Origin: Nanobdellota archaeon
GTDB taxonomy: Archaea > Nanobdellota > Nanobdellia > Parvarchaeales > Parvarchaeaceae
Direction of reading: 5' to 3'
Length of the DNA stretch: 64,000 nucleotides
Assembly (NCBI GenBank): GCA_021852265.1
Contig: JAJZNV010000005.1
Location: 8,402 to 72,401, forward strand
Part shown: piece after piece, positions 1 through 64,000 of the stretch
How the letters are laid out: every line of letters begins with the position of its first letter
How positions within the stretch are numbered: position 1 is the first letter of the stretch
Notes under the pieces: model-generated
What the model was told of the DNA's origin: nothing
The model's database searches: none
Seen by the model: the letters and a program-made list of their open reading frames with translations, nothing else
Translations under genes and position numbers: made by a program

Positions 1-3
1 CAC

Positions 4-594
4 TTGGTTGATTACAAGCTCTTTAATAAGTATGATTTAAATGTGGAAGTAAGAGATCCTGGTCTTAGAGGAGTCATAGCTCTAAAACCGGTAATTGCTC
101 CAAAAAGCTCCGGGAGAACCTCTCAGCAGAGGTTAGCTAGAGCAAGGGTCAATATAGCAGAGCGGCTAATAACTCATCTGATGGTCCCCGGTCACAAGGG
201 AAAGAAACACTTGAGGACCTCTAAGTTATCTTCTGGTCGATTTTATACTGCTTTCAATATAGTAGATGGGGCGTTTAGTCGTCTCCAAAAAGATGGCAAA
301 AATCCTGTAGAAGTTCTTGTGCGAGCGATAGAGAATTCAGCTCCTCGTGAAGAAGTAATGTCCCTACTGATAGCAGGACAAAGGATTGCAAAACAAGTAG
401 ACACATCTCCGATGAGACGCCTAGATTTGGCGCTAAGGTGGATAGCAGAAGGCACATTCCAACTTTCCTTCACGGGAAAGAAGGCGAAGGACGCTCTCTA
501 TGAAGTGCTTTTGGGTGCATATAACAGATCTGACGCGGCATTTCCTATATCAAAAAGAATAGATACTGAAAGACAAGCCGCATCAAGCCGTTAA
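4..594 (+). CDS. rps7: 30S ribosomal protein S7 (uS7)
   Basis: 196-aa ORF with a TTG start at the window edge. Archaeal uS7 pattern: KLFNKYD..VEVRDPGL, NPVEVLVRAIENSAPREE, DTSPMRR, C-terminal TERQAASSR. Confidence 0.9.
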   Translation: MVDYKLFNKYDLNVEVRDPGLRGVIALKPVIAPKSSGRTSQQRLARARVNIAERLITHLMVPGHKGKKHLRTSKLSSGRFYTAFNIVDGAFSRLQKDGKNPVEVLVRAIENSAPREEVMSLLIAGQRIAKQVDTSPMRRLDLALRWIAEGTFQLSFTGKKAKDALYEVLLGAYNRSDAAFPISKRIDTERQAASSR

Positions 595-628
595 GTTTGG
601 TCGAAGGAAAGCATAGCTACATCGTTAT

Positions 629-1150
629 TCACCGTTTGAACTGTCTTTGAATCCTAATTATGTACTTACTGTAGTCTATTTTTGGAGCATGCCCTATAGG
701 ATTATTTTTAGTCAGCGAAATTATGTGATTTATCGTTTTATTTGGTGAGGCGGTATTATCCAACTGGACAACGTTTTTATGTCTCTCTATCGCTTCGAGA
801 TACGTTCCGTCAAGAGCTTCAAACATTACGTTATCATAAATTTTCTGTTTTCCATACCCGCGCTTCTCTAAGCGCTTGACAAGTTTGATAGGGTTACATC
901 TGAGTATTATAAAGAGATCTATTCTTTGAGAAGCCAAAAAGTGTGCCAAGTGTGATTCTATCACAGTGTTATCCATTAAAGAGTGTCTGGCAAGCCTGTT
1001 TATCTCGCGTATAGACACTTCTAATTCTAAGCTGGAATCCGCCTTTATTAGTTTTGATAGGTGCACTAAGTTATATCCAAGCCTTTGAGCAACCGCCTTG
1101 GCGATAGTACTTTTACCGGTTCCAGGCGTCCCGCTTATAACAATTAACAT
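629..1150 (-). CDS. Putative Fap7/AK6-type nucleoside kinase (adenylate kinase-like NTPase)
   Basis: P-loop ISGTPGTGKST directly after the internal Met (MLIVISG). Small, about 173 aa. The ORF could extend to 1183. Confidence 0.6.
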   Translation of the reverse strand: MLIVISGTPGTGKSTIAKAVAQRLGYNLVHLSKLIKADSSLELEVSIREINRLARHSLMDNTVIESHLAHFLASQRIDLFIILRCNPIKLVKRLEKRGYGKQKIYDNVMFEALDGTYLEAIERHKNVVQLDNTASPNKTINHIISLTKNNPIGHAPKIDYSKYIIRIQRQFKR

Positions 1151-1188
1151 ATTTTTATAATATTTCCATTCTAATATATACATACATT

Positions 1189-2835
1189 ATGGACACTGCC
1201 GGACAAAATCAAACCTCTGATAGTAAGGATAAGCGAAAGCGTAATCTGATGAGAGTTCTTACTTGCAAAGGTATGGATGAAACAGTTGATGAGGTATTCT
1301 GTAGAGATAAGCTCTCCGAATTCCCCGAGTTCGATGTTATTAACTATGCTAATGCCAAGTCCCGCTACGATATATGGGGAGTAAAGCGGTTTTATAGGGC
1401 ATTTCTTTATGATACCCTTCAATCACAGCGCAAAACTAAGGAAAATTCACCGCTGCAAAAAATGCTTTCTCCCGTCAGACAGTTGTCTGGTTTTGCAGCT
1501 TATGATTATATCCTTAAAAAAACAGGCAGTCACATTTTCGCCAATGGTGTTAGAGGAGCAGTATTTATGGCTGCACTGCAATCTGCAGCAGTTCCAATTA
1601 CAGCTTTAATCGTTTCTACATGTTTTGGCATTCCAGCGTCTACGGGTTGCTCTCCGACACCCTTCCTGGAAAACTTTTATACATTAGTATCCACGTCCTT
1701 GCCTATGCAGTTAGCGACAACGGTGCCAGCAGGTGGGCTTGTGGGGGCCTTTGGTATTTTAGCGATAATAGGATTAGAACGCGCATTTTATAGTGGAAAA
1801 AAGCTTTCACCAGAGTCAATAAAGCAAGATATAATACGCTATGTAAAAGAGTTTAATATCGTTTATGATAGGTATAGAGATCTGTTAAAAACCTCATCCC
1901 CTGGAGATAATGTCAGTTTAAACGAGCTTAATGCAGTATACATGCTTTCCAGCAGCAATATCAGTGATGCATATACAGACGCTTCTATATTTCGTCCTCT
2001 GGAACGTATACATAATTTTGTTTGTGATATAATCGGACATGCACGAGGTGCAAAATCTGGCTTATGGAATAAGCTGCGCAGCATGTATAACGCATCTATA
2101 AAATATGCTTATAGTTACTCAGAAGATTTACGTAGGCCAAATAGGGAGCTGAGGGCGCATGAAAGAGACGTTCTGCCCGCGATAAAAGAGGCTCTGAATG
2201 GTGAGATTAGCACACTGAGCATAGCTCACCTGTGCCCAGAAGGAGTAGGCGGATTCACAACAGTCTTTCCAACGAGCGTAATTGGTCAGGCAGTATCTGC
2301 GCTTAGAAGAATCGGCGTGGTCAAGAAAACAAGAATTTCAGGGCTGCTCCAGCGCGTGTACCTGAACAAAGAAAGATTATACGCTGCCCCAGAATATGAT
2401 TTTGCTATGGCGCACGAGTTGGCTCATGCGTCAGGTGCATTTAGCGAACCATTTGCAAATTATTATGCATTGAAGGCAACAGAAAATCTGTCAAAAAAAT
2501 TTCCGAAGTCTGGGTATGACCTATTCGCAGCTGTCAGCCATCTTGGTTTTGCTATAGGAGCCCTGCGCGATAAAATAGAAGACCCGGGTCAATTTTTGTC
2601 TGAATTAAAGGGCTTAAGTATCCAGCTGGATACTGAACAGATGGTCGGTGTGCCGGAATTTATATTTGAGGCATTTAATAGCACGTTTAATCCCACTTAT
2701 TCTCCTTTGCCACCGATGGAGAATCTTCTTGATGAAGGGTGGACTATAGAATCAAGGTTTCAGAGGCTATATTGTGGAAGTTCCTATGTAGCGATGAAGC
2801 TTGTTGAAACCGGGCTAAAAAAGGAGATATATTGA
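1189..2835 (+). CDS. Hypothetical protein with HExxH zinc-metallopeptidase-like motif and hydrophobic segments
   Basis: 548-aa ORF. AMAHELAHASG contains HELAH. Central hydrophobic stretches. No family recognised. Confidence 0.35.
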   Translation: MDTAGQNQTSDSKDKRKRNLMRVLTCKGMDETVDEVFCRDKLSEFPEFDVINYANAKSRYDIWGVKRFYRAFLYDTLQSQRKTKENSPLQKMLSPVRQLSGFAAYDYILKKTGSHIFANGVRGAVFMAALQSAAVPITALIVSTCFGIPASTGCSPTPFLENFYTLVSTSLPMQLATTVPAGGLVGAFGILAIIGLERAFYSGKKLSPESIKQDIIRYVKEFNIVYDRYRDLLKTSSPGDNVSLNELNAVYMLSSSNISDAYTDASIFRPLERIHNFVCDIIGHARGAKSGLWNKLRSMYNASIKYAYSYSEDLRRPNRELRAHERDVLPAIKEALNGEISTLSIAHLCPEGVGGFTTVFPTSVIGQAVSALRRIGVVKKTRISGLLQRVYLNKERLYAAPEYDFAMAHELAHASGAFSEPFANYYALKATENLSKKFPKSGYDLFAAVSHLGFAIGALRDKIEDPGQFLSELKGLSIQLDTEQMVGVPEFIFEAFNSTFNPTYSPLPPMENLLDEGWTIESRFQRLYCGSSYVAMKLVETGLKKEIY

Positions 2836-2909
2836 GCAATTTTTGTCCCACATAATGCATCTAATTATAAAACTAATACTTAAATTACCAATGCAATTAA
2901 TTTAAATAT

Positions 2910-4433
2910 ATGACAGTAGATTCAACGGCAGATTTGCTAAATAAAACTGAAAAATCGCTCTTGTTATCCGTTTCAGAATCTCCTAAATATATCTCTGAGG
3001 TATCAAGTGCAACTGGGGTAGATAAAACTGCACTGTCAAATGCAGCTAGGAAGCTTCTCGGTTTAGATTTGGTGAGGATATCGAATGAAATAACAATTTC
3101 CTATCAGCTTTCACCTCTTGGGAAGAAATATGTTAAGCAAAACCTGCCGGAAATAACCCTAATAAATATGGTAAAGAACTCAGCAAAGATGGGCGACTTG
3201 AAAAATGCGCCGTTGGAGAAACAGGAATTGAGTGCAGCATTCGGTTATCTAAAGAAAAGCGGTGTTATAGATGTGATAAATGGGGAAATAATACTTAACA
3301 TGGATAAAATAGGGAAAATCAATAGTAAAAATGATTTGCTCAAATCTATAAGTAATAAAGAAGTACCCTCTGATACAGAGGACCTGAATGACTTCATAAA
3401 AAGAAAGATAATAGAGAAATCTGAGAGTATCGCCGAGCGAATAGAAATAACTGCAGAGGGCGTTAAAGTAATAAAATCTCCAAATTTCGGTAGAAACCTT
3501 GTTGATAAGCTCACCCCTGAGACAATTAAGAGCTGGAAAGGTCTAGAATTTAGGGAGTATGATCTAAGTGCTCGTCCACCCATACCGCTATCAGGAAAAA
3601 GAAATATAGCAAAACAATTTATCTCAAATGTCAAAGACACTCTAGTTGCGATGGGGTTCAAGGAGATGCAAAGCAATTATGCAGAGTCAAGCTTCTGGAA
3701 TTTTGATGTAATGATGTTCAAGCAGGAGCATCCTGATAGAGATATACAAGACACCGTCTATATAAATGCTCCGGAGCCTGTCGTCCAGAAAAATATTCTT
3801 GAGAGGGTAAAACAGGTTTATGAATCAGGATTCAAGACCGCTAGAAACAACAAATCAATCGGCTATGCACGTAAATTTGATGATAAAAAAAGCAGGGTTC
3901 TGATAATGAGAGGCCATACAACTGCGACAACGTTCAGATACATAAATGAGTTTATATCTAAGAATAAGGACTCTCCGGCGAAATACTTTTCATTGAGTAA
4001 GGTTTTTAGAAATGAAACAATGGACCAGACGCATCTACCAGAATTCTATCAGGTTGAAGGGATAGTTTATGATGACAATCTAAATGTATCTCATCTAATC
4101 GGTTATATAAAAGAATTCTACGGGAGGATTGGAATGGACCAGATAAGACTAAAGCCAACTTATAATCCTTATACCGAACCAAGTCTGGAAATACAGGCAT
4201 TCAGCTCTAAACTCAATAAATGGATAGAAGTTGGGAATTCTGGAGTATTCAGACCAGAAACACTCGAACCCTTCGGAATCAAAAAGAACATAGTCGCGTG
4301 GGGTTTTGGATTTGATCGCATTCTTCTTTTAAAACTGGGACTAGCAGATGTCAGGCTGCTTTACGGCGGGTTTGCGGACCTCGATGTGCTAAGAAATGTA
4401 GAAGCAAGGAAACTGTTTGATAGGATGGGCTAA
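2910..4433 (+). CDS. pheS: Phenylalanyl-tRNA synthetase alpha subunit
   Basis: 507 aa. Class II core FRNETMDQTHLPEFYQVEG and GFGFDRILL. N-terminal wHTH repeats typical of archaeal PheS. Followed directly by pheT. Confidence 0.9.
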   Translation: MTVDSTADLLNKTEKSLLLSVSESPKYISEVSSATGVDKTALSNAARKLLGLDLVRISNEITISYQLSPLGKKYVKQNLPEITLINMVKNSAKMGDLKNAPLEKQELSAAFGYLKKSGVIDVINGEIILNMDKIGKINSKNDLLKSISNKEVPSDTEDLNDFIKRKIIEKSESIAERIEITAEGVKVIKSPNFGRNLVDKLTPETIKSWKGLEFREYDLSARPPIPLSGKRNIAKQFISNVKDTLVAMGFKEMQSNYAESSFWNFDVMMFKQEHPDRDIQDTVYINAPEPVVQKNILERVKQVYESGFKTARNNKSIGYARKFDDKKSRVLIMRGHTTATTFRYINEFISKNKDSPAKYFSLSKVFRNETMDQTHLPEFYQVEGIVYDDNLNVSHLIGYIKEFYGRIGMDQIRLKPTYNPYTEPSLEIQAFSSKLNKWIEVGNSGVFRPETLEPFGIKKNIVAWGFGFDRILLLKLGLADVRLLYGGFADLDVLRNVEARKLFDRMG

Positions 4434-4434
4434 T

Positions 4435-6084
4435 ATGGTCATGATAAACACAACTATAAGTGAACTCGGTAGGATCCTAAAGAGGAAAATATCACGGAAA
4501 GAACTGGAGGAGTTGTGCTTTAGATATGGTATAGATATAGAAGGTGAGGGCGATTTCGTCAATTTTGAAGTCACCTCTGACCGAATAGAGATAATTTCTA
4601 AATTCTCATTGGCGGATTTACTCGGAAGACTTATGGGGATTAGAGTGCACAGATATAACAGTCTGCCATCAAAGAAAATGGACATCGTCATAAAAGCGGC
4701 GCACAGACCCTTCGTGAACATCCTTTATGTCAAACTCGATGAACCCGCCGGTAAAGAACTCCAGGACCTACTGGTAATACAGGATAAATTTGATAGAACA
4801 GTTGGAAGGAGTCGCTCCTCCGCTGCGATAGGGATGTTTGATTTTTCAAATATTAAGTTCCCTATAGAATACAGAGAGGTTGATAAGGACAGTATATCTT
4901 TTGTCCCACTAGGTTTTGATTCAGAAAAGAGTTATAAGGAGATACTCGATAGCACGGAAAAAGGAAAAGAGTATGGATCTCTTCTAAAAGAAAAACCAAT
5001 TGTATGGAAGCAGAAAGATGGCAAAATATTCGCGTTGCCACCAATAATAAACGCCGATTTTTCATCTCTAACAAAAGATACGCGACAGATTTTTGTAGAT
5101 ATAACTGGTAATGACAGATATGCAGTTAATGCTTTGACTAAAGCTCTTGCATTTAACCTTCAGTTTGTGGGTGAAGTGTCGGTTGTCAGGCCGGTTTACA
5201 AAAATAAAAATATTGATACAGGCTTGAGCTTTAAGCAAGAAAACTTCTTAATCAATGTGTCCAACGTATCTACACTGCTGGGTATAGAATTGTCCTTAAA
5301 AGAGATAGCAAAGACACTGAACGCAATGGATTACACTGTCAAGGAAAATGAGTCAGGTTTGGAAGTGTCTCCACCTTTCTACAGACAGGATGTAATACAC
5401 CAGGTCGATATAGTAGATGATATATTGAGGTTTTATGGTGCACAACGTATAATTCCCAGCGCACCGAGTTCGTACACTCCTGGTGCAAAGCTCCAAAATT
5501 CTGGTATGCTTGAGAATATCTCTTCATTGCTGGTAGGTTTTGGATACCAAGAGTTGGATCTGAATGTGTTGACCTCAGAAAATTACCAGTTCAACAAAAC
5601 AGGTATCAAAAATGACATTTACGCATCACTCATAGGTCAAAAAAGTGGAGAAATAACAATGGCACGATCGAATTTAACTGGAGAGATGCTAAGGTTTATC
5701 TCAAACAACCTGCACAAAAAGTTCCCTCAGAAACTGTTTGATGTCGGATTCGTGTTAGAAAAAGCGGATGTTGATGTAGTCTTCAAGAATGCTCTACGTT
5801 TATCAATCTGTTCATGCGGACAGGAAACAAATCTCAGTGAGATAGTGGTTATTCTGGAAAGGCTGTTAAGAGACTCATTCGGAGAAAAACCACTCGATAT
5901 CAGATTAGATGAAACAATGGATGGTTTTAGCAAACTGTTCATAAAAGGCAGATCGGGCCTTCTGTATTATGGTGGTAAAAAAATTGGTGTTATCGGGGAG
6001 GTGCATCCACGCGTCCTGAATGAATTTGGTATAGAACTGCCGGTATCTTTAACAGAAGTATATCTGACCGAATTTGGTTTATGA
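4435..6084 (+). CDS. pheT: Phenylalanyl-tRNA synthetase beta subunit
   Basis: B3/4-like LPPIINADFS and B5-like FYRQDVIHQVDIVDDILRFYG. ATG at 4435 lies just after the pheS stop. The ORF track start at 4417 is an alternative. Confidence 0.85.
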   Translation: MVMINTTISELGRILKRKISRKELEELCFRYGIDIEGEGDFVNFEVTSDRIEIISKFSLADLLGRLMGIRVHRYNSLPSKKMDIVIKAAHRPFVNILYVKLDEPAGKELQDLLVIQDKFDRTVGRSRSSAAIGMFDFSNIKFPIEYREVDKDSISFVPLGFDSEKSYKEILDSTEKGKEYGSLLKEKPIVWKQKDGKIFALPPIINADFSSLTKDTRQIFVDITGNDRYAVNALTKALAFNLQFVGEVSVVRPVYKNKNIDTGLSFKQENFLINVSNVSTLLGIELSLKEIAKTLNAMDYTVKENESGLEVSPPFYRQDVIHQVDIVDDILRFYGAQRIIPSAPSSYTPGAKLQNSGMLENISSLLVGFGYQELDLNVLTSENYQFNKTGIKNDIYASLIGQKSGEITMARSNLTGEMLRFISNNLHKKFPQKLFDVGFVLEKADVDVVFKNALRLSICSCGQETNLSEIVVILERLLRDSFGEKPLDIRLDETMDGFSKLFIKGRSGLLYYGGKKIGVIGEVHPRVLNEFGIELPVSLTEVYLTEFGL

Positions 6085-6533
6085 ACTGCGAACTTTGCGG
6101 ACTTAGTGATACGAAGTTTTACACCACCGAACTAGAAGGGGCTACCATGGTTCTCTGTCAAACATGTTCCAAATACGGAAGAGTAATCGGAGAAGTTAAA
6201 GACGAAAAGAAAAGCAACTTTTCTAAGTCTATGACTATATCAACGGTTATCGAAAGGGAGTTAAAACCGGGTTATCAAAAATTGATAAGCGATGCACTTA
6301 CTGCTGAGAATACCTCGATTGATGAGCTTGCTCAAAGAATAAAAGTATCTCCGCAGGAATTGCGAAAAATAATCAATGGCAAATTAATGCCACAGGAATC
6401 CATCGCAGAAAAACTGGAAAAAGCTTTGAAAATATCTTTATTTGAGAATGTTGTTACATCTTATAAGAACGGGGGCGAAGAAAATCATCTTTCTTTTTCA
6501 GACGTTGTAAACCTAAAACACAAAAATAAATAA
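6081..6533 (+). CDS. Archaeal MBF1-type transcription cofactor (zinc ribbon + HTH)
   Basis: N-terminal CELCG..x..CQTCSKYG zinc ribbon and a C-terminal XRE-type HTH (IDELAQRIKVSPQELRKIING). ATGA overlap with the pheT stop. Confidence 0.75.
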   Translation: MNCELCGLSDTKFYTTELEGATMVLCQTCSKYGRVIGEVKDEKKSNFSKSMTISTVIERELKPGYQKLISDALTAENTSIDELAQRIKVSPQELRKIINGKLMPQESIAEKLEKALKISLFENVVTSYKNGGEENHLSFSDVVNLKHKNK

Positions 6534-6616
6534 GCAGGGGTAGCGAAGCGGTCAAACGCGTAAGGCTTAGGACCTTATGGCTTAGGCCTTCGAGGGTTCG
6601 AATCCCTCCTCCTGCA
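6534..6616 (+). tRNA. tRNA-Leu (anticodon UAG), long variable arm, no intron
   Basis: Hand-folded cloverleaf: acceptor GCAGGGG/CTCCTGC, anticodon stem TAAGG/CCTTA with loop CTTAGGA, long variable arm, T arm GAGGG-TTCGAAT-CCCTC. Confidence 0.85.
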
Positions 6617-6755
6617 ATAAGAGCTATAAGAGTGTAGATTTCAGTTAAACTGGAGTTTGGACGTTTTTGAGTCACAGAAAAAGTCGGGTTTTGGGCACAA
6701 AAGGATTTAAATAGACGGAATTCAATATTATCTATATAATAAATAAATTTGAGAG

Positions 6756-7154
6756 GTGTATATGACAGATTTACCATTTGATAAGTTCTTGAATTTGTTC
6801 AAGAAAAAAGTAGACCTTCAGGAATCCAATGAATATGTGGAATTGGAGGTTGATCAAAAGAGCAAACCTACGACAAAATTATACGTAAAATATTACTCTT
6901 TGGTCAAGTTTGAAGACGCTTCATCCGTTCTTAATGACATACGATCGGGATCTACACTTTCATTTATAAAAGTAAAGGATATAAGAGAGAAAGGTGGACT
7001 TGATGAACTTAAAAGAACGATTTCAAAGATGAAAAGAAGTGCGGATGCAGCAGAAGCTCAGATAGTTGGTATTGATGAGGACTATATCCTTGTGGTTCCA
7101 AACTTTGTAAATGTTTCAAAGGGAGATATCTTAGCCCCTAAATCAGAAGCTTAA
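6756..7154 (+). CDS. SepF-like (DUF552) cell-division protein candidate
   Basis: 132 aa. The pattern YVKYYSL.KFEDAS.VLNDIRSG..L.FIKV....GLDELKRTISKMK....AQIVGIDEDYILVVP resembles archaeal SepF. ATG at 6762 is an alternative start. Confidence 0.5.
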   Translation: MYMTDLPFDKFLNLFKKKVDLQESNEYVELEVDQKSKPTTKLYVKYYSLVKFEDASSVLNDIRSGSTLSFIKVKDIREKGGLDELKRTISKMKRSADAAEAQIVGIDEDYILVVPNFVNVSKGDILAPKSEA

Positions 7155-7480
7155 GATTTAACGGATTCACTGGCGTGACAAGCTGCCAGTATAGCTGGTT
7201 TTTCTTCTTCTTTTGTTATATTCAAAAAAGTAAGCTTGTCAAGGACTTCCCGAAGCTTTTCGTCCCCGCCCCTTTCCACCTTGACTACATTGAAAGCGTA
7301 TCTTATATCGTCGTAAATCGCAGCAGCGCTTATATCCATTCCGACTACGTCTGGCTTTGCAGTATCTAATATATCTTTGGCTTCGTTCGCGTCCTTTACA
7401 CGGTACACGTGCGCGGTAAAATTTATAATAACGGCTATTACAACCCTACCGTTTATAAGGGCTATGCCCGCGCTTTTCAT
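7151..7480 (-). CDS. Hypothetical protein
   Basis: 109-aa ORF packed between neighbours with overlapping ends. No family recognised. Confidence 0.4.
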   Translation of the reverse strand: MKSAGIALINGRVVIAVIINFTAHVYRVKDANEAKDILDTAKPDVVGMDISAAAIYDDIRYAFNVVKVERGGDEKLREVLDKLTFLNITKEEEKPAILAACHASESVKS

Positions 7481-8039
7481 ATATCCTTACTAGAATCAAT
7501 TCTTCGAAGAAGAATTTTTTTGTGTCTACAACCTTAAACTTAAAGTTTATAGATTCTAGTGCTTTATAAACTTTACTTACCTCATAAACATCTGATAGTA
7601 TAAGAAAAGCGACACCATCTGGCTTCAAATGTCTTTTAAGTTCATTTATGGCACTAATTGTAATCTCATAACCATTCTCGCCCCCAAGAGTCGCCGCATC
7701 CAATTCATCACCTTCGCGCCTTGCTCCAGGGAGGTAGGGGGGGTTCATGTATATAACATCAAATCTTCTTCCCCCTAACTTTGAAAAGAAATTTGATTTC
7801 ACTGCCTTATAATTTGTTATTCTATTTAGTTCGGCATTCCTGTTTATTGACTTTATAGCGTTTTCATTTATGTCTGCTAGTACAACATTGTCCGCTTTTT
7901 TTGCCGCACTAAGTCCGACTATGCCGCTTCCTGCGAATAAGTCCAGTACGTCTCCCTTTGCATATCTTACTGCTTCAAGTAAGAGGAAAGAGTCCTCTGA
8001 GGGAGGATATACTCCTGCAGCATCTTCTGTTTTGATCAT
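7446..8039 (-). CDS. HemK/Mtq2-family SAM-dependent methyltransferase (NPPY)
   Basis: SAM-binding LDLFAGSGIVG and catalytic MNPPYLPG. Size is typical of the archaeal release-factor glutamine methyltransferase family. Confidence 0.75.
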   Translation of the reverse strand: MIKTEDAAGVYPPSEDSFLLLEAVRYAKGDVLDLFAGSGIVGLSAAKKADNVVLADINENAIKSINRNAELNRITNYKAVKSNFFSKLGGRRFDVIYMNPPYLPGARREGDELDAATLGGENGYEITISAINELKRHLKPDGVAFLILSDVYEVSKVYKALESINFKFKVVDTKKFFFEELILVRIYEKRGHSPYKR

Positions 8040-8109
8040 ACCTTACCTACCAAACATTTATTAATGATTACATTTTATTAAAATAATAAAACAAAAATCA
8101 TGTAATATT

Positions 8110-8574
8110 ATGGAAATCGGTAATTATATAATTATTTCGTTTTTTGTATGCTTTTTAGTGCTCTTCATTACGTCGGGGTATTTGTCTATCCCAGGTAGTC
8201 AACCCAGCACTATTTCAACATCGCTACAGAACTGTCAGGGTGTAAACCTCACATTTAATTACAGTGCGCAGCAAACACCAATAAGAGCACCAATAAATAC
8301 AAACACGTTTAGTGTGGTCTATGTGACAAATGACGGCAATGTTACTCAAAATGTAAGTATCTCCGGCGTTGCTACGCCCTCGTTATCCCTAATTTTTGCA
8401 AAGCCTTTCCTGGCTGTTATAGGACAAAAATCGTACACAGAATATGAGATTTCAAATCCGCAAGTAATCGGCAATTACTCAGCGAATATGACGTTAACAT
8501 CTAATTATGCTAACTGCAGAACTTCAAAATCCTTCATTAGCAAAATAGACGTGGTAAGCAACAAAAGCACGTGA
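8110..8574 (+). CDS. Hypothetical membrane-anchored/secreted protein
   Basis: 154 aa. N-terminal hydrophobic helix IIISFFVCFLVLFITSGYL, then an N/S/T-rich region with N-x-S/T sequons. Confidence 0.4.
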   Translation: MEIGNYIIISFFVCFLVLFITSGYLSIPGSQPSTISTSLQNCQGVNLTFNYSAQQTPIRAPINTNTFSVVYVTNDGNVTQNVSISGVATPSLSLIFAKPFLAVIGQKSYTEYEISNPQVIGNYSANMTLTSNYANCRTSKSFISKIDVVSNKST

Positions 8575-8918
8575 TGGAAAATAATTTGATAAGAGACAGA
8601 CTTCTGTCAACAATAGACAAGAGTTCCGATGTGCGGGTGCGCGTAGTTGGCAAAGTAACTGCCCTAGATGAAAAAATTGGCACTTTTGTGCTGTCAGATG
8701 GCGCCTCCCGTGTAACCTGCTTGCCCCCTCTTAATAAGAGTTACCTGCCACAAACTGATGAGTTGGTAACCCTTGTCGGAAGGGTTGCTTATGCCGACAA
8801 TGATGAAGTAGAGATAAGGACGGATTTCTTAGAAAAAATTTCTCAAAAAGATTACGATTCCTACAATAAGTATTTAAAGATCCGTGGCAATTTATTACAT
8901 GATGGAAGTGGAGTTTAA
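8571..8918 (+). CDS. Hypothetical OB-fold-like protein
   Basis: 115 aa. RVRVVGKVTALDEKIGTFVLSDGASRVTC is an OB-fold-like strand pattern. Lies immediately upstream of PCNA. Confidence 0.35.
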   Translation: MMENNLIRDRLLSTIDKSSDVRVRVVGKVTALDEKIGTFVLSDGASRVTCLPPLNKSYLPQTDELVTLVGRVAYADNDEVEIRTDFLEKISQKDYDSYNKYLKIRGNLLHDGSGV

Positions 8919-9642
8919 GGAAGCCGACCTGTTCAAGAGGATAATGGACACGGTGGGTAGTTTGATGTCAGATGTGTCATTGGATTTTACTGATAAGGGT
9001 CTTTCTATAAAAGCTATGGATCCTGCAAACATTGCGATGATAATATTTGAGGGGGGCAAGGGACTATTTGATACCTTCAATGTAGAGAAAGACACCAAAC
9101 TTTCTGTCTCTCTAGACGACTTAAACGGCATATTGAAATTGCTAAAAAAAGATGATAAATTGAAACTGACGGACTCAAAGAACAGACTGAATCTAGATAT
9201 TGTTGGTAAAAATAAGCTTCATTTTACAATCTCGTTAATTGATGAAAATTATACTGCACAGAAGATACCTCAACTGAAATTTAGCGCAGAGGCGACTCTG
9301 TTGAGCAGTCTCGTAAAAGACGCGATAAAAGCAGGGTTTTTGGTCGATGATTCACTGTATATGACGATAGATGGGCATAGAATGATACTGAGTGCTAGAA
9401 GTGAAGAAAAGGAGTTCTCAGAAGATGTTTCGATAAATGAAAACAAAGAGATATTCAATATAAAATCGGATGCCCTTACGAGATCTAAATACTCTATAGA
9501 ATATATGACAAAATTCCTAAACGCAATGGACCCCGATAAACCCGTTAAGTTTTCCTTCTCAAACAATTATCCTCTTAGAATAGACTACGAACTTGGACCA
9601 AATGCGAATATGTCATTCATCCTAGCAAATAGGATAGAGTAA
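8899..9642 (+). CDS. pcn: DNA polymerase sliding clamp PCNA
   Basis: About 247 aa. N-terminus MMEVEFKEADLFKRIMDTVGSLMSDVSLDFTDKGLSIKAMDPANIAM matches the archaeal PCNA pattern. The exact start (8884/8899/8902) is uncertain. Confidence 0.85.
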   Translation: MMEVEFKEADLFKRIMDTVGSLMSDVSLDFTDKGLSIKAMDPANIAMIIFEGGKGLFDTFNVEKDTKLSVSLDDLNGILKLLKKDDKLKLTDSKNRLNLDIVGKNKLHFTISLIDENYTAQKIPQLKFSAEATLLSSLVKDAIKAGFLVDDSLYMTIDGHRMILSARSEEKEFSEDVSINENKEIFNIKSDALTRSKYSIEYMTKFLNAMDPDKPVKFSFSNNYPLRIDYELGPNANMSFILANRIE

Positions 9643-9645
9643 AAG

Positions 9646-10089
9646 TTATACAATATACAATTCATTCAGGTATAGATCCACATTTTTAAGTAAATCAGCC
9701 AGTGCATTAATGTCGACGCCAAGCACTTTTCCGACAGATTCAGTATGGTTTAAAAGTGAGCTAGTTTTATTTCTAGTTACTAGGAGCACAATTTTCTTCT
9801 TATACGCCAGTTCTGGTCTCAGCGTAATATAATTATCTGCACGTATTTTCTGCTTGAGTATGAAAGTTTCTTCTCCTGCAGGTGGGATATATGAGTGGTC
9901 TTTACAGTCCACAAAGAAACATATACGTTCATCGTATGCGATAAGATCTATCTGGAATCTGGCGCTGGTCTTAAATTGGATATCCCGCTCTACATGATAT
10001 CCGAACTGTTCGAAAATGTCAGCGACATCATTTTCAAACTTTTTCCAGTCTGGCTTTTTTTTCTCCGGTAAATCAACGTCAAAATACAT
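9646..10089 (-). CDS. Hypothetical PD-(D/E)xK nuclease-like protein
   Basis: 147 aa. E..(x)..IDLIAYDERICFFVDCKDH resembles a restriction-endonuclease-fold D...(D/E)xK core. Confidence 0.35.
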   Translation of the reverse strand: MYFDVDLPEKKKPDWKKFENDVADIFEQFGYHVERDIQFKTSARFQIDLIAYDERICFFVDCKDHSYIPPAGEETFILKQKIRADNYITLRPELAYKKKIVLLVTRNKTSSLLNHTESVGKVLGVDINALADLLKNVDLYLNELYIV

Positions 10090-10094
10090 AAGGA

Positions 10095-10165
10095 TGCATC
10101 GATCGGGATTCGAACCCGAGCCTCCACCGTGGCAGGGTGGTGTCTTACCGCTTGACTATCGATGC
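10095..10165 (-). tRNA. tRNA-Gly (anticodon GCC)
   Basis: The reverse complement folds as acceptor GCATCGA/TCGATGC, anticodon stem CCACC/GGTGG with loop CTGCCAC, and T arm TCGGG-TTCGAAT-CCCGA. 71 nt, no intron. Confidence 0.85.
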
Positions 10166-10192
10166 TTTATTCAAAACATAATTTGTTTTAGC

Positions 10193-10543
10193 TTATAAAT
10201 TTTTATTGAGTGCCCCAGTAGACGGTTTTCTTTTTTTCCTTATCCGATATCTCAAATAAAGCCAGTTTTTCAGGTTTTGAAGTTTTCTATGCACATTTCT
10301 AAAGCCCAGAAGATTGATTAAAAGGGTTATCACAGATACTAGAACTATTGCTAGGATGTACGGTGAAAATTCACTTATCCAGTAAAAAATCGCAGAAATT
10401 AGGAAGGTTACTAATACTCCAAGATTAACTCTGTAAAAATAGGTCATTGCTACGCCAGCAATAATCATGGCTACGAAAAGCCAAAATATGGCCGGATCGT
10501 TATAAGCCATCGTATACAGGAGCAGATACAAAAAGTTATCCAT
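10193..10543 (-). CDS. Hypothetical small integral membrane protein
   Basis: 116 aa with three hydrophobic helices and a basic C-terminal tail. Confidence 0.4.
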   Translation of the reverse strand: MDNFLYLLLYTMAYNDPAIFWLFVAMIIAGVAMTYFYRVNLGVLVTFLISAIFYWISEFSPYILAIVLVSVITLLINLLGFRNVHRKLQNLKNWLYLRYRIRKKRKPSTGALNKNL

Positions 10544-10551
10544 ACATCATG

Positions 10552-10944
10552 TTATAAGAGTTTAAGTTTCCCAGTTATTTTGTCTATCAGATTTTCGTAA
10601 TACGGTCCTACACCTATTGCAGTTTCTGTTCCAGGCGCCACCTGAGTCTGTCCAGCGTCTCTTATTGCCTTAAAAGGTATGTTTGCTGCCATTAGTTTGG
10701 ATTTTATTTCCCTTGCCTCATCCTCTCCGTTTATTTTTAAAACGATCTTTGTCTGTCCTTCAGATAGCCAAGTAGCAGCAACCATATGGTCCTTCTTTTC
10801 CGTTTCTAGATAACTAGACAAGCTTGCATGAGAAGCTTGTGCGGCGATTTTTCCGGCCCCCATCTTTAAATCCTTCCTTATAAGTATTACTTGTTTTATT
10901 TTTAAATTATCAGCAATCCTGGTCTTTTTTACAGCGCCAACCAT
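10552..10944 (-). CDS. pth2: Peptidyl-tRNA hydrolase, archaeal type (Pth2)
   Basis: 130 aa. LKMGAGKIAAQASHASL, KIVLK, TETAIGVGP and the C-terminal GKLKLL are typical of Pth2. Confidence 0.85.
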   Translation of the reverse strand: MVGAVKKTRIADNLKIKQVILIRKDLKMGAGKIAAQASHASLSSYLETEKKDHMVAATWLSEGQTKIVLKINGEDEAREIKSKLMAANIPFKAIRDAGQTQVAPGTETAIGVGPYYENLIDKITGKLKLL

Positions 10945-11035
10945 ATAAAAGACAATACCTTATACGTTAAATATCTTTTTTGAAAACATTATCCACCATG
11001 TTAAAGTTTTATATAATGTCCGATTAAATCTAATT

Positions 11036-12082
11036 ATGCAATGTAAAGAACCTGGTGAGTCACGCGTAGAGCAATCAGAGAAGAGTCTATCCCGGTTCTA
11101 TAAACTTATATCCGGTGTGCGCAGCTATCACATTTTGCGGCAAAAAATAAATGAAAATGAATTAAATGGGAGAGCCCAGCTGGAAACCATCTTAAGCAAC
11201 ACATTAGTACTTACTTCAAAAAATTTATACTCTGAAAAACTTCGGAATCACACGATTCAGCATGAAGATGTAATTTCGATCTTTTACAAAAATATTATAC
11301 AGTGTATGTCCAAGCTTGATAACTCAAACAGGTATGGGTGTGAAAATGAAAATTTTAGGTATCTTACTGAAAAGCAATTGCTTACAATGGTAATCCCGAA
11401 TCTTTATGATATACTAAATCTTGCAAAGTCAAAAACAGAAGAAATTATTAGAGTAAATCGCCCATTTGGATATTCAGATCTGCCACATGGTTGTGATATC
11501 TCAGAACATCTTAATAATAAAGCTGTAAAAGGTTTAGTCCTGAGTGCGCTGATAAATAATTCAGATTTGATAAAGAACATAAAGATTCAGGATCATGGTA
11601 ATTACGATTACGTTGGGGCTTTTTTGAAGAAAGGCAAAAAAGTGATCATTCGACCAGTAACCGGACAAAATGCGGGGTATAAGCGAGAAGCAGGGAGCTT
11701 CGTATATACGCAGAGTCTTATAAGAGAAGGCGAGCCTCGTAATCTATTTAGAATATTACAAGACAATTTTGTCTACTTTTACAGACGCGCAGCTGCAAAT
11801 ATCGTCAAGTATGGTGCCGCTGTAATTGGGGGAATGTCTGCTTATCCTGTTTTAGTAGCAGCAAGGATTCTACCAGCGTCTCTCCCCCACAATGTTATGG
11901 AGCAAATTATAAACTGTAATAGTCAGATATGTCCCAACTTTTACAACCTCTATATGCTTTACATATTTGGGACCATTATAAATACTGCGGTGGGCTCAAT
12001 AGCAGTTACTTCTTTTGCCGGTGCGTTTTATAATAGTATAAAATATTCAGTTAGAGAGTACTCAGAACAGAAAATAAAATAA
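11036..12082 (+). CDS. Hypothetical protein with C-terminal hydrophobic region
   Basis: 348-aa ORF. No recognised motifs. C-terminal hydrophobic helices. Confidence 0.35.
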   Translation: MQCKEPGESRVEQSEKSLSRFYKLISGVRSYHILRQKINENELNGRAQLETILSNTLVLTSKNLYSEKLRNHTIQHEDVISIFYKNIIQCMSKLDNSNRYGCENENFRYLTEKQLLTMVIPNLYDILNLAKSKTEEIIRVNRPFGYSDLPHGCDISEHLNNKAVKGLVLSALINNSDLIKNIKIQDHGNYDYVGAFLKKGKKVIIRPVTGQNAGYKREAGSFVYTQSLIREGEPRNLFRILQDNFVYFYRRAAANIVKYGAAVIGGMSAYPVLVAARILPASLPHNVMEQIINCNSQICPNFYNLYMLYIFGTIINTAVGSIAVTSFAGAFYNSIKYSVREYSEQKIK

Positions 12083-12146
12083 TACATGCTATTACGCCAC
12101 AAGCTTTTGTTTCGGTTCAAAAAAGAAAGTTATAAATATACACCGG

Positions 12147-12350
12147 ATGATAGAATTACGAATGGAAGAAACTAGTGCAAAGGGGGGCAGGAAACACTTC
12201 TGTCTGTCGTGTGGAAAAGACATAGCCGTTATAAAAGATTCAGTGATATTCAAGTGTCCAAATTGTAACAATGAGATCGCAAGATGCGGGAAGTGCAGAA
12301 TAAAAGGAGCAGAATTCACGTGTCCGGTTTGCGGGTCAGTGGGTCCGTAA
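12147..12350 (+). CDS. Small zinc-ribbon protein (archaeal, commonly upstream of aEF-1beta)
   Basis: 67 aa with four CxxC pairs (CLSCG, CPNCN, CGKC, CPVCG). Lies directly upstream of EF-1beta. Confidence 0.6.
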   Translation: MIELRMEETSAKGGRKHFCLSCGKDIAVIKDSVIFKCPNCNNEIARCGKCRIKGAEFTCPVCGSVGP

Positions 12351-12356
12351 TTGATT

Positions 12357-12626
12357 ATGGCTAAGGTAGTTTTGAAAATAAAGGCTTTGCCGAAGGATAT
12401 ATCTACTAATATTGACAGCTTAAAAGGTCATGTAAAAGAGTTTCTTATGAAGTATGGGACCGTCTACAGAATAGAAGTGGAACCATTGGCATTCGGCCTT
12501 AACGTAATTATAGTGACGTTCATAATGGAGGAATCTGAAGGCACTACGAGTTTAGAGGCTGCCTTCACTACTTTTAAAGATGCTGAGATGTCTATAACAG
12601 ACGTGTCTAGAATGCCAGATTTTTAG
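12357..12626 (+). CDS. Translation elongation factor aEF-1 beta
   Basis: About 89 aa. VVLKIKALPKD...L..........YG.VYRIEVEPLAFGL is the typical aEF-1beta size and pattern. Confidence 0.8.
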   Translation: MAKVVLKIKALPKDISTNIDSLKGHVKEFLMKYGTVYRIEVEPLAFGLNVIIVTFIMEESEGTTSLEAAFTTFKDAEMSITDVSRMPDF

Positions 12627-13714
12627 GATAAGCCAAGTTGTGCCCTTATTTCCTTAGAAAATAGTAGTTTGAATTTATCCCTATCTTCTGGCCTTATCTG
12701 CGCACCAGAAGCCTGGGCATGCCCACCCCCACTGCCTTTGATATGCTCAAAGATTTTACGAAGCGCAGAGGGGATATCAACATTCAATTCAGTAGCCCGC
12801 ATATTAACCTTCAGGATATCGGCTCTAACTTTTGTCATTATAACTACCACGTTTTTCCGGTATTCATTTAAGCCAAGTGCAGTCGATAAAGTTGAAGAGT
12901 ACCTTTTTTTGGATGCATCCATCTCAAAGAAATAAATAATATCACCAACGCATTCGCTCCTGGTCTTGAACTCCTCAATCAGAGATTTTAGGTTCTTGTC
13001 CACTTTCCCACTGGTTTGTTTTATTCTTTCGTTTTCCATAAACTCTGCAAGAGAATTAGAAGATAGTAATATCCCCAAGGCCTCATCCGCACCCGCTCGC
13101 CCATGCTCTATGATCATATTATTTGTCATCATTGCCGCTTCTCCAAATACCGTATCCAGTAAAAAATCATGTTTTCCTATAGGAATGGAATATTTCTTAA
13201 GTACAGACAACCCAAATTCCTTATTATCTTTAGGTCCTGCATCGCTTATCCAACCTATCATTGCAACCCAGTCTATGTCACTTATAACCTTTTCAAATAG
13301 TTTGTATACTAGAAGAGCACACGGGATATACGTCATATCACCCCACATCTTTGGGTTTATGTAAGCAAAACCTGGGTCCGTTATCAGTTCATGGTGGTCT
13401 ATCAGACATACATTTCTGTTCTCGAATAGACCTATATTCTTCTGTAGAGGGTGACCGTCAAGATCACATATTATTATATTTTTAGTTATTTCTGACATGG
13501 CTATTCCGTTTTCGAAATCCTCATAGTTTGTAGGACGATAAAATGATACTTTTTTACCGAGTCGGCTAAGCGCAGTAGAGAGCAACGTCGCACTTGTCAC
13601 GCCATCACCATCAAGGTGGTAGAATATAGAGAAGTCATCATTTTCTTCTATGAATTTCATTATCTCTTGTACTTCTTTTTCACCGAGTTTCATTCTTTTT
13701 AAAGAAAACCTCAA
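12623..13714 (-). CDS. DHH/DHHA1-family phosphoesterase (NrnA/RecJ-like)
   Basis: 363 aa with DHH motifs HLDGDGVTSA, CLIDHH and DHHA1 GGGHAQASGA. Confidence 0.75.
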   Translation of the reverse strand: MRFSLKRMKLGEKEVQEIMKFIEENDDFSIFYHLDGDGVTSATLLSTALSRLGKKVSFYRPTNYEDFENGIAMSEITKNIIICDLDGHPLQKNIGLFENRNVCLIDHHELITDPGFAYINPKMWGDMTYIPCALLVYKLFEKVISDIDWVAMIGWISDAGPKDNKEFGLSVLKKYSIPIGKHDFLLDTVFGEAAMMTNNMIIEHGRAGADEALGILLSSNSLAEFMENERIKQTSGKVDKNLKSLIEEFKTRSECVGDIIYFFEMDASKKRYSSTLSTALGLNEYRKNVVVIMTKVRADILKVNMRATELNVDIPSALRKIFEHIKGSGGGHAQASGAQIRPEDRDKFKLLFSKEIRAQLGLS

Positions 13715-13733
13715 TATTTATTTGTATCTTTGT

Positions 13734-15899
13734 TTATGAATAGTTTTGCTTAACTATTTTTTCTAGTTCAGAGCCGCCATTGCGTTTTAATGTATTTCTA
13801 AGTGCTATTTCAGGAATAAACACATTCCTTAAGTAGGATGTGCCCACCTTTCCATCTGTTGGAATATACGTAACCTCGAAGCCTCTGGTAAACTTGTTTT
13901 TCGCCACAATTTTCTTTTCAAATGAAGTAACGTCCTGTAACGCTCCTGAAGTCAGTGCAAGGAAAGTGTCCCATCTGTCACCAGATTTTTTGGCAAAGTA
14001 TTTTATATGGGCCTCATGGCAGTCCCCTGCAAATACCATATCTATCTTATCATTACCAGTTTTCACGACCTTGTATGCTAATGCAGTGCCTGCATCAACT
14101 CCACCACGGTACCCCGGACTGTGCAGCATAAAAAGAGTGTATGGTCCGAGTGAAATATCACGGTTTGCAAGCGATTCCTGATCTGCGTATACTATATTTT
14201 TGGTTCCTGCATTTTGCAATATAGGTCCAAGCATACCGCTCTCTCCTGCATGCCCTGCCGCTTTTTCAACATGATTTCCATCGACTAGATAAGCCGTATC
14301 AAAATATTTGGCAATTCTGCGCATTAATACCTGATCTGCTTCCCTAACCTGCTTACCGAGGTCCGGTATAGCGACACCGTCAATGGCTTCTCTAAAAACA
14401 GTGATTTTGTCTTCCAGCGTCTTTGCTTCCTTTAGTTTTTTAAGCATCTCACTTCTTGTGCCTCTTTGTGGCCATAGTATATCTGTCCAGTTGGCTTTAT
14501 CAGAACCACCATGAAGCATATCACCTAACAAGAATAGAAATCTCCGCTCTTTTGGAATCTCGCTGTTCATCAATTCGTAGGGTATTGCTTCCATAAGTTC
14601 GTACGCAGAACTCATACTGGGTGCACCCACATGTGCATCAGATATCTGCACCGTCTCATACAGTTCCTTAGAGGCATTCTTCTCTATTTTGGAGATGTCA
14701 ACGCCTTCTTTCAGCGCTCTAAATGACACATGCTGTAACTCAGCTCTATAATCATCGTCTAGGCTGAATATAGTAATACTGCTGTCCTCCATTTGGTCTG
14801 TTCGTTTCGCTTCAGTCGTTTTATTCCAACTTGAACGTCTTCTTAACTGTGCATCTAAATTCTGCAAGGGACCTACATTTAACATATAAACCGGTTTCCC
14901 GTCTCTAGATGGAAAATCGACAGCTGTAAAATCGGTAGATGACTCGTGTGCTCTTATATAAACATCGGGCAACCTGCCGTGAAGTGCGTCTTTATTTGCA
15001 TTGTCTATTGCCATAACAGTGCCCCTTTCGGTGGGTTTTCCCTCACTGTTACCTGCGTATAGTCCATTTATTGCATGCATAGCTCTTATCTTTACGCCGT
15101 TTACATCTATATCATTCTCAAATCTTTTCATTGTAAGAAAGTCTCCTGAATCCTCTATTTCAGCATTTTCAAGAATACTCAAGTTCTCATTTTTCGCCTG
15201 ACCTTTTTCAGAGAATATTGAGGCAATCCACTGTTTATACATATTTAATGCCATATCCTTTATGCCTTGTTTGTCATTGTTTTTCCACTGCGAAGCTTTT
15301 ATCTGGTAGCTTTTCTGTACAAATGACAGCAATCCCGCATCAACGCCTTTTAGTTCTGTAGGAACTGTATCTTCCTCTTCTTTATCTGAATCCTGTTTGG
15401 ACATGTATGCACTTAACTTTTCAAGTGCTTTTATAATATCAGCTACGTTCTTGTAATCATTTTCTGAGAAGATGTAATAAATGTTTATCCCCTTACGCTG
15501 TGCCTGTTTATAGATGTTCCTCATCTGGACTCTCGCAAGCCTTACCGCTTCTTCCAAAGAGTCGATTGAGTCGGTTCCTTTATTTGTCCCCTTCACTTCC
15601 TTATAAATTCTATCACCATAGTTTTCCCGTAAACTGTTCTCAAGGAGATCAAGCCGCTCCCCACGTCTAGTACTATATTGGTTCGGTATTTGTGCAAGGC
15701 CCCCGTTTAACACTAAAGCATCTATCCTGCCCTCATACTTTTTGATTATTTCACCAACGTTATACAATGCCGTATAATCGCTTAAGTTGGTAGCCAGTTC
15801 GGGTTCCGACATAAGCACTAATCTCAACTTCGTTTTATCTTTAGACAGATTTGAGTTCTTTGAGATAAGAGCCTCAAGACCAGAAATTTTTTTCACCAT
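13734..15899 (-). CDS. Large hypothetical protein with C-terminal calcineurin-like metallophosphoesterase domain
   Basis: 721 aa. The C-terminal half carries the ordered MPE motifs ISDAHVG, LLGDMLHGG, VDGNHVE, FMLHSPG and FAGDCHEAH. The N-terminal half is unrecognised. Confidence 0.55.
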   Translation of the reverse strand: MVKKISGLEALISKNSNLSKDKTKLRLVLMSEPELATNLSDYTALYNVGEIIKKYEGRIDALVLNGGLAQIPNQYSTRRGERLDLLENSLRENYGDRIYKEVKGTNKGTDSIDSLEEAVRLARVQMRNIYKQAQRKGINIYYIFSENDYKNVADIIKALEKLSAYMSKQDSDKEEEDTVPTELKGVDAGLLSFVQKSYQIKASQWKNNDKQGIKDMALNMYKQWIASIFSEKGQAKNENLSILENAEIEDSGDFLTMKRFENDIDVNGVKIRAMHAINGLYAGNSEGKPTERGTVMAIDNANKDALHGRLPDVYIRAHESSTDFTAVDFPSRDGKPVYMLNVGPLQNLDAQLRRRSSWNKTTEAKRTDQMEDSSITIFSLDDDYRAELQHVSFRALKEGVDISKIEKNASKELYETVQISDAHVGAPSMSSAYELMEAIPYELMNSEIPKERRFLFLLGDMLHGGSDKANWTDILWPQRGTRSEMLKKLKEAKTLEDKITVFREAIDGVAIPDLGKQVREADQVLMRRIAKYFDTAYLVDGNHVEKAAGHAGESGMLGPILQNAGTKNIVYADQESLANRDISLGPYTLFMLHSPGYRGGVDAGTALAYKVVKTGNDKIDMVFAGDCHEAHIKYFAKKSGDRWDTFLALTSGALQDVTSFEKKIVAKNKFTRGFEVTYIPTDGKVGTSYLRNVFIPEIALRNTLKRNGGSELEKIVKQNYS

Positions 15900-15991
15900 A
15901 TCAATCCTCCCCTCACTATAATACTATACTTCTATTTAGAGTGTATAGATTATAAATAGTTTTTATGTATTACTATAGTATTACTAAAAAT

Positions 15992-16738
15992 TCAATGGCC
16001 GCCCCAAACATCACGTTTTATATGCTCCTTATCATTCGGCAGACCTAAAGATGTGAGCAGATTTGTCATATCCGAATTAAATTTATTTGAACCGCATAAA
16101 TAAGCGACTCTTTCGGTAATGTCCGGTGCATATCTTCTTATTTTATCCATATCGACTCTACCTGATTCCCCTTTCCATTCAGCATCTTCAGCAGCCCTTG
16201 TTAGCGTTATTATAACCTTAGCGATGCCCCTCATATTAAACTCTATTAACTCTTGGCCTCGGATAATATCTGCCCTAGTACGTGCAGAATATAATAAAAT
16301 TATGTCTTCATGAATGTTGTTTCTTTCAATGTATTTCAACATAGAAAGGAATGGCGCTATACCGGTTGCCGCAGCTATAAACAGAGATTTTTTGTTGTAC
16401 CCTTGAGAATACTCAAAATTTTTACCATTAGGTTGGCTTATGTTGTAGATCTCCCCTATCTTTGCTTTATCAAGTATAGAAGTGAGTTTTCCCCCTACCA
16501 TCTCGATATAGAATTCCAAGGTCTCTGAACCAGGGGCTGAGCCTATCGAGTATGGCCTTTGAATGTCTATTTTTGAACCATCACCGCTGTATCCTATCTG
16601 TACGAATTGTCCTGGCTTAAAATCCATGATTTCGCCAAACTCAGATTTGAATTTAAGAGTTTTTACAGTTGGTGTTTCCTGTATAATATCAATTAATCTG
16701 TAAGGTCTTTTTATTGCATTTTGTTGTGTCGGGAGCAT
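15992..16738 (-). CDS. FAD/NAD(P)-binding oxidoreductase, ferredoxin-NADP reductase family
   Basis: 248 aa with the FAD-binding motif RPYSIGS and the NAD-binding motif LFIAAATGIAPFLSML. Confidence 0.65.
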   Translation of the reverse strand: MLPTQQNAIKRPYRLIDIIQETPTVKTLKFKSEFGEIMDFKPGQFVQIGYSGDGSKIDIQRPYSIGSAPGSETLEFYIEMVGGKLTSILDKAKIGEIYNISQPNGKNFEYSQGYNKKSLFIAAATGIAPFLSMLKYIERNNIHEDIILLYSARTRADIIRGQELIEFNMRGIAKVIITLTRAAEDAEWKGESGRVDMDKIRRYAPDITERVAYLCGSNKFNSDMTNLLTSLGLPNDKEHIKRDVWGGH

Positions 16739-16825
16739 ATCTTCTACATATTAAATTACACTAATAAGATAAATAAGTGGCTTTTGTGCTTAGAAGACAA
16801 GATTTATAAAATCTTTTCGGGTCCT

Positions 16826-18094
16826 TTAAAGTTCCCTAAACCCGGTATACTTCACGAGGATCTCGGGTATCTCTACAGTACCATCCGCACGCTGGTTGTT
16901 CTCGAGTATAGCCTTCAGTATCCTCTGTATAGCCAATCCGGTCGCATCAACGGTGTGTGCATATATTTTATTACCGTTCTTATCTAGATATCTTATATCG
17001 GATCTGCGACTTATCCAGTCAGTACAGTTGTCGTTCGACATCACTTCACGATATTTCTTCTGGAACGGCATGTATGCTTCTATATCATACTGCTTGAAAT
17101 CGCGTATTCCCATATCTCCCGTACAAAGAAGCATAATGCGGTATGGTATATTTAGCTCCCGCAGCATCTCCTCTTCATTTGCCAAGAACTCTGCCTGCAA
17201 CTTCTCCGAATCCTCTGGTTTACATATAGCAATCTGTTCCGTTTGGTCGAACTGGTGTAGTCTAAATATGCCTTTGGTATCGCGTCCATGCGCGCCAGCC
17301 TCTTTTCTAAATGCAGGACTCTCTCCTACTAGTTTGATCGGCAATTCATTCTCATTCAAAATCTCACCGCTGTACATCGCGATAAGCGGATGCTCTGTAG
17401 TAGAAATAAGATAACGATTGTCCTCTGAATCTTCCTCTTTTCCACTAACCTTGTATAGCGCATCCTCAAATGTCGTCATATGCGCTATTCCCGCGTAAAT
17501 ATCTTCTCTCATCAAAAATGGAGGTATCACTGCGGTATAGCCTTTGTCCGCGACCTTCTTCAGCGAGTATAACTGCAGTGCAAGCGCAAGCTGTGCTAGC
17601 TTTCCTTTTATGAATGCGAAGCGGCTCCCCGCTATTTTTGCAGCCCTCTCTATATCTAATAAGCCTTTAGACTGTGATAGTTCCTCTGCGCTTTTTACAT
17701 CGAATCCTTTCTCTTTTATATCTCCCCATTTCTTGATCTCGGCATTGTTAGTTTCATCCTTTGCGATAGGGACGGAAGAGTCGGTTACGTTTGGTATCTT
17801 GAGGAACAGTGCATTAGCCTTAGATTGCTCGTTCTCTATGTTCTTCTCTAGCTCTTCAAGATGCAACTTTAGTTTTTTAGCTTTATCCTTCTTGTCCTCA
17901 TCTTTCCCCTTCAAGCGACTTATTAGGTTTCTCTCGTGTCTTATCTCATCAATTTCTGCCTGGTCTTTTTTTATCTTGTCTTGTAATTCTATAAGCTTGT
18001 CCACTTCCGAACCATCAAACGGCAAGAATCTATTATTGGTAGACTTCACTAGAGCATCACGGTTCTCTTTCACATATTTTAGGTCATAGTACAT
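16826..18094 (-). CDS. serS: Seryl-tRNA synthetase
   Basis: 422 aa. N-terminal coiled-coil arm, class II core FRKEAGAHGRDTKGIFRLHQFDQTEQ, and C-terminal GTVEIPEIL. Confidence 0.9.
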   Translation of the reverse strand: MYYDLKYVKENRDALVKSTNNRFLPFDGSEVDKLIELQDKIKKDQAEIDEIRHERNLISRLKGKDEDKKDKAKKLKLHLEELEKNIENEQSKANALFLKIPNVTDSSVPIAKDETNNAEIKKWGDIKEKGFDVKSAEELSQSKGLLDIERAAKIAGSRFAFIKGKLAQLALALQLYSLKKVADKGYTAVIPPFLMREDIYAGIAHMTTFEDALYKVSGKEEDSEDNRYLISTTEHPLIAMYSGEILNENELPIKLVGESPAFRKEAGAHGRDTKGIFRLHQFDQTEQIAICKPEDSEKLQAEFLANEEEMLRELNIPYRIMLLCTGDMGIRDFKQYDIEAYMPFQKKYREVMSNDNCTDWISRRSDIRYLDKNGNKIYAHTVDATGLAIQRILKAILENNQRADGTVEIPEILVKYTGFREL

Positions 18095-18146
18095 AAGCTA
18101 TTTTAATAGAAAAGATATTTAAGCATTTGTTATTTAGGACTAGTAT

Positions 18147-18232
18147 GGGTCCATAGTCTAGTGGTTATGACGTCCGCTTGACGAAATGTTTCAAAATGCG
18201 GAAGCTCGAGGGTTCGAACCCCTCTGGGCCCA
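18147..18232 (+). tRNA. tRNA-Val (anticodon GAC) with about 13-nt intron at 37/38
   Basis: Acceptor GGGTCCA/TGGGCCC, anticodon stem TCCGC/GCGGA, loop TTGACG + intron + T, T arm GAGGG-TTCGAAC-CCCTC. 86 nt in total. Confidence 0.75.
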
Positions 18233-18282
18233 TTTAACTTATAAGTTATTTAAGACTTGAAGATGCACTATGAATCTTAGAT

Positions 18283-18468
18283 TTATCCTGTCTTTCCCTG
18301 GCTTATGAGCACCGCTTTCAGTTTTTCAACCGATTTTACATCCTCCAGTCTTCCGACAGTTCCCGCACTGCAGTCTAGTAATAATCCATCAAAGTACGTG
18401 GATGAAAGCTGCCTCGCACTTCCGACATATCCTGCCGCCCCCGTTCCGAGAAATATTAACTCTGGCAT
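18283..18468 (-). pseudogene. Truncated N-terminal fragment of a metallo-beta-lactamase-fold (RNase Z-like) gene
   Basis: 61 aa. ELIFLGTGAA...LLLDCSAGT matches the MBL N-terminus but stops (VLISQGKTG*) where the HxHxDH motif is expected. Only about 50 bp remain before tRNA-Val. Confidence 0.45.
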
Positions 18469-18500
18469 TTAAATATTATTATTTCAGCATGTAAATAGAT

Positions 18501-18755
18501 TTGCAGTATTTAGACTATTTATATCTGAAGAGTATTTGTTTTAGTATGATAGACCGTTATATGAAAGAGCTTACCCGGGTCAGTCTGGGAGCAATAATTG
18601 TTGGTGTTATTGTTTGGTTGTTCGGAGATTTTTACTGGGCGGCAGGATATGGGAGCACGTCAGTCTGGTATGTCTTTTTATACGGAGGAGTGTTCTTAAT
18701 CGCAATTGGCGTAGTTGAATGGACATATCTGAGTAGGAAAGTACGTTTGATATAA
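18501..18755 (+). CDS. Hypothetical small membrane protein
   Basis: 84 aa with two hydrophobic helices. Confidence 0.35.
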   Translation: MQYLDYLYLKSICFSMIDRYMKELTRVSLGAIIVGVIVWLFGDFYWAAGYGSTSVWYVFLYGGVFLIAIGVVEWTYLSRKVRLI

Positions 18756-18765
18756 ACAGGAATGT

Positions 18766-19413
18766 TTAGTCACGACTTTGCCATAGATATATAGATGCTA
18801 TACTTTTGTAGTGTCCCCAGCTCAAGGATATGCGTTCTAGTTGCTGCTTATTCGGTAACTCTCTAAGTTTATACTCTTTTTGTACCGCTTTCCTTATTCC
18901 GAGATCGTCTACTGGAAGAACATCTGTTCGCTGGAGGGTGCCAATTAAATACATCTCTGCTGTCCAGCGACCTATCCCTTTTACTTCATCAAGTTCTCTT
19001 ATTATCTCCTCATTTGCAAGTCTCCCGAATTTTTTTGGCTCTAATCGCCCATCCTTTATCCTTTCACACAGGTCCTTTAGATAGAGATATTTTTGGGGGG
19101 AGATTCCCGCAGATCTGATATATTTTTCCTTGCTTTTTAAGAACTCTTGTGGAGAAGGTATCTTACCTCCATATAAATTTTTGAATTTCTTTAATATTGA
19201 TATGCCTGCGCGACCGGATATCTGCTGGAAGACTATCGCTCCTACCAAGGACTCATAGTGGTTTGGCTCCCACCATCTACTCGCAGCCTTCCACGCATCA
19301 TTTATACCAACCTTTTTTATTACCTTCCTAAGGATTATGTCTTTTCTCTCAAGATATTTAACGCCAGTAGTCCAAACTTTTTTATCTGATAACTTGCTGT
19401 ACTCGGTTCTCAT
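18766..19413 (-). CDS. HhH-GPD DNA glycosylase (AlkA/3-methyladenine glycosylase II-like)
   Basis: 215 aa with the helix-hairpin-helix LDEVKGIGRWTAEMYL followed by VLPVDDLGIRKAV (catalytic Asp region). Confidence 0.75.
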   Translation of the reverse strand: MRTEYSKLSDKKVWTTGVKYLERKDIILRKVIKKVGINDAWKAASRWWEPNHYESLVGAIVFQQISGRAGISILKKFKNLYGGKIPSPQEFLKSKEKYIRSAGISPQKYLYLKDLCERIKDGRLEPKKFGRLANEEIIRELDEVKGIGRWTAEMYLIGTLQRTDVLPVDDLGIRKAVQKEYKLRELPNKQQLERISLSWGHYKSIASIYLWQSRD

Positions 19414-19508
19414 TTATTATTCACGCACGCTATATACACCCAATGACTAAATAAACACATTTGGGTTTTAGTATAAAACAATTGTTTAGAAACAGATTTA
19501 TAATATCT

Positions 19509-20435
19509 ATGTTAGATAATACTGTGGTAGAAAATCTTATAATAATAGGTTCTGGTCCGGCGGGATACGCTGCGGCGGTATACGCCGTAAGGGACGAATT
19601 AAATCCGATACTTTTTAGGGGTTTCCAACCCGGAGGACAACTGATGCTTACCTCTGCAGTTGAGAATTATCCAGGCTTTGTGTCGATACAGGGGCCAGAA
19701 CTAATGGAGAACATGAGAAAACACGTAGAAAGCCTAAAATGCAGGATATTAGATGAAGATGTATCTGCAGTCGACTTGAACAGCTATCCTTATAAGATAA
19801 CTGCAGGAGGAACGGAGTATGAAACGCGTTCAATTATAATTGCTTCCGGAGCCAGTGCGAAATGGTTGGGGCTGGAAAATGAGAAAAGACTGATTGGAAA
19901 AGGCGTGTCTGGCTGTGCAGTATGCGATGGATTCTTCTTCAAAGGTAAGGAGGTGGTAGTCGTTGGCGGGGGAGACAGCGCCATGGAAGATGCATCGTAC
20001 CTCGCAAATATGGTAAAGAGCGTCACAATAATACATCGGAAAAGTGAATTTAGGGCAAGCAAAACGATGCAGGATAGAGTGTTGTCAGATCCAAAAATAA
20101 AAATCATATGGGACACTGTCGTAGAAGATGTGCTTGGTGAATCCAGGATATCTGGCTTAAAGATTAGGGACCTAAAAACAAACAAAATAAAAGAGCTAAA
20201 AACAGAGGGGCTCTTCATTGCGATAGGCCATTCACCGAATACTAAACTTTTTGAAGGAAAGCTGGACCTAGACGAGCTTGGCTACATCAAAACTCATGAT
20301 TTCACAAAAACAAGCAAATCCGGCGTGTTTGCAGCAGGGGATGTACAGGACAGGCACTATAAACAGGCGGTAATAGCTGCAGGCTGGGGTGCTATGGCTG
20401 CTATAGATGCAAGAGATTTCTTGTCAAAACGATGA
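19509..20435 (+). CDS. trxB: Thioredoxin-disulfide reductase
   Basis: IIGSGPAGYAAAVYA (FAD), redox-active CAVCDG, VVGGGDSAMEDA (NADPH), GVFAAGDV. Start taken at the ATG giving MLDNTVV. Confidence 0.85.
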   Translation: MLDNTVVENLIIIGSGPAGYAAAVYAVRDELNPILFRGFQPGGQLMLTSAVENYPGFVSIQGPELMENMRKHVESLKCRILDEDVSAVDLNSYPYKITAGGTEYETRSIIIASGASAKWLGLENEKRLIGKGVSGCAVCDGFFFKGKEVVVVGGGDSAMEDASYLANMVKSVTIIHRKSEFRASKTMQDRVLSDPKIKIIWDTVVEDVLGESRISGLKIRDLKTNKIKELKTEGLFIAIGHSPNTKLFEGKLDLDELGYIKTHDFTKTSKSGVFAAGDVQDRHYKQAVIAAGWGAMAAIDARDFLSKR

Positions 20436-20476
20436 ATTTTTAAGTTATTTATAATACTTGTGTTCATACATTCGGA

Positions 20477-21211
20477 ATGAAGCTAGATCTCGATGCGATT
20501 CTTAAAAGGATAGGTATACACATCTACAAACCAGAACTCTCATTTAAAAGGTTCTATGGTCTCGATAAGGTAGGATATTATGGTGCAATAACCTACCGGG
20601 AAACAAATGAAAAATATAGCAAGTCTAAGCTATTTAGCATATCTAGATTAAGCGGTATAAGGCAGGCAACTTTCATATGCGGCGGAGGAAACCAGGTATT
20701 AAAATTATCCGCGGAACTGATAAAAAACAATTACGGTATCAAGAGTATACAGGTAGTTGACTCAAAGGCAGCTCAGCTGGAAAATTTAGTAGGGTGGTTA
20801 GATGCATATAACGACACGGAAATACGTGAACAGGATAAATCGTCTATGTATCCAGAGGCACATCATGAACTAGGTCATTTAGATAAATTTAAGTTTCGGC
20901 GCAAGCTAAATTTTGATTTGTATAATGCTAATATTGAGGATTTTGTAAAGAACTTAAGCGGTAAAAATGTGCGGTTTATCTATCTTTCGAACGTGCATGA
21001 CTATATAGGACAGAATAACTTTAGAAATTTTATAGAATCGATTCTAAATAGCGAAGCGTTCGATTATGGAAGTGTTCTACTCATAGCACAAGCACACTCT
21101 TCAGAGCATTCCCTTCTAAAAAAAGTAGAGACTAACCATGGACCGCGTCTACTGTCGTACGGATTTCCATGGAAGAAAATCGACTACTTATCAGATATAT
21201 CTCTCTTCTAG
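20477..21211 (+). CDS. Hypothetical protein
   Basis: 244-aa ORF with no family recognised. Its last 20 codons include copy 1 of a 38-bp direct repeat. Confidence 0.4.
   Translation: MKLDLDAILKRIGIHIYKPELSFKRFYGLDKVGYYGAITYRETNEKYSKSKLFSISRLSGIRQATFICGGGNQVLKLSAELIKNNYGIKSIQVVDSKAAQLENLVGWLDAYNDTEIREQDKSSMYPEAHHELGHLDKFKFRRKLNFDLYNANIEDFVKNLSGKNVRFIYLSNVHDYIGQNNFRNFIESILNSEAFDYGSVLLIAQAHSSEHSLLKKVETNHGPRLLSYGFPWKKIDYLSDISLF
21150..21187. repeat. 38-bp direct repeat, copy 1 (tactgtcgtacggatttccatggaagaaaatcgactac)
   Basis: Identical string found again at 21223-21260 by direct comparison. Confidence 0.9.
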
Positions 21212-21222
21212 CATCGGCACTG

Positions 21223-21260
21223 TACTGTCGTACGGATTTCCATGGAAGAAAATCGACTAC
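21223..21260. repeat. 38-bp direct repeat, copy 2
   Basis: Identical to 21150-21187. The copies are separated by 35 bp that contain the stop codon of the upstream ORF. Confidence 0.9.
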
Positions 21261-21317
21261 CGCGAGATCTACATACCTTAATGTCAATGATATAAAACGA
21301 AGAAGACTATAATACAC

Positions 21318-22310
21318 ATGATTCTGGGTGGTTTAAACGAGGAGAGCCAGATTAGACGAGACTACCGAACTGGGCGCTTATGTATAATTGCGCCAAAGCG
21401 CAGCCGTCGTCCGATAGAACTACAGGAAACGGATATAAGCAGCATTGACCTATCGAAATGCCCGTTCGAAAGGGGAAATGAGACTCTTACGTCTGAGATA
21501 GCGCGATATGGAAATCCTTGGGAGATACGCGTTATAGCGAATAAATTCCCTGAGTTATCCGGTACAACCCCGTTTATGTCCAGTAAGACTGCAAAAGACC
21601 TCATAAACTATAGGGGAGGTTATGGCTACAATGAAGTAATTTTATTGAGTCCAAACCATTCAGATCTTATAGAAGAATTACCTCTAGATAAATTAGTAAG
21701 CTGGCTTAACGTGTTAATAGAACGTAGTGAGATATTATATTCCAGAAAATGGATAAGGTATGTTCAGATATTTTATAATTACGGTGCTGCAGGCGGCGCC
21801 AGTCTAAGTCATCCCCATGGTCAGATAATAGCATGGCCATTAATTGCAGGTACCGTAAGACGTGAAATAAAATTAGCTGGTAGGTACAAAGCCAAGAATG
21901 GCTCATGCATGTATGAAGACATATTTGATACGGAGAAAGGAAGGCTTCTCACCGAAAATAAAAATTTCTTTGCAATAGCCCCGTTCGGCTCAAGAATAAC
22001 TGCAGAATCTATGGTTGTTCCGAAAAGGCATATCGATTGTGTAGATAACCTAACATTGGAAGAGAAAAATGATTTTATGTCAATTTTAAAAACCGTATTG
22101 CGCACGAATAAGGGGTTATATGACAGGCATGCCTTTAATTTTACAATTCATGAGGTAAAAGATAACCCTGACTCCCATATGCATCTTGAGATTTATCCCA
22201 GGATGACTGCTCTAGCAGGGATAGAATTAGGCCAAGATATATTCGTAAATGCAATCTCTCCAGAAGAGTATTCTGAGGCATTCAGAGCCTATCCAATAAC
22301 GAATAATTAG
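21318..22310 (+). CDS. galT: Galactose-1-phosphate uridylyltransferase family (HIT-like) protein
   Basis: 330 aa. N-terminal Cys/His region and the active-site motif SLSHPHGQIIA (HxHxQ). Confidence 0.8.
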   Translation: MILGGLNEESQIRRDYRTGRLCIIAPKRSRRPIELQETDISSIDLSKCPFERGNETLTSEIARYGNPWEIRVIANKFPELSGTTPFMSSKTAKDLINYRGGYGYNEVILLSPNHSDLIEELPLDKLVSWLNVLIERSEILYSRKWIRYVQIFYNYGAAGGASLSHPHGQIIAWPLIAGTVRREIKLAGRYKAKNGSCMYEDIFDTEKGRLLTENKNFFAIAPFGSRITAESMVVPKRHIDCVDNLTLEEKNDFMSILKTVLRTNKGLYDRHAFNFTIHEVKDNPDSHMHLEIYPRMTALAGIELGQDIFVNAISPEEYSEAFRAYPITNN

Positions 22311-22489
22311 TTTTAGCATTTGTAATGTGGCATATAGCTAATCGCCAAAGACGCGTGTGATTAAAGCACTGGTTCTAAGCGCCTTTTTAGAAAACTTTAA
22401 ATACTACATCTATCTGTATAGTTAATTGTTATATGGGTTGACACCAAACGGTTCGCCCAAAACAGACTCAAATGGAGGTACTTTAATAT

Positions 22490-24127
22490 ATGGCAGAAGG
22501 AATACAACCGATTTTCATTTTACCGGAAGGATACACTAGGACAAGTGGAAAGGATGCGCAGCGGAACAATATAGCTGCAGCAAAGGCGATAGCAAACACG
22601 GTAAAATCCACACTTGGCCCAAGAGGTATGGATAAGATGCTGGTAGACAATATAGGCGATATAACGATAACGAATGATGGTGTGACCGTATTGAAGAGCA
22701 TGGAAGTAGAGAATCCTGCTGCAAAGATGATAGTAGAAGTTGCAAAAACACAGGAAGAAGAGGTCGGCGATGGTACAACGACTGCAGTTATAATCGCAGG
22801 AGAGTTGCTAAAGAGCGCAGAGACGCTACTGGATCAAGGCATACATTCAACGCTGGTAGCAAGGGGATATAGACTTGCCGTAAATGAAGCGCAAAGAATA
22901 CTCGAAAAACTTGGAATAAAATTGGATATAAACAAAAAAGAGGATCTATCTAAGATAGTCAAAACAGCTACCATCGGCAAGAGTACGGGCGCTGATGAAC
23001 ACATAATCTCGTTAATAGTGGACGCAATACGCCACGTAAAATCAGTTTCAGGAGAAAACAAGAATGTAGATCTGGATGATATAAAGATAGACAAGAAAGT
23101 CGGTGGCGGGCTCGGCGATTCAAAACTGATAAAGGGTGTCATAATCGATAAAGAAAAGGTACACCCGGATATGCCTGATACTGTCAAGAGCGCCAAAATT
23201 GCGCTGCTAAACATGGCACTGGAAATAGAGAAGACTAATATTGATGCACAGATACGCATAGAAAAGCCGGAGCAGTTGAGCGCATTTTTAGACGAAGAAG
23301 AGAGAATGCTGAAAGCGATGACCGATAAAGTAAAGAAATCCGGTGCGAATGTATTGATATGCCAGAAGGGAATAGATGACACCGCACAGCACTTCTTAGC
23401 AAAAGCAGGAATTCTCTCATTTAGACGTGTATCAGAGAATGATATGAAAAAGATAGGTAAGGCGACTGGAGCAAAGATAATTTCGACTCTCGATGAGCTT
23501 GACGGAGAGAGCCTTGGAATGGCAGGTGTGGTTAGGGTTGAAAAATTAGCTGGTGAGACATTAGCATTCATAGAAGAGTGTAAGAATCCTAAGGCAGTGA
23601 CTATACTGGTTAGGGGCGGAACCGAGCATGTGGTTGATGAGGTACAGCGAGCTATCGATGACAGCTTAGGTGATCTTAGATCGGTGATAGAGGATGATGG
23701 TGCGGTTGTCGCAGGAGGCGGTTCTTGTGAGATGGAAGTCTCTAAGCAGCTAAGAGATTTTGCCAAGAAGCTGGAAGGCAGAGAACAGCTAGCTGTGAAT
23801 GCATTTGCAGATTCTTTAGAGATAGTTGTTAAGACACTTGCTGAAAATGCTGGCTTAGACCCTATTGATATACTAGTGGACTTAAGAGCTGCCCACCAAA
23901 AAGGAAGAGTGTGGGCGGGTGTTAACCTATCTGATGTATACAAGCCTGGAGTATCCGATATGGATAAAGAAGGTGTTATAGAGCCGTTGAGGACTAAGAA
24001 ACAGGCGATAAAAAGTGCGGGGGAAGTAGCCATAATGATATTAAGAATAGATGATATAATCGCAGCGGGCAAATCTTCAAATCCGCAGCCCCAAATGCCT
24101 GGTGGAATGGGTGGAGGCTACGAGTAA
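22490..24127 (+). CDS. ths: Thermosome subunit (group II chaperonin)
   Basis: 545 aa. [48 protein letters not shown] and the C-terminal GGMGGG tail. Confidence 0.95.
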
Positions 24128-24131
24128 TAAC

Positions 24132-24362
24132 ATGTCAGAAAATGCAAGGCCTTTGGATCTTTTGAATACCGCGAGGGGAAAGATGGTTTTGGTAGAACTA
24201 AAAAATAACCATGCTATCACAGGTAAGCTTGTAGCATTTGATGTGCACATAAACGTAACACTTGAAAATGCCGAGGAGAAAAAGGAAGGAGAGACACTAA
24301 GAAAACTTGGTAATGTATTTATTAGGGGAGACACCATAATACTGATATCACCGACTATATGA
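24132..24362 (+). CDS. Sm-like archaeal protein (SmAP/LSm)
   Basis: RPLDLL......V.VELKNNHAITGKLVAFDVHINVTLENAEE....LGNVFIRGDTIILI covers the Sm1 and Sm2 motifs. Confidence 0.8.
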   Translation: MSENARPLDLLNTARGKMVLVELKNNHAITGKLVAFDVHINVTLENAEEKKEGETLRKLGNVFIRGDTIILISPTI

Positions 24363-24541
24363 GTACAAAATCGATGGGTTTGCACAACAGGAAGCAACCC
24401 CATGTTCAATGTAGAAGATGTGGTAAAGAGTCATACCTTAAGCGAAAGCACTATTGTGCTCACTGCGGTTATGGTAGAACGGCTAAATTACGCGCGTATT
24501 CTTGGTTAAGCAAGAAGATAAATGGCGTAAGAAAATATTAA
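24359..24541 (+). CDS. rpl37e: 50S ribosomal protein L37e (eL37)
   Basis: 60 aa. HVQCRRCGKESYLKRKHYCAHCGYGRTAKLRAYSW is a zinc-ribbon eL37 pattern. Sm-L37e adjacency is typical of archaea. Confidence 0.85.
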   Translation: MSTKSMGLHNRKQPHVQCRRCGKESYLKRKHYCAHCGYGRTAKLRAYSWLSKKINGVRKY

Positions 24542-24562
24542 ATAAAAGTTTTCTGTAATTCT

Positions 24563-25288
24563 ATGAAATCTGGTTCAAAAGATGTTGTTCATGCCGTTAT
24601 TTTCGATTTTGATAATACACTAGTAAATACCCAGAAGGTGATAACAGATGCTTATAATCAGATATTTGAGGATATGAGTAAAAGACATGGCATTTCAAAA
24701 AAAATATTATCCTCAGAGATAGAGAAAATCGAGACAAAGATGGTGCGGAACGTTGATAAGACCAAAGAGAACTATGATAGAGGCAGCTGGTTTGAGATGC
24801 TGTCGAAGAATCTCAATATGGGCTTATCAAAAAAACAGATCAATAAGTATAGAGACAAGTTTTATTCTTATATGCTGGAGAATGTGGAATTCTCTGAGCA
24901 CACCGAAAGTATATTAGCAGACATAAAAGCGAGTGGCAAAAAAGTCGCTTTATTGACAGAAAAAGATGATGCTATCGAAGGATTCAAGCAGCACAGAGTG
25001 GAAAAATTGTCATTCTCGAGGCACTTCGATCTTATAGTAATCGCAGGAGACACAATACCGGAACGGAAGATTAGTCCCATAGCATTTTCAAAGACCGTCA
25101 AGATGTTAAACGTAAGTCCAAAAAATGTTTTGATGGTCGGGGATAGACTGGACATAGACGTAGAACATGGGAAAGAGGTAGGTATGCGTACAGTCCTGTT
25201 TAAGTCTTATGCATCATCTGGTACCGGGCTCTATAAACCAGATTATATCGTCTCAGATTTAAGAGAGATTTTGAGCATAATAAAATAG
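24563..25288 (+). CDS. HAD-superfamily hydrolase
   Basis: Motif I VIFDFDNTLV and motif IV MVGDRLDIDV. Confidence 0.75.
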   Translation: MKSGSKDVVHAVIFDFDNTLVNTQKVITDAYNQIFEDMSKRHGISKKILSSEIEKIETKMVRNVDKTKENYDRGSWFEMLSKNLNMGLSKKQINKYRDKFYSYMLENVEFSEHTESILADIKASGKKVALLTEKDDAIEGFKQHRVEKLSFSRHFDLIVIAGDTIPERKISPIAFSKTVKMLNVSPKNVLMVGDRLDIDVEHGKEVGMRTVLFKSYASSGTGLYKPDYIVSDLREILSIIK

Positions 25289-25383
25289 GGCCGGACTGCA
25301 GACGAATTTCTCTAATAAATAAAATTACGTCTATTCGTGTTAGAAAGGTATAAAAATAATGGTATATAATAACTATTACATGG

Positions 25384-26502
25384 ATGGAAACAATCTCTGG
25401 CTTATTAGAGGACAATGAGAAATTGGTTAGCCAGTTCCAGGCAAAACGTTTTTCTTCATTGAAAGAGTTTCCGGATTTTTATACTTTTGATAAAGGGCTG
25501 TTTTACTCACATAGAGACTTTGATACATTTTTCGAACGGCTCAAAAAAGGTGAAAAGTCGGCGATAGTTTCCGGTCTTAATCCTTCCGGCACTTTACAAT
25601 TAGGACACAAGGCAGTTTTCGATACAAATCTTTTGTTTCAAAAGAAGTACGGGATACCAGTATTCATTCCCCTGTCTGATGATGAGAGCTACGTTGCTAA
25701 AAAAGTGGATTCGCGGATGGATGCTGTAAAGCACGGCGTGAACCTTATAATTGACATATTAGCTTTTGGTTTTGATCCAAAATTAACGAAAGTGGTATTC
25801 GACTTTTATTTTACAGATATATTTAGCACTGCAATGAACCTATCCCGCCATGTAACGATGTCTGAAATAAAAGCGGTATATGGCTATCTGAACGAGGATA
25901 ACGTGGGGCTTCATTTTTACCCGACTATCCAGTCCGCACATGTCTTGCTCCCGCAGATAAGTTATGGAATAAAAAATGTATTAGTACCCATAGGAGCGGA
26001 TGAAGACTCTCACCTAAGACTTTGTAGGGACATTGCAAGCAGGATGGGATATAATAAGCCAGCGATACTGCACGCGAGGTTTATGCCCGGTATCGATGGG
26101 TTAAAAATGTCTAAATCTCGGCCCGAGTCAGCAATATTCTTGCATGACACTCCCGAGTCGGTCTCTAAAAAGATAAGCAGGGCTTTCAGTGGTGGAAGGG
26201 ATACTGTAGAGGAGCACCGTAAACTCGGTGGCAATCCGGATATCGATATATCATTCCTTTACCTATCCACGTACTTTCTGGATGCAAGTGAAGCGGAGAG
26301 GCTAAGGCAAGAATACACAAGCGGGAAGCTACTTAGTGGTGAACTTAAAAAGATGCTTACTGAAAAAATAGTTGACTTCAACGAAAAGTTTGAAGAAAGG
26401 CGTAAAAGAGTGGACTTCGGGCAGGTAAAAAGTGTACTGCTGGCAAATGAGCAAGATGGACGATTAGATGAAATCAAAAAGATTTTCGAACAGATAAAGT
26501 GA
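25384..26502 (+). CDS. trpS: Tryptophanyl-tRNA synthetase
   Basis: 372 aa, class I. HIGH-like GTLQLGH, KMSKS (LKMSKSRP), and GGRDTVEEHRKLGGNPDIDISF typical of archaeal/eukaryotic-type TrpRS. Confidence 0.8.
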   Translation: METISGLLEDNEKLVSQFQAKRFSSLKEFPDFYTFDKGLFYSHRDFDTFFERLKKGEKSAIVSGLNPSGTLQLGHKAVFDTNLLFQKKYGIPVFIPLSDDESYVAKKVDSRMDAVKHGVNLIIDILAFGFDPKLTKVVFDFYFTDIFSTAMNLSRHVTMSEIKAVYGYLNEDNVGLHFYPTIQSAHVLLPQISYGIKNVLVPIGADEDSHLRLCRDIASRMGYNKPAILHARFMPGIDGLKMSKSRPESAIFLHDTPESVSKKISRAFSGGRDTVEEHRKLGGNPDIDISFLYLSTYFLDASEAERLRQEYTSGKLLSGELKKMLTEKIVDFNEKFEERRKRVDFGQVKSVLLANEQDGRLDEIKKIFEQIK

Positions 26503-26555
26503 TGAATGGTAAGCTGCAGAGTAATATACACTATAATACACAATTGAGGAATGTA

Positions 26556-26762
26556 CCTGCCTAAATGCCACCCCGTGCGCGCTCTACGATTAAACGAGGC
26601 TATGGCGGGAAAGCCGTTCTCAGACGCTCATAGTGGGCTCTGTTCCAAATACAGTTGGTATATAGAGGCAGATAAAAATAAACGGTCACTCTTTCGATCC
26701 ACTTTTTTGGATAGGCGTAGAAAAGAGAGGTCCTCATGCGGATATCTGGGAAGGGCGGCAGG
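26556..26762. ncRNA. Candidate structured non-coding RNA (class unresolved; RNase P RNA or SRP RNA are possibilities)
   Basis: Visibly GC-elevated block in a 355-bp intergenic gap. The ends can pair (CCTGCC at 26556 with GGCAGG at 26757, extended by GCC/GGC and CCC/GGG). Internal hairpins GCTATG...CATAGT and ATCCA...TGGAT. Contains GGGAAAGCCG, which recalls the RNase P CR-I GGAAAGUCCG. The overlapping 85-aa ORF does not look protein-like. Confidence 0.3.
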
Positions 26763-26857
26763 GAAAGAAATTAAAATTCACAAACTGTATTTAGTGAAAA
26801 AGCCCTAAATTACATATATCTAAAGTTTTATATATAAGTACTACTCTTAAGTAATAT

Positions 26858-27586
26858 ATGATAAAAGAAAATCGGATTAGTAATGACTTAGACTCCCTAG
26901 TTTCTGATGGTCGAAAGCATGAAAAACCGCTCGAAGCTGCGTTACTAACCGAAGACCTTAGTAAATATGATATCATACTCGTTGGGGAGGCTCATACAAG
27001 TTTGGGGGATAAACTTTATGAATTAGAACTATTGAAAAAGTACAAGCCGGAATATCTGCTTTCAGAAGGGTTTGGCTGGAGTGATTTAGATTCGGATATG
27101 TGGTTACCCGAAGCCACTCAAGCGTTCGGGATAGTACAGATTGGTGTCGATGTAAATCAGTATATACATACGAACTGGCCGTTCGTAGAGAATTTAAATG
27201 CGCCGGGCGCAAACATTTATGAAAAAATCAACAACACACCCAAATTCCTCTCAGATCGCATAAGAGCGTATTTTAAAAACCCGAATGAAGAAACACTTAA
27301 ACAAAAAGACGAAGCAATCAGGGATCAGAAAAATGTGCTAAAATTTCATCGTTGGGCAACCGCCATGACTAAACATAGGGAGACTGCAATGAGCGAGAAT
27401 ATAGTTAGCTATGTTAACAATCGATTTACAAAAAATAGCCCTCTTATAGCAATTATTGGTCATCATCACTTGGATACCCCTCCAGAACATAAGAAACTGC
27501 CGATTATTCTAGAAAACCTTGAAAAAAGTGGGATAAAATATATGGTTATAATTTTGTCGCACGAAAATAGTTTAGCGCCGTTATAA
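26858..27586 (+). CDS. Hypothetical protein (weak TraB/GumN/Tiki-like GxxH signatures)
   Basis: 242 aa. ILVGEAHTS and IIGHHHL resemble the paired motifs of that superfamily. The call is weak. Confidence 0.3.
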   Translation: MIKENRISNDLDSLVSDGRKHEKPLEAALLTEDLSKYDIILVGEAHTSLGDKLYELELLKKYKPEYLLSEGFGWSDLDSDMWLPEATQAFGIVQIGVDVNQYIHTNWPFVENLNAPGANIYEKINNTPKFLSDRIRAYFKNPNEETLKQKDEAIRDQKNVLKFHRWATAMTKHRETAMSENIVSYVNNRFTKNSPLIAIIGHHHLDTPPEHKKLPIILENLEKSGIKYMVIILSHENSLAPL

Positions 27587-27773
27587 ATCCGAATGTGCAA
27601 CTTTATGGGCGGAAAACTCCGTGCCCAATTTTCGTAGTCCTGACCTTATCCCGTTCTTCTCAAGGAAGAAGAAGTTCTTCCTTGTAGTTATGCACACACA
27701 TAGTTAATTGGAAAATCAGAAAAAGTTTAGTTTTCTTTGTGTTTGCAAAAATACCCAAAGGCCGTTTCACAAT

Positions 27774-28073
27774 TTAAGCGTAGGATATCTTAACAGACTG
27801 ACCGTCTGCTGCCTTTTTTAGTTTCTTAATCAAGTCATTCCACTGTTTATCTGACCAAGCATGCTTTTCACGTGCATATCTAAAATTATCAGAAGGAAAA
27901 CCATCAATTGCACGGCACTTTGTACAGTATGTCGGCATAAACGTTATATAGCCGCCGTCTTTTAAGGGAATGTCAAATTCTAAACTGACTATAGAATAGT
28001 CATGTTGGCACAGACTAACTTTACTGCTATTCCCAGCACTAAGCCCATCCTCTAATTTATTATTGCGTTTCAT
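27774..28073 (-). CDS. Hypothetical small protein with Cys/His cluster
   Basis: 99-aa ORF. CQHDY...CTKCRAIDG may bind metal. Confidence 0.35.
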   Translation of the reverse strand: MKRNNKLEDGLSAGNSSKVSLCQHDYSIVSLEFDIPLKDGGYITFMPTYCTKCRAIDGFPSDNFRYAREKHAWSDKQWNDLIKKLKKAADGQSVKISYA

Positions 28074-28278
28074 ATCCTCTCTTTAACATTAGATATTCGC
28101 GTGGCTATATAAATATTATTGAACTCGCATTAAAAATGTCGTACCTTAGAATTATACAATGAACGGTGCCATTTTATATATCTCATACTTTGGCGCTTTT
28201 AAAAGTAAGACTATCTACACAAAGCCCCATGCCATTAAAACTATTTATACTAGTAATTATCTATAATTATAAGTAATT

Positions 28279-28503
28279 ATGAAAAAAACAAATAAGGTAG
28301 AATTTACGACAGTATCAATACCAAAACCTTTGGCAGAAAAGGTAAAAAAAATTATAGAGAAAACAGGATTTACCTCTCTTTCGGGTTTTGTTGAATACAT
28401 ACTGAGGGAGATAGTCTCAGAAGAGAAATCTGGGTCTGGAAAACACAGTAAAGAAGACGTACGAGGCGTCGAAGAAAAATTAAGACGTCTTGGGTATATG
28501 TGA
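28279..28503 (+). CDS. Ribbon-helix-helix (CopG-like) DNA-binding protein
   Basis: 74 aa. Beta strand FTTVSIP followed by two helices (PLAEKVKKIIEKTGFTSLSGFVEYILREI). C-terminal EEKLRRLGYM. Confidence 0.6.
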   Translation: MKKTNKVEFTTVSIPKPLAEKVKKIIEKTGFTSLSGFVEYILREIVSEEKSGSGKHSKEDVRGVEEKLRRLGYM

Positions 28504-28511
28504 GGTGTAAT

Positions 28512-29342
28512 ATGGAAAAACAAGAATTTTCGATGGGATCAAGAAGAGTTGAAGCTGGTCTAAGTTTAGACGCAAAAGAAGATATGGCTTTTGTGGTAAT
28601 AAAGGATGCTCTAAAAAGATATAAACGACCAACAATTGTCTGGAGTGCTGGGAAAGATAGCACTGTGGTTTTGGATCTTGTTAAAAGAGTTTGTAAAGAA
28701 TTAAAGATGGCAATACCGCCGGCGTTGTTTATTGACCACGGCCAGCACTACGATGAAACCATGGAAATGCTGAAGGAAATCAGCAAAAAATGGGGATTTA
28801 AAATGCTATACGCGAGAAATGAGGATGTATTGAGCAAAGTAGGTAAAAATAATAAGATAAAAATAAGTGCGCTAAATGATCTGAATCAAAAAGAAGCGAA
28901 AAGAATAGGCTATGAGAAACCGGAGATGGACTATGACCTAGAAACAGAAGTTGGAAATCACCTGCTTAAGACGGTAGCTATGAATCTGGCAATAGAGAAA
29001 TATAGGTTCGATGCTCTTTTCACAGGCGTCAGATGGGATGAGAATGAAGCGCGATCGGGTGAAGTATTTATAAGCCCTAGAACCCATCCGGATCATGTAC
29101 GTGTTCAGCCTATTCTCCCATTTACAGAGAGAAATATATGGCAATACATGTTCAAATATAAACTGCCGATTCATCCGCTTTATAAGCAGGGATACAGATC
29201 TATAGACGGTAAACTCGACTCAAAGAAAACGAGCGACCTTCCTGCCTGGGAGCAAGATTTGGAACACACTAAAGAAAGGGCCGGGCGTTCTCAGGATAAA
29301 GAAGGTGTAATGGAGAAACTTAGAATGTTTGGTTATATGTGA
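28512..29342 (+). CDS. PAPS reductase/CysD-like PP-loop ATP pyrophosphatase family protein
   Basis: PP-loop VWSAGKDSTVVLDL and CysD-like C-terminus ERAGRSQDKEGVMEKLRMFGYM. GTG at 28500 is an alternative start. Confidence 0.75.
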   Translation: MEKQEFSMGSRRVEAGLSLDAKEDMAFVVIKDALKRYKRPTIVWSAGKDSTVVLDLVKRVCKELKMAIPPALFIDHGQHYDETMEMLKEISKKWGFKMLYARNEDVLSKVGKNNKIKISALNDLNQKEAKRIGYEKPEMDYDLETEVGNHLLKTVAMNLAIEKYRFDALFTGVRWDENEARSGEVFISPRTHPDHVRVQPILPFTERNIWQYMFKYKLPIHPLYKQGYRSIDGKLDSKKTSDLPAWEQDLEHTKERAGRSQDKEGVMEKLRMFGYM

Positions 29343-29345
29343 GAT

Positions 29346-29582
29346 ATGAAAACAGAATTAAAGGATGTGCTCAATTTACCAAGAAAAAAGTCGCTGCCAT
29401 GGAAAGAGTTGGTTGGTATGTATATCAGTGCAGGGGCAGTCTTAACCGGATTAGCGCTCTCTATAAACTATCTAAATTTAAACGAGTTTTACGCCAATCT
29501 TCTTACTTTAAGTGGCAGTCTCGGATATGGGTCTATCGTCGCATATAGACTAAATAATATAGAGACTTTCCTGATGAAATGA
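29346..29582 (+). CDS. Hypothetical small membrane protein
   Basis: 78 aa with two hydrophobic segments. Preferred over the overlapping ORF at 29339-29548, which is basic and does not look protein-like. Confidence 0.35.
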   Translation: MKTELKDVLNLPRKKSLPWKELVGMYISAGAVLTGLALSINYLNLNEFYANLLTLSGSLGYGSIVAYRLNNIETFLMK

Positions 29583-29609
29583 CGGAGTAAATTAAATATT
29601 TAGAACCCT

Positions 29610-30656
29610 CTATTTTATAGCAGTTATAAACTTTTTAAGGCGGTTTTCGTCTGCAAAAATTGCGCCTCCACACGCTTTATGAAGCCGATTCATTATAGCT
29701 AATCCGATCCCTTTCTCCTCAAAAGATTCACAAATTGCAAAATTAGGTTCAAATTTGTCTATTGCTCTTAAAGATGAGAACAGATTTTTAGCGATCTCGT
29801 AAAGATTTTTTGAACTCCCTAGCCGGATTTTTACAGCCTTTTCATTGTATATCCTTCCGCAAATTTCGTTGGAGGCTATAAAACAGAAACTTTTCCCGAG
29901 GTTGTTAGCTATATTAACAAAACTTTCATTATCGCCCGAAAAAAGGAATAGTGGTTTAGAAGGTGCATAATGCCTGTACTTCATACCCGGGCTCATCGGT
30001 TTTGCTATTTCCTTTGTTTGTTTGAATATTTTTGGGATCTTTCCAAAAATTTTAGTTATCTCTCCTATTGTAAAAGGTCCTGGTCTAGCGATAGTAAAAG
30101 TTTCTAGGTCTATAACTGTAGATTCTAATCCAAAGAAAGTCGGACCTCCATCTATTATTATATCTATTCTATCCCCAAAATCTTCTATGACGCTTGAGGC
30201 TTCAGTAGGAGACGGTTTGCCAGACAAGTTTGCGCTTGGAGCCGCTATTGGCAGCCCAGCTTCTTTTATTAGTTCTAATGCTATTGGGTGCGCAGGCATC
30301 CTTAAAGCTACAGTTTCAAGCCCAGCCGTCACAGAATTAGGTAAAATGTTTTTCTTTTTCACTATAAAGGTTATTGGAGATGGCCAGGCCTGCCTAATTT
30401 TTTGTAGGTATTCTTTTGGGATCTCTGCCAGTTTTTCAGCCATCTCAATCGAAGAAACATGTACTATCAAAGGATTATCTTGCGGCCTCCCCTTGGTTAA
30501 GAATATCCTCTTACATGCCTCATCATCAAGTGCATTTGCGCCAAGACCATAGACCGTTTCAGTTGGAAAAACTGCCAGTTTTCCTTCTCTTATCGCATTT
30601 GCAGCCATTCTTATTTTATCTAATTCAGGCTTTATCGGGTTTATTTTTAGTATCAT
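29610..30656 (-). CDS. sua5: Threonylcarbamoyl-AMP synthase Sua5/TsaC (YrdC domain + Sua5 C-terminal domain)
   Basis: 348 aa. GKLAVFPTETVYGLGANAL, SAPSANLSGKPSPT and a C-terminal Sua5 extension. Confidence 0.85.
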   Translation of the reverse strand: MILKINPIKPELDKIRMAANAIREGKLAVFPTETVYGLGANALDDEACKRIFLTKGRPQDNPLIVHVSSIEMAEKLAEIPKEYLQKIRQAWPSPITFIVKKKNILPNSVTAGLETVALRMPAHPIALELIKEAGLPIAAPSANLSGKPSPTEASSVIEDFGDRIDIIIDGGPTFFGLESTVIDLETFTIARPGPFTIGEITKIFGKIPKIFKQTKEIAKPMSPGMKYRHYAPSKPLFLFSGDNESFVNIANNLGKSFCFIASNEICGRIYNEKAVKIRLGSSKNLYEIAKNLFSSLRAIDKFEPNFAICESFEEKGIGLAIMNRLHKACGGAIFADENRLKKFITAIK

Positions 30657-30733
30657 ATTCTAGCTATAGTTAGGAGTATATATTTAAACAATAACTTATA
30701 AAATTAAGTAATAAGCTTAATATTAATTAACAG

Positions 30734-30829
30734 GGATTCGTAGCTTAACGGTGAAGCGCTGCTCTTATATGAGCGTGCTTTAACATTTAGGATAAGCAGA
30801 GATCGAGGGTTCGACTCCCTCCGAATCCA
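30734..30829 (+). tRNA. tRNA, probable Ile (anticodon UAU), with about 24-nt intron at 37/38
   Basis: Acceptor GGATTCG/CGAATCC, D stem GCTT/AAGC, anticodon stem CTGCT/AGCAG, loop CTTATA + intron (30770-30793) + A, T arm GAGGG-TTCGACT-CCCTC. Hand-folded only. Confidence 0.6.
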
Positions 30830-31013
30830 TTATTAGCGTAAAACCCCGACCTAATCTATTATCTTCGTAAGTTTATGATTTTATTGAATATTTTTCTGTA
30901 AAAAGCATATACAATAACCTTTATAAACAGCATACTGCTCTATAATTAGATAGAAAGAAGTTAAGTTTTCTCGAAGAACTTAATGCCCCTTTCTATATAA
31001 TAGGAGGTAAAAG

Positions 31014-31154
31014 ATGCCAGGAAGATTTGAGCGAAAAATGTACAAAGCTACTTGCTCTGAGTGCGGCAAAGAGACGGAAGTTCCGTTCCAGCCACAGGAA
31101 GGTAGGCCAGTTTTCTGCAGAGATTGCTACATGAAGAAGAAAGGAATGCAATAA
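31014..31154 (+). CDS. Small CxxC-x17-CxxC zinc-ribbon protein (46 aa; below the ORF-track cutoff)
   Basis: MPGRFERKMYKATCSECGKETEVPFQPQEGRPVFCRDCYMKKKGMQ. Preceded by a GGAGGT Shine-Dalgarno-like sequence. The TCSECGK...VPF.P...RPV.CRDCY motif is a recurrent small zinc-ribbon module. Confidence 0.55.
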   Translation: MPGRFERKMYKATCSECGKETEVPFQPQEGRPVFCRDCYMKKKGMQ

Positions 31155-31241
31155 AGCAAAGAAACTAGGTTTCTAGAAGAATAATTGATTTTTAATTTTT
31201 TATTTTTAGATTAAGTTAATGGTGATTCGGTTCTCGAGGTT

Positions 31242-32696
31242 TTATTCCTCGTCCTCCACGGTTCGCAATTGCGGGAAAGGTATCACCTCTTTTATAGATT
31301 TTGAATTAGTTCCAAGCATAACAAGTCTATCTATCCCGATGCCAACTCCTCCGGCAGGGGGCATTCCATATCCAAGTGCCTCAATGAAGTCTCTGTCGAA
31401 TTCTTGTGTCTCGTCAATCCCGCGCTCCTTTCTTCGCGCTTCCTCATTGAATCTTTTGATCTGTTCAATTGGATCATTCAACTCACTAAACGCGTTTGCA
31501 ATTTCCATGCCTCCTATATATAGTTCGAATCTATAAACAAAGTGCGGGTCCTCCTCCATGTTTTTAGCGAGGGGAGAAACCTCTACTGGAAATTTGGTTA
31601 TAAACGTTGGCTGTATTAATTTTTTCTCAACGTGCTCCTCAAATAAGACGTTTATCGCTTCGCCGTAGCTTACCACCTTTTTATCTATTTTTTGGGCCAT
31701 AGAGATGAGATCTTTTTGGTTTGTTTCTTTCAATGTTTCTTTTACACTGTCCTCCATCGTTTTTATAATGAATTTTGAGAAATCTATCTTGTTCTCGCCG
31801 TGCTCTACAACGTAAGTCTTATTTGCCGCAAATATAGCCGCCTTTATTATCTCTTCAGTTATAGCCAGCATATCACTCAGGTCTCCATAAGCTTGGTAAA
31901 GTTCAAAGGCTAGGAATTCAGGATTATGTCTTGTATCTACCCCTTCATTCCTAAGATTTTTACTTATATCGTATATCTTCTCAAATCCGCCGACTAACAA
32001 CCTTTTAAGGTAAAGTTCAGACGCTATCTTTAAGAATAAATCCCTATCCAGTGCGTGGTAGTGTGTCACGAATGGCCTAGCATTTGTACCGCCAGGGATT
32101 GGATGGAGCAGCGGAACCGTTACCTCTAGAAAATCTTTTTTCTCAAGAAGCTCTCTTATCGCAGTTAGCATTATACTACCTTTCTTTATTTTTTCCCTAG
32201 AATCACGATTCATTATAAAATCCAAATATCTCTTTCTATAACGTTTTTCCGTGTCCTCTAACCCATACCATTTTGATGGAAGCGAGAGCAGTGATTTCGA
32301 AAGTATCGTGATTGTTTTTGCCTGGACTGATAGCTCGCCAGTTTTCGTTTTTATGACTTTCCCAGTCACACCTATTATATCCCCCGCGTCCAGGTATTCT
32401 AGCAGCTCTGCAGATTTTGTCTCCAACTCTTTTTCAGTCACATATATCTGTATATTTCCGTTTTCGTCTGCTAGATCAAAGAATTTTAATTTACCATGAT
32501 CACGTCTGGCCATTATCCTGCCGGCTATTTTTACTTCTTTTCCATCAAGTTTTTCAAAATCGCGCCTTATCTCTCCAGTATTACTAGTAGTTTCAAATCT
32601 TGAGCCGAATGGGTTGAAACCGTTCGATCTCATAGCATCTAGTTTACCTAGCCGATCTGCGTCAAAATCAAATTTGAATTCCATAGTAAGATACAA
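31242..32696 (-). CDS. lysS: Lysyl-tRNA synthetase, class II
   Basis: 484 aa. OB anticodon-binding domain VKIAGRIMARRDHGKLKFFDLADENGNIQIYV. Class II motifs LRNEGVDTRHNPEF, FELYIGGMEIANAFSELNDP and GMPPAGGVGIGIDRLVM. Confidence 0.85.
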   Translation of the reverse strand: MYLTMEFKFDFDADRLGKLDAMRSNGFNPFGSRFETTSNTGEIRRDFEKLDGKEVKIAGRIMARRDHGKLKFFDLADENGNIQIYVTEKELETKSAELLEYLDAGDIIGVTGKVIKTKTGELSVQAKTITILSKSLLSLPSKWYGLEDTEKRYRKRYLDFIMNRDSREKIKKGSIMLTAIRELLEKKDFLEVTVPLLHPIPGGTNARPFVTHYHALDRDLFLKIASELYLKRLLVGGFEKIYDISKNLRNEGVDTRHNPEFLAFELYQAYGDLSDMLAITEEIIKAAIFAANKTYVVEHGENKIDFSKFIIKTMEDSVKETLKETNQKDLISMAQKIDKKVVSYGEAINVLFEEHVEKKLIQPTFITKFPVEVSPLAKNMEEDPHFVYRFELYIGGMEIANAFSELNDPIEQIKRFNEEARRKERGIDETQEFDRDFIEALGYGMPPAGGVGIGIDRLVMLGTNSKSIKEVIPFPQLRTVEDEE

Positions 32697-33933
32697 ATGC
32701 AGTTATCAATATAAATGCTCCCATAAGTAAAGAGTAACCAAAAACTCGAATTCTTATAGGCTTATTGCGCGATAATAATGCGAGAAAGCCTTTTTCCACA
32801 ACACTTGCACCAATAACCAGACCAAGTAAAAACGCAGTGTAGCTTGCGCTGATATCCCCATTAAGGAAAAAGAAGCCAAGCGAAAATGCAGAGCCTGCCA
32901 CATTTGCTAGTCCCGAAATGAACATTGTAAGTGTTAAAAATTGCGGTATAAAGATGTTTACAAGCCTGGATACTGTAAAAATGACAAAGAATAGGATGGC
33001 AAACTTGATTGTTTGTAAGATTGGAAAGGGGTTTTGAGGTGCAGACATTTTGAAACCGAACTCTTTTTTACCTAAAAATAGAAATGCCAATAAGAATACA
33101 AATGATACAATTAGTACCGGAAGTAGGTAATATAATATTTGTGGTGAAAATGTAACTGCATATATAACCAATGCCCCCTGTCCGAAAATCATCGGGATAT
33201 TCGATGAAAACATTATATTGTAAAAAATCGGTTTAACTGCTTTCTTTACAGAATTTCCTAAGCGAAGAAGTGTAAGTGTTATGGCCGTGCCGGTTATAGC
33301 GCTACCAATTATTGAAGATAAGAATAATCCGAACTTTGAGAATCGCAGAATAAGATATTGTATAAAGAAAACTAGTCCAACAGTTGCCACTATCATCCAG
33401 AACTCAAATGGGTTAAAAAAGGCGTACGGACCTATAAAATTGTCTGGTAGGAGCGGTAATATCACAAAGAAAATTATAAGCAAATTGAGCGTGGCTATAA
33501 CTTCCTTTCTTTTGAGTTTATGGATTACATTTAGGAACTCACGTTTATAGAAGCTTACTGCTGCCAGTAAAACACTAAGTACAATCGCGTATTCAAAATA
33601 ACCTAACCCTACAAGTAAACCAGATAAAAATAATATGAATACTCCTGAAAAAGTAGTTGCTCCCGGGTCTTTTAGTATTTGACTCTTTTCGATGTACATT
33701 GCAGTTGCTATAACTGTTATTACGCCAAATGTAGCCACGAGTACCTCTGGGCTAGAAGTTATTAGATAAAATAATGATGAGACGTATCCAAGTACAGAGA
33801 TAAATATGCTCGTCCTTAGCCCTAGAAATATCCTGACACCATTCTGCATCCTGTATTCATTCTCAAGGCCGACTATGGCTCCAAGTAACGCGGCAAGCAG
33901 TAAATACTCAAGTGGTGGTAATAATGCCAACAT
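32668..33933 (-). CDS. MgtC/SapB-family + DUF4010-like polytopic membrane protein
   Basis: 421 aa, about 12 hydrophobic helices. N-terminal LLAALLGAIVGLENEYR resembles the MgtC signature. Confidence 0.65.
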   Translation of the reverse strand: MLALLPPLEYLLLAALLGAIVGLENEYRMQNGVRIFLGLRTSIFISVLGYVSSLFYLITSSPEVLVATFGVITVIATAMYIEKSQILKDPGATTFSGVFILFLSGLLVGLGYFEYAIVLSVLLAAVSFYKREFLNVIHKLKRKEVIATLNLLIIFFVILPLLPDNFIGPYAFFNPFEFWMIVATVGLVFFIQYLILRFSKFGLFLSSIIGSAITGTAITLTLLRLGNSVKKAVKPIFYNIMFSSNIPMIFGQGALVIYAVTFSPQILYYLLPVLIVSFVFLLAFLFLGKKEFGFKMSAPQNPFPILQTIKFAILFFVIFTVSRLVNIFIPQFLTLTMFISGLANVAGSAFSLGFFFLNGDISASYTAFLLGLVIGASVVEKGFLALLSRNKPIRIRVFGYSLLMGAFILITAFVSYYGIQI

Positions 33934-34238
33934 ATTAAAAATAATTATTTAGGCAATTTAACCTTTTAATTTCGGATTGTAATCACATTCACGCGATAGT
34001 CTGCTTTTGTAGGCCACTATGAATTTTGCGCTTATTTTTCCATCAAATAAAATAGATTTAGATAAGCATCACTTGGTGCAGTTTAAGTTATCCACTATGC
34101 TTTAAGTTTTCTGATATCAGCCCCGTTTTGAGCCTTAAAACTGAATTTAAATACATTTTCAATACTTTTGATATGCTGGCGCTCAAGAAAAACTTTTTAT
34201 TCTATAGCATACGAAACTATTGACATAACAAGATACAT

Positions 34239-36359
34239 ATGTTGAAATTAGAAGATTCGGTAGAGATAATCCCTCCGTATATATATGAAAGACTTGCAAA
34301 TAAAATAACAGAATTTTTACCGCCGCAAGAGGAAGCACTAAAGAAAGGGCTGTTCTCAGGTGAAAATATGTTAATCTCTGCACCCACTGCATCAGGTAAA
34401 ACACTAATAGCTGAAATGGCCATTCTTAATGCCGTATCACAGCATAAAAAAGCGATTTATGTAGCACCGATGCGGGCACTAATAAGTGAAAAATTCAAGG
34501 ATTTTCACGAGAGCTATCCGGATATAAGATGTGCTTTATCGATGGGTGATTACAATGAGTCGGATTCAAAACTCACAAGCTATGATGTGATATTCGTATC
34601 GACGGAAAAATTGGACAGCTTACTCAGAAATTCACGTAATTATATTGGCAACATAGGCTGTATCGTGTACGACGAAATACATTTGCTTACCGATATAAAG
34701 AGGGGCCCAACCCTTGAGTTCCTTATAGCCTTGAACAAGAAGATATTTCCGTCCGCCCAGATAATCTGCCTCAGTGCAACTATCGATAACGGTACAGAGA
34801 TAGCGCGTTGGATTGGATGTAAACTAGTACACAGCGAATTCAGACCAGTAAAACTTGTCAAGAAGATATATTTTGATGGCGAACTTTTAAATGGAAAAAC
34901 AGAACAGATCAATAACGTGGATGATCCCCTGCTAAATATAGTGTTGGAACTCCTAAAAAATAAGAAGCAGGCACTAATCTTTGCACAAACCAAGAAAGTT
35001 GCAGTATCAAATACGAAACTAATCTCTACTGTAATGGATAGCAAACTCTCTAAGGAAGAAAAAGAAAGTCTTTACACACTCTCAAATTCAATTCTTAAGG
35101 TTCTGGATCGGCCGACATCCCAGTGCGAAGAGCTTAGTGAGGCTGTAAAACATGGCGTTGCATTCCATCACGCCGGACTTATTAATAAGCAGAGGGAACT
35201 GATAGAAAACGCATTTAGGCAAGGGCAGTTGAAATTGATAGTAGCCACACCTACATTGGCGATGGGTGTAAATCTGCCTGCCAATACAGTAGTTATCTCC
35301 TCGGTATATCGCTATGGAGATTACGGTTCAGAACCTATGCCGGCTCTGGAGGTGGAGCAGATGCTCGGCCGCGCCGGTAGACCAAAATATGATAAGGAAG
35401 GGACTGCAATAATAATATCCAGAAATGAGAGAGATCTGGACCTCATTAAGCGGAAGTATTTCGAAGGGAACATAGAACCCATCATCTCTAAGTTCAACAG
35501 CGAGATTGCAGTAAGAAAATACGTTTTGTCGCTTATAGATATGGCGTTATATGACTCAGAGTCTGCAGTCAAAGATTTTTTTGAGGGATTGTTTATATCT
35601 TATCAAGGAATAGATATCTTTGATAAAATAGAAGATGCGATAGAATTTCTACTTGAACATGGTTTTATAGTCAGTAAGAATGGTAAATTATCAACTACAA
35701 GACTTGGGAAACTCATTAATTCCCTATACCTGGACCCATATACTGGCGTGGTATTTATTAGATTCATAGAGAAATCGAAGGGATTGGGCAAGCTAGACAC
35801 CTTTTCTGCACTGCACGTGCTTTTTTGCACAGAGGAATTTAAGTTTATACGGATATCGCAGTCTGAATTCCAAAAGTATGAAGAGGAGAGCTATACTCTG
35901 AACTTAGTGGCAGACCAGAACCTGATAGAATATGATAGATTTATCTCAGCCATAAAGATGGCACATATAATTTGGGATTGGTTAGAGGAAAAAGGGGAGC
36001 CTGAAATAGAAGAAATGTACAAAGTGTTACCTGGAGAATTCTATGTGACATTAGAAAGTCTTAGGTGGCTTATGTATGGTTTGAAAGAGCTTTCCAGAGC
36101 TTTGGGTGGAAGCATCAATGAGATAGCGCGGCTAAATATACGAATCAAGTATGGTATAAAGGAGGAGTTATTACCGCTAGTATCTATACCGGACGTTGGA
36201 AGAATCAGAGCGAGGAAACTTTATTCGAATGGGTTTAAGACAGTAGAAAACCTGAAGGATGCGAACATGACAAGATTATCACATATTTTAGGTGCAAAAA
36301 TAGCAAATAAGATATATTCTTATCTGCACAAACAAGAGAGTCAAAGAAAATTAATATAA
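34239..36359 (+). CDS. hel308: Ski2-like DNA helicase Hel308/Hjm
   Basis: 706 aa. Walker A SAPTASGKT, DEIH box, SAT (LSAT), HHAGL and QMLGRAGRP. The C-terminal winged-helix/ratchet/HhH length fits Hel308. Confidence 0.8.
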   Translation: MLKLEDSVEIIPPYIYERLANKITEFLPPQEEALKKGLFSGENMLISAPTASGKTLIAEMAILNAVSQHKKAIYVAPMRALISEKFKDFHESYPDIRCALSMGDYNESDSKLTSYDVIFVSTEKLDSLLRNSRNYIGNIGCIVYDEIHLLTDIKRGPTLEFLIALNKKIFPSAQIICLSATIDNGTEIARWIGCKLVHSEFRPVKLVKKIYFDGELLNGKTEQINNVDDPLLNIVLELLKNKKQALIFAQTKKVAVSNTKLISTVMDSKLSKEEKESLYTLSNSILKVLDRPTSQCEELSEAVKHGVAFHHAGLINKQRELIENAFRQGQLKLIVATPTLAMGVNLPANTVVISSVYRYGDYGSEPMPALEVEQMLGRAGRPKYDKEGTAIIISRNERDLDLIKRKYFEGNIEPIISKFNSEIAVRKYVLSLIDMALYDSESAVKDFFEGLFISYQGIDIFDKIEDAIEFLLEHGFIVSKNGKLSTTRLGKLINSLYLDPYTGVVFIRFIEKSKGLGKLDTFSALHVLFCTEEFKFIRISQSEFQKYEEESYTLNLVADQNLIEYDRFISAIKMAHIIWDWLEEKGEPEIEEMYKVLPGEFYVTLESLRWLMYGLKELSRALGGSINEIARLNIRIKYGIKEELLPLVSIPDVGRIRARKLYSNGFKTVENLKDANMTRLSHILGAKIANKIYSYLHKQESQRKLI

Positions 36360-36381
36360 GCTAAAAATACCCATAGTTTTT

Positions 36382-36993
36382 ATGAAGATATTGGCTGCCT
36401 CAGACATACATGGCGATAAAAAAGCGACGGAACAACTAGCCAAACGTGCGAAAAAAGAGAAAGTTGACTTAGTGATACTAGCAGGAGACTTATCCATATT
36501 TGGCAATGGTCTGGAAGGTCTGCTTAAACCCTTCTCAGATGTGAATAAAAAGGTGGCAATAATACCTGGAAATCACGATAGCGAGGCCGACATCTTTATG
36601 TTAAAAAAGAGATATCCAGACATCTTATACGATCTTCATAGCTATGCATTTAAAATAGGAGATATCGGATTCTTCGGTTGTGGTCTTGCGAATATAGGTC
36701 CAAATGAACTTTCTGAGAACCAGATAAAGAAGAAGATAGAAAAATCTTTCAAGTACATAAGTGATGCAAAGAAGAAGATACTGGTCGTTCATGTGCCGCC
36801 TTACAAGAGTAAACTGGATCTGATAGGCAAGGATATAAATGTGGGAAGCACAGCGGTTAGAGAAGCAATAGAAAAATTAAAGCCAAACAAAGCAATATGC
36901 GGTCATATCCATGAGACATTCAATCTCGAAGATAAATTGGGAGAAACAACGGTAATAAATGCCGGCCCAAAAGGGAAAATAATAGAGATCTGA
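36382..36993 (+). CDS. Metallophosphoesterase (YfcE/MJ0936-like)
   Basis: 203 aa. ASDIHGD, LAGDL, PGNHD, VHVPP and CGHIHE. Confidence 0.75.
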   Translation: MKILAASDIHGDKKATEQLAKRAKKEKVDLVILAGDLSIFGNGLEGLLKPFSDVNKKVAIIPGNHDSEADIFMLKKRYPDILYDLHSYAFKIGDIGFFGCGLANIGPNELSENQIKKKIEKSFKYISDAKKKILVVHVPPYKSKLDLIGKDINVGSTAVREAIEKLKPNKAICGHIHETFNLEDKLGETTVINAGPKGKIIEI

Positions 36994-37058
36994 GCTTTGA
37001 TATTACGTAATACAAATAAGCTAAAGTTAAATATGCCGTGCATACAAGACTACTATAT

Positions 37059-37147
37059 GGGCCCGTCGTCTAGTGGATAGGATCGATGGCTTCGAATGCC
37101 ACTGATGGAGTGACCATCAGGCCGGGGTTCAAATCCCTGCGGGCCCT
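37059..37147 (+). tRNA. tRNA, probable Arg (anticodon UCG), with about 17-nt intron; integration target of the casposon
   Basis: Acceptor GGGCCCG/CGGGCCC, anticodon stem GATGG/CCATC, loop CTTCGA + intron + A, T arm CGGGG-TTCAAAT-CCCTG. The last 4 nt lie inside the left target-site duplication copy. Confidence 0.7.
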
Positions 37148-37157
37148 ATTCTGATTG
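37144..37157. repeat. Target-site duplication, left copy (ccctattctgattg)
   Basis: The same 14-mer abuts the outer end of each TIR in direct orientation (second copy at 50694-50707). Confidence 0.85.
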
Positions 37158-37380
37158 GGGGTATAGTATATCTCTTCCTTAATTTCACTCCTGCCCCAGT
37201 ATATATACAAAAGTATATACTTTCAATAATTCATGCCCAAATCATTTAAAATCAATATCTAATTTGTATAGGTTTCATTTAGGAGTATTCTAAGAGTAAA
37301 GTAGGGGTCATCTCGGATTCATCTGCGAGAAAACTCACTAATTAGTGATTCGTGAAAAAGGGGAAAAGTTCGAGAACTCG
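37158..37380. repeat. Left terminal inverted repeat (223 bp)
   Basis: Checked 10-mer by 10-mer: exact reverse complement of 50471-50693. Confidence 0.95.
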
Positions 37381-37553
37381 GAACAGTTTAAATAACTAAT
37401 TAGTGATGTTTGAGTAGGGTAACTAGGGATAGAGTCGAGTTACTATCAGTTAGCTAATATAATAAAAGTTTTTTAAGTTTGAAGGCCTGATTAAGAGTTG
37501 TAAAATTTACTTAAAAAGTAATCTTTATATAGATAAAATTTAACTATGTTTCA

Positions 37554-38696
37554 ATGGACCTTATATTAGAAGGGTTATTTATATTTTTTGTGATTGTTAC
37601 GACTCCGTTTACTCTTTTTCAGTTAGTACTTATTGTACGTAATAGGAAAGTTCTAAATAAAAAAATACCCCCTCCTCAATCTGGCAGGCGTATACTAGCT
37701 GTAATTGCGACTCTTGGTAAAGCAGATGATGTAGTGTTTCAAATCGTAAAACAACTCAAATCATATAATTTTAAGAATTTATACATATACATATTAGTTG
37801 AGTACGATAATAAGACTGATTATGGCGTAAAATCTATTGTAGTTCCAAAGGACTATAAAACAGATCATCATTCTAAATCCAAACATAGAGCTTTACATTA
37901 TTTTTCAGAATGGCTTAAAAAAGAAGGATATGGCAAGGAAACCTATGTAGTGCATTTAGACGATGATTCTGTAGTTTCTAAAAAATATTTAGAGTATGTG
38001 ATGGGAATGACGGCCGAGGCCGGACAGGGGGCCATAAGACTTAGGACGTATGGACACCATCTTTTTTCTACTTTAGCCGATTTTGGTAGAGTTGTAGATT
38101 GCGATACTTACTGCGCATTTTTTAATTCGAGAAGTACTCCTTTTGGAGTGCATGGGGAAGGTTTGGTAATAAGAGCCGATGTAGAAGAAGAGATTGGTTG
38201 GGATTATCAACCTACAGTAGCCGAAGATTTTATAATGGGCCAAAATATTTACTCCAAAGGGTATAAGTTTGATTTTATTCCAGGAGGTATCTACATAGCA
38301 CCACCTACAAACACAAGAGACTTTTATAATCAAAGAAGACGTTGGCACCACCACTTTTTTGAGTCGATTCACCTAGGTTACAAATTACATAAAAGTGCTA
38401 CTGCTTGGTTTGCATATCAGTATTCAATGGGTTGGGCCATGGCATTGGGGCTAGGTATCTGGATTTATGTTCTTATAGCCAGACCTAGTATCTATCCTAT
38501 ATTATTCTATATAACCACTTTTAATTTAATAGTGTCTTTTGGATTGTACCAATACGCTGCATATTACATAAAAAAATTAAAATACCATCTACTTATGTTA
38601 TTACTTCAAATCCCAGTCACCGTATATTACTCATTAACATTTTTTTACTACCTCCTTAAAAAACCTAAGAGCGATATATACATAAAAAAAGTGTAA
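37554..38696 (+). CDS. Family 2 glycosyltransferase, membrane-embedded processive type (D,D,D,QxxRW)
   Basis: 380 aa. N-terminal TM helix, VVHLDDDSVV (DxD), QRRRWHHH (Q-x-x-R-W) and C-terminal TM helices. Casposon cargo. Confidence 0.7.
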   Translation: MDLILEGLFIFFVIVTTPFTLFQLVLIVRNRKVLNKKIPPPQSGRRILAVIATLGKADDVVFQIVKQLKSYNFKNLYIYILVEYDNKTDYGVKSIVVPKDYKTDHHSKSKHRALHYFSEWLKKEGYGKETYVVHLDDDSVVSKKYLEYVMGMTAEAGQGAIRLRTYGHHLFSTLADFGRVVDCDTYCAFFNSRSTPFGVHGEGLVIRADVEEEIGWDYQPTVAEDFIMGQNIYSKGYKFDFIPGGIYIAPPTNTRDFYNQRRRWHHHFFESIHLGYKLHKSATAWFAYQYSMGWAMALGLGIWIYVLIARPSIYPILFYITTFNLIVSFGLYQYAAYYIKKLKYHLLMLLLQIPVTVYYSLTFFYYLLKKPKSDIYIKKV

Positions 38697-38727
38697 AAGT
38701 TATTAATTAAAGCAGTTTATAAATTTA

Positions 38728-39411
38728 ATGTCAACAACTATATTTGGGAAGATATCTTTTCTTAATGGTCAAATCGCTAAATTATCAATGGGTTCTAAGA
38801 TATTGAATTATGGCGGAGGTAGCATAGACATCAAAAACGGTATTGTGACAATAATTTTCAATGATACGAAGGAAAAAACGTTATTTGAGTTATACCACAT
38901 ATCTTATGATTTAATTGATAATCTCCTTTTAGGCAATGAACTTAACCTAGACAGAGCCATTATATTCTTCCCGGAAAGTGTAGAAAGAGACGGAATACAG
39001 GAACAGTTTGATTGGGATGTTTTCGAAATAAAGGCCGAACAAGTTGATATAAGAGAATTTGGAATTTTCCTTGCGGGAGATCCTCTATTTAGACAAGCTG
39101 TAAGAAACTTCCATATTGGTTTACTTGATACACGTGATGCACCGGCTCATTTTTATAGGGCCATTGAAGTTTTAAGGATAAGAGTTGCAACTCCAAATCC
39201 TAATAATAGAAGCGCCGAATGGGAGGAATTTAAGTCTAAAATATGTTTAAACAAAGAAGAGAAAGCTGACTTAATTTGTATGAAGGAAATAGCAAAAAAT
39301 TATCGACATGGTGTTAGGCTGGAAAATATAGATCATTTAAAATGGGTAGAGTTTACTAAAAAATTAATAATAAAAACTTATAATTACCTAAAAAAACAGC
39401 AGGCTTTTTGA
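38728..39411 (+). CDS. Hypothetical protein (casposon)
   Basis: 227-aa ORF with no family recognised. Confidence 0.4.
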   Translation: MSTTIFGKISFLNGQIAKLSMGSKILNYGGGSIDIKNGIVTIIFNDTKEKTLFELYHISYDLIDNLLLGNELNLDRAIIFFPESVERDGIQEQFDWDVFEIKAEQVDIREFGIFLAGDPLFRQAVRNFHIGLLDTRDAPAHFYRAIEVLRIRVATPNPNNRSAEWEEFKSKICLNKEEKADLICMKEIAKNYRHGVRLENIDHLKWVEFTKKLIIKTYNYLKKQQAF

Positions 39412-39419
39412 ATTTCTTT

Positions 39420-39674
39420 TCACTTCTCCCCCCACTGTTTTAATATCCTATCTGCTTCAAGTTCTTTTTCATAAATCCAATTATCATTTATCTCTGATAT
39501 TAACCCGATTAATTTTGGCGATCTTTTGTAAGCCGTTTTAGTTGCAGCGTAAACTTCTAATATCTTAGTAAAAACTGCATCGGCGCTTCTGCTTTTACTA
39601 TCAAGCTTTATTTGCATTATTTTTCTCCAGTTCTCGTAAGACACTGTAATGTCTTTATAGCCATTTCTTCTCAT
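39420..39674 (-). CDS. Hypothetical small protein (casposon; possibly RHH-like)
   Basis: 84 aa. Last gene of the minus-strand polB operon. The beta-strand/helix pattern ITVSYENWRKIMQIKLD is only suggestive. Confidence 0.35.
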   Translation of the reverse strand: MRRNGYKDITVSYENWRKIMQIKLDSKSRSADAVFTKILEVYAATKTAYKRSPKLIGLISEINDNWIYEKELEADRILKQWGEK

Positions 39675-39703
39675 ATTTTATGTTTTAAAGCCTAGTATTT
39701 TAA

Positions 39704-40138
39704 TCAGATTTCACCTTTTTTTATCAAGTCAGTCAATGCCCTTCCCTGCGTGTCAAGGAAATCCCTTCTCTGTTTCGCATCTGGATCTATCTTAGCCGAA
39801 GTTTTGTCTAAAACGTCCGTGTTTCTGAAGCGCAGTACGACATCGTCATCAAGCTTCTTCATAGAGGTATAATGCAGGTTTCTAAGTTTATCTGCGCAGT
39901 AGATACAGAACTTGCTGAATGGCACCATACTCTTATAGTTTTTTGATTTTATTGCGTCAGTCTTTGATAGTAGGTCTATTGCTTCATAGTAATCGGAGCT
40001 AGTTACTACAAAGTCCAGTGGGCGTCTTTTTTCCAGGTATACAATCACAAGCGCTTTGTACCATATCCTGTCTTTCGATTCAATCATATACTCATTCAAT
40101 GAACCGAATAATACGTTTTCAGGATCTTTATCTCTCAT
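39704..40138 (-). CDS. Hypothetical protein (casposon)
   Basis: 144 aa. Overlaps the polB 3' end by 11 nt, which suggests translational coupling. Confidence 0.4.
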   Translation of the reverse strand: MRDKDPENVLFGSLNEYMIESKDRIWYKALVIVYLEKRRPLDFVVTSSDYYEAIDLLSKTDAIKSKNYKSMVPFSKFCIYCADKLRNLHYTSMKKLDDDVVLRFRNTDVLDKTSAKIDPDAKQRRDFLDTQGRALTDLIKKGEI

Positions 40139-42836
40139 ATACCGCCTTGCTTTTTTGGCATCCCATCTTTGGATTTAAATCCATGTATGCCTGTATCCGT
40201 TTTATTATCTTACCCATCCTTCTGAATGGTTCTTGCTGTTTCCTTATCTGATAATACCTTCTTTTAGATATCCCTAGTCTGATTCTGTCGGTTTCTGTCA
40301 GCTCTCTCGCTTTTTCGGCCAGGTCCTCATATACTGTATAACTTCCATCTAAAACACCTACTACCTCGGACTCTTCCAGTTCATTGCTTTCTTTTCCTAT
40401 GTATTTTGTACTAGATGAGCAGAATATTACATGCTTTCTGCTTAGTTCTCCTATGTCTCCTTTAAACTTGCTCTCTGGGTGCTTCCAGTAATCCCATACC
40501 ACCTCTTCTATGGGCGTCCAGTATAATTGTGTATCCTGCTCGTATAATTTCCCACTCTTATAATCTATGAAAGGTTCATAGACTAAACTATTAAATGACT
40601 CTTTACTGCTGTTGACAAATGAATGAACTGGTATTATTGGCTCGTTAGTTTCAGGATCACGCCTACAGGATCTGCCCACCAAAACGAAATTGAACGGCCT
40701 TATAATCCCGAGCTTGGAAAATCTCTTTATTATTGACGGCTTTGTTACATTCAGCTCTGAAATCGCAAACTTACCTGAGTATTTTCGCACTATTTCATTA
40801 GGCCCTGTATTATTCAGTTCAATTTTCAGGATATCCTCCCAAATCTCTTTATTTTGAATGCCTTCTAGGTTTCCTAGCCCATGGGACGATGATGTGCGTA
40901 TAATTGGATTACCGTTTATGGTATCAAATAGAGCGTATCTCTTTGCTGATATACCATAGAAATTGACGTTTTCCAATGGTCTTCCATCCTCATCTTTCTC
41001 TACTTTAAACATGTCTGTTTCATGTTCATATGGGTTCAAAGGCTTGAAAAAGCTTTGTATTAGGTCTTTATGCTGCGGAGAGATCATTACGCTGTCTGTG
41101 TCGCAGTAAGCAAGGTACCCGCCGTTTCTTTTCAGCAGCGCTTCCGCTATACCCAAAACCAATCTAGAGGCTGATGTAAGCATAGTAGCTATGAGTGGAT
41201 TAAATTTAGAACCTGGTTTTTCAAGTCTATTCACCTTGCATATAAATTTCTTTAGGCCGTATACATCAACATTCTTATATTTTTCCAGTGGTTCAATGTC
41301 CAACTCTACGAAGATCCCGTAAGACATGGCATTAACTATGGTTTTTATCGCTTTCTGTTTAATAGTCAGCTGCCTTATCTCATTTTTATCCTTGGATATG
41401 CCTGCTTTGCGCTTTATCTCTAGTCTTTCATCTATTAGCTTCCGGACTATATTCTCTTCGGGACTTATAGTTATATCATCCATTATGTTTATCTCTCTAA
41501 GGCTATTTTGAACACCCTCACGCAGAAACTTTATAGCCGTTTTTATCTTTGGGACTTTGCCCGATAAGAATTTATCAGCTACCAGATCGGCAAGACTGTA
41601 CCATAAAGCCGTGCCGTCTGAAGAACTGACTACATTAAGCCCTATCGTATATGCATTCCTCCCATCATAATTGGATCTTATAGGCAATATATCGGAATCT
41701 GGGACTATCTCGCATATCACTGGAAGGCGTTTCCAAGTGCCTTTATCCATGAAATCTTCAATTTTTACAATTTCTAAGAAGGACTGAGTCTCGGCTGTCG
41801 CATCTTCATACCTTATCTTTTCAGCTTTTAGGAATGAGTCCATGTCTGTCAGAGTATAAACAGAAGGGTACATCGAAGTAAAGTCAAGATATGTTACTTT
41901 TGATGGCAATTTTCGGATTTTTACTTCTGTCCTACCCCCATAATATGTAGTCATAATATAACCCAATAGCTCTTTTGGAAAGTCTTTATTCTGCTCCATA
42001 AAGGGTTTTATACCGTAATTTTTAAGGTATGCTTTGGCCAGAGATGCCGGTGAGAGCAGCCTTTCGGGCGGTATATCAAGCATAAAGGTTGAGTATCTTT
42101 CCGTTAGCTTCTTATATAATTCGTAGGTAACATCCACATCGTTAATGTTATAAGCTATGTAATCTGGTGTTATTCTGCCGTGTCCATTTGGATGCGTCTT
42201 CCTGGAAATGCAGTCAAAATCCTCAGCGGCTGACTCAAGCGAGTAGCTTTTGCTTGTCAATGCAAATGCAAATGTCCTTAGATCCAGAAATCTTCCTCTG
42301 TAATATTCATATTCCTCATCTCTTTTGTCTCGGGGGGCAGTTATAGAATAAAATGACCTCTTTGAATCAAGGCTCTTTATATCTATCCTAGGCATTGTGG
42401 GATTTTTGGACAGGATAAAGGAGAACCCCCCTTTCAATGATTTTCTAGCTTCTCCGTATCTTATTGCGAGTCTGGATATGTCAAACGGCAAGTTAAACCC
42501 GACACAGAGGGCCTTTGCATTGTAAACGTAAGGCAGGAATATCCTATCAACAAAATCCGATCTGTTCATTAAAGTGAGATCATTTTCTAATGCGTATTGC
42601 TCTATTGTTTTTACATCATCTGTTTTTAAATCATCCGCGTAGAATAAGTATACAGCAAGGAGTTTGTCAGAAATGAATATCTTGCATGTTCCAAACAGCA
42701 GTTTCTGTTCTTTGTCTGTAGTAGTTTCCGTATCAAAAACAAGGATTATGTCGGTACTATAACAAAATCGCTTATCTGGTTTATCTACCAATTCAATAGG
42801 GGCATACGCCCTTAGCACTACAGTTTCATTAACCAT
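40128..42836 (-). CDS. polB: Family B DNA polymerase (casposon-encoded)
   Basis: 902 aa. ExoI LVFDTET, ExoII GFNLPFD, ExoIII YNINDVDVTYELY, Pol A YLDFTSMYPS, Pol B KTIVNAMSYGIF, Pol C YCDTDSV, KxY SAKRYALF. Confidence 0.9.
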   Translation of the reverse strand: MVNETVVLRAYAPIELVDKPDKRFCYSTDIILVFDTETTTDKEQKLLFGTCKIFISDKLLAVYLFYADDLKTDDVKTIEQYALENDLTLMNRSDFVDRIFLPYVYNAKALCVGFNLPFDISRLAIRYGEARKSLKGGFSFILSKNPTMPRIDIKSLDSKRSFYSITAPRDKRDEEYEYYRGRFLDLRTFAFALTSKSYSLESAAEDFDCISRKTHPNGHGRITPDYIAYNINDVDVTYELYKKLTERYSTFMLDIPPERLLSPASLAKAYLKNYGIKPFMEQNKDFPKELLGYIMTTYYGGRTEVKIRKLPSKVTYLDFTSMYPSVYTLTDMDSFLKAEKIRYEDATAETQSFLEIVKIEDFMDKGTWKRLPVICEIVPDSDILPIRSNYDGRNAYTIGLNVVSSSDGTALWYSLADLVADKFLSGKVPKIKTAIKFLREGVQNSLREINIMDDITISPEENIVRKLIDERLEIKRKAGISKDKNEIRQLTIKQKAIKTIVNAMSYGIFVELDIEPLEKYKNVDVYGLKKFICKVNRLEKPGSKFNPLIATMLTSASRLVLGIAEALLKRNGGYLAYCDTDSVMISPQHKDLIQSFFKPLNPYEHETDMFKVEKDEDGRPLENVNFYGISAKRYALFDTINGNPIIRTSSSHGLGNLEGIQNKEIWEDILKIELNNTGPNEIVRKYSGKFAISELNVTKPSIIKRFSKLGIIRPFNFVLVGRSCRRDPETNEPIIPVHSFVNSSKESFNSLVYEPFIDYKSGKLYEQDTQLYWTPIEEVVWDYWKHPESKFKGDIGELSRKHVIFCSSSTKYIGKESNELEESEVVGVLDGSYTVYEDLAEKARELTETDRIRLGISKRRYYQIRKQQEPFRRMGKIIKRIQAYMDLNPKMGCQKSKAVYER

Positions 42837-43302
42837 GCTTGTCTGCCCCCAGTAAAGTTGATATCGTGTAACATAAAGAGTTTGACAAGAATAATGCAGA
42901 AGCTTCGTTTAGTTTTACGTACCGAAGCATTAATATGTCGGATATTCCCTGTAGTAAAAAGGCATTTCTAACGTTTTCTGTTTGATCGGCAAGCTCCCAT
43001 CTTTTGTCCCATACCATCTGCCTTTTTGATAGTTCCTGGTGGCATGATTTACACACGGTTAAGACTATATTCGGGTTATGCTTCCATCCGGACGGATGGT
43101 GCAGTTCTGAATCATTATCTTTTATCAGTTTGTCGCATACCTTACAGATTGGGCTACGGAGAAATTCCTCATTATTGGATATTATAAAATTAATAAGTTT
43201 AATTAAATCAGACAGCTCTTTAGATAGGTTTTTAATATAATCCTCTTCAGCTTTCTTTAATTCAGAATTCAATTTTACCAGTAAACTTTCAGTCGGTGGC
43301 AT
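42829..43302 (-). CDS. HNH-type nuclease-like protein (casposon)
   Basis: 157 aa. CKVCDKLI...ELHHPSGWKHNPNIVLTVCKSCHQELS is an HNH-like CxxC...HH...N...CxxCH arrangement. Overlaps the polB start by 8 nt. Confidence 0.6.
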   Translation of the reverse strand: MPPTESLLVKLNSELKKAEEDYIKNLSKELSDLIKLINFIISNNEEFLRSPICKVCDKLIKDNDSELHHPSGWKHNPNIVLTVCKSCHQELSKRQMVWDKRWELADQTENVRNAFLLQGISDILMLRYVKLNEASALFLSNSLCYTISTLLGADKHG

Positions 43303-43966
43303 AGATGGAATAAAATTCAGGCTCCTCCCTCCTCTCCACTATTTCGAGAATCTTTTTCAGATCAGTTTCAAATGGATAAAACTTTAGATTTGAATCGAAA
43401 ACTCCACGGTTCTTAAATGCTTCTAACCTTTCTGGTTCGTTTTTGAAAATGAACCAGCGAACCGCATCAAGATATTGTCCAAGCAAAGATGCCTCTCTAG
43501 AATTATTTAGTTCAATTATAAGATCATTAGAATTTGAATATATGTGCATTATTCTTGGTATCTCGTCACTTGGATTAACAATCCATTTATTGCCCACTTT
43601 ACGGAAAGCGCCTGTGGCTCTTACAACATCAGAAAACTTAATGCCGTTGCTTTTAGCTATTTGAACAGGATCTCTATCTGGAAAGCGCCTAGATTCACTT
43701 ACGACTTTAAGGGCCATTTCTCTTTGTATTTTTTGCTTTGATGTCAACTTATTCCAAGGTCGCTGGTATAACGGCTTTCTTTTAGGATACCTTAAAGGAT
43801 TAGAGCCGTGTCCTCTTAGTTCCCTTAAAGTCGCATTCGGATATTTTGCATGTGCTTTTATAATGCGCTGAACGTATGGGCTGTTTGGATTCTTTTGCGC
43901 CGCTAACCACTCTTCAAACGTCCGAAACCTCCCAGAGAGCCCCATGATTAATATCTGGTCTCCCAT
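43289..43966 (-). CDS. Hypothetical protein (casposon, first gene of polB operon)
   Basis: 225 aa. Overlaps the downstream HNH gene by 14 nt. No family recognised. Confidence 0.4.
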   Translation of the reverse strand: MGDQILIMGLSGRFRTFEEWLAAQKNPNSPYVQRIIKAHAKYPNATLRELRGHGSNPLRYPKRKPLYQRPWNKLTSKQKIQREMALKVVSESRRFPDRDPVQIAKSNGIKFSDVVRATGAFRKVGNKWIVNPSDEIPRIMHIYSNSNDLIIELNNSREASLLGQYLDAVRWFIFKNEPERLEAFKNRGVFDSNLKFYPFETDLKKILEIVERREEPEFYSIYATD

Positions 43967-43975
43967 GAATAAATA

Positions 43976-44004
43976 CGTTATAGCGTACTTAGTTCGTTAT
44001 AGCG
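43976..44004. promoter_or_regulatory. Two copies of CGTTATAGCG (43976-43985, 43995-44004) in the 66-bp divergent promoter region; candidate operator
   Basis: Direct 10-mers 19 bp apart, between the divergent operons. A TATA-like tatttata follows at about 44011-44018. Confidence 0.3.
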
Positions 44005-44032
44005 AAAAGTATTTATAGGTGGGATAACTTAA

Positions 44033-45097
44033 GTGTATATGGTAAATAATAATAAGACACTTAAAAAGATAGAAAATAAATATGAGATTTTGGGGTACTT
44101 ATTTTCCAAGTCTAATCCAGTAACTTCGGCCGATTTGATTAAAGAAATACGCGGTATGAAGAGAACTGCATTTTTTAGTAATTTAAGAGATTTGGTAGAT
44201 AAAGGATATGTCTCTAAAACATATATAAATGGGGGTCCGGTCTATACACTGACACCTAAAGGAATAGATTACTACAAAAAAGATGTTTGGAGGGTCATAT
44301 CAGACCTTATGAGTTTCCAAGAGTATGACTATGGGGGGGATAATGATTCAGGCTTGCATACAATGTTTCAAGGTGTTTATTTTAATATTTTTCAATCTAG
44401 TGGAAAATCAGCACTTTTAGATTTAAAGAAAAGTAGTGATGAGATAAAAGATTCAATAATAAACCGTATATCTAATCAGATAAAAATGGCTTTAAACGCA
44501 AAAACTCTGCCTAAAGTGAATCCTGGAGCTAAAGTGATATTCGCTTTAGATATAGACTATGAACAAATGTACCAAAGGATAAATACACTAAGAATATTTA
44601 TAGATGATCTAAATGAGGATGTTTCTTATATCTTTAAAGATACAAGGCTTGGTTTCTTTCATGAGGAGGATAAAAGGCGATTTAATCTTGAGATGTTATT
44701 TAAGATCTTATCCGAATTGGAAAATTTTCTTGGTAAGAGCATCGAAAAGAAGATAAATAAGCTTCTTGATTACATATCTGATAATGAAGAGGAGTTCTTG
44801 GAATTTATAAACGGCGCTTTAGATACGGAGCTGTTAAACTGTGTAATAGAAGATGTCCGAAAAAATAAGCATCCCTTGGATGATCCGGAGATAAAAAATA
44901 AGCTTGTTGAAGTAGAGCTTACTCCTGGTAAATTTGGTGTTCGCATCTTAACTGGAACTTATCTAGATGTCGCGCTTTATCTTTTACATAAAAATAAAGA
45001 ATTAGTAGCTAAAATAGAAAAGTTTACAAAAGAAAATCGTGATAAAGAAGATGATATTGTGAAAAATATCTTAAAAAACGGGGTAAGAAAAGTATGA
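44033..45097 (+). CDS. Winged-helix DNA-binding protein (casposon)
   Basis: 354 aa. N-terminal wHTH ILGYLFSKSNPVTSADLIKEIRGMKRTAFFSNLRDLVDKGYVSKTYINGGPVYTLTPKG. ATG at 44039 is an alternative start. ATGA overlap with cas1. Confidence 0.55.
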   Translation: MYMVNNNKTLKKIENKYEILGYLFSKSNPVTSADLIKEIRGMKRTAFFSNLRDLVDKGYVSKTYINGGPVYTLTPKGIDYYKKDVWRVISDLMSFQEYDYGGDNDSGLHTMFQGVYFNIFQSSGKSALLDLKKSSDEIKDSIINRISNQIKMALNAKTLPKVNPGAKVIFALDIDYEQMYQRINTLRIFIDDLNEDVSYIFKDTRLGFFHEEDKRRFNLEMLFKILSELENFLGKSIEKKINKLLDYISDNEEEFLEFINGALDTELLNCVIEDVRKNKHPLDDPEIKNKLVEVELTPGKFGVRILTGTYLDVALYLLHKNKELVAKIEKFTKENRDKEDDIVKNILKNGVRKV

Positions 45098-46272
45098 AAC
45101 CGCTATTAATCTCTGGTTTTGGGAGCTTCTTAAGCGTTGACAGGCGCAAACTAATAGTTTACAATACTTTTACTAAAGAAAAGTTTGAATTTTACCCCCA
45201 TCAGATAGAATATGATACAATAATAATAGACGGCCACTCTGGCGCTGTATCCTTTGATGCAATGAGATGGATAGCCAAGCATGATATAGCTTTAACCCTG
45301 CTGAATTGGAATGGGAATGTTCTTAGCACTCTGCAGCCTAAAGAGCCAGTTTCTGGAAAGCTTAAAATTGCACAGTACAAATCTTATCTTAATAAAGAAA
45401 GGCGTATAAACCTAGCTTCAGAGATAATAAAAGCCAAAATAAACAAATCGTATGAAATACTGGAAAAACTCTCCGTATATTACAAAGATCTGAAAATAAA
45501 TGATGTAAAAGCAAGCTTCGATAAAGAAGCCAGTCAAACTAAATTAGAGAGTATTAACTATATAATGATGTACGAAGGAAGGGTAGCCGATTTATACTGG
45601 AAAAACATGGCTAAAATCTTTAATTATTTAGCTCCGGAATTCAATTTCAAGTCTAGAAAAGGGAAATCGTATTCCTGGAACATGAATGCATCCGATGAAA
45701 TAAATGCCATGCTAAACTACGGATATGCCATTTTGGAAACACTGGTTAGAAAATATGTAAATGCCATCGGATTGGATCAAGATATCGGATTCTTGCACGA
45801 ACTAGCTAATTCGAGGGCTAGCCTAATTTACGACTTGCAGGAATTGTACAGATGGGTAATAGATCTTAGTGTTATCCAGGTTTTAGAGGATAAGAAGCTT
45901 AAGAAGAGCGACTTCATAGTCACTGAGAACTATAATATAAGACTTAGGGAAAGTGCTGCAAAGATGCTAATAAATAAGATAAAAGTTAACTTCAATAGCA
46001 CGTCTGTTTACAAGGGCAAAAATAGGGCCTTGGAATTCACCTTACTGGACAACATAAGAAAGCTGGCCGATCATGTATCCGATAGATCAAATGTTCTTGA
46101 GTTTTACATTCCGGAGGTAAAGATTGACAGAAACGATGACATAGCGGTAAGAGATAAAATATTGAGCATTACGCCTGCTGAAAGGAAAAAGCTTAAGATA
46201 AACAAAAGCACATTATGGTACAGGCAGAAAGCTATAAAGAATAGAAAAAGGATTAAACTATACAAACAATGA
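45094..46272 (+). CDS. cas1: Cas1-family integrase (casposase) with C-terminal HTH
   Basis: 392 aa. Cas1 motifs MMYEGRVADLYW (Glu), NAMLNYGYAILE, GFLHE (His) and LIYDLQELYRW (Asp). Basic C-terminal HTH-like tail KINKSTLWYRQKAIKNRKR. Confidence 0.85.
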   Translation: MKPLLISGFGSFLSVDRRKLIVYNTFTKEKFEFYPHQIEYDTIIIDGHSGAVSFDAMRWIAKHDIALTLLNWNGNVLSTLQPKEPVSGKLKIAQYKSYLNKERRINLASEIIKAKINKSYEILEKLSVYYKDLKINDVKASFDKEASQTKLESINYIMMYEGRVADLYWKNMAKIFNYLAPEFNFKSRKGKSYSWNMNASDEINAMLNYGYAILETLVRKYVNAIGLDQDIGFLHELANSRASLIYDLQELYRWVIDLSVIQVLEDKKLKKSDFIVTENYNIRLRESAAKMLINKIKVNFNSTSVYKGKNRALEFTLLDNIRKLADHVSDRSNVLEFYIPEVKIDRNDDIAVRDKILSITPAERKKLKINKSTLWYRQKAIKNRKRIKLYKQ

Positions 46273-46287
46273 TAATTTAAACTATTT

Positions 46288-46704
46288 CTAAAATAATCTT
46301 GGAGGCCTACGTTCTTTTAAACCTGTAATTGGGTTAATCCAATACTCTCCTTTTTCTTTTTTATGTGCCCTTTTTTGTCGTATTTCTTTTACTCTATCAT
46401 CGTTAGTTTTTTGGGCATGACAAGTGGCACATAGTGCTTGTATATTTGATATGTCAGTTTCCCCTCCCTTTGAATGGGGTTTAATATGGTCGTATTGGGT
46501 AGCAGAGGGTATTAATTGTTTACCACATATCGCACATTTGCCATGCTGCCTTTCCCATACCTTGTTTTTTTCCGATTTACTTATTTGTCTTTTATGGTCC
46601 TTTTTATTAGATTTTGGACTTTGCCAGATAGAATTTAAGCCTAGGGAATTGTTCTTTTTTATTTTATTACCAAAAATATCATAATTACTGTCTAAAATAC
46701 CCAT
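46288..46704 (-). CDS. HNH endonuclease (casposon)
   Basis: 138 aa. HGKCAICGKQL...YDHIKPHSKGGETDISNIQALCATCHAQK is a canonical HNH motif. Confidence 0.8.
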   Translation of the reverse strand: MGILDSNYDIFGNKIKKNNSLGLNSIWQSPKSNKKDHKRQISKSEKNKVWERQHGKCAICGKQLIPSATQYDHIKPHSKGGETDISNIQALCATCHAQKTNDDRVKEIRQKRAHKKEKGEYWINPITGLKERRPPRLF

Positions 46705-46778
46705 TATCGATGTAGTATTTCTTTATTTAAATAAGTTTATGCCATTTCGGTTTCTCTAAAACTATGTTGTAACTATTT

Positions 46779-47414
46779 TTACTTATACAATAAAACATGT
46801 TTAGGAAAGTGGAGTAGAAGATAAAATGTATTAGAAATTGAATTCCTATAATCATCTTTTATATATGAAGTTATGCAGAATGGTTGCAAAGAAGTATCAA
46901 TTTTCATTCGTGGGTAAGTTTTGGTTTCTTTTTTGTTACAGTGTAGCTGAGCTATAAAGATTTTCTTCTTAATTTTCCCCCTAAGATTTTTGTATCTATA
47001 CAAACCATCACTTAAGGCTATACCATATTCACAACCATGACTAAATATAAAAACACTCTCCATGTTTTTATTTATAATAGCTCTTTCGAAATCTCGCCCT
47101 TTTTCAACAAAAATTATTTTGTAATTCAATTTTAGGTGTTTTAACCTATATAGAAGTAAGAAAATAGAATTACTGTAAATATGTATATTCTCTAAAGAAC
47201 TGCGCATCCCAGATATTTTACGTTTTCCAATTATAATTCCTACAAATTTTGTAGTTTTGTTGTATTTCTTTTTTTTGTTAGTATTTTTAGATACTCTTAA
47301 TAATATTGGCATGAAAATAATAGAGATTGCTATAAAAATAAAACTGATTACTAGCGGTATTACAAATGCTATTACAAGTATTATTGTTATTAATACAATT
47401 AATTGAAATGCCAT
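46779..47414 (-). CDS. Hypothetical membrane-anchored protein (casposon)
   Basis: 211 aa with an N-terminal hydrophobic helix pair followed by a Lys-rich linker. No family recognised. Confidence 0.35.
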   Translation of the reverse strand: MAFQLIVLITIILVIAFVIPLVISFIFIAISIIFMPILLRVSKNTNKKKKYNKTTKFVGIIIGKRKISGMRSSLENIHIYSNSIFLLLYRLKHLKLNYKIIFVEKGRDFERAIINKNMESVFIFSHGCEYGIALSDGLYRYKNLRGKIKKKIFIAQLHCNKKETKTYPRMKIDTSLQPFCITSYIKDDYRNSISNTFYLLLHFPKHVLLYK

Positions 47415-47595
47415 TTATATAATGATACAAAAACCAAATAAATATTTATAAAAGATTTTTAAGTCCGTAAGATTAGCGCCAAATGCTGATAAATAATAAA
47501 ATTTTATTATTCCCACCCTATAAAAATGGGCTAACTTGTGTTCCCCCTAATCAAAAAATAACAAATTATAATTTATTTATGGCAATTAAAAAGAT

Positions 47596-48986
47596 TTAAG
47601 AAACGCTGCCAAAGCTCACGGAAGGCATAACCCCCTCTGGAGCCAAATTTGCTAGAGCAATATAAAATATGATCATTTTTCCTGAATTAAGTTGAAAAAA
47701 TACACCTGTTTTAGCTGGAGTCGACATTTTTACACCACCAGTAATATAATTAACAAAATTTATTGAGGAGTATACATTTCTATTTAAGAAATACATTGAG
47801 AGTGGATACGTCTGATTCGCTACGGTACTTGGTATACTATAACCATAATAATCATTTGAAAGATTATATGTTTGAACACCATAATTACCATTACCGCCTG
47901 CGCCATTCAACCAATAAGTTGGCGCTGTATTTGGTCCACCAAATCCATCTCTTGCATATGAAGCATTAGAAAAAGATTGGAATAAAGTTATGTATAGATA
48001 ATCCGAAGGAGAGAAATAACCATAACTTCCGCCACTACTTGAGGATAAATGTAAACCATCATCTGCAGAACTTACGGGAGGCAACGGATTATAAGCACTA
48101 CTCCAACCATTTAATGAGGCGGAATTTTCAAAATTATTATAATAATAAAATAAATTGAACCCATCATCGTATTCTGCATAAGTGGAAGATAATTGAGGGG
48201 CTTCTCCATCGTTTACTGTATTGAAAAGATTAGTTGATGTAGGAGCGAAGCCCATGTAGATTGTCTGCTTTGAGCCTGCGGGATTGATGAGGTCAACTTG
48301 ACCCACCAGATTGCATGGGCTGATGTATAGTTTTCAAGCCAGGAATCTAGTATCTGGCCTGTTGAAGAGAAGAATTCGACGTTCTGGCCAAAAGGAGACG
48401 AAGAGATCTTTACCCAGCCTGGACTGGAGCTAGTGACGTTAATCATCTGCTGAAAAGGGGAAGGAGTGCCTTGACTTTGTGTGTTTGTTATATTTAAGGG
48501 TTCATATGAAGTAGCTGAAGAAGGGGGAGAAGCTGCTGTTCCTGAGACAGTTCCTGTTGAAGTGTATGGTCCCGGAAATATCTGTCCTGGCTCCAGGTAG
48601 GATATGACAGCAGAAACTGAATACCTTGCTCCTGGGCTGCATAATGATGATGAGGGTACCGTTACAGTCTGTATGCTATTGGGCTGGATTAGGATGTTTG
48701 GACTGTAGGTTGTCTTGCCTGATGAGGAGGTCAGGTTGATTTGGGTTATGTTTATAGGGTAACCTGTTGAGTCTCCCATTGATATTGTGAAGCTTGTTCC
48801 TCCTAGGCAGACTGCATTTATTGTTCCTAAATTGGAGAAGCCTGTTATTGTTGTTGACAGTGATGAAGAAGGTGAAAAGATACCTAGACTATATAAGACT
48901 GCTGCGACGATGACAATGACTAGTATGGCCCAGCCGTACGTCATCATATACTCCAATGCCGATTGGGATTTTCGTGGGAGACTCAT
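47596..48986 (-). pseudogene. Type IV pilin-like (class III signal peptide) surface protein with DUF2341-like domain, interrupted by a frameshift
   Basis: ORFs 48213-48986 and 47596-48306 overlap by 94 nt in different frames. Joined, they read ...AIWWVKLTSSIP / AGSKQTIYMGFAP..., a continuous DUF2341-like motif. The N-terminal 170 aa are paralogous to 49220-50404. The total length of 1391 nt is not divisible by 3. Confidence 0.65.
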
Positions 48987-49219
48987 ATAAGAGAAATAAG
49001 GGGAGTAAATAAATAGTTTTCATCGGGGCTACAGTAAACCACTTGATTAGGGCAGATTTTGCTCGAATCCAGTATTTATTACCTCGAAGGAGATTTAAAT
49101 TATGTTGTGTTCTATTAAAGTTATAGATTAAGAGAGTCATCGCCTAATAAATTCTGTTCTGCTTCAGGCGCTTAGACTTTATGTGCTTGTTTCTCTGCTA
49201 TTTGTGGTCAAGATATATA

Positions 49220-50404
49220 TTAGGAAAGCCCAGTATCCTGGTAATTACTTGTAAACAGAACATCTGAAACAATTCCATTTTTATTATTTCCGCTGTAATC
49301 CACAGCTGAACCATTCAAGGGCCAAAATACATCTATATTCATCCCACTAAGCGGTTTGCCTGTTAATCCGCTCGTGTACAATTGTTTTATTTGTGCAGGC
49401 GAAAGAGAACTATTATAGTATTGAAAGTTACTAACAAAACCATCTATTGTAGATGCTATACTTGGAGAGGATGAACTAAATATATTTGTTGGGTGTCCAT
49501 TTGGATAACCTAAATAAAAACATACGCTGCCAGGCGGCCAGCTTTCTGCCCCAGTATTAGATGAAACTAAGTTTCCATTTAAATATAAAGAATCATTATC
49601 AGTGGCGTTGTTATAAGACAGAACTGTATAGTACCATTCTCCTTGGTGTACGCTTGGACTTACTAGGTCAGGAAGATTCCATACCGATCCCCAGATAACT
49701 CCTGAGTTTAGGCCTAGGGGCGACATAGAGCCTGTGCAAAGTAATTGAATGAATGGCTGCACGGAATTCACATTAGATATTGAATTCATATAAACCCACA
49801 TCGAAAATGTTTTTGGTGAATTCGTTTCCATAGCTAAATTACTTATTTCTATTGTGCTTATCGGCGAACTACCCCCAGCGGTTGAATTTTGACCAAAGAA
49901 TTCAGCTACATATTTCGGTAAAATTAAAGAAGAAGACGTTCCAGAAACCGTTCCACTCGAGATATATGGTCCCGGGAATGTCTGACTTGGTTCAGTGTAG
50001 TTTACTGTCACAGCAAGAGAGTAGCGTGAGCCTGCTGCCGGACAAATGTTCGGAACTGAGAATATGTAACTCGAAGTAGGCTGGATTATTGGATTTGGGT
50101 CCACGGTTGAATTTGGCTTGAATGTGGAGATCTGACCAGTGGATGATTTTGCTGTGACACTAGTAATATTTATTGGGTAACCTGTGGAGTCTCCTAAGCT
50201 TATTCTTAATATTCCGTTGGCTGTGCACTCTCCCGTAACACTGCCCAGGTTGGAGAAACCGGTTACTGTTGAAGACAATGAGGATGCTGGAGAAAATATT
50301 CCCAAACTGTATAAAACCCCTGCTACTATCACAATGACTAGTATGGCCCAGCCATAAGTCATCATATACTCCAGTGCTGATTGGGATCTTCGTGGTAGAC
50401 TCAT
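49220..50404 (-). CDS. Type IV pilin-like (class III signal peptide) surface protein with C-terminal LamG/ConA-like lectin domain
   Basis: 394 aa. N-terminus MSLPRRSQSALEYMMTYGWAILVIVIVAGVL (prepilin-type signal plus hydrophobic helix). C-terminal FSMWVYMN...GEWYYTVLSYNNATDNDSLYLNGNLV is typical of Laminin-G-3-like domains. Confidence 0.7.
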   Translation of the reverse strand: MSLPRRSQSALEYMMTYGWAILVIVIVAGVLYSLGIFSPASSLSSTVTGFSNLGSVTGECTANGILRISLGDSTGYPINITSVTAKSSTGQISTFKPNSTVDPNPIIQPTSSYIFSVPNICPAAGSRYSLAVTVNYTEPSQTFPGPYISSGTVSGTSSSLILPKYVAEFFGQNSTAGGSSPISTIEISNLAMETNSPKTFSMWVYMNSISNVNSVQPFIQLLCTGSMSPLGLNSGVIWGSVWNLPDLVSPSVHQGEWYYTVLSYNNATDNDSLYLNGNLVSSNTGAESWPPGSVCFYLGYPNGHPTNIFSSSSPSIASTIDGFVSNFQYYNSSLSPAQIKQLYTSGLTGKPLSGMNIDVFWPLNGSAVDYSGNNKNGIVSDVLFTSNYQDTGLS

Positions 50405-50470
50405 ATGATAGAGAAGGCAAGAGGAAATAAATAGTTTTCATTGGACTGCGGAAAGTCAAATTTTAAACCT

Positions 50471-50693
50471 CGAGTTCTCGAACTTTTCCCCTTTTTCACG
50501 AATCACTAATTAGTGAGTTTTCTCGCAGATGAATCCGAGATGACCCCTACTTTACTCTTAGAATACTCCTAAATGAAACCTATACAAATTAGATATTGAT
50601 TTTAAATGATTTGGGCATGAATTATTGAAAGTATATACTTTTGTATATATACTGGGGCAGGAGTGAAATTAAGGAAGAGATATACTATACCCC
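50471..50693. repeat. Right terminal inverted repeat (223 bp)
   Basis: Exact reverse complement of 37158-37380. Confidence 0.95.
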
Positions 50694-50707
50694 CCCTATT
50701 CTGATTG
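50694..50707. repeat. Target-site duplication, right copy (ccctattctgattg)
   Basis: Identical to 37144-37157 and directly abuts the right TIR. Confidence 0.85.
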
Positions 50708-50720
50708 AAGAGGGATAATT

Positions 50721-52259
50721 TTATACATTACCGAAAAGACTGTTCACATAGTTGCAGGTATTCTGGATTATCGTGGAGTTAAAAGAGATCCATGTGCATG
50801 GTTCAAATGGCAGCGTGGTTTGGTTAATTGAAGCAAGATACTGATTTTTTAAGATAAAATAATCTATGTTAACTTTATAAAAGCTGCAACTATTTTTGCC
50901 ATAAATGTAAACATTGCCATAGCTATAACGCAATGGGAGAGAAATGTTGCTCATAGGAAAGTAACTTATTATCGGCTCTGATATGTTATTTACATTGTAT
51001 GGTAATGGTGCGGCAGGTATACCATAATAATCTAAGTAAACCCATTCATTCGAATAAACTGTGCAGTTCATAGTTCCATAGATTGAACTAAAAGGCACCG
51101 ATGCCCCGCTTAATTGGCTCATTGCTATTAGATTCCCATTAGTAGGAGATACTGCCGAAAAAATTATACATGCTGAGATTAAGAGAGATACAAGCGCAAA
51201 ACAGAATATCCAAAAATAATCCCTTCTTGTGAACGTAGCCGATAAAATTAATATGGAAAAAATGAGCGTTAGTAAAAAGAACCTAAATGTAGCATCACTA
51301 TTGCTAACTAACCCATAAGCCCTATAGTAAATGAAAAATGCTAGCACAAGTCCGCCAAATAATACTGAGTTTCTCTTATTAAGTGTTTTCTTCAGGAATT
51401 TGTTTCTGTAAATTGCATATCCAACTATAATCAGTCCTGCAGGTATTACTAGTTCGATTAGTCCATTAAGAATAAAATGCGTCGCCCAATAAAAACCACG
51501 CGCGATAGTAATCCCAAACGACAGGTAAGCCACCGCAAAACCATAAATAAAATTACCGTATCTAATATAATTAAAAAAGAAGTAAGGTAGCAAGGTAACT
51601 ATAAATATCACTGCATTTTTTATGAATAAAATTGTATTCTTTGCATGCTGCTTATTGACGAATAAAAACAGAAGCAGCGGAGCAAATAATATGGCGTAAT
51701 ATTTAGATAAGAATGCCAATGCTAGGAAGAACCCTGCCAGAACATCACGTTTGTAGATACTCGAAACAAAAAGAATAAGAAATGAGAAGGTAATAAGCTC
51801 GGCGCCGTTCATCATCCCGTATGCGAGCAGGAAAAAGTTCATGCAGAGAGAGACAGAAATAAACATATCTATACCAGTCAGTTTTGTTATGCGATAAATT
51901 GCGTAAAAAAATATTACATTAGAGAGAAGTATAAACCCGTAGACGGCATAATTTCCCATAACAAAGGCGAGGAGGCCTATTATAAAACTCTCTAAAATCG
52001 CACGGAAATTCTCAAAATAATAACCATTATGTAAAAGATAATTTCCATTTAGTATTCTAACTACCATATCCCATGACTGGAAATAAAAGAACTGTAAACA
52101 AAATATCAGCGTTGAGGCCAGGAAATAAAAGATAAGAATATAGCGCAGATTTTTATGGATAAAATCTGATAATTGTTTGTTTATAGACCGTATTTTTGTG
52201 CCAATTACGCCATAGCGTGTAATTTTATCTGTTATGATATGAAAATATCGCGTGCCCAT
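50721..52259 (-). CDS. Polytopic integral membrane protein (possible GT-C-type glycosyltransferase)
   Basis: 512 aa with more than 10 hydrophobic helices and a C-terminal soluble domain. The topology resembles ArnT/PMT-like enzymes, but no diagnostic motif was verified. Confidence 0.35.
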   Translation of the reverse strand: MGTRYFHIITDKITRYGVIGTKIRSINKQLSDFIHKNLRYILIFYFLASTLIFCLQFFYFQSWDMVVRILNGNYLLHNGYYFENFRAILESFIIGLLAFVMGNYAVYGFILLSNVIFFYAIYRITKLTGIDMFISVSLCMNFFLLAYGMMNGAELITFSFLILFVSSIYKRDVLAGFFLALAFLSKYYAILFAPLLLFLFVNKQHAKNTILFIKNAVIFIVTLLPYFFFNYIRYGNFIYGFAVAYLSFGITIARGFYWATHFILNGLIELVIPAGLIIVGYAIYRNKFLKKTLNKRNSVLFGGLVLAFFIYYRAYGLVSNSDATFRFFLLTLIFSILILSATFTRRDYFWIFCFALVSLLISACIIFSAVSPTNGNLIAMSQLSGASVPFSSIYGTMNCTVYSNEWVYLDYYGIPAAPLPYNVNNISEPIISYFPMSNISLPLRYSYGNVYIYGKNSCSFYKVNIDYFILKNQYLASINQTTLPFEPCTWISFNSTIIQNTCNYVNSLFGNV

Positions 52260-52311
52260 GTATAGTAATCTAGACTATAATATAAAAATAAGGATTCAAC
52301 CGTTATGTTCG

Positions 52312-52845
52312 TTAAATAAAATTAAATACGCCGCTCTTGGTGAGATATTCTGCTAGCAAGACCGTATCCAGTGCACCGGCATCTTTTATTATGGTTTCGA
52401 AGTGATCTGGATCAGATTTTAATTTGCAGTTTAAGTCTTTAAACTGCCCTGCATTCGTTGTTATAATACCTCTAATAAGATTATAGTGGGGATAAGAAAG
52501 ATGGTATTTTAGCCTTGATGCAAATTCAGAAACATATCCATATCCTACGCCGGAAAGTTCGAAGGCGATACGTCCAAAATCGTATGTAGACGTTCCCGCG
52601 GATTCAGATAAATGTGAATATTTTGATATATCTATAGTTTTTTCGCCGTTAGAAATACGCATCGCGGACACTGCGCACAGTGAGGTGTAAAGTCCATGTG
52701 CGAGGCCGCGGTAATCAGTAGATTTATCTTCATCTCGCCAAAAGTATGCTTCCAATGATTTAGCGAGTGAAATATAAGTGCTAGACTCACGATTTGTAAT
52801 TATCAGGTCGGCCTTTTCAAGTTCACAGAGGTTTTTTGATATCAT
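52312..52845 (-). CDS. Hypothetical protein
   Basis: 177-aa ORF with no family recognised. Confidence 0.4.
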   Translation of the reverse strand: MISKNLCELEKADLIITNRESSTYISLAKSLEAYFWRDEDKSTDYRGLAHGLYTSLCAVSAMRISNGEKTIDISKYSHLSESAGTSTYDFGRIAFELSGVGYGYVSEFASRLKYHLSYPHYNLIRGIITTNAGQFKDLNCKLKSDPDHFETIIKDAGALDTVLLAEYLTKSGVFNFI

Positions 52846-53048
52846 TTTAAATCGTATGATGTATTTCCCGTTCTTTTCGGATATCTATAGAAAGAAAGTA
52901 ATATATAAGGTTTTTTATACATAATTAGTATCACTTCACAAAGAGTGTTTTTTAATATAAAATAAAAATTATGGCTGCCATGCGCACACATCAACATCTC
53001 AAAATGATTAAGAAAGGTATAAATATCTAGCAACTATACGTCATATCT

Positions 53049-53318
53049 ATGGCTGAGTCAGATACAAAAAAAACCACAAGAAGACTATTGTTACATGAAA
53101 AGCCTTTTATGCTCTTGCAGACAATTGCAAACAATGATGGCAGGATATATTCTGCCAGAATCTCAAAAAAAATAGACTGCAGTTATGCTTACATCGTAAA
53201 GCTGATAAAAGTAATGAATAAACTCGGACTGACTACTTTCGAAGGTACTAAACACAAGAAGCTGATAAGTCTTACAGTTAAAGGAAAGAAAGTCTTTAAA
53301 CTTCTGTCAGAGATCTAA
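53049..53318 (+). CDS. Small winged-helix transcriptional regulator
   Basis: 89 aa. wHTH-like ARISKKIDCSYAYIVKLIKVMNKLGLTTFEGTKHKKLISLTVKG. Confidence 0.5.
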   Translation: MAESDTKKTTRRLLLHEKPFMLLQTIANNDGRIYSARISKKIDCSYAYIVKLIKVMNKLGLTTFEGTKHKKLISLTVKGKKVFKLLSEI

Positions 53319-53783
53319 TTGTTCATCGATCTTGTTTGCGTACTCGCCCACTCTGCTTATTATTCTTTCAATAATATATGGTCTTATAAATGCATCAAGA
53401 AGCTCGTGTAGTTTCATGTTTTCTTTTATACGGTATTTGTTTTCCCTACGTTCGACAACACCTACAGCGATGAGCTTCCTTAGATCTCTGAGTATATTCG
53501 CATAAACTATTTTTACATCCTTCTGATAGAGTTCTTTTATTATAGCGTAGCTGTCCAATCCATCCGGATTCTTTTTCCTAGTTTTAAGCAGCAAGTCTAG
53601 TATATGAACTATTCCGACCCTGCTCTCACCAGGGCTGATAACCCCTAAGGATATGCAGAAACGCCTTAAGTTTGTCATATAATCCGTGCCCGGTTTTTCG
53701 AATTCATTAAGGCTAATACCTGCAAGAGGCTTATCTTTATACAAGCGTTTTCTTATGTCTCCGTTTTCTTCACGGCTTTCCAT
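53307..53783 (-). CDS. Winged-helix domain protein
   Basis: 158 aa. YANILRDLRKLIAVGVVERRENKYRIK is wHTH-like. Its start abuts the stop of the upstream coiled-coil gene. Confidence 0.45.
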   Translation of the reverse strand: MESREENGDIRKRLYKDKPLAGISLNEFEKPGTDYMTNLRRFCISLGVISPGESRVGIVHILDLLLKTRKKNPDGLDSYAIIKELYQKDVKIVYANILRDLRKLIAVGVVERRENKYRIKENMKLHELLDAFIRPYIIERIISRVGEYANKIDEQLDL

Positions 53784-55043
53784 CTACACTCCCTTTGATA
53801 TCCTATCAAGTCGGTTGTGCATTTCCATGATGTCTTCTTTGGTCGCAAACAGCGGAAGTTTTCCTTTTATTTTGTCTAGTTCGGTTTGTATACCATCAAT
53901 TTTGTTTGCAGTCTCATTTAGTTTTGTATTTATGTCTATGACTTTGTTCATGTAAGATTTCATCTCGTTGAACATTACTTCTACTCTCGACATTTGGGCA
54001 TTTATTCTAGATTCCTCATCTTCTATCGTTTTTGCAGTTGTTTGGACAGTTTCAAAAAGTTTATTCGCATTTTTTACCACAGAAAGGTCCGATACTTTAC
54101 CGGATAGAGCGGCGATGCCCTTTTCCAGACCGTTGTAGTTCTCCAGTACTTTCGTTAATTCTTTATCTAAAGTTTCTGTGCGATCCTCAGTTTTTCTTAT
54201 AGCTATGTTTAAAGTCTCTGGGTTGTATGTGCTTACACTAGAGGTTGCAGCCCTAGCGATGCTTATAAAATCCATAACATGCTTCTGTGTATCGACTATA
54301 CCCTGCTGAACGTTCTGGAACTCTTTGCCGATAGTTTCTAGTTTAAGATTCAATCCATTTGATTCTACGGTAAGTGCATTTGTAGCGTTTGTAATACTCT
54401 CAAATCTAGCATTTATGTTTGAGTGGAGCCTTTTGAGTTCATTAACATCATCAGCTAATCTGTTAATGTTTGGTAAACCTGAATAAAGGTCCTCAGTAAT
54501 CTTATTTATTTTAGAGGCCAGTTCATTGTCATTTGTTTTTAATTCATTTATATTCGCACTAGTCATCCCTGAAAATTTATTAATTGCCTCGTTCATTTTT
54601 GTCACTGCCGAAGTCGTCATATTTGAATCAGCGCCAACTTTTTGTGAGACCGAATTAAAATTATTTACAGTTTTAGTAAGCTCAGTAGATAACTTGCCTA
54701 AGTTTTGAGAAATCGTGTCCACATCCCCGTTTAACTTATTTATCCGACCGAAAGAATCCTTATAGTTTTGATTTAATCGATCTATAGCCGAATTAAAGCT
54801 CATTATCGTATCATTTATATTCGTAGCGAGCCTATCAACTTTGTCGCCTATTTTTTCTACGTATGCAGGATCGACACGGTCCTTCCTGCCCTTATCTAAT
54901 TCATTTACGCTCTGTGCTATAACTCCTAATTTTTTGTATATGTCTGAAATTGTCGAGTTAAGGTAACTATTAAAATCCTCAACCTTTTTGGCATAAGTTT
55001 CATAGTCTTTAGAAACGCCATTTGCTTGCGAATCGATATGCAT
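53784..55043 (-). CDS. Long coiled-coil protein, N/S/T/K-rich, function unknown
   Basis: 419 aa with heptad-like periodicity throughout and no catalytic motifs. Confidence 0.45.
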   Translation of the reverse strand: MHIDSQANGVSKDYETYAKKVEDFNSYLNSTISDIYKKLGVIAQSVNELDKGRKDRVDPAYVEKIGDKVDRLATNINDTIMSFNSAIDRLNQNYKDSFGRINKLNGDVDTISQNLGKLSTELTKTVNNFNSVSQKVGADSNMTTSAVTKMNEAINKFSGMTSANINELKTNDNELASKINKITEDLYSGLPNINRLADDVNELKRLHSNINARFESITNATNALTVESNGLNLKLETIGKEFQNVQQGIVDTQKHVMDFISIARAATSSVSTYNPETLNIAIRKTEDRTETLDKELTKVLENYNGLEKGIAALSGKVSDLSVVKNANKLFETVQTTAKTIEDEESRINAQMSRVEVMFNEMKSYMNKVIDINTKLNETANKIDGIQTELDKIKGKLPLFATKEDIMEMHNRLDRISKGV

Positions 55044-55082
55044 GAAGTTTATTGCTATTATTGATATTTAAAGATTTAATAT

Positions 55083-55997
55083 TTAATTCGATTTAATTCC
55101 GTTTATCTGTATTTTTATTAAGCAAGCTTCACAAATGTCATTTGAACTCGGCATTTTACACAATTTACAGTTGCTTATAGTTTTGTATGTGCTGTTTTTT
55201 ACACAAGTGTCTCTTAATGCCATCATAACATCAATCAGATTTCTTTTTGAACCCGCCATTTCAGATTCTATTTCCTTTATTTTCCGTGACATGACTCCTC
55301 TAAAACCGAAACCCGCATATGGGCAAGGAGTGTGCAATGCAGTTATGCCATTTAAAATTGAAAACAGCATCGTTTCCTTTTCGCTTAAAAACATTAATGG
55401 TTTTATTCTCGGTACGAACCCATCAGATTCTACTACGCCAGAAACTGGGCCTAAACGTACCATCTTCTCTAAATCATTTTGGAACAGGTTCATTAAAACA
55501 TTCTCCGCTTCATCATCCATATTGTGGGCAGTCGCAATTTTGTCAGCCCCCGTCTCCATAGCCGCAAAGTTTAGCATATGTCTTCTTAATACTCCACAGG
55601 CAGCGCAAGGTATTCCTTCGCGTATTTTCGTTATACTATCCATCGTCGCGCCCACGAAATCTTTGTAAGAATATACGCAGTACTCTACCTTCCATGAATC
55701 ACAATATTTTTTCATCGTCTCCATAGTCTTATTCCTATAACCGGCGATTCCCTCATCTATCGTTATAGAAATTATCTTATTTTTATTTCCGAAATTTTTA
55801 GAAAGCACATATAAAAGTGATAGAGAGTCCTTCCCTCCAGAGTTTGCTACAGCAATTATTTCACCACGTCTTATTAGTTTGTATTTTTTTATTGTCTCCA
55901 TTACGACGCTTTCAAATTTCTTCTTGAAGTGGGTCTCGCACAGTGTGCCGTTTCTTGTTGATATAACTGCAATACCCTCACAGATTTCACATCGCAT
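55083..55997 (-). CDS. ttuA: tRNA 2-thiolation PP-loop ATPase (TtuA/NcsA/Ctu1 family)
   Basis: 304 aa. N-terminal CEICEG...CETHF zinc finger, PP-loop ANSGGKDSLSL, central CAACG and C-terminal CKLCK...CEAC. Confidence 0.75.
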   Translation of the reverse strand: MRCEICEGIAVISTRNGTLCETHFKKKFESVVMETIKKYKLIRRGEIIAVANSGGKDSLSLLYVLSKNFGNKNKIISITIDEGIAGYRNKTMETMKKYCDSWKVEYCVYSYKDFVGATMDSITKIREGIPCAACGVLRRHMLNFAAMETGADKIATAHNMDDEAENVLMNLFQNDLEKMVRLGPVSGVVESDGFVPRIKPLMFLSEKETMLFSILNGITALHTPCPYAGFGFRGVMSRKIKEIESEMAGSKRNLIDVMMALRDTCVKNSTYKTISNCKLCKMPSSNDICEACLIKIQINGIKSN

Positions 55998-55998
55998 A

Positions 55999-56205
55999 TT
56001 ATCCGCCCGAAAAAACCTCTATAATGCTCACACTGGAGCCATCCCTAAGTTTTCTATCCTTTGTAAATATCTTGCCGTCCTCTCCAACAATTAGGATAGA
56101 ATCATCGTTAGCATTGAGTTTTCCTATTAATTCATTCACACTGCCAGTTTTCAAAGACACCTTTCGTGTTTTTTGATTTAAACCGTTAACTTTTACAGAT
56201 ATCAT
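55999..56205 (-). CDS. Ubiquitin-like sulfur carrier (ThiS/MoaD/TtuB/SAMP-like) ending in Gly-Gly
   Basis: 68 aa with C-terminus ...IIEVFSGG. Lies immediately upstream of the TtuA-like gene. Confidence 0.7.
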   Translation of the reverse strand: MISVKVNGLNQKTRKVSLKTGSVNELIGKLNANDDSILIVGEDGKIFTKDRKLRDGSSVSIIEVFSGG

Positions 56206-58520
56206 TAGATTTTAATTTTGTGTGCTTTAATAAATACATCTTTATAATTTTGTAGATCTGCAGGTATTGCAATTCCGCTTATTTCACCGTTCAATGGGAT
56301 ACCGCTACTCTTTTTTGTGGTCCAGACAGTACTATCAAAATCTCCGATTGATTGGATCAGCTCAGAGAAATCTTGGGTATCGAGTTTATTCGAAAATATA
56401 CTCTGTTTTATATCTTTTGAGTATAGTCCTTGATATATATGCTGCGTAAAAAAGGGAGCTATCGGGTTCAAGAGTTCTAGCGTATTCATAAGAATGTGAT
56501 TAAGTGTGAATATCGCAGATTTGTCACCACCATAAGCAGATGATTTTCTTAGTTCAAGGTAGTGGTCTGCAAATATATTTATAACGAAATTTTTAATCTC
56601 ACGAAGGGCTTTGAAGAAATCATACTGGTTATATTGTATTAAAATGTTGTTGTAGATTCTGTTAAACTCCTTTATGAATACCTCATCGAAACCATCGATT
56701 TTGTTGGGTTGCGTTGTCTGATCTTTTCCGAATTGTGATATGAATTTTGCTATATTCGATATTTTATTTATTATGCGCTCTGCCTCATTTATTTTTTCTT
56801 TTGAGTATCTTATGTCGCCTTCAACAAGATTACCTCCTAGATACGCCCATAAACGTATTACGTCTCCGCCGTTTTCCTTTAAAGCTTTCTCTATTAGTAT
56901 GCCATTTCCTTTGCTCTTGGAGAATTTTTCACCAAACTCATCAATAGCATGGTTTGTTATTAATACCTCGTTGAACGGTTTTTTGCCGGTTAACTGGTAT
57001 GATTTCAACATTGTATAAAAGAGCCATGTTCTTATAATCTCCTTCCCCTGCGGCCTTATAGACGTTGGAAAATTCTTTTCGAAGAACTTGGAGTCTTTTC
57101 CGTATCCAAGTATAAAAAGGTTTGAATTGCTGGAATCCATCCAAGTATCAAATATACGCGTTTCACCAGTCAGTTTTTTTGAACCGCATTTACCACAACC
57201 CAAGTCTTTCGGCGTCTCTTTCCAGGGTTGGTAATATCGTCCTGGCTCTGGCGCAACATACTCACCACAATCTTTGCATTTCCATAGGGGTATCTCTGTA
57301 CCGTAATAGCGTGTTCTTGATATTGGCCAGTCCCGGTCTATTGATTTTATCCAATCCAATAGTATCTGTCTGGATTCCTTCTTATAAAATTCCATGGACC
57401 CCGATAATTCAGTTAACATGTCCTTTAACTCTTTTTGCTTTAAGTATAATTCTTTTTCGCGTATCAGTTCTACTGCATTTTTAGATCGCCAGCATATTGG
57501 CTTCTCCGTCTTAATAACCTCTTCTTTTATTAAGTGGCCTCCCTTCTTTAAGTCATCAACTATCTTTTCCCTTGCTTTTGATACACTTAAGCCAGTGTAA
57601 TCTCCGGAATCCTGCATCTTTCCATTTTCATCTATTATTATTTTTTCTTTTAAATTGTATTTTTTGAATAATTCCGCATCTCTCTTATCACCATATGAGC
57701 ATATCATCATCACTCCCGTACCAAAGTTAAGATCTATGGATTCATCTCGTATAACCGGTACTTCCACCCCTGTTACCGGCATAATTGCCTTATTTAACCC
57801 AGTGTATCGGTTATCCGCAGGATTTACGCATAGTGCTGCACAGGCAGGAATAAGTTCTGGACGGGTTGTAGCTATATCTAGCATTTTACCATCTATTTTA
57901 ACACTTATAGTGAATAATTTTGAGTCCTTTTCTTCATACTCTACTTCTGCATCAGATAAAGTTGTATGGCATGCGGTACAATAATTAACAAGTTGCGTGT
58001 CTTCGTATATCTTGCCTTCTTTCCACAGTTTTATGAATATAGATTGCCCAAATGCCCTATATTCTTGGCTATCCGTTTCGTATGCTCCTCCAAGTTCACC
58101 AGTGACTGTGTAGCTATTGAATGAAAACCCCAATCGTTTGAAAACGTTCTTGTTCTTATCTCTATATTTATCCAATAAGTTCCTGCAGGCTTCCACATAC
58201 TCTTCTCTTGGCGTTTTTCTTATATCGACGCCGAATTCTTTTTCAGCCTGTACTTCTATGGGTAGCCCGTTCTTGTCCAGTCCGAATGGAAATAAGACGT
58301 TAAATCCGAGTGCGCGCTTTACTCTCGCTACAGTATCTATGTAAGTGTATGCTGCGGCATGGCCGACATGCAACTCTGCATTTATGTATGGCGGCGGCGT
58401 ATCAATAGAGAATACCCCTGCATTCGATTTCTTACTGAATCCGAATGGCCAGGACTTTTCCCAGTCCTCAAGTACATCATTCTCTATCTTTATCCGCTCC
58501 TGGGCATTCATATTACTCAA
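56205..58520 (-). CDS. valS: Valyl-tRNA synthetase
   Basis: 771 aa, class Ia. TPPPYINAELHVGH (HIGH), ATTRPELIPA, DWPISRTRYYGTEIPLW, FDTWMDSS and KFSKSKGN (KMSKS). Confidence 0.75.
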   Translation of the reverse strand: MSNMNAQERIKIENDVLEDWEKSWPFGFSKKSNAGVFSIDTPPPYINAELHVGHAAAYTYIDTVARVKRALGFNVLFPFGLDKNGLPIEVQAEKEFGVDIRKTPREEYVEACRNLLDKYRDKNKNVFKRLGFSFNSYTVTGELGGAYETDSQEYRAFGQSIFIKLWKEGKIYEDTQLVNYCTACHTTLSDAEVEYEEKDSKLFTISVKIDGKMLDIATTRPELIPACAALCVNPADNRYTGLNKAIMPVTGVEVPVIRDESIDLNFGTGVMMICSYGDKRDAELFKKYNLKEKIIIDENGKMQDSGDYTGLSVSKAREKIVDDLKKGGHLIKEEVIKTEKPICWRSKNAVELIREKELYLKQKELKDMLTELSGSMEFYKKESRQILLDWIKSIDRDWPISRTRYYGTEIPLWKCKDCGEYVAPEPGRYYQPWKETPKDLGCGKCGSKKLTGETRIFDTWMDSSNSNLFILGYGKDSKFFEKNFPTSIRPQGKEIIRTWLFYTMLKSYQLTGKKPFNEVLITNHAIDEFGEKFSKSKGNGILIEKALKENGGDVIRLWAYLGGNLVEGDIRYSKEKINEAERIINKISNIAKFISQFGKDQTTQPNKIDGFDEVFIKEFNRIYNNILIQYNQYDFFKALREIKNFVINIFADHYLELRKSSAYGGDKSAIFTLNHILMNTLELLNPIAPFFTQHIYQGLYSKDIKQSIFSNKLDTQDFSELIQSIGDFDSTVWTTKKSSGIPLNGEISGIAIPADLQNYKDVFIKAHKIKI

Positions 58521-59844
58521 AAATTAATTCCTGTCCGTCAAGAAGTATGTGTGAGGTCTTATTCAATTCATAACCGAGTTCTTTGGCCAGTTCAATGCCA
58601 ACACTTATTTTTTCCATGCCGCCATGCGATGGAATGTAATGTTTTGGTCTAAGCATTTTTAACATTAGTTTGTGCTCATTTTTAGACGCGTGACCAGATA
58701 CATGTACGTTATCTGCAACATTTACATTAAGGTCGTCCAGAGCCTTTTGTAGCATACTGCGATTTGCAGTATTCAGTGGTGTGGGTATAACCCTCGATGA
58801 AAATATTACCGCGTCATCTTCACCAAGTTTATAGTCGTATTGTCCAGTAACTAGTTTATCAAGAAAAGCCCCTTTCTCGCCCTGATGTCCAGTACAGATG
58901 ACGACATATTTACCGGGTCGGTCTCTTACATACTTTAGTAGATTATTTATCTGCTCCTTTCGCATGGCTATATCTGGGAATTTTGCTTTCTCTATCGTTT
59001 TTGTGTCTATCGCAGCCTTTATGTACATTGACATGCTCCTGCCAAATATCATGACCTGCCTGTTCAATTTACGGCTTATCTCTACAATGTTCTTTATTCT
59101 TGCGATATGCGATGAGAAAGTCGTTATAAAAATTGTTTTGTTATCCAACGTCTTTTTTATAACATCTTCCAGCATTGTTCTAACTATACTCTCAGAAAAG
59201 GTGTATCCATCCTGATCTACATTCGTTGAATCTAAAATTAGACTATGCACGCCTTCTTTTGAGATTTGTTCAAGTCTTTCATAATCTGGCTTTTTCCCAA
59301 GGGTTGGTGTATCATCAAGCTTCCAGTCATTTGCATAAACTATCGCACCATATTTGGTGTGCAGAACGGAAATTGCCGAATTTGGTATTGAATGCGTTAT
59401 ATTTACAAATTCGAGAGTCAGGTGCTCCGAAAGTTTGTACTTGCTGCCGGTGTTTAGATTTATCAACCTCAAATTTTTCTGCTTGAAATTTTTCATTAAA
59501 TGCTCTATTACTTTTATTGTGAATGGGGTAGCAAAGATGGGACACTTATATTTAGCCGCTAAAAATGGTACCGCCCATATATGGTCAAGGTGACCATGTG
59601 TAAGGGCAATTGCTTTGACTTTTTTACCGTTTTCCTCAAAGAAGTCCCTATCATTCGGTATTACGCCATTATCTATAAGCGCCTCAGCATCATGCAGAGA
59701 AATATAATTTTTATCCTCTTCAAAATCTACTAATTTTTCTATGTCGGCACCCATATCAGTTATAACGATCTCATTATCGACTTCTATTGCCGTCATGCTT
59801 TTTCCAATCTTACTATATCCACCAAATGCTTTTATTTTTATCAT
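58513..59844 (-). CDS. rnj: Archaeal ribonuclease J (MBL/beta-CASP)
   Basis: 443 aa. LTHGHLDHIWAVP (HxHxDH), a beta-CASP middle region and C-terminal VSGHASKNEH. Confidence 0.7.
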   Translation of the reverse strand: MIKIKAFGGYSKIGKSMTAIEVDNEIVITDMGADIEKLVDFEEDKNYISLHDAEALIDNGVIPNDRDFFEENGKKVKAIALTHGHLDHIWAVPFLAAKYKCPIFATPFTIKVIEHLMKNFKQKNLRLINLNTGSKYKLSEHLTLEFVNITHSIPNSAISVLHTKYGAIVYANDWKLDDTPTLGKKPDYERLEQISKEGVHSLILDSTNVDQDGYTFSESIVRTMLEDVIKKTLDNKTIFITTFSSHIARIKNIVEISRKLNRQVMIFGRSMSMYIKAAIDTKTIEKAKFPDIAMRKEQINNLLKYVRDRPGKYVVICTGHQGEKGAFLDKLVTGQYDYKLGEDDAVIFSSRVIPTPLNTANRSMLQKALDDLNVNVADNVHVSGHASKNEHKLMLKMLRPKHYIPSHGGMEKISVGIELAKELGYELNKTSHILLDGQELIFE

Positions 59845-60767
59845 ATACTATTTATAAAATCACCTACGTTTTTAATCTTATCCATTTTGGATAAGCGTTC
59901 TAGACTCTTAATTACTCCGCTGCCATACTGCATAGCCCGCTTATGCCTACTGCTCAGGAGGTTTCCGAGTCCCAATTTTTTACCTATTCTTCTGATTATT
60001 ATCTTACTGCCACTATTATTACGCATCCGATCGACATTTAGCCTTAACGCAGATTTGATTACAGAATCATCAAGGTACGGCGTAAGAATATTAACGCCAG
60101 TATGCTCAGACAATATGCGTATACGTAATAGATCCGTCGCCGATAGGTAGAATAACCTACTCAGTCTATACTCCGTTAAAGCCCCTTTAGCTAAATCTTT
60201 GTGCCGTCTGAATCCAAAGAATAGTTCATCGCTGCCAAGTCCGCTCACAACGCGATGGTATCCTTTGCTTCTAGCATATGATACCGCGATGTATTCCACC
60301 ACTCCAAGTATTATGTTATAAGTGTCAAGGTTCATGCGCTTTAAACTATTGACGGCGTCCAACACATCCTCATTGCGGATTATAACTGCCGACATAGGAA
60401 CTTTTAATCGTTCACATAGAATTCTTGCGTATTTTATGTCTTCACTATCTTCAAACCCAACTGAGATAAAAGCGCAATCTTTACGTATTGTTTTCGCCAT
60501 CACCGCCAAGACAGATGAGTCTATTCCCCCCGAAATAAGAACTGCATCAAAATCACCACAGTGCTTGACTGCCTCAAACAACGCTTTCTCGACAGTACGG
60601 TTTCTACATTTTGACGCCCCCTTTTGTTTTATTCTCAGTGTTTTACCGGTTTCTATAACAGAATTAGGGGGCAATATAAAATCTAAATCGCCTAATTTTA
60701 CAGAAATGGCCCCAGAGTTCACTGCGTCTGTTTTTATTTCGTTCGTTTTATTTCTTAATCTCATCAT
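59841..60767 (-). CDS. Asparagine-synthetase-domain-like PP-loop ATP pyrophosphatase
   Basis: 308 aa. LISGGIDSSVLAVMA and SGLGSDELFFGF are typical of the AsnB C-terminal domain. No glutaminase domain. Confidence 0.6.
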   Translation of the reverse strand: MMRLRNKTNEIKTDAVNSGAISVKLGDLDFILPPNSVIETGKTLRIKQKGASKCRNRTVEKALFEAVKHCGDFDAVLISGGIDSSVLAVMAKTIRKDCAFISVGFEDSEDIKYARILCERLKVPMSAVIIRNEDVLDAVNSLKRMNLDTYNIILGVVEYIAVSYARSKGYHRVVSGLGSDELFFGFRRHKDLAKGALTEYRLSRLFYLSATDLLRIRILSEHTGVNILTPYLDDSVIKSALRLNVDRMRNNSGSKIIIRRIGKKLGLGNLLSSRHKRAMQYGSGVIKSLERLSKMDKIKNVGDFINSI

Positions 60768-61098
60768 AAATTTTTATACGGAGTTTTTCTCCAGTTTTAA
60801 TCTTAAAAGTATTCTTTGTCGGCAACTCAAGTACATGCACAGAATTTTTCGGGCCGTAATAAAGGCGCCATTTCATTGCGATCTTATCGTCTACTACTCT
60901 AAATTCGCTGTCGAGCCACAGCACTCTAAGTTTAAATCTGACAAAGTTCATATGGATATCCTTTACATCAGGCAAAAATGCGCCATTGCCAGGCGAGCTT
61001 ACAAACATTAGTCCCTTAAGTTTAGAAGTAAAAGTGCCGCAATATTTAACTCTTCTAGCGACTCGTCTCTTTCCAAGATAGAAATCACATACTCTCAT
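60748..61098 (-). CDS. DUF192-family protein
   Basis: 116 aa. KGLMF.....GAFL.......IHMNFVRFKLRVLWLDSEFRVV follows the DUF192 pattern. Confidence 0.5.
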   Translation of the reverse strand: MRVCDFYLGKRRVARRVKYCGTFTSKLKGLMFVSSPGNGAFLPDVKDIHMNFVRFKLRVLWLDSEFRVVDDKIAMKWRLYYGPKNSVHVLELPTKNTFKIKTGEKLRIKIYDEIKK

Positions 61099-61105
61099 AG
61101 TTAAT

Positions 61106-61705
61106 CTAAAAATCTAGCTCTTTGCTAAGAAAATCATCTAGGGCAACCTTATCAAGCTTTTCTTTTTCTTCTTTTGTTGCCAATTCACCTGCTAAAAGAT
61201 ACAGTATAAGTCCTATACTATTCCCGTTCTTATTATTTCCAGGGATTATAAGGTCTATAAAACCGATCTTATTATCGGTATCACAAATTCCGATAATTGG
61301 TATATTTATTTTCTTAGCATCATTTATTGCTCTCCGGTTTGCATTTGGATCCGTTACAAACAAAATCTTCGGCTCGAAGAAGTTCTTATAATTTATATTA
61401 GTCAATGAACCAGCGAGATACCTGCCGAAATTAACACTTATGTTCATTAGCTTGGCAAAGTTATAAATTGCGTAATATGCACTGTCGAGAGTACATACCA
61501 AAAGTATATCCTTCCGTTTGTACCCTCCCAACATTTTGGCCGCAAGTTTTATTCTTTCGTCTATAAGCTTTATATTCAATATTGTAAATTTATTGGCGAT
61601 TCGTTTGAATATAAATCTGCTAAGAGCATTATTTATGGTGCTTGTGCCTATCCTAGTACCGTATTTTTTATAGGCTTCTAACTTCTCAATTTTCTTGAAT
61701 ACCAT
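61106..61705 (-). CDS. rps2: 30S ribosomal protein S2 (uS2)
   Basis: 199 aa. GRYLAGSLTN, ILFVTDPNANRRAINDAKKINIPIIGICDTDN. Conserved eno-rps2 adjacency. Confidence 0.85.
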   Translation of the reverse strand: MVFKKIEKLEAYKKYGTRIGTSTINNALSRFIFKRIANKFTILNIKLIDERIKLAAKMLGGYKRKDILLVCTLDSAYYAIYNFAKLMNISVNFGRYLAGSLTNINYKNFFEPKILFVTDPNANRRAINDAKKINIPIIGICDTDNKIGFIDLIIPGNNKNGNSIGLILYLLAGELATKEEKEKLDKVALDDFLSKELDF

Positions 61706-61706
61706 C

Positions 61707-62870
61707 TTATTGTAATTCGAGTAGTCTATTTATCTTTTCTACTCTCTCTCCTCTATTGATTCCTACTTTTAAATACTTTGCGCCAGTACCAACCGCTATG
61801 TCGGATATAATCGGAATACAGGTCTCTTCGGATCTGTGGGATACTATCTTAGTGAACTTTAGCTTGTCTGCCATAACCGAGAACTCTGATACCTTGTATA
61901 AGAGGCCAACTTGATTGGGTTTTATTAATACGGAATTTATATTCCCCTCTGCAGAAGAAAGCCTTTCCGTTTTGGTGGCAGTGACATCATCCCCTACTAC
62001 TAGCGCACTGGTTTCGGAGAGGACCTTCCCATAATCTTCTATTAGTGTTTCATCGACGGGGTCTTCAATATAATACAGGTCAAATTCCTCTGATAATTTC
62101 TTTATGAGGTCCACTTGCTCATCTCGTGAGACCTCCTTTCTCCCATATAACGGTTTTTTATAAACATACTTCCCATCCTGATAGAATGTTGAAGCTGCCA
62201 TATCTATTCCGAGACGGATATCTTTGCCTGTTTTTTGTATTATATGTTCTACGGCTTTCTTCGCCAATTTTAATGATTCATAATTATCAAGTCCGGTGAC
62301 AAATCCTCCTTCAGGATCAACTCCTCCCAGAAAACTGTATGTGCTGCCCTTTAGGAGTTCTTTTAACTCCTTATACACTGCAAGGGTACTAGCCACGCTT
62401 TCTTTTATGTTGTCATCTAATGTCATTACAAGTATCTCTTGGATGTCCATGCCCAGATTTCCAGCGTGTACGCCCCCTCCGAGTATCTTGGATACTGGGA
62501 CAACAGGAGATTTTTTTCCAAAAAAAGAGTAGGGTTCTACTCTCAGGGAAGCGCTTAATGCATATAACAATGCATATGACAAAGATAGGGAAGGGCCTCC
62601 TACAAATCTTTCAGGAATCAATTTCTCTACTCCGTATATATCCTGGATTTCGTTTATATCACGGTTTTTTAATCCACTTAAAAAGGTGTTAAACTCTCTG
62701 ATTTCCGAGTCTAAGTCCCCTCTGAACTGCAGTACTTCGTATTTACTATTACTCTCACCTGCAGGTGATGAGCCACGGAAAAAGCCATCTTCAGTCTCCA
62801 CCTTTACTTGTATTGTAAAATTCGAATTTGAGTTTAATACCTTATTTCCAATGGCACTTTTTATCTTCAT
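61707..62870 (-). CDS. eno: Enolase (short, divergent)
   Basis: 387 aa. LIKPNQVG, VSHRSEETCIPIISDIAVGTGAKYLKVG (compare SHRSGETED) and GERVEKINRLLEL. Confidence 0.8.
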   Translation of the reverse strand: MKIKSAIGNKVLNSNSNFTIQVKVETEDGFFRGSSPAGESNSKYEVLQFRGDLDSEIREFNTFLSGLKNRDINEIQDIYGVEKLIPERFVGGPSLSLSYALLYALSASLRVEPYSFFGKKSPVVPVSKILGGGVHAGNLGMDIQEILVMTLDDNIKESVASTLAVYKELKELLKGSTYSFLGGVDPEGGFVTGLDNYESLKLAKKAVEHIIQKTGKDIRLGIDMAASTFYQDGKYVYKKPLYGRKEVSRDEQVDLIKKLSEEFDLYYIEDPVDETLIEDYGKVLSETSALVVGDDVTATKTERLSSAEGNINSVLIKPNQVGLLYKVSEFSVMADKLKFTKIVSHRSEETCIPIISDIAVGTGAKYLKVGINRGERVEKINRLLELQ

Positions 62871-62940
62871 TACTTAAATAATATCTTTAATTATTTATAG
62901 ATTCCAATCATAATGGTATCTACAAAATGTGACAAATCTA

Positions 62941-63684
62941 TCATTTTTCTATCTTTCTAGAAAAAAGTAGAAATGCGGTGTGTGTTATACCGTCACTTTC
63001 CGGTCGTAGTATATCCCTACTTAAATCAACTTTCCAGTTGTTTTCCACAGTACTTATTAGCCGTTCCACCTTCATTGATGCAGGTAGGGACTTTAAGGTC
63101 CTCTCTACTTGTATTATAGACGGCGAGTAAGTGCATAATCGTCCACCAACCTTTATTGATTTTATTACAGTTGGAATCACCTCCCACGGGTCAGGTAAAT
63201 CAAGAAGGACAAAATCAAATTCTTTTTGTTTCACGCCTTTCTTTATGTCTGCATTTATTATTGAGACATTTTGTAATCCATAAAGTGCAACGTTTTTATT
63301 CGCTACCTTTGCAAAATCGCCCCTTCTTTCGTATGAAACAACTTTTCCTTCCTTGGCAAAAGAAGCCATTACACAAGTTGCGAATGCCGAGCCAGTTCCG
63401 GCCTCAAGTATTTTGCTGTTTGCTTTTATACCAGAATAGGCTAGTACACTTCCTATATCCTTCAGTGTTATTATCTGTGGGAGTCTTATCATCTTTCTGA
63501 AAAGATCCGGAGCCGAAGGCTCTACAACAAAGAATACTTTTCCAATATGGGTCTTTATCTTAGACCCCGCCTTTGCCTTCTTTAACTGTTCTGATTTTAT
63601 AATACCGAATTCTGTATTCGAATCCTTGTTTATATCTAACCAAAGACTGGCTTCAGAATTTATAAGAAATATTTTCTTTTCCAT
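62941..63684 (-). CDS. trmI: tRNA (adenine-N1)-methyltransferase TrmI/Gcd14 family
   Basis: 247 aa with SAM motif ILEAGTGSAFATCVMA and LLDLPDPWEV. Confidence 0.8.
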   Translation of the reverse strand: MEKKIFLINSEASLWLDINKDSNTEFGIIKSEQLKKAKAGSKIKTHIGKVFFVVEPSAPDLFRKMIRLPQIITLKDIGSVLAYSGIKANSKILEAGTGSAFATCVMASFAKEGKVVSYERRGDFAKVANKNVALYGLQNVSIINADIKKGVKQKEFDFVLLDLPDPWEVIPTVIKSIKVGGRLCTYSPSIIQVERTLKSLPASMKVERLISTVENNWKVDLSRDILRPESDGITHTAFLLFSRKIEK

Positions 63685-63935
63685 CAGTTTGTCTTTATTA
63701 TGTTTATTATGTTTCCATACTCTGAGTAGTCTGCGATCTTTTTTGCATTGGTTATAATGAAAGAAACCGTTTTATAAGAGGCGGCATACCCTGCGAATTT
63801 TATAAAGTCCTTTTTGGTTAAGTTGGCTTTCATTGCCATTATAACAATAGATTTAAGCCGATTTGGTCCGTATTCACAAATATACACTCCAGGGTCTACC
63901 TTATCCACGCCGCTAAAACCATATCCGAAAAGCAT
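63684..63935 (-). CDS. Hypothetical protein, N-terminus possibly beyond or near the window edge
   Basis: 83-aa ORF from the first Met. The reading frame may continue toward 64000. No family recognised. Confidence 0.3.
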   Translation of the reverse strand: MLFGYGFSGVDKVDPGVYICEYGPNRLKSIVIMAMKANLTKKDFIKFAGYAASYKTVSFIITNAKKIADYSEYGNIINIIKTN

Positions 63936-64000
63936 ATTCTTAACCTCTGTTGTAGGTAAAGTTTGTATAGGGCCCCTTTTTGCTTTTGAATGTTTTACTT

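Follow-up and report, generated by a model that had tools for sequence, protein, structure and literature searches.

The CRISPR adaptation machinery has been proposed to descend from casposons, of which few are known; most of the evidence that they move in nature is from Methanosarcina mazei. AciBoo-C1 of Aciduliprofundum boonei, a family-2 casposon of roughly 9 kb, is inserted at a tRNA-Pro gene, and the family-2 casposons of M. mazei (MetMaz) are inserted at tRNA-Leu. Family-2 casposons measure 6–16 kb and have TIRs of 25–602 nt (PMC4046053), and as a rule they lie at a tRNA 3ʹ end with a TSD of about 14 bp that overlaps the last 4–7 nt of the tRNA (PMC4046053, PMC6977970). The A. boonei casposase requires TCAAATC 8 bp upstream of a 14–15-bp TSD, CC at positions +1/+2, and element ends reading TCCCC-3ʹ (PMC6614799); in M. 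mazei, the TSD is 14 bp, with 4 bp of the tRNA overlapped (PMC6977970).

In a 64-kb stretch of archaeal DNA (the window), the segment 37158–50693, which is 13,536 bp long and adjoins a tRNA-Ser(CGA) gene, is very probably an intact family-2 casposon, recently inserted at this gene in the chromosome of a tiny acid-mine archaeon, Candidatus Parvarchaeota (ARMAN-4-like, DPANN). Its anatomy could be read directly. The target tRNA gene occupies 37059–37147 on the plus strand (ARAGORN; Rfam tRNA, 46.7 bits), and the 14-bp direct repeat CCCTATTCTGATTG, the TSD, stands at 37144–37157 and again at 50694–50707. The first 4 nt of the TSD are the last 4 nt of the tRNA gene, which stays intact because the duplication restores them. 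Inside the two TSD copies lie the left TIR (37158–37380, terminus 5ʹ-GGGGTATAGTATATCTC) and the right TIR (50471–50693, 3ʹ end ...CTATACCCC), each of 223 nt; together with one G/C common to the TSD, the inverted repeats run to 224 nt (37157–37380 and 50471–50694) and are 100% complementary. Exactly two copies of the 24-nt element terminus were counted in the window, compared to zero expected from shuffled sequences. The left TIR also holds, at 37336, the palindrome CACTAATTAGTG; its shorter core, ACTAATTAGT, is repeated at 37395, directly inward of the TIR. The element thus shows the TIRs and flanking TSD that define the casposon superfamily. A preliminary description of this DNA had given a 13,536-bp segment with perfect 223-bp inverted repeats and a 14-bp duplication, which proved correct to the base, and had put the insertion at the 3ʹ end of a tRNA gene, in agreement with ARAGORN, Rfam, and the 4-nt overlap of the TSD.

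The target was then compared with that of the characterized enzymes. The ‘leader’ motif TCAAATC, which codes for the TΨC loop (37129–37135, plus strand), lies 8 bp upstream of the 14-bp TSD, which starts with CC, and both element ends finish with CCCC-3ʹ. All target and end determinants of the A. boonei type are present in the sequence at 37129–37157 and at both termini, and the 14-bp TSD with its 4-nt overlap follows the family-2 tRNA rule. The terminus is ACCCC here, whereas it is TCCCC in AciBoo-C1, and the TSD begins with CCCT, compared to the CGCA consensus of MetMaz. The same spacing of 7, 8, and 14 bp followed by a GGGG terminus was observed directly at eight related elements from four archaeal lineages (L001, L002, L004, L005, L008, L030, L033, and L036), the hosts being Nitrosotalea, Nitrosopumilus, Thermoplasmata, Nanoarchaeota, Micrarchaeota, and Parvarchaeota. 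With the window included, these targets cover six tRNA isotypes, and one of the eight, L030, is a complete relative of 13.4 kb whose 14-bp TSD is perfect. Across several archaeal lineages, the family-2 target rule known from experiments (TΨC motif, 8 bp, 14 bp) is unchanged, and this constancy explains how one enzyme type can serve many tRNA genes and hosts.

The casposase, of 392 aa with a C-terminal HTH, is encoded at 45094–46272 on the plus strand (Pfam PF01867, E 1.3e-58). In the sequence search it matched the M. mazei casposase (PDB 6OPM) over residues 1–386, including the HTH, with an E-value of 2.1e-75, whereas the best CRISPR Cas1 match reached 3.4e-30; the identity to the M. mazei casposase was 37.8% over the full length. 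The catalytic residues E161, H235, and E250 align with E162, H232, and E247 of the M. mazei enzyme (PMC6977970); the preliminary description had seen all three catalytic-motif regions in a Cas1 homolog. The tail of the protein, KKLKINKSTLWYRQK, is kept in homologues, and its C-terminal HTH is the one expected of a family-2 casposase. Neither a second Cas1 nor a CRISPR array was found in the 64-kb window, the latter as had been described. The element therefore has the Cas1-family integrase without an array that is required of a casposon, and its neighbours are PolB, HNH, and putative HTH proteins; a CRISPR-Cas adaptation module was ruled out on the same observations.

The locus might alternatively be a plasmid or virus integrated by a tyrosine integrase, with the 14-bp repeat as the att core and Cas1 as a passenger or CRISPR remnant, given that tRNA 3ʹ ends are classic integrase-type targets and that some proviruses carry surface-protein cargo of this kind. 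However, no integrase, capsid, or packaging gene was found among the 14 predicted element genes (Pfam, PHROG, and NCBIfam), perfect 223-nt TIRs with a 14-bp TSD 8 bp past TCAAATC are the signature of a casposase and not of an att site, and the lack of a CRISPR array in the window and a Cas1 far nearer casposases than any CRISPR Cas1 speak against a remnant. We regard this origin as extremely improbable.

The family B DNA polymerase (PolB, 902 aa) is encoded at 40128–42836 on the minus strand (Pfam PF03175/PF00136), within the element as in other casposons, and belongs to the PolB_CDTDS (casposon family-2) type; an HTH lies at its C-terminus. Its exonuclease motifs (ExoI FDTET at 34, ExoII NLPFD at 115, and ExoIII YNINDVD at 229) and polymerase motifs (A DFTSMYP at 318, B KTIVNAMSYG at 498, and C YCDTDS at 577) are all in place, and Pfam and motif inspection upheld the earlier account of a complete 902-aa enzyme. 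CDTDS was found in 95 of 120 PolB homologues. The PolB_CDTDS group, which includes the A. boonei casposon PolB, is reported to have ties to the main cluster as well as to the protein-primed one (PMC7544198). The C-terminal tails of Cas1 and PolB have a common HTH (hhalign probability 98.2%, E 5e-14). The CDTDS motif C and the casposase-like HTH would, by sequence comparison, make this a family-2 PolB.

Family 1, exemplified by NitAR1-C1 of Nitrosopumilus koreensis, likewise combines Cas1, PolB, TIRs, and TSD, with small conserved genes upstream of PolB; it differs in a protein-primed PolB, a 347-aa casposase without HTH, a 13-bp TSD, TTCTA ends, and targets in aEF-2 or other protein genes. The best Pfam match of our PolB was PF03175, DNA_pol_B_2 (‘organellar and viral’, protein-primed type), as would be expected of a family-1 casposon or of a new hybrid joining family-1 replication to a family-2 integration module, but the intermediate position reported for the CDTDS group, a separate group that contains the A. 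boonei (family-2) PolB, accounts for this match. Moreover, the PDB sequence matches of PolB were Deep Vent/9N-type polymerases only, with no phi29-type enzyme among them. Among named organisms, MAGs of Nitrosopumilus, Nitrosotalea, and Nitrososphaera are some of the nearest relatives by Cas1 and PolB, and these thaumarchaeal relatives are accounted for by the family-2 casposon already known at tRNA-Pro in Nitrosotalea. Small conserved genes upstream of PolB resemble the family-1 layout, whereas the HTH of the 392-aa casposase, which PolB bears as well, is lacking in family 1. Plain family-1 membership was rejected on the CDTDS PolB and the HTH-bearing casposase, and we consider family 1, hybrid included, very unlikely. 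The assignment to family 2 was made on published defining features, by which the element is, to judge from its sequence, a casposon of the A. boonei and M. mazei type.

The HNH endonuclease of family 2 is encoded at 46288–46704 on the minus strand (Pfam PF01844, E 4.7e-14), with homologues in L005 (71%) and L033 (56%). The preliminary description had counted two HNH nucleases, the second of which, at 42829–43302 on the minus strand, is only a divergent HNH-like zinc-finger protein of 157 aa (PHROG HNH, E 0.005). The latter is always directly upstream of PolB; its CxxC..HH..CxxCH motif is conserved in 6 homologues and was seen at loci L002, L003, L030, L032, and L033. The same loci hold homologues of a conserved 225-aa core protein (43289–43966, minus strand), which probably carries a winged helix at residues ~76–130; its AF2 model had a pLDDT of 66 (~80–90 in the winged-helix-like part), an H-H-H-b-b topology, and weak fold matches to Fur/Zalpha. 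A 354-aa protein (44033–45097, plus strand), whose gene overlaps the Cas1 start and which has a 45% identical homologue in L032, combines a putative N-terminal winged helix with a long C-terminal part that was helical in a low-confidence single-sequence AF2 model. Its MarR, HTH_27, Rio2_N, and S10_plectin matches were consistent with the wHTH protein proposed here earlier, although weak. Family 2 is characterized by two distinct HTH proteins, one of them with a helical, HEAT-like C-terminal part. The 354-aa protein is a candidate for this ‘HTH-h’ protein; no HEAT match was found. Two further core-module proteins, of 84 aa (39420–39674, minus strand) and 144 aa (39704–40138, minus strand, downstream of PolB), are conserved in the closest related casposons, the former at the same position with 67% (L032) and 44% (L033) identity and the latter with 67% (L032) and 52% (L033).

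From the homology with the enzymes of A. boonei and M. mazei, we infer catalysis, replication mode, and excision of the element as follows. A casposase tetramer would hold the two element ends, with 3ʹ strands ending ...TATACCCC-OH, and would read the TΨC-loop TCAAATC of the tRNA gene. The two 3ʹ-OH groups would then attack the target, one 8 bp downstream of TCAAATC and the other on the opposite strand 14 bp further, and gap repair would duplicate the 14 bp; with a TSD opening on the last 4 nt of the tRNA, the gene would be left undamaged. The PolB, of CDTDS type and with its casposase-like HTH, presumably replicates the element, and the HNH nuclease and winged-helix proteins probably help in end processing, excision, or recognition.

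The insertion polymorphism was observed directly. Removal in silico of the element and one TSD copy gave a sequence that was found exactly in seven near-identical contigs of the same population (L017–L023, from NCBI, ENA, and Logan assemblies), in which a single TSD copy is present and a 512-aa gene directly follows the tRNA. By automated grouping, 17 of the 23 contigs read were of the empty-site type, with at least seven exact. The empty site predicted in the preliminary description, ...CTGCGGGCCCTATTCTGATTGAAGAGGG..., was thus present verbatim in sister genomes, which indicates that the insertion is recent and is no artefact of assembly. An artefact, for example a mobile-element contig chimerically joined to the chromosome, could be suspected in that other assemblies break within the TIRs (L025, L026, L028, and L029) and L025 has an odd internal join. 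Excision of a chimera, however, would not restore an exact empty site with one TSD copy, and the left tRNA–TIR junction is reproduced in independent assemblies from different sources (L024 and L025). In addition, L026 contains the element with 141 bp of each TIR, the two in inverted orientation, L027 runs from the outermost base of the element through the whole left TIR to 48969, and L028 reaches the inner edge of the right TIR. An artefact is accordingly hardly credible. L024 carries a diverged TIR variant (15/224 mismatches, with the left-TIR palindrome kept) and a different interior at the same tRNA-Ser site, and L037 and L038 hold 99.9% identical elements with two different flanks. Together with the perfect TIRs and the TSD, the exact empty sites support the earlier view of an intact, recently active element. 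The genes within 10 kb on either side are housekeeping genes, and the proteins encoded in the flanks have identical counterparts at NCBI in Candidatus Parvarchaeota MAGs, so that the small-genome archaeal lineage proposed for the host was right.

By published features, AciBoo-C1 resembles this casposon in its HTH casposase, CDTDS PolB, HNH and, probably, HTH proteins, tRNA 3ʹ-end insertion, TCAAATC 8 bp upstream of a 14–15-bp TSD starting with CC, and CCCC 3ʹ ends. It differs in that its host is a euryarchaeote and not a DPANN archaeon and that tRNA-Ser is the target here; our element is also larger, with a long TIR (223 nt) and with glycosyltransferase and pilin-like genes at its ends. MetMaz shares the catalytic triad and HTH of the 37.8% identical casposase, a 14-bp TSD whose first 4 bp are the tRNA end, filled and empty sites among strains, and multiple sites per species, whereas its TIRs are 31–59 bp and its cargo is unlike that found here. 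NitNCS1-C1 of Ca. Nitrosotalea okcheonensis is likewise a family-2 casposon at a tRNA gene (tRNA-Pro) outside Euryarchaeota, but its PolB was reported to be fragmented, while that of our element is intact. The Nitrosotalea loci L001 and L002 have a ~51% identical Cas1 and the same target geometry, and L002 alone of the two has a 45% identical PolB. The casposon reading of the preliminary description (TIR, TSD, Cas1, PolB, and HNH) therefore stands, whereas its suggestion of an undescribed variant, made on size and gene content, does not, as the published ranges cover its size and TIR length, a glycosyltransferase is known from one casposon already, and the family-2 hallmarks are largely present. 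What is new is the natural filled/empty polymorphism of this element, the surface-protein and glycosyltransferase genes adjoining its ends, one ~92% identical to a chromosomal gene, and the host group, Parvarchaeota (DPANN), from which no casposon seems to have been reported; no report of one in a DPANN genome was found in the literature searched. An intact element and its exact empty site in one population make a clean natural case, with a second variant at the same tRNA-Ser site and sister elements at other tRNA genes. The element would also lend itself well to biochemistry, as it offers a casposase together with its target. The current picture of casposon function is left unchanged.

The first gene inside the left end (37554–38696, plus strand) encodes a family-2 glycosyltransferase with C-terminal membrane segments (Pfam PF13632, E 7.6e-24) and is 83% identical in nucleotides to the first gene within three other casposon-type termini; a glycosyltransferase was previously seen in one casposon (PMC4779613). 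The last gene before the right end (49220–50404, minus strand) encodes a pilin-like LamG (concanavalin-type lectin) surface protein (Pfam PF13385, E 8e-10), and 49159–50441 shares 91.6% nucleotide identity with a locus on the chromosome of another Parvarchaeota MAG. Next to it, a pilin-like DUF2341 protein gene (47596–48986, minus strand; weak DUF2341 and UpsA pilin matches) has a class III signal-peptide-like N-terminus, and an intact 442-aa homologue adjoins the terminus of the L033 casposon. In the window this gene is split by a frameshift into ORFs of 257 and 236 aa, so that the element genes are not all intact. A 218-bp segment between 11-bp inverted repeats, TGAGTCTCCCA (48768–48985), is inverted in L026, an otherwise 100% identical element copy, as contig comparison revealed. 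We offer as a rather unlikely reading that the genes at Parvarchaeota casposon ends are not random cargo and form a conserved accessory module altering the surface of episymbiotic DPANN cells, which would pair a membrane glycosyltransferase at one end with pilin-like LamG/DUF2341 surface proteins at the other. Such a module might promote cell–cell contact, and hence spread of the element from cell to cell, or help the cells attach to their host archaeon. Exchange with chromosomal pilin genes would renew it, and inversion of the 218-bp signal-peptide region might act as a switch. If true, this would be the first proposed function tying a casposon to intercellular transfer or symbiont biology. 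Two further genes lie inward of these: a 211-aa protein with an N-terminal membrane segment (46779–47414, minus strand), for which no significant family was found in profile scans, and a 227-aa protein (38728–39411, plus strand), which matched nothing in the Pfam, NCBIfam, and PHROG scans and to which the precomputed annotation of an identical protein assigns PF26504 (DUF8168_C).

The repeat finder placed the inverted arms at 37157-37380 and 50471-50694 (224 nt, 100% complementary) and the direct repeat CCCTATTCTGATTG at 37144-37157 and 50694-50707. As one G/C is common to the duplication and the inverted repeat, the element proper spans 37158-50693 (13,536 bp) and has 223-nt terminal inverted repeats (TIRs), in exact agreement with the size, TIR length and 14-bp duplication given in the preliminary description. 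ARAGORN and Rfam agreed on a tRNA-Ser(CGA) gene at 37059-37147, whose final four bases, CCCT, are the initial four of the duplication. The target reads TCAAATC (37129-37135), CCTGCGGG (8 bp), CCCTATTCTGATTG (14 bp, beginning with CC) and then GGGGTATAG, and the right element end terminates in ...CTATACCCC. The 24-nt terminus occurred twice in the window and not at all in shuffles.

The proteins of the flanks (a Hel308-type helicase, a metallophosphoesterase and a 512-aa membrane protein) are identical to Candidatus Parvarchaeota MAG proteins in NCBI. For the empty-site comparison, contigs were chosen for encoding the identical metallophosphoesterase, and 23 of them were read. In seven loci (five NCBI assemblies, one from ENA and one from Logan), the tRNA gene was followed directly by the 512-aa gene, and the window minus the element and one copy of the duplication matched all seven exactly; the empty site predicted, and proposed as a check, from the sequence alone was present verbatim in each. 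When similar places were grouped automatically, 17 of the 23 contigs were of the empty type. The filled state was also found elsewhere: contigs L024 and L025 carry the tRNA-TIR junction, and three contigs contain the element only. One of these, L026, covers 37240-50611, including 141 bp of each TIR, and is 100% identical to the window except for one inverted segment; L028 is 100% identical and stops at the inner edge of the right TIR; L027 is 99.7% identical and begins at the outermost TIR base. We considered the start of L027 as a sign of a free linear form and rejected this, since the flanks share one G and then diverge, which forces a branch of the assembly graph exactly there. That the inverted repeats and the insertion are an assembly artefact is extremely improbable and can be set aside because of the exact empty sites in seven loci and the matching junction and element-only contigs from other assemblies. 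The element is polymorphic (filled or empty) within one population, and the insertion is well preserved and demonstrably recent.

Two observations besides the empty sites point to activity. In L024, from another sample, an element with an unrelated interior fills the tRNA-Ser site of the window (10776-11343); its TIR, also of 224 nt, has 15 mismatches to that of the window and keeps the palindrome CACTAATTAGTG. Two further contigs, L037 and L038, share 99.9% identity from the terminus inwards and lie in different flanks, with Parvarchaeota or ARMAN-4-like genes; the 14-mers adjoining their termini resemble tRNA-end duplications viewed from the distal side.

Several contigs showed other arrangements. 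In L025 (10776-11240), the flank, the duplication and the first 85 nt of the TIR are joined via a 9-bp overlap to window 50298-50686. This join, at the end of a 127-kb contig, reflects either an internally deleted mini-element of about 480 bp or faulty assembly. Contig L029 (9350-10210) is identical to the window up to 46589 and then differs, the HNH region being rearranged or replaced by a 181-aa ORF that matched no family. The metagenome scan for the 24-nt terminus returned one locus only (L031), where a solitary 31-nt terminus (63-93), with one mismatch to the window TIR end, lies beside ordinary metabolic genes. It may be a remnant of the solo-TIR type reported from Methanosarcina mazei and, as a solo terminus beside ordinary genes, it was rejected as evidence on other insertion sites. 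In a Micrarchaeota MAG (L008, 117-3400), a tRNA-Pro gene, duplication and terminus are followed 3.2 kb on by the opposite terminus, then by a reverse-complemented copy of the duplication and a second terminus, a tandem or inverted arrangement of casposon ends.

Seven genes form the core of the element. Five lie on the minus strand and encode conserved proteins of 84 and 144 aa, the 902-aa family B polymerase PolB (ExoI FDTET, ExoII NLPFD, ExoIII YNINDVD, motif A DFTSMYP, motif B KTIVNAMSYG and motif C YCDTDS), a 157-aa divergent HNH-like zinc-finger protein and a conserved 225-aa protein. Divergent from this PolB group, on the plus strand, are a 354-aa protein with weak winged-helix matches and the 392-aa Cas1 (PF01867, E 1.3e-58). 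The core is syntenic in the closest relatives, L032 (Cas1 80%) and L033 (Cas1 67%), and partly syntenic in elements of Nitrosopumilus, Nitrosotalea and Methanocellaceae. Beyond Cas1 lie a solidly assigned HNH nuclease and then a 211-aa membrane protein; the pilin-like DUF2341 gene (47596-48986), which is frameshifted, and a pilin-like LamG protein on the right-end side follow, while the left end carries a family-2 glycosyltransferase and a 227-aa protein with no assigned function. Among relatives, the non-core genes vary and include restriction-modification, Schlafen-like ATPase, HepT/MNT and others. For the 225-aa core protein, the homologue search gave just two relatives, the PDB profile search gave nothing, the Pfam matches were noise and the fold search was weak; the single-sequence AlphaFold model of the 354-aa protein was unusable (pLDDT 33). 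The presence of two HTH proteins (354 and 225 aa) is weakly indicated.

The element was first taken for family 1, since the top Pfam match of PolB was PF03175 and the named relatives were thaumarchaeal; this was overturned by the HTH, CDTDS and PDB evidence, which points to family 2. The casposase aligned with that of M. mazei (PDB 6OPM) over residues 1-386, including the C-terminal HTH, with 37.8% identity over 378 columns and an E-value of 2.1e-75, compared to 3.4e-30 for the best CRISPR Cas1. In the alignment, the predicted catalytic residues E161/H235/E250 correspond to E162/H232/E247 of the published M. mazei active site. Family-1 casposases are 347 aa long and do not have this HTH. According to Krupovic et al., the C-terminal HTH of family-2 PolBs resembles that of their casposases; here, profile comparison matched the Cas1 and PolB tails with 98.2% probability (E 5e-14), and BLASTP of the two tails gave no match. 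The CDTDS of PolB motif C was found in 95 of 120 homologues. Kazlauskas et al. described a PolB_CDTDS group that includes the polymerase of the Aciduliprofundum boonei casposon and has ties to the main cluster as well as to the protein-primed one (PMC7544198), which accounts for the mixed Pfam matches; in the PDB, PolB matched Deep Vent/9N-type enzymes only. An HNH nuclease, a family-2 feature, is present. The thaumarchaeal relatives are likewise accounted for by the family-2 casposon previously described at a tRNA gene of Nitrosotalea.

In A. boonei, integration requires TCAAATC 8 bp upstream of the duplicated segment and CC at the first two positions of that segment, which is 14-15 bp long; of the element, the enzyme needs just the 3'-terminal TCCCC (PMC6614799). 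In M. mazei, the 14-bp duplication takes in the final 4 bp of a tRNA-Leu gene, and the casposase acts as a tetramer on the target, its HTH being essential (PMC6977970). We surveyed every related locus with a tRNA gene adjoining a terminus (L001, L002, L004, L005, L008, L030, L033 and L036), from Nitrosotalea, Thermoplasmata, Nanoarchaeota, Micrarchaeota, Nitrosopumilus and Parvarchaeota MAGs. All eight showed TC[A/G]AATC + 8 + 14 and then GGGG[A/T/G].ATA, and the target tRNAs, including the Ser of the window, were Ser, Pro, Val, Gln, Glu and Arg; the element at the Nitrosopumilus locus (L030) is complete, at 13.4 kb, and its 14-bp duplication is perfect. As the window and these eight loci keep the same geometry, the known family-2 mechanism likely applies here: the TΨC-loop sequence, which most tRNA genes share, would serve as the anchor, and staggered attacks would fall 8 and 22 bp downstream of it.

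Published family-2 casposons are 6-16 kb in size with TIRs of 25-602 nt (PMC4046053), and the size, TIR, duplication, target and core genes of the element are all within family-2 descriptions. One bacterial casposon has been described as carrying a glycosyltransferase (PMC4779613). M. mazei provides a known case of in vivo mobility and of natural filled/empty polymorphism, and the window element is likewise polymorphic in nature. We found no report of a casposon in a DPANN, Parvarchaeota, ARMAN or Micrarchaeota genome in the literature searched, and a report elsewhere is possible; within that literature, the host lineage (Parvarchaeota) is new. The element is thus a well-preserved, recent casposon of an otherwise known kind in a new host lineage.

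The cargo near the ends was compared with related loci. In L036-L038, the gene that comes first inside the terminus shares 83% identity with the glycosyltransferase region (37514-38816). These Parvarchaeota elements (about 7330-16500) have a terminus of the window type (GGGGTATAG...), carry more than 9 kb of copper/redox cargo past the glycosyltransferase (cupredoxin, DDE transposase, AhpC, YHS and Cu-ATPase), and their contigs stop short of any cas1 or polB. The frameshift in the DUF2341 gene, near 48213-48306, leaves ORFs of 257 and 236 aa; the gene is also split in L027 and L028, and in the L033 casposon the gene nearest the end encodes an intact homologue of 442 aa. A chromosomal locus in a different Parvarchaeota MAG (L035, 9962-11249) is 91.6% identical at the nucleotide level to the LamG gene with its promoter (49159-50441). 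The homology begins exactly 22 nt past the TCAAATC of a tRNA 3' fragment and stops within a neighbouring tRNA-Asn gene, directly after its TCGAATC, the casposon copy including about 13 nt of that gene. These three comparisons indicate that end-proximal surface-related genes recur in the lineage and that at least one was exchanged with the host chromosome; any function for them is speculative. The "pilin-like" assignment is a prediction from the motif RKSQSALEY, with a hydrophobic helix after it, and from a sub-threshold UpsA match, the N-termini not being recognised by Pfam.

A 218-bp segment (48768-48985), bounded by the 11-bp inverted repeat TGAGTCTCCCA and taking in the start codon of the pilin-like DUF2341 gene and its signal-peptide region, is inverted in L026 (11529-11746), a copy otherwise 100% identical; L027 also terminates inside this segment. 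No invertase gene is encoded by the element, and the inversion could be an on/off switch or a one-off rearrangement.

Elsewhere in the window, a perfect 38-nt direct repeat (21150-21187 and 21223-21260) with a 35-nt spacer and the palindromic core TTCCATGGAA overlaps the 3' end of the ORF at 20477-21211; it has just two copies, with no cas genes nearby. Rfam also detected tRNA genes at 18147-18232 and 30734-30829, both missed by ARAGORN; as they are longer than usual, they are probably intron-containing archaeal tRNAs.

Follow-up and report, generated by a model that had tools for sequence, protein, structure and literature searches.

The window analysed here, a stretch of 64,000 nucleotides from a Nanobdellota archaeon, contains a long segment that is bounded by inverted repeats and lies directly behind a tRNA gene. 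What kind of element is this, which tRNA gene does it occupy, and how did it arrive there? The host belongs to the Parvarchaeota (ARMAN-type, DPANN) and is an acid-mine archaeon with a reduced genome; proteins identical to the flanking ones bear the NCBI name 'Candidatus Parvarchaeota archaeon', and the orthologue of a flanking protein in Candidatus Parvarchaeum acidophilus ARMAN-5 is 76% identical. We regard the segment with high confidence as a family-2-type casposon of 13,536 bp, integrated directly behind tRNA-Arg(UCG) of this ARMAN-like DPANN archaeon. Casposons, self-replicating transposons that insert by means of a Cas1 enzyme (casposase), are thought to be ancestral to the CRISPR adaptation machinery. 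To our knowledge, no more than three casposases have received study, and most of what is documented on natural mobility comes from Methanosarcina mazei. The full-text literature searched yielded no report of casposons in DPANN, Micrarchaeota, Parvarchaeota or ARMAN archaea. The locus adds a natural population polymorphism, a DPANN host, and the confirmation of an in vitro target rule across many natural insertions.

Ends of the element and empty sites

A repeat search revealed inverted arms of 224 nt at 37157-37380 and 50471-50694 that are 100% complementary. The arms include the pair G37157/C50694, which can be assigned in two ways. With symmetric ends (GGGG...CCCC), the element spans 37158-50693, its terminal inverted repeats (TIRs) are perfect over 223 bp, and the target-site duplication (TSD) is 14 bp; the other assignment gives a 13-bp duplication and asymmetric ends. 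The left junction reads GATTG followed by GGGGTATAG, and the right junction reads CTATACCCC followed by CCCTATT. Exactly two copies of the 14-mer CCCTATTCTGATTG are present in the window, each abutting one arm, with none expected by chance (100 shuffles). Its start, CCCT at 37144-37147, is shared with the tRNA gene's 3' end and comprises three acceptor-stem bases and the discriminator. The median TSD by which casposons are recognized is 15 bp. The boundaries are as follows.

37158..50693, no strand: whole casposon, bounded by TIRs and TSD, 13,536 bp
37158..37380, plus strand: left TIR, 223 bp, terminus 5'-GGGGTATAGTATATC, 100% complementary to the right arm, same sequence in the independent assemblies L002 and L013
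50471..50693, minus strand: right TIR, 223 bp, from the repeat search
37144..37157, plus strand: left TSD copy, starting with the final 4 nt of the tRNA; single copy at the empty site
50694..50707, plus strand: right TSD copy, from the sequence, the repeat search and the shuffles

A preliminary description of this DNA had proposed exact 223-bp TIRs, the 14-mer directly outside both of them, an ambiguity of G37157 between TSD and TIR, and a tRNA gene kept intact by the four nucleotides of acceptor end and discriminator that it shares with the 14-mer; each of these points agrees with the arms and copies found here.

The protein encoded just upstream of the tRNA gene (36382-36993) has an identical sequence on 23 contigs read. 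Seven assemblies displayed (L005-L011) and ten similar ones represent the empty site. In these, the protein gene and the tRNA are followed directly by the gene that lies to the right of the element in the window, and the site reads ...gcgggCCCTATTCTGATTGaagaggg... with one copy of the 14-mer. The flanks of the empty sites are 99.7-100% identical to the window by BLAST, with 100% and 99.99% identity over about 10 kb on each side in L007, and the alignments stop exactly at 37157 and resume at 50694 with a 14-nt overlap. Since near-identical empty sites carry one copy, the 14-mer is a true target-site duplication and the boundaries of the element are proven. As near-identical genomes from other samples have the empty site, the insertion is recent and polymorphic. 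The comparison with relatives lacking the insertion, which had been suggested at the outset, uncovered empty sites with a single 14-mer, and the proposal of very recent mobility gains support from these isogenic sites. In M. mazei, casposon excision leaves a single clean target site (PMC10359463); the empty sites may accordingly be either naive, pre-insertion sites or post-excision sites.

The perfect identity of the 223-nt TIRs is compatible with a young insertion. A rather unlikely alternative, which nevertheless merits consideration, is that the ends are continually homogenized, for example by copying of one end during replication or repair, and do not reflect a very recent insertion. This alternative is favoured by the contrast between the perfect 223-nt pair and the TIRs detected in 18 related elements, which are 31-137 nt long and 78-98% identical; published casposon TIRs range from 25 to 602 nt. 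The ends are also identical in the independent assemblies L002 and L013. Furthermore, contig L012 carries a second casposon variant in the same site, and its left TIR is only 93% identical to that of the window (15 differences), which shows that TIRs diverge between lineages. However, recency is established independently by the isogenic empty sites and by four contigs from other samples (L001-L004) that contain the element only, at 99.7-100% identity to the window casposon. Youth alone can therefore explain the identity of the ends.

The target tRNA gene and the target code

The target comprises three features.

37059..37147, plus strand: tRNA-Arg(UCG), encoded in 89 nt with the anticodon TCG at 37092-37094 (Rfam RF00005, 46.7 bits)
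37096..37112, plus strand: tRNA intron of 17 nt, predicted at the canonical 37/38 position (Rfam alignment, spliced form, orthologues)
37129..37135, plus strand: T-loop-coding motif TCAAATC, separated by 8 bp from the duplicated segment downstream (match to the Aciduliprofundum boonei motif and spacing)

The gene at 37059-37147 was found by both ARAGORN and Rfam, with the acceptor 3' strand at 37140-37146 and T37147 as the discriminator. In the Rfam alignment, GAUGG (27-31) pairs with CCAUC (56-60) around a CUUCGAA loop, and the remainder forms an insert in the anticodon loop. Without 37096-37112, the remaining 72 nt form a perfect tRNA-Arg(TCG). The predicted intron contains a 4-bp helix (CUUC/GGAG), a 3-nt 3' bulge and a loop replacing the second helix; the intron of tRNA-Val(GAC) at 18147-18232 has the same architecture of helix and 3-nt bulge. 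The disputed part was aligned in eight syntenic orthologues located downstream of the same protein gene, whose product is 54-86% identical. Across these orthologues, 98.6% of the cells are paired in the arginine fold with an intron, and three anticodon-stem pairs are compensatory, as in L104, where GAUGG/CCAUC is replaced by AGCGG/CCGCU. The orthologous inserts measure 12-18 nt. A splicing endonuclease of broad specificity is known from ARMAN-type archaea (PMC3488258). Since the minimum-free-energy folds of the tRNA, spliced or unspliced, contain no cloverleaf, such folding was not used as evidence. The target is thus very likely a class I tRNA-Arg(UCG) with a 5-bp anticodon stem and an intron, whose splicing is predicted.

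The gene was at first accepted from ARAGORN as tRNA-Ser(CGA), which would be an intron-less tRNA of class II carrying a long variable arm, and this call is obtained with and without the intron search. The minimum-free-energy fold contains a 7-bp helix (CUGAUGG/CCAUCAG) in keeping with the serine fold. This fold also suits a compensatory change at 45:61, where the window has U:A and the other orthologues have A:U, and the U-A/U-G/C-G variation at 29:43. Nevertheless, the Rfam model puts the insert in the anticodon loop, and the serine fold requires one more nucleotide to separate the D stem from the anticodon stem. This fold also leaves an A x C mismatch unpaired in seven of seven orthologues, has mismatches in L102 and L103, and pairs 85.5% of the cells as opposed to the 98.6% given above. 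In L104, where the insert is only 12 nt long, the 5' strand of the putative variable arm is missing. The D arm, with its stem of 4 bp and a loop of 8 nt (GGAUA, A20), resembles that of DPANN tRNA-Arg and differs from that of genuine class II tRNAs; the genuine tRNA-Ser and tRNA-Leu genes of this class in the compared loci have 3-bp D stems. The discriminator is U or A, whereas the genuine tRNA-Ser genes compared have G73. The Rfam alignment and the covariation among orthologues led us to reject the serine call, which we consider very improbable. Given the high likelihood of tRNA-Arg(UCG), this identity, already named in the preliminary description, is retained, and ARAGORN appears to misread the 17-nt intron as a long variable arm. 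The case serves as a warning that ARAGORN can render an intron-bearing archaeal tRNA-Arg as a false tRNA-Ser.

Deletion and point mutagenesis demonstrated that the A. boonei casposase needs TCAAATC at -15 to -9 and CC at +1/+2 (Beguin et al., PMC6614799). The target in the window consists of TCAAATC (37129-37135), cctgcggg and CC (37144-37145). TCAAATC-N8-CC occurs at only two sites in the 64-kb window, and the other four tRNA genes there have T-loops of the form TTCGAA(T/C)C. TCAAATC corresponds to tRNA positions 55-61, the N8 spacer extends to position 69 and the duplication starts at position 70; hence, exactly four tRNA bases are duplicated. By this match, TCAAATC would be the casposase recognition motif ('leader'). 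A new target specificity had been considered possible at first. The idea is weakened by the fact that tRNA-Arg is a published casposon target (MetArv-C1, Table S1 of PMC4046053), and the TCAAATC-N8-CC code has already been mapped (PMC6614799).

A scan of the genome collection by Cas1 alignment retrieved 78 loci with 48-78% identity from Micrarchaeota, Nanoarchaeota, Nitrosopumilus, Nitrosotalea, Nitrososphaera, Methanocellaceae and Thermoplasmatota. Where the ends of the relatives were found, the TSDs are 14-16 bp long and overlap the tRNA 3' end. A motif scan detected the layout TCAAATC-N8-14 nt-GGG(G)TA.. in all 19 of 19 related casposon junctions (Cas1 48-78% identical), and the TSD starts with CC in five of the 19. 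The tRNA genes used are Glu, Pro, Arg(TCT), Arg(GCG), Ser(GCT), Val, Met and Gln, as called by ARAGORN, in which intron-bearing genes may be miscalled. Among the closest relatives with a junction, L014 (67%) uses Arg(TCT) and L058 (78% over a partial match) uses Gln(CTG), indicating that the tRNA used changes readily. The TCAAATC-N8 rule, measured in vitro for one thermophile, therefore holds across 20 natural insertions in several archaeal phyla, which makes target choice predictable.

The tRNA-Arg(UCG) site lies downstream of a metallophosphoesterase gene. Five states of this one site are represented in the natural population: filled, empty (isogenic), occupied by a variant, carrying what may be a deletion derivative, and with the intact element. 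In L098 and L097, TIR ends of another lineage are located at the site or mark it; no partner TIR was found within 2.5 kb of the L098 end. No sequence overlap was found between the variant in L012 and the contigs whose Cas1 is 97% identical (L093-L095). Two related lineages, L103 and L104, have an additional intron in the T-loop, directly 5' of TCAAATC. Introns are said to protect tRNA genes from integration, an idea of Randau and Soll. A joint reading of these observations would be that tRNA-Arg(UCG) is a recurrent landing site for Parvarchaeota casposons, that the T-loop intron of L103 and L104 evolved as a barrier to the casposase, and that L013 is a non-autonomous derivative of about 470 bp. 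We consider this combination improbable; if true, T-loop introns would extend the Randau-Soll idea of tRNA protection to casposons.

When the metagenomes were scanned with the 21-nt TIR end for the element at other sites, only L096 matched; it has a 33-nt TIR-like end, and neither casposon genes nor a tRNA were found on this contig. The closest other casposon with available DNA is L092, with a Cas1 80% identical; neither a TIR nor a tRNA was found on its contig.

Gene content and proposed route of integration

The interior of the element encodes the following genes.

37554..38696, plus strand: family-2 glycosyltransferase, 380 aa, cargo (Pfam PF13632, E 7.6e-24)
40128..42836, minus strand: family B DNA polymerase (PolB), 902 aa (Pfam PF03175, 1.3e-10; PF00136, 4.5e-6)
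42829..43302, minus strand: small core gene, 157 aa, directly upstream of polB (tblastn matches, syntenic, 28 related loci)
43289..43966, minus strand: core gene, 225 aa, first gene of the polB operon (tblastn matches, syntenic, 35 related loci)
44039..45097, plus strand: 352-aa gene overlapping the cas1 start (gene call also in L001; weak Pfam matches)
45094..46272, plus strand: Cas1 casposase, 392 aa (Pfam PF01867, 1.3e-58; PDB 6OPM, E 2.1e-75)
46288..46704, minus strand: HNH endonuclease, 138 aa, adjoining cas1 (Pfam PF01844, 4.7e-14)
48213..48986, minus strand: cargo protein, 257 aa (direct repeats D1/D3)
49220..50404, minus strand: cargo protein, 394 aa, with a concanavalin/LamG-like domain (Pfam PF13385, 8e-10)

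Residues 1-386 of Cas1 align with residues 18-400 of the M. mazei casposase (6OPM). The latter uses E162, H232 and E247 for catalysis, and its HTH at 342-406 is essential (Hickman et al., PMC6977970). E161, H235 and E250 of the window protein align with these catalytic residues and are invariant in 30 homologues. Since the alignment reaches residue 386, it includes the HTH region of the M. mazei enzyme, and the C-terminal extension of the window Cas1 is, as aligned, the putative HTH region. The phmmer score against 6OPM is 258 bits, compared with 460-830 bits against DPANN and thaumarchaeal relatives. The integrase with its intact catalytic residues is not linked to Cas2 or a CRISPR array: neither Cas2 nor Cas4 was found among the ORFs, and the 64-kb window contains no CRISPR or other repeat array.

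PolB retains intact motifs, FDTETT (Exo I), DFTSMYPS (motif A) and YCDTDS (motif C), and is conserved in 42 related loci. At the motif level, YCDTDS assigns it to the non-protein-primed CDTDS type. The CDTDS group, to which the A. boonei casposon PolB belongs, has relationships with the main PolB group as well as with the protein-primed one (Kazlauskas et al., PMC7544198), and this accounts for the fact that the best Pfam match of the window PolB is to PF03175, the 'organellar and viral' (protein-primed) family.

The 157-aa gene gives weak Zn-ribbon-like Pfam matches, and the 225-aa gene has no family match. The matches of the 352-aa gene are also weak (S10_plectin, 0.0076; MarR_2, 0.066; RIH, 0.01); those of winged-helix type lie in its N-terminal part, and its C-terminal part is helical. 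This gene is a candidate for a family-2 HTH protein. Of the HNH protein and two HTH proteins that belong to the family-2 core, the HNH protein is clear and the HTH genes rest on weak matches. The core order, with the 225-aa, 157-aa and PolB genes running leftward and the 352-aa and Cas1 genes rightward, is kept in the relatives. The element-specific cargo comprises the glycosyltransferase, which is absent from related casposons, a DUF8168 protein and the LamG-like proteins. The parts encoding the N-termini of the 257-aa and 394-aa proteins are paralogous, and that of the 257-aa gene lies within a segment (48768-48985) that is inverted in L001, from another sample.

Given the genes for a Cas1 casposase, PolB and an HNH nuclease inside the element, integration by a casposase is the correct interpretation, as originally proposed from the 14-bp TSD. 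The tRNA 3' end, a classic att site of archaeal integrative elements (PMC6563490), and cargo such as the glycosyltransferase and LamG-like proteins would also suit an integrated virus or plasmid, with the 14-mer as the att core of a tyrosine recombinase. However, no tyrosine or serine recombinase or integrase domain was found in any ORF of at least 60 aa, the element has 223-bp TIRs together with Cas1, PolB and HNH, and the repeat begins at the casposon-typical fixed distance from TCAAATC; this account is therefore hardly credible. Equally implausible is an assembly artefact in which a free or elsewhere-located element was misjoined to the tRNA locus: the window does come from a metagenome assembly, its right junction (TIR, TSD and flank) is present only in its own contig, and most other assemblies break at the TIRs, with the casposon-only contigs L001-L004 ending inside the TIRs or at their ends, but the left junction of tRNA, TSD and TIR was assembled independently in L012 and L013, the duplication agrees exactly with the empty site, and contig ends that coincide with the TIR terminus, as in L002 with its start at 37157, are expected from an inverted repeat in a de Bruijn graph.

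The anatomy of the element, its empty site, the intact motifs of casposase and polymerase, and the target code with its conservation in relatives are observed, whereas the sequence of strand-transfer steps, the way the element replicates and its present activity are inferred. If the enzyme acts like those of A. boonei and M. mazei, a casposase oligomer would bind the tRNA gene via the T-loop-coding TCAAATC and read the CC. This binding would place the first active site 8 bp downstream of TCAAATC, at the CC that opens the duplicated segment. One 3'-OH end of the casposon (...CTATACCCC-3') would be joined on the 5' side of C37144 of the empty site, and the second 3'-OH would attack the opposite strand at a point 14 bp downstream. 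Once both 14-nt gaps are repaired, the result would be the 14-bp duplication, of which the left copy would rebuild the tRNA 3' end; the gene stays intact since the first 4 bp of the duplicated segment are tRNA positions 70-73. The element's own PolB presumably copies the element. The casposon is complete and well preserved, and it is probably active.

Proposed assignment to family 2 and comparison with known casposons

Cas1, an internal 902-aa PolB with intact Exo I, A and C motifs, and TIRs flanked by a TSD identify the element as a casposon. Within the casposons, three features point to family 2: a 392-aa Cas1 whose alignment to 6OPM covers the HTH region 342-406, the CDTDS-type PolB, and integration at a tRNA 3' end with TCAAATC 8 bp upstream and CC. 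The M. mazei family-2 casposase was the sole reference casposase compared by sequence, and families 1 and 4 were set apart by descriptions of their features. Family 1, characterized by a protein-primed PolB, a compact Cas1 without HTH and a target at the 3' end of the aEF-2 or another protein gene, was rejected because PolB has the CDTDS motif, Cas1 has the C-terminal extension and the element sits at a tRNA gene; the PF03175 match of PolB is the sole feature that points to it. Family 4 (MetMaz1FA1A3-C1-like) shares only the TIR length, about 225 bp as compared with 223 bp here. Its members occupy intergenic sites, in contrast to the tRNA gene in the window, lack the HTH/HEAT gene and encode proteins of the Zn-finger, REX1-like and large TPR types, none of which was detected among the ORFs of the element.

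The published family-2 targets are tRNA-Pro, tRNA-Leu and tRNA-Arg (Table S1 and Figure S2 of PMC4046053), and the termini in the window resemble the published family-2 TIR ends, GGGATATAGG/GGGTTATAGG (PMC4046053). According to Table S1 of PMC4046053, MetArv-C1 of Methanocella arvoryzae also has a tRNA-Arg target and a 14-bp TSD, along with a long TIR (134 bp) and a total length of about 14.5 kb. The family-2 casposons of M. mazei at tRNA-Leu, such as MetMaz1FA1A3-C2, share a casposase that aligns over its full length (6OPM), a TSD of 14 bp that begins with the final 4 bp of the tRNA gene, an insertion that is polymorphic among strains, and similar TIR ends (GGGATATAGG in M. mazei and GGGGTATAG here). 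They differ in the start of the TSD, which is CGCA in M. mazei and CCCT here, and in their TIRs of 31-59 bp as opposed to 223 bp. AciBoo-C1 of A. boonei (family 2) likewise combines a Cas1 carrying a C-terminal HTH region with a CDTDS PolB, an HNH protein and TIRs. Its TSD of 14-15 bp covers the last 4 nt of the tRNA gene, and its target code, TCAAATC-N8-CC, is identical. In contrast to the element described here, AciBoo-C1 is inserted at tRNA-Pro in a euryarchaeon, measures 9.1 kb rather than 13.5 kb and has TIRs of 40 bp instead of 223 bp, and the cargo of glycosyltransferase and LamG-like proteins distinguishes the DPANN element. The casposon behind tRNA-Arg(UCG) is a clean new example of a known casposon kind.

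Casposon variants and a second polymorphism in the population

In sample ERZ27237541, the same tRNA site is filled by a different casposon variant (L012, 10776–11343), whose TIR is 93% identical to that of the window casposon and whose interior beyond the TIR is unrelated. Three contigs (L093–L095) carry a cas1 that is 94–96% identical at the nucleotide level, followed by a gene for 604–608 amino acids where the window casposon has HNH. The L012 variant and these cas1 contexts suggest that co-occurring casposons swap modules.

A short form occupies the target site in assembly GCA_027370475.1 (L013, 10776–11240), where just 85 nt from the outer end of the left TIR and ~390 nt from the right end of the element are present. 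The fusion joins window positions 37158–37241 to about 50301–50686 via a CCCAAA microhomology. This form is either an internally deleted derivative of ~470 bp, possibly non-autonomous, or a misassembly; four more places besides L013 are similar to it.

The population harbors another presence/absence polymorphism in addition to the casposon site. A stretch of ~867 bp with a 242-aa ORF (26772–27638) is carried by the window, L006, L007, L009, and L013, and is missing in L005, L008, and L012, which are >99% identical elsewhere.

Cargo genes and terminal repeats of the element

A 218-bp segment (48768–48985), bordered by the perfect 11-bp inverted repeat TGAGTCTCCCA / TGGGAGACTCA, lies in reversed orientation in the casposon-only contig from another sample (L001, 11529–11746), in which the casposon is otherwise 100% identical. 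Since this segment takes in the start of the 257-aa cargo gene together with the sequence coding for its N-terminal part, inversion would part the gene body from its start. The inverted segment could represent a phase-variation-like switch or else result from misassembly; an invertase gene was not seen within the casposon. The two cargo genes farthest to the right share direct repeats with ~80% identity and a spacing of 1418 bp (48745–49026 and 50163–50444), which span their promoter-proximal and N-terminal coding parts, indicating that these surface-protein-like genes are partial paralogues.

The 12-bp palindrome CACTAATTAGTG occurs once per TIR and once just interior to the left TIR, and may be a site to which one of the DNA-binding proteins of the element binds.

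Copies of the palindrome
37335–37346, left TIR
37393–37404, just interior to the left TIR
50503–50514, right TIR

Casposon-like ends at other loci

In a related species, GGGATAATGATATCTTCTAGAAATGGCACT stands 14 nt past position 70 of the orthologous tRNA-Arg(UCG) gene (L098, 3277–3320), and a degenerate version of this end is found at the orthologous gene of a further related species (L097, 4080–4125). L016 and L074 have TIRs of this type, which belongs to a different casposon lineage. Because neither has a partner arm within 2.5 kb, both may be solo ends or remnants. In the metagenome contig L096 (ERZ1669250), 33 nt (63–95) are almost identical to the casposon terminus (GGGGTATAGTATATCTCTTCCTTAAT..); this contig lacks casposon genes and a tRNA, and TCAAATC does not precede the stretch.

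Interrupted tRNA genes

Two additional intron-containing tRNA genes, both matched by Rfam and missed by a default ARAGORN run, bring the interrupted tRNA genes to three of the five in the window.

Additional interrupted tRNA genes
18147–18232, tRNA-Val(GAC), 13-nt insert
30734–30829, CAU/UAU-type tRNA, 24–25-nt insert

Two orthologues of the target tRNA (L103, 3148–3260; L104, 3126–3235) contain a second insert of ~18 nt within the T-loop (GGGTT[...]TCAAATCC), which abuts the casposase recognition motif on its 5′ side, and no casposon end lies downstream of the tRNA in either. Randau and Soll, as cited in PMC4090602, put forward the idea that introns shield tRNA genes from integration, and the position of the inserts in these two sequences possibly ties in with such protection.

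Follow-up and report, generated by a model that had tools for sequence, protein, structure and literature searches.

We analysed a 64,000-nt window of a Nanobdellota archaeon genome (contig JAJZNV010000005.1, forward-strand positions 8,402 to 72,401), in which the replication and integration core of a casposon is flanked on each side by additional genes. The features of the locus, in window coordinates, are as follows:

37059..37147 (+), tRNA-Ser(CGA), the integration target (ARAGORN; Rfam tRNA, 46.7 bits)
37144..37157, left copy of the target-site duplication, CCCTATTCTGATTG, 12-14 bp
~37157-50694, whole casposon, 13.5 kb, between perfect 224-nt terminal inverted repeats (TIRs)
37157..37380, left TIR, 224 nt, terminus GGGGTATAGTATATCTC (repeat search; 100% complementary to the right TIR)
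37554..38696 (+), membrane GT2 glycosyltransferase, 380 aa, hyaluronan/cellulose/chitin synthase-like, intact in the window (Pfam PF13632, 7.6e-24)
38728..39411 (+), left-arm gene, 227 aa, no assigned function (precomputed DUF8168_C tag)
39420..40138 (−), two small core ORFs, 84 aa and 144 aa, no assigned function (conserved in sister casposon L056)
40128..42836 (−), family B DNA polymerase (PolB), 902 aa (Pfam DNA_pol_B_2, 1.3e-10; DNA_pol_B, 4.5e-6)
42829..43966 (−), two conserved casposon core ORFs, 157 aa (Zn-ribbon/HNH-like) and 225 aa (tblastn matches adjoining PolB in L026, L027, L044 and L046)
44033..45097 (+), putative winged-HTH protein, 354 aa, upstream of Cas1 (weak MarR-like/wHTH matches, E 0.008-0.07; PHROG MarR, 0.0055)
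45094..46272 (+), casposase, a Cas1 homolog, 392 aa, with C-terminal HTH (Pfam Cas_Cas1, 1.3e-58)
46288..46704 (−), HNH endonuclease, 138 aa (Pfam HNH, 4.7e-14)
46779..47414 (−), membrane-anchored right-arm protein, 211 aa (ORF call and family scans)
47596..48986 (−), pilin-like DUF2341 gene, its frame broken by 1 nt at the CCC run 48280-48282 (tblastn with P0114 changes frame there)
49159..50441 (−), captured LamG cassette (blastn against L019, 92.7% nt identity, from a promoter-like AAAACTATTTATTT box to 61 nt of 3′ flank)
49220..50404 (−), pilin-like LamG lectin protein, 394 aa, intact (Pfam Laminin_G_3, 8e-10)
50471..50694, right TIR, 224 nt (same repeat pair, 100% complementary)
50694..50707, right copy of the target-site duplication

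The element starts directly after the 3′ end of the tRNA gene, the last 4 nt of which are overlapped by the target duplication on sequence inspection; because of a terminal G/C run, the length of the duplication reads as anything from 12 to 14 bp. Conspecific genomes contributed seven contigs that carry the exact empty-site junction, and two contigs besides the window carry the filled one; the empty-site contig L006 holds a single copy of CCCTATTCTGATTG. The terminal motif GGGGTATAGTATATCTC recurred at element ends in 13 loci, and ends of the same or a related element lie at other insertion sites (L005, L056, L070-L074). Proteins encoded in the flanks carry the name Candidatus Parvarchaeota. 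The locus is thus a complete, recently mobile casposon in a genome of Candidatus Parvarchaeota (DPANN/ARMAN). Because the empty site in the seven conspecific contigs is exact, everything between the TIRs counts as cargo, GT2 and the two pilin-like genes among it, and the first-pass annotation, which had placed these genes inward-facing inside the TIRs of a casposon, was right on both counts. At the same site, locus L014 may hold a 480-bp internally deleted derivative.

Among solved structures, the casposase best matched 6OPM, presumably the M. mazei casposase (E 2e-75 over residues 1-386, C-terminal HTH included), as against 3e-30 or weaker for CRISPR Cas1 structures; the deposition title of 6OPM reads 'CRISPR-associated endonuclease Cas1'. 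PolB is 41-48% identical to its counterparts in casposons at Nitrosotalea and Methanocellaceae loci. In Pfam it matches DNA_pol_B_2, labelled 'organellar and viral', best, which counts against a firm assignment to the PolB subtype expected for family 2. Judged from these sequence matches, the element is a family-2-type casposon, its PolB, HNH and tRNA target fitting the published description (PMC4046053). Scans of Pfam, NCBIfam, PADLOC and PHROGs gave no match for the 227-aa left-arm protein and no significant family for the 211-aa right-arm protein; the 227-aa gene accompanies GT2 in the sister casposon too.

Family 2 casposons, such as AciBoo-C1 of Aciduliprofundum boonei, those of Methanosarcina mazei and NitNCS1-C1 of Nitrosotalea, span 6-16 kb and carry element-specific passenger genes (PMC4046053, PMC4779613, PMC6563490). 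The traits by which we liken the window element to them are a casposase with C-terminal HTH, PolB, an HNH nuclease, small HTH/conserved proteins, TIRs, a target-site duplication of ~14 bp, insertion at a tRNA 3′ end and a size within the same range. It differs from them in its host, a DPANN archaeon (Parvarchaeota), in the length (224 nt) and perfection of its TIRs, and in its cargo, a chromosome-captured pilin-like lectin and a hyaluronan synthase (HAS)-like GT2, whereas described family 2 cargo consists mostly of nucleases, methyltransferases, toxin-antitoxin or defence genes. A literature search found no paper describing casposons in DPANN/Parvarchaeota. A glycosyltransferase in a casposon is not itself unprecedented, which qualifies the earlier remark that changes to surface glycans are not known to be described for casposons: HenMar-C2 of Henriciella marina, a family 3 bacterial casposon, is reported to have one among its non-conserved genes (PMC4779613). 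The likeness lies in carrying a glycosyltransferase as such; HenMar-C2 is bacterial and of another casposon family, and has no reported pilin-like genes.

The left-arm GT2 scored 85 bits against Pfam Glyco_trans_2_3 (cut-off 27) and contains HLDDDS (DDD), ED and QRRRW motifs, with D136-138 and R261-W264 invariant in 70 homologs. At the level of sequence it matched none of the solved structures. Its AF2 model (pLDDT 96) has ~1+3 TM helices in 380 aa, and the best Foldseek matches were CvHAS (TM 0.63-0.68), XlHAS1, BcsA and PcManGT, the best 11 all being hyaluronan synthases, so that the proposed membrane GT2 with DDD and QRRRW motifs passed tests of both domain and fold. Like the membrane-integrated, processive synthases of this family (the hyaluronan synthases of Chlorella virus and Xenopus, BcsA, NodC/chitin synthase type), it combines interface helices and a TM bundle at the C-terminus with a GT-A domain bearing D, DxD, ED and QRRRW, the best fold matches reaching TM 0.6-0.68; unlike them it is much smaller, with ~4 TM helices, and its substrate, product and processivity are putative.

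All GT2 homologs with a taxon-specific organism name belong to Thermoplasmatota, one more being labelled only 'archaeon', and those of Thermoplasmata are clustered with other GT2 and methyltransferase genes. The gene has been kept at the left end across ~17% nucleotide divergence of the element clade, in three diverged lineages; it is a Thermoplasmatota-type GT2 and an older passenger of this clade. Its reading frame runs through a CCCCCTCCTC tract (37668-37677), a poly-C run that is in frame and interrupted by a T in the window. The lack of one C puts GT2 out of frame in a 95%-identical sister casposon (nine contigs) and in an 83%-identical element lineage (five loci, 20 contigs), the tract being uniform within each lineage across samples, all C9 or all C8. 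Since GT2 is frameshifted in both sister lineages, selection on the cargo is not evident.

In the right arm, both pilin-like proteins begin with the class III-type start noted earlier, MSLPR(K/R)SQSALEYMMTYGWAILV, an N-terminus invariant across 78 homologs. They are 60% identical over the first ~160 aa and share nothing beyond, which upholds a common module with distinct C-termini and shortens it from the ~170 aa first given. Pilin or class-III-signal profiles in Pfam and NCBIfam matched neither protein, and the −1 residue of the putative cleavage site is Ser, compared with the commoner Gly or Ala, which counts against a prepilin. The motif itself is present, and with the predicted model and the genomic context of one homolog it forms the basis of a putative pilin assignment. 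The upstream regions are conserved, as had been reported: AATGAAAACTATTTATTT spans roughly positions −41 to −24 relative to each ATG, and a 195-nt direct repeat, 80% identical, extends to 40 nt upstream of each.

The duplication that the first-pass annotation derived from this conservation, promoter included, did not hold, and we reject duplication within the element, as each gene has a closer chromosomal relative (92.7% and 87% nt identity, against ~80% between the two), that of the LamG gene extending over the promoter box. The LamG relative, from Parvarchaeota, is 95% identical in amino acids, and the nucleotide homology starts 37 nt before the ATG and ends 61 nt after the stop; for the DUF2341 gene, the relative is a different chromosomal gene. 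In the two families, of 770 and 907 members, nearly all proteins come from Parvarchaeota where the source names the organism. On these comparisons, the pilin-like genes are two captured members of a large host-lineage family.

Only one of the two proposed adhesins is intact as encoded, because a frameshift interrupts the DUF2341 gene. The 257-aa ORF (48213-48986, −) covers the first half of the DUF2341 profile at 21.1 bits, below the cut-off of 23.4, and the remainder lies in another frame (ORF 47596-48306). Adding one C at the CCC run yields a 463-aa protein with a full match (29.3 bits), and the DUF2341-like domain assigned earlier therefore applies to the repaired gene. The same frameshifting run is present in all eight copies seen, and Parvarchaeota also have unbroken homologs, 460-490 aa long; the gene is a frameshifted pseudogene.

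The LamG protein, in turn, scored 39.5 bits against Laminin_G_3 (cut-off 27.6), and its AF2 model (pLDDT 87.5) comprises a helix (10-33), a beta-sandwich (46-156) and a jelly roll (166-385). Profile searches of the PDB and Foldseek returned lectin and pentraxin domains and the minor pilin PilC (7oa8), adding to the Pfam support for a LamG/ConA-like C-terminal domain. The protein is identical in six contigs from several samples, and an 89%-identical homolog (P0003) adjoins a T2SSE ATPase and a 10-TM protein. PilC of Streptococcus sanguinis binds glycans at the pilus tip (PMC9934059) and has in common with the LamG protein a class III signal peptide, a short pilin helix, an Ig-like beta-sandwich and a ConA/LamG lectin module; outside the lectin fold, no sequence similarity between them is detectable (9% identity, TM 0.26). 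Unlike PilC, the LamG protein is archaeal, with a QSALEY-type N-terminus, and its pilus incorporation and glycan binding are predicted. LamG-like jelly-roll proteins are also expanded in the DPANN archaeon Mia14 (Micrarchaeota), some beside type IV pilus genes and within genomic islands; a part in host-cell interaction has been proposed for them, and gene transfer with Thermoplasmatales reported (PMC5498576). Mia14 belongs to another phylum and its islands were not identified as casposons, whereas here the vehicle, boundaries and empty site are defined.

Cargo differed in every related Parvarchaeales casposon examined. An SLFN_AlbA_2 protein replaces the right arm in sister casposon L056, L034 carries restriction-modification genes, ParB and a GT4 fragment, L029 has other genes than the window element, and more distant related casposons are without GT2 and pilin-like genes. 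We consider it probable that the locus is a family-2-type casposon in which host-derived pilin-like cassettes and a Thermoplasmatota-type GT2 travel as passengers between the core and the TIRs. Whether they do more than travel is where the readings part. With the DUF2341 gene frameshifted in all eight copies and GT2 broken in the sister lineages, the cargo may be decaying rather than selected, and there is a real if lesser chance that these genes are neutral hitch-hikers, picked up by recombination or template switching with the chromosome and now eroding without a role. The wholesale exchange of the right arm in L056, the varied cargo of L034 and L029 and the possible deletion derivative in L014 point the same way. 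Such neglect sits less easily with an intact LamG gene that has kept its promoter box and whose product is identical in six contigs, or with the window's intact GT2 and its retention at the left end through ~17% divergence.

That retention, in three diverged lineages, also favours a function of the kind served by prophage seroconversion glycosyltransferases, in which GT2, and perhaps the lectin, would remodel the cell surface, blocking superinfection by viruses or rival elements or retargeting attachment to a Thermoplasmatota host, with poly-C as an on/off switch. Both sister-lineage disruptions are −1 changes at the same C tract, which in the window is T-interrupted and would be 'locked on'. 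The taxon-named GT2 relatives are all Thermoplasmatota, reported partners of ARMAN (PMC5498576). The uniform tract length within each lineage looks like fixed mutations rather than switching, however, and phase variation at homopolymer tracts is a paradigm from bacteria. We regard this reading as unlikely. As for the enzyme, the processivity that had been assigned to it is not readable from motifs, and we tentatively entertain a minimal, non-processive enzyme of the cellulose-synthase fold, whose part in N-glycan biosynthesis would be to transfer one sugar to a lipid-linked oligosaccharide. A non-HAS match, the Pyrobaculum mannosyltransferase PcManGT (6yv7; TM 0.57/0.61), scores nearly as well as the synthases, and the few TM helices, the short chain and the neighbourhood of the Thermoplasmata homologs agree with such a role, while the 11 best fold matches, all hyaluronan synthases, and the complete, invariant D, DxD, ED and QRRRW set speak against it.

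Under the passenger reading that we favour, the casposase inserted the element just 3′ of tRNA-Ser(CGA), generating the 12-14-bp duplication, PolB, HNH and the small conserved proteins make up the core for replication and integration, and passenger genes lie between this core and each TIR. The right arm is made up of two promoter-bearing cassettes copied from the host lineage's very large, mosaic type-IV-pilin-like surface family, whose predicted architecture joins a class-III-type signal and N-terminal helix to a stalk formed by a beta-sandwich and a lectin-like head that varies. From here on we infer processing, surface display, glycan binding, GT2 product and phenotypic effect: the LamG protein might be cleaved by a host prepilin peptidase and then serve as a PilC-like glycan-binding adhesin along a type-IV-pilus-like fibre or at its tip, and the product of GT2 might be a surface glycan with beta linkages, or else a lipid-linked glycan extended by one sugar. 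What these genes might do to glycans, pili or the relation between host and symbiont is likewise something we infer. By its sequence, the element is a new casposon of family-2 type, hosted by a DPANN archaeon, and its surface-gene cargo is of a class not reported before, which is predicted to act at the cell surface and may alter its glycans and pili.

The element is a 13.5-kb casposon bounded by 224-nt terminal inverted repeats (TIRs; 37157-37380 and 50471-50694) that are 100% complementary and enclose every open reading frame (ORF) listed in the first-pass annotation. A target-site duplication (TSD), CCCTATTCTGATTG, is found at both ends and as a single copy in the empty site; its length is 12-14 bp, the boundary being ambiguous because of a terminal G/C run. 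The TSD overlaps the last 4 nt of tRNA-Ser(CGA), and insertion at the 3′ end leaves the tRNA undisrupted. Sister copies also use non-tRNA sites. The strands of the ORFs confirm that the outer genes face inward at both ends, as had been read from the sequence.

Features of the casposon and its left border (window coordinates, strand)
37059-37147: tRNA-Ser(CGA); the left TIR begins directly after it
37554-38696, +: GT2 glycosyltransferase, the outermost left gene
38728-39411, +: 227-aa ORF, followed by two small ORFs, between GT2 and PolB
40128-42836, −: PolB, 902 aa
Between PolB and Cas1: 157-aa and 225-aa ORFs, then a 354-aa putative winged helix-turn-helix (wHTH) protein
45094-46272, +: Cas1
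46288-46704, −: HNH
Between HNH and the pilin-like genes: 211-aa membrane protein
47596-48986, −: pilin-like DUF2341 gene, frameshifted, at the right end of the element
49220-50404, −: pilin-like LamG gene, intact, 394 aa, at the right end of the element

Searches of Pfam, NCBIfam, PADLOC and PHROGs gave no useful annotation for the 227-, 211-, 84-, 144-, 157-, 225- and 354-aa proteins of the element.

Published family 2 casposons span 6-16 kb, encode a Cas1 whose C-terminus bears an HTH together with a PolB, an HNH nuclease and two HTH proteins, and use a target that overlaps a tRNA gene by its final 4-7 nt (PMC4046053). Our element fits this description, with reservations on the PolB subtype and on the weakly supported HTH proteins. 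The casposase matches Pfam Cas_Cas1 at 1.3e-58, and its best solved-structure match, PDB 6OPM (E = 2e-75), aligns over residues 1-386, including the C-terminal HTH segment. This entry carries the deposited title 'CRISPR-associated endonuclease Cas1', and we take it to be the Methanosarcina mazei casposase; CRISPR Cas1 proteins matched the element's casposase at E = 3e-30 or weaker. For PolB, where a PolB3-like RNA-primed type would be expected in family 2, the best Pfam match is DNA_pol_B_2 (1.3e-10) and DNA_pol_B is weaker (4.5e-6); the protein is 41-48% identical to PolBs adjoining Cas1 homologs in Nitrosotalea and Methanocellaceae loci. The HNH profile scores 4.7e-14, the 354-aa protein has weak wHTH/MarR-like matches, and the 225-aa and 157-aa core proteins match no HTH profile, though both are kept in related casposons. 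Relatives of the Cas1 at 51-59% identity occur in Nitrosotalea, from which a family 2 casposon is known (PMC6563490), and in Nitrososphaera, Methanocellaceae, Thermoplasmata, Micrarchaeota and 'Nanoarchaeota' metagenome-assembled genomes (MAGs). Several of these 'Nanoarchaeota' MAGs share the end motif of our casposon and are possibly Parvarchaeales. In the literature that we searched, casposons of DPANN archaea are not described, and the element is a family 2-type casposon with a new host group and a new class of cargo.

We gathered 23 same-species contigs through the flanking metallophosphoesterase and compared their loci with the window. The exact uninterrupted junction GCGGGCCCTATTCTGATTGAAGAGGG is present in seven fetched loci, where the tRNA is followed by the 512-aa host gene found to the right of the element in the window, this gene lying 178 bp downstream of the metallophosphoesterase gene; two other loci contain the filled left junction. 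The flanks are 99.9% identical to the window, and NCBI names the flanking host proteins Candidatus Parvarchaeota. The first-pass annotation had treated the GT2 and pilin-like genes as cargo; this reading would fail if relatives lacking the element carried them at the orthologous position. They are missing at the orthologous position in these relatives, and this absence, on which the cargo reading had been staked beforehand, decides in its favor. By the same comparison the 512-aa gene, present at the empty sites, is chromosomal and not cargo. It lies directly to the right of the insertion (50721-52259, −) and encodes a polytopic membrane protein with a weak match, below threshold, to PMT_2, a GT-C glycosyltransferase family (E = 9e-4).

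Two further insertion sites came from other contigs. At the first (locus L005), which has a different host flank, the LamG gene is 100% identical to that of the window while the adjoining terminal repeat (L005 1753-1976 versus window 50471-50695) is only about 88% identical, a mismatch that suggests recombination between element variants. At the other (L056) lies a sister element, 95% identical. Within one population the presence of the element varies, and related element ends occur at no fewer than eight insertion sites. That this is an active family-2-type casposon of Parvarchaeota is well supported. Two side observations concern the same genomes. At the window's tRNA-Ser site in GCA_027370475.1 (L014 10758-11240), left TIR nt 1-85 are fused directly to window 50298-50686, a stretch that covers the right TIR together with the promoter and initial 107 nt of the LamG gene. 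The locus holds either an internally deleted mini-element of about 480 bp or an assembly chimera. Elsewhere in the window, about 870 bp with a 242-aa ORF (26772-27638) are missing in two loci (L006, L009) and present in four (L007, L008, L010, L014), and this stretch is a second strain-variable indel of the same genome.

The left-end cargo gene encodes a glycosyltransferase of Pfam Glyco_trans_2_3 (PF13632, 85 bits). Its HLDDDS, AED and QRRRW motifs are present, with D136-138, D225 and R261-W264 invariant across 70 homologs. Searched by sequence against solved structures, singly or as a 70-sequence profile, the protein returned zero matches, and only the fold search succeeded. The AlphaFold (AF2) model (pLDDT 96) has an N-terminal transmembrane (TM) helix, a GT-A domain, interface helices and about three C-terminal TM helices, and the top 11 Foldseek matches in the PDB are Chlorella-virus and Xenopus hyaluronan synthases (TM score 0.57-0.68), followed by the Pyrobaculum mannosyltransferase PcManGT, with a score nearly as good, and BcsA. 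The 'processive-synthase signature' assigned to this protein earlier therefore stands for motifs and fold, which are shared with hyaluronan synthase and BcsA, and does not extend to processivity, which cannot be inferred from them: given the match to PcManGT and the small size of the TM bundle, the enzyme may instead make single transfers. The GT2 would presumably make a surface glycan.

Apart from near-identical cargo copies, homologs of the GT2 are at most 54% identical. Those with a taxon-specific organism name are all Thermoplasmatota, one more being named just 'archaeon', and one homolog cluster has an NCBI accession numbered near those of Parvarchaeota MAG proteins (MCL44...), which may mean that they come from the same study. 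Both homolog contexts that we examined lie on the chromosome, and in one the gene clusters with other glycosyltransferase genes. We also considered a conserved module of GT2 and its downstream gene and rejected it, as the genes that follow the Thermoplasmata homologs are unrelated to the 227-aa protein. Both association and gene exchange between ARMAN archaea and Thermoplasmatales have been reported (PMC5498576); this, together with the Thermoplasmatota-named homologs, makes it plausible that the GT2 was transferred from the partner lineage.

At the opposite end, both pilin-like proteins start MSLPR(K/R)SQSALEYMMTYGWAILVIVIVA, with a putative cleavage after Ser, MSLPR(K/R)S|QSALEYMMTYGWAILVIVIVA, and E at +5. 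The two share 60% identity over about 160 aa, past which no similarity remains. An alignment of 78 homologs shows little or no variation at positions Q8-I21, as would be expected if they formed a pilin assembly helix. Also in keeping with a class III signal are a short charged leader, a small residue at −1 and a predicted hydrophobic helix. Of the prepilin-type signal proposed for these proteins, the motif, the conserved N-terminus and the modeled helix hold up; a match to a curated pilin or class III signal profile does not, since the 159-aa N-terminal module finds none in Pfam (E up to 1) or NCBIfam. Type IV pilus machinery was not found in the casposon or window by tblastn with the ATPase of locus L018 and its neighbors. 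Some supporting context comes from a chromosomal homolog of the LamG protein (P0003, 89% identical), whose gene is located 4.4 kb downstream of overlapping genes for a T2SSE ATPase and a 10-TM protein.

The assignment of the intact protein's C-terminal part as LamG/ConA-like was borne out. Its AF2 model (pLDDT 87.5) consists of a helix (residues 10-33), a beta-sandwich (46-156) and a jelly roll (166-385), and the jelly roll exceeds the Pfam Laminin_G_3 cut-off (39.5 versus 27.6 bits). Profile searches of the PDB, with matches up to 3.6e-9, returned the S-layer domain-containing protein 4qvs and lectin domains of an arabinanase, a sialidase and a pentraxin; Foldseek matches reach 9e-10, and among them is Streptococcus sanguinis PilC, a minor pilin of modular build in which a class III signal peptide and a short pilin moiety are combined with an Ig-like and a ConA-like lectin module. 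PilC binds glycans and is located at the pilus tip (PMC9934059). It is the closest functional analogue of the LamG protein, which we infer to be processed and displayed as a pilus-associated lectin.

The companion gene is broken. As encoded, its 257-aa ORF falls short of the DUF2341 cut-off (21.1 versus 23.4 bits) and covers profile positions 2-42 of 84. The alignment of a 495-aa homolog from Parvarchaeota runs through this ORF and goes on in another frame in ORF 47596-48306, with the switch at a CCC run (48280-48282); adding one C yields a 463-aa protein that scores 29.3 bits over positions 2-81. The proposed DUF2341 domain is thus half a profile below threshold in the gene as it stands and a full match after a 1-nt repair. 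The same CCC run is present in all eight readable element copies, and intact DUF2341-type homologs of 460-490 aa exist. In one contig that is otherwise 100% identical (L001/L052, ERZ27237460 k141_571932), a 218-bp segment (window 48768-48985), corresponding to the first 218 nt of the frameshifted gene and bounded by an 11-bp inverted repeat, TGAGTCTCCCA / TGGGAGACTCA, is inverted, which is either real or an assembly artefact.

The conserved region upstream of the two pilin-like genes had been read as the trace of a duplication that included the promoter. Over 195 nt, the two genes share only about 80% identity. Each is closer to a chromosomal relative. The gene for P0001, a chromosomal protein with 95% amino acid identity to the LamG protein, encoded between genes for an MFS transporter and the CCA-adding enzyme, is 92.7% identical at the nucleotide level to window 50441-49159. 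The match starts 37 nt before the ATG and extends 61 nt beyond the stop codon; it takes in the box AAAACTATTTATTT and leaves 30 nt to the inner edge of the terminal repeat. The DUF2341 gene is 87% identical to its chromosomal relative from 34 nt upstream through its first 826 nt and then diverges; the chromosomal protein P0265, encoded near eRF1, is 92% identical to the N-terminal 64% of the DUF2341 protein. These values rule out duplication within the element, and they make the upstream box a family-wide promoter element. The two genes were captured either separately or together, as two members of the family. The families are large (at least 770 and at least 907 members), and their named organisms are essentially all Parvarchaeota, including ARMAN-4. 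The homolog P0003 is found in arrays where as many as five paralogs stand among toxin-antitoxin genes. In such chromosomal arrays (L015/L017 4473-15732), up to five LamG pilin-like paralogs alternate with AbiE and HEPN/nucleotidyltransferase toxin-antitoxin pairs and AAA_14/DUF4143 ATPases, a layout that resembles a variable island. That casposon arms accept passengers, including promoter-bearing cassettes captured from the host lineage, is well supported.

Related elements place the two kinds of cargo at different ages. The sister casposon, 95% identical, keeps the GT2 and the 227-aa gene and, after Cas1, has a SLFN_AlbA_2 protein where the window has HNH, the 211-aa gene and the pilin genes. 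A third lineage of five loci (L070-L074) begins with the shared terminal motif GGGGTATAG(G/T)ATATCTC and carries a GT2 that is 83% identical, followed (e.g., L071 9332-18490) by DUF302, a cupredoxin-like gene, an insertion sequence (IS), redoxins (thioredoxin), YHS proteins and a Cu P-type ATPase. Its left flanks are all different and mark five insertion sites, of which two are tRNA 3′ ends (tRNA-Pro and tRNA-Glu). The roughly 10-11 kb covered from the left end contain no Cas1 or PolB; these loci may represent casposon derivatives that are non-autonomous and carry metal-resistance genes. In one of them, a PolB gene 41% identical to that of the window makes up the left flank (L073 265-2832), which points to tandem or nested casposon insertions. 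By this comparison, the GT2 is an old left-end passenger of the element clade, intact only in the window's lineage, and the pilin-like genes are a recent, lineage-specific addition.

The state of the GT2 differs among these lineages at a single poly-C tract. In the window the tract (37668-37677, codons 39-42), CCCCCTCCTC, is in frame; in the sister casposon it is C9, one base short of in-frame, in nine of nine contigs (L056-L064); and in the third lineage it is C8, one C short of in-frame, at all five loci, with the protein found on 20 contigs. Active phase switching is one reading of such a series, and the repeated −1 alleles at the same tract are notable, but the uniform tract lengths argue against it. 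Taken together, the frameshifted pilin gene and the frameshifted GT2 of two lineages speak against selection maintaining all of the cargo.

Beyond this clade, what distant relatives share with the element is limited to PolB, Cas1 and the proteins of 157 and 225 aa. Neither GT2 nor pilin cargo was found in the related casposon loci of Nitrosotalea, Nitrososphaera, Methanocellaceae, Thermoplasmata, Micrarchaeota and JGI metagenomes. Of two Parvarchaeales casposons, one (L034) holds restriction-modification genes, ParB and a GT4 fragment, and the other (L029) unrelated genes. A pilin-like match in a further locus (L041) was rejected as casposon cargo because it lies 6 kb outside the inverted repeats (1542-12150); on this 637-kb contig, nested inverted repeats with 162-, 86- and 66-nt arms (11723-12653) occupy the right end of the related casposon, which sits by tRNA-Arg.

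Overall, the first-pass annotation was largely correct in what it observed, and its interpretation has partial support. The claim that surface-related cargo is undescribed for casposons does not survive for the glycosyltransferase, one having been reported in the HenMar-C2 casposon (PMC4779613). In ARMAN-type archaea, LamG expansion, pilus linkage and island location have also been described (PMC5498576). What appears to be unreported is the casposon as a vehicle and pilin-lectin genes as its cargo.

Carriage of the element would, we infer, alter adhesion or virus susceptibility. A broader proposal, which we hold to be improbable on present evidence, is that casposons of episymbiotic DPANN archaea shuttle host-interaction genes (pilin-lectin cassettes with their promoters and a Thermoplasmatota-type glycan synthase) between strains and sites, with cargo gain, loss or poly-C state altering attachment to partner cells or of viruses; if true, this would be the casposon equivalent of lysogenic conversion. 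Existing metagenomes offer natural contrasts for such effects, between filled and empty sites and between intact and broken alleles. Casposons have attracted interest mainly as likely ancestors of the CRISPR adaptation machinery, and the passengers described so far are mostly nucleases, methylases and defence genes. The present element shows casposons to be active in a DPANN lineage and able to capture whole promoter-bearing gene cassettes of the host, from the surface-protein family most often proposed for DPANN-host attachment. Provided that the cargo is expressed, casposons would allow the cell surface to vary rapidly in organisms that rely on cell-cell contact to survive.
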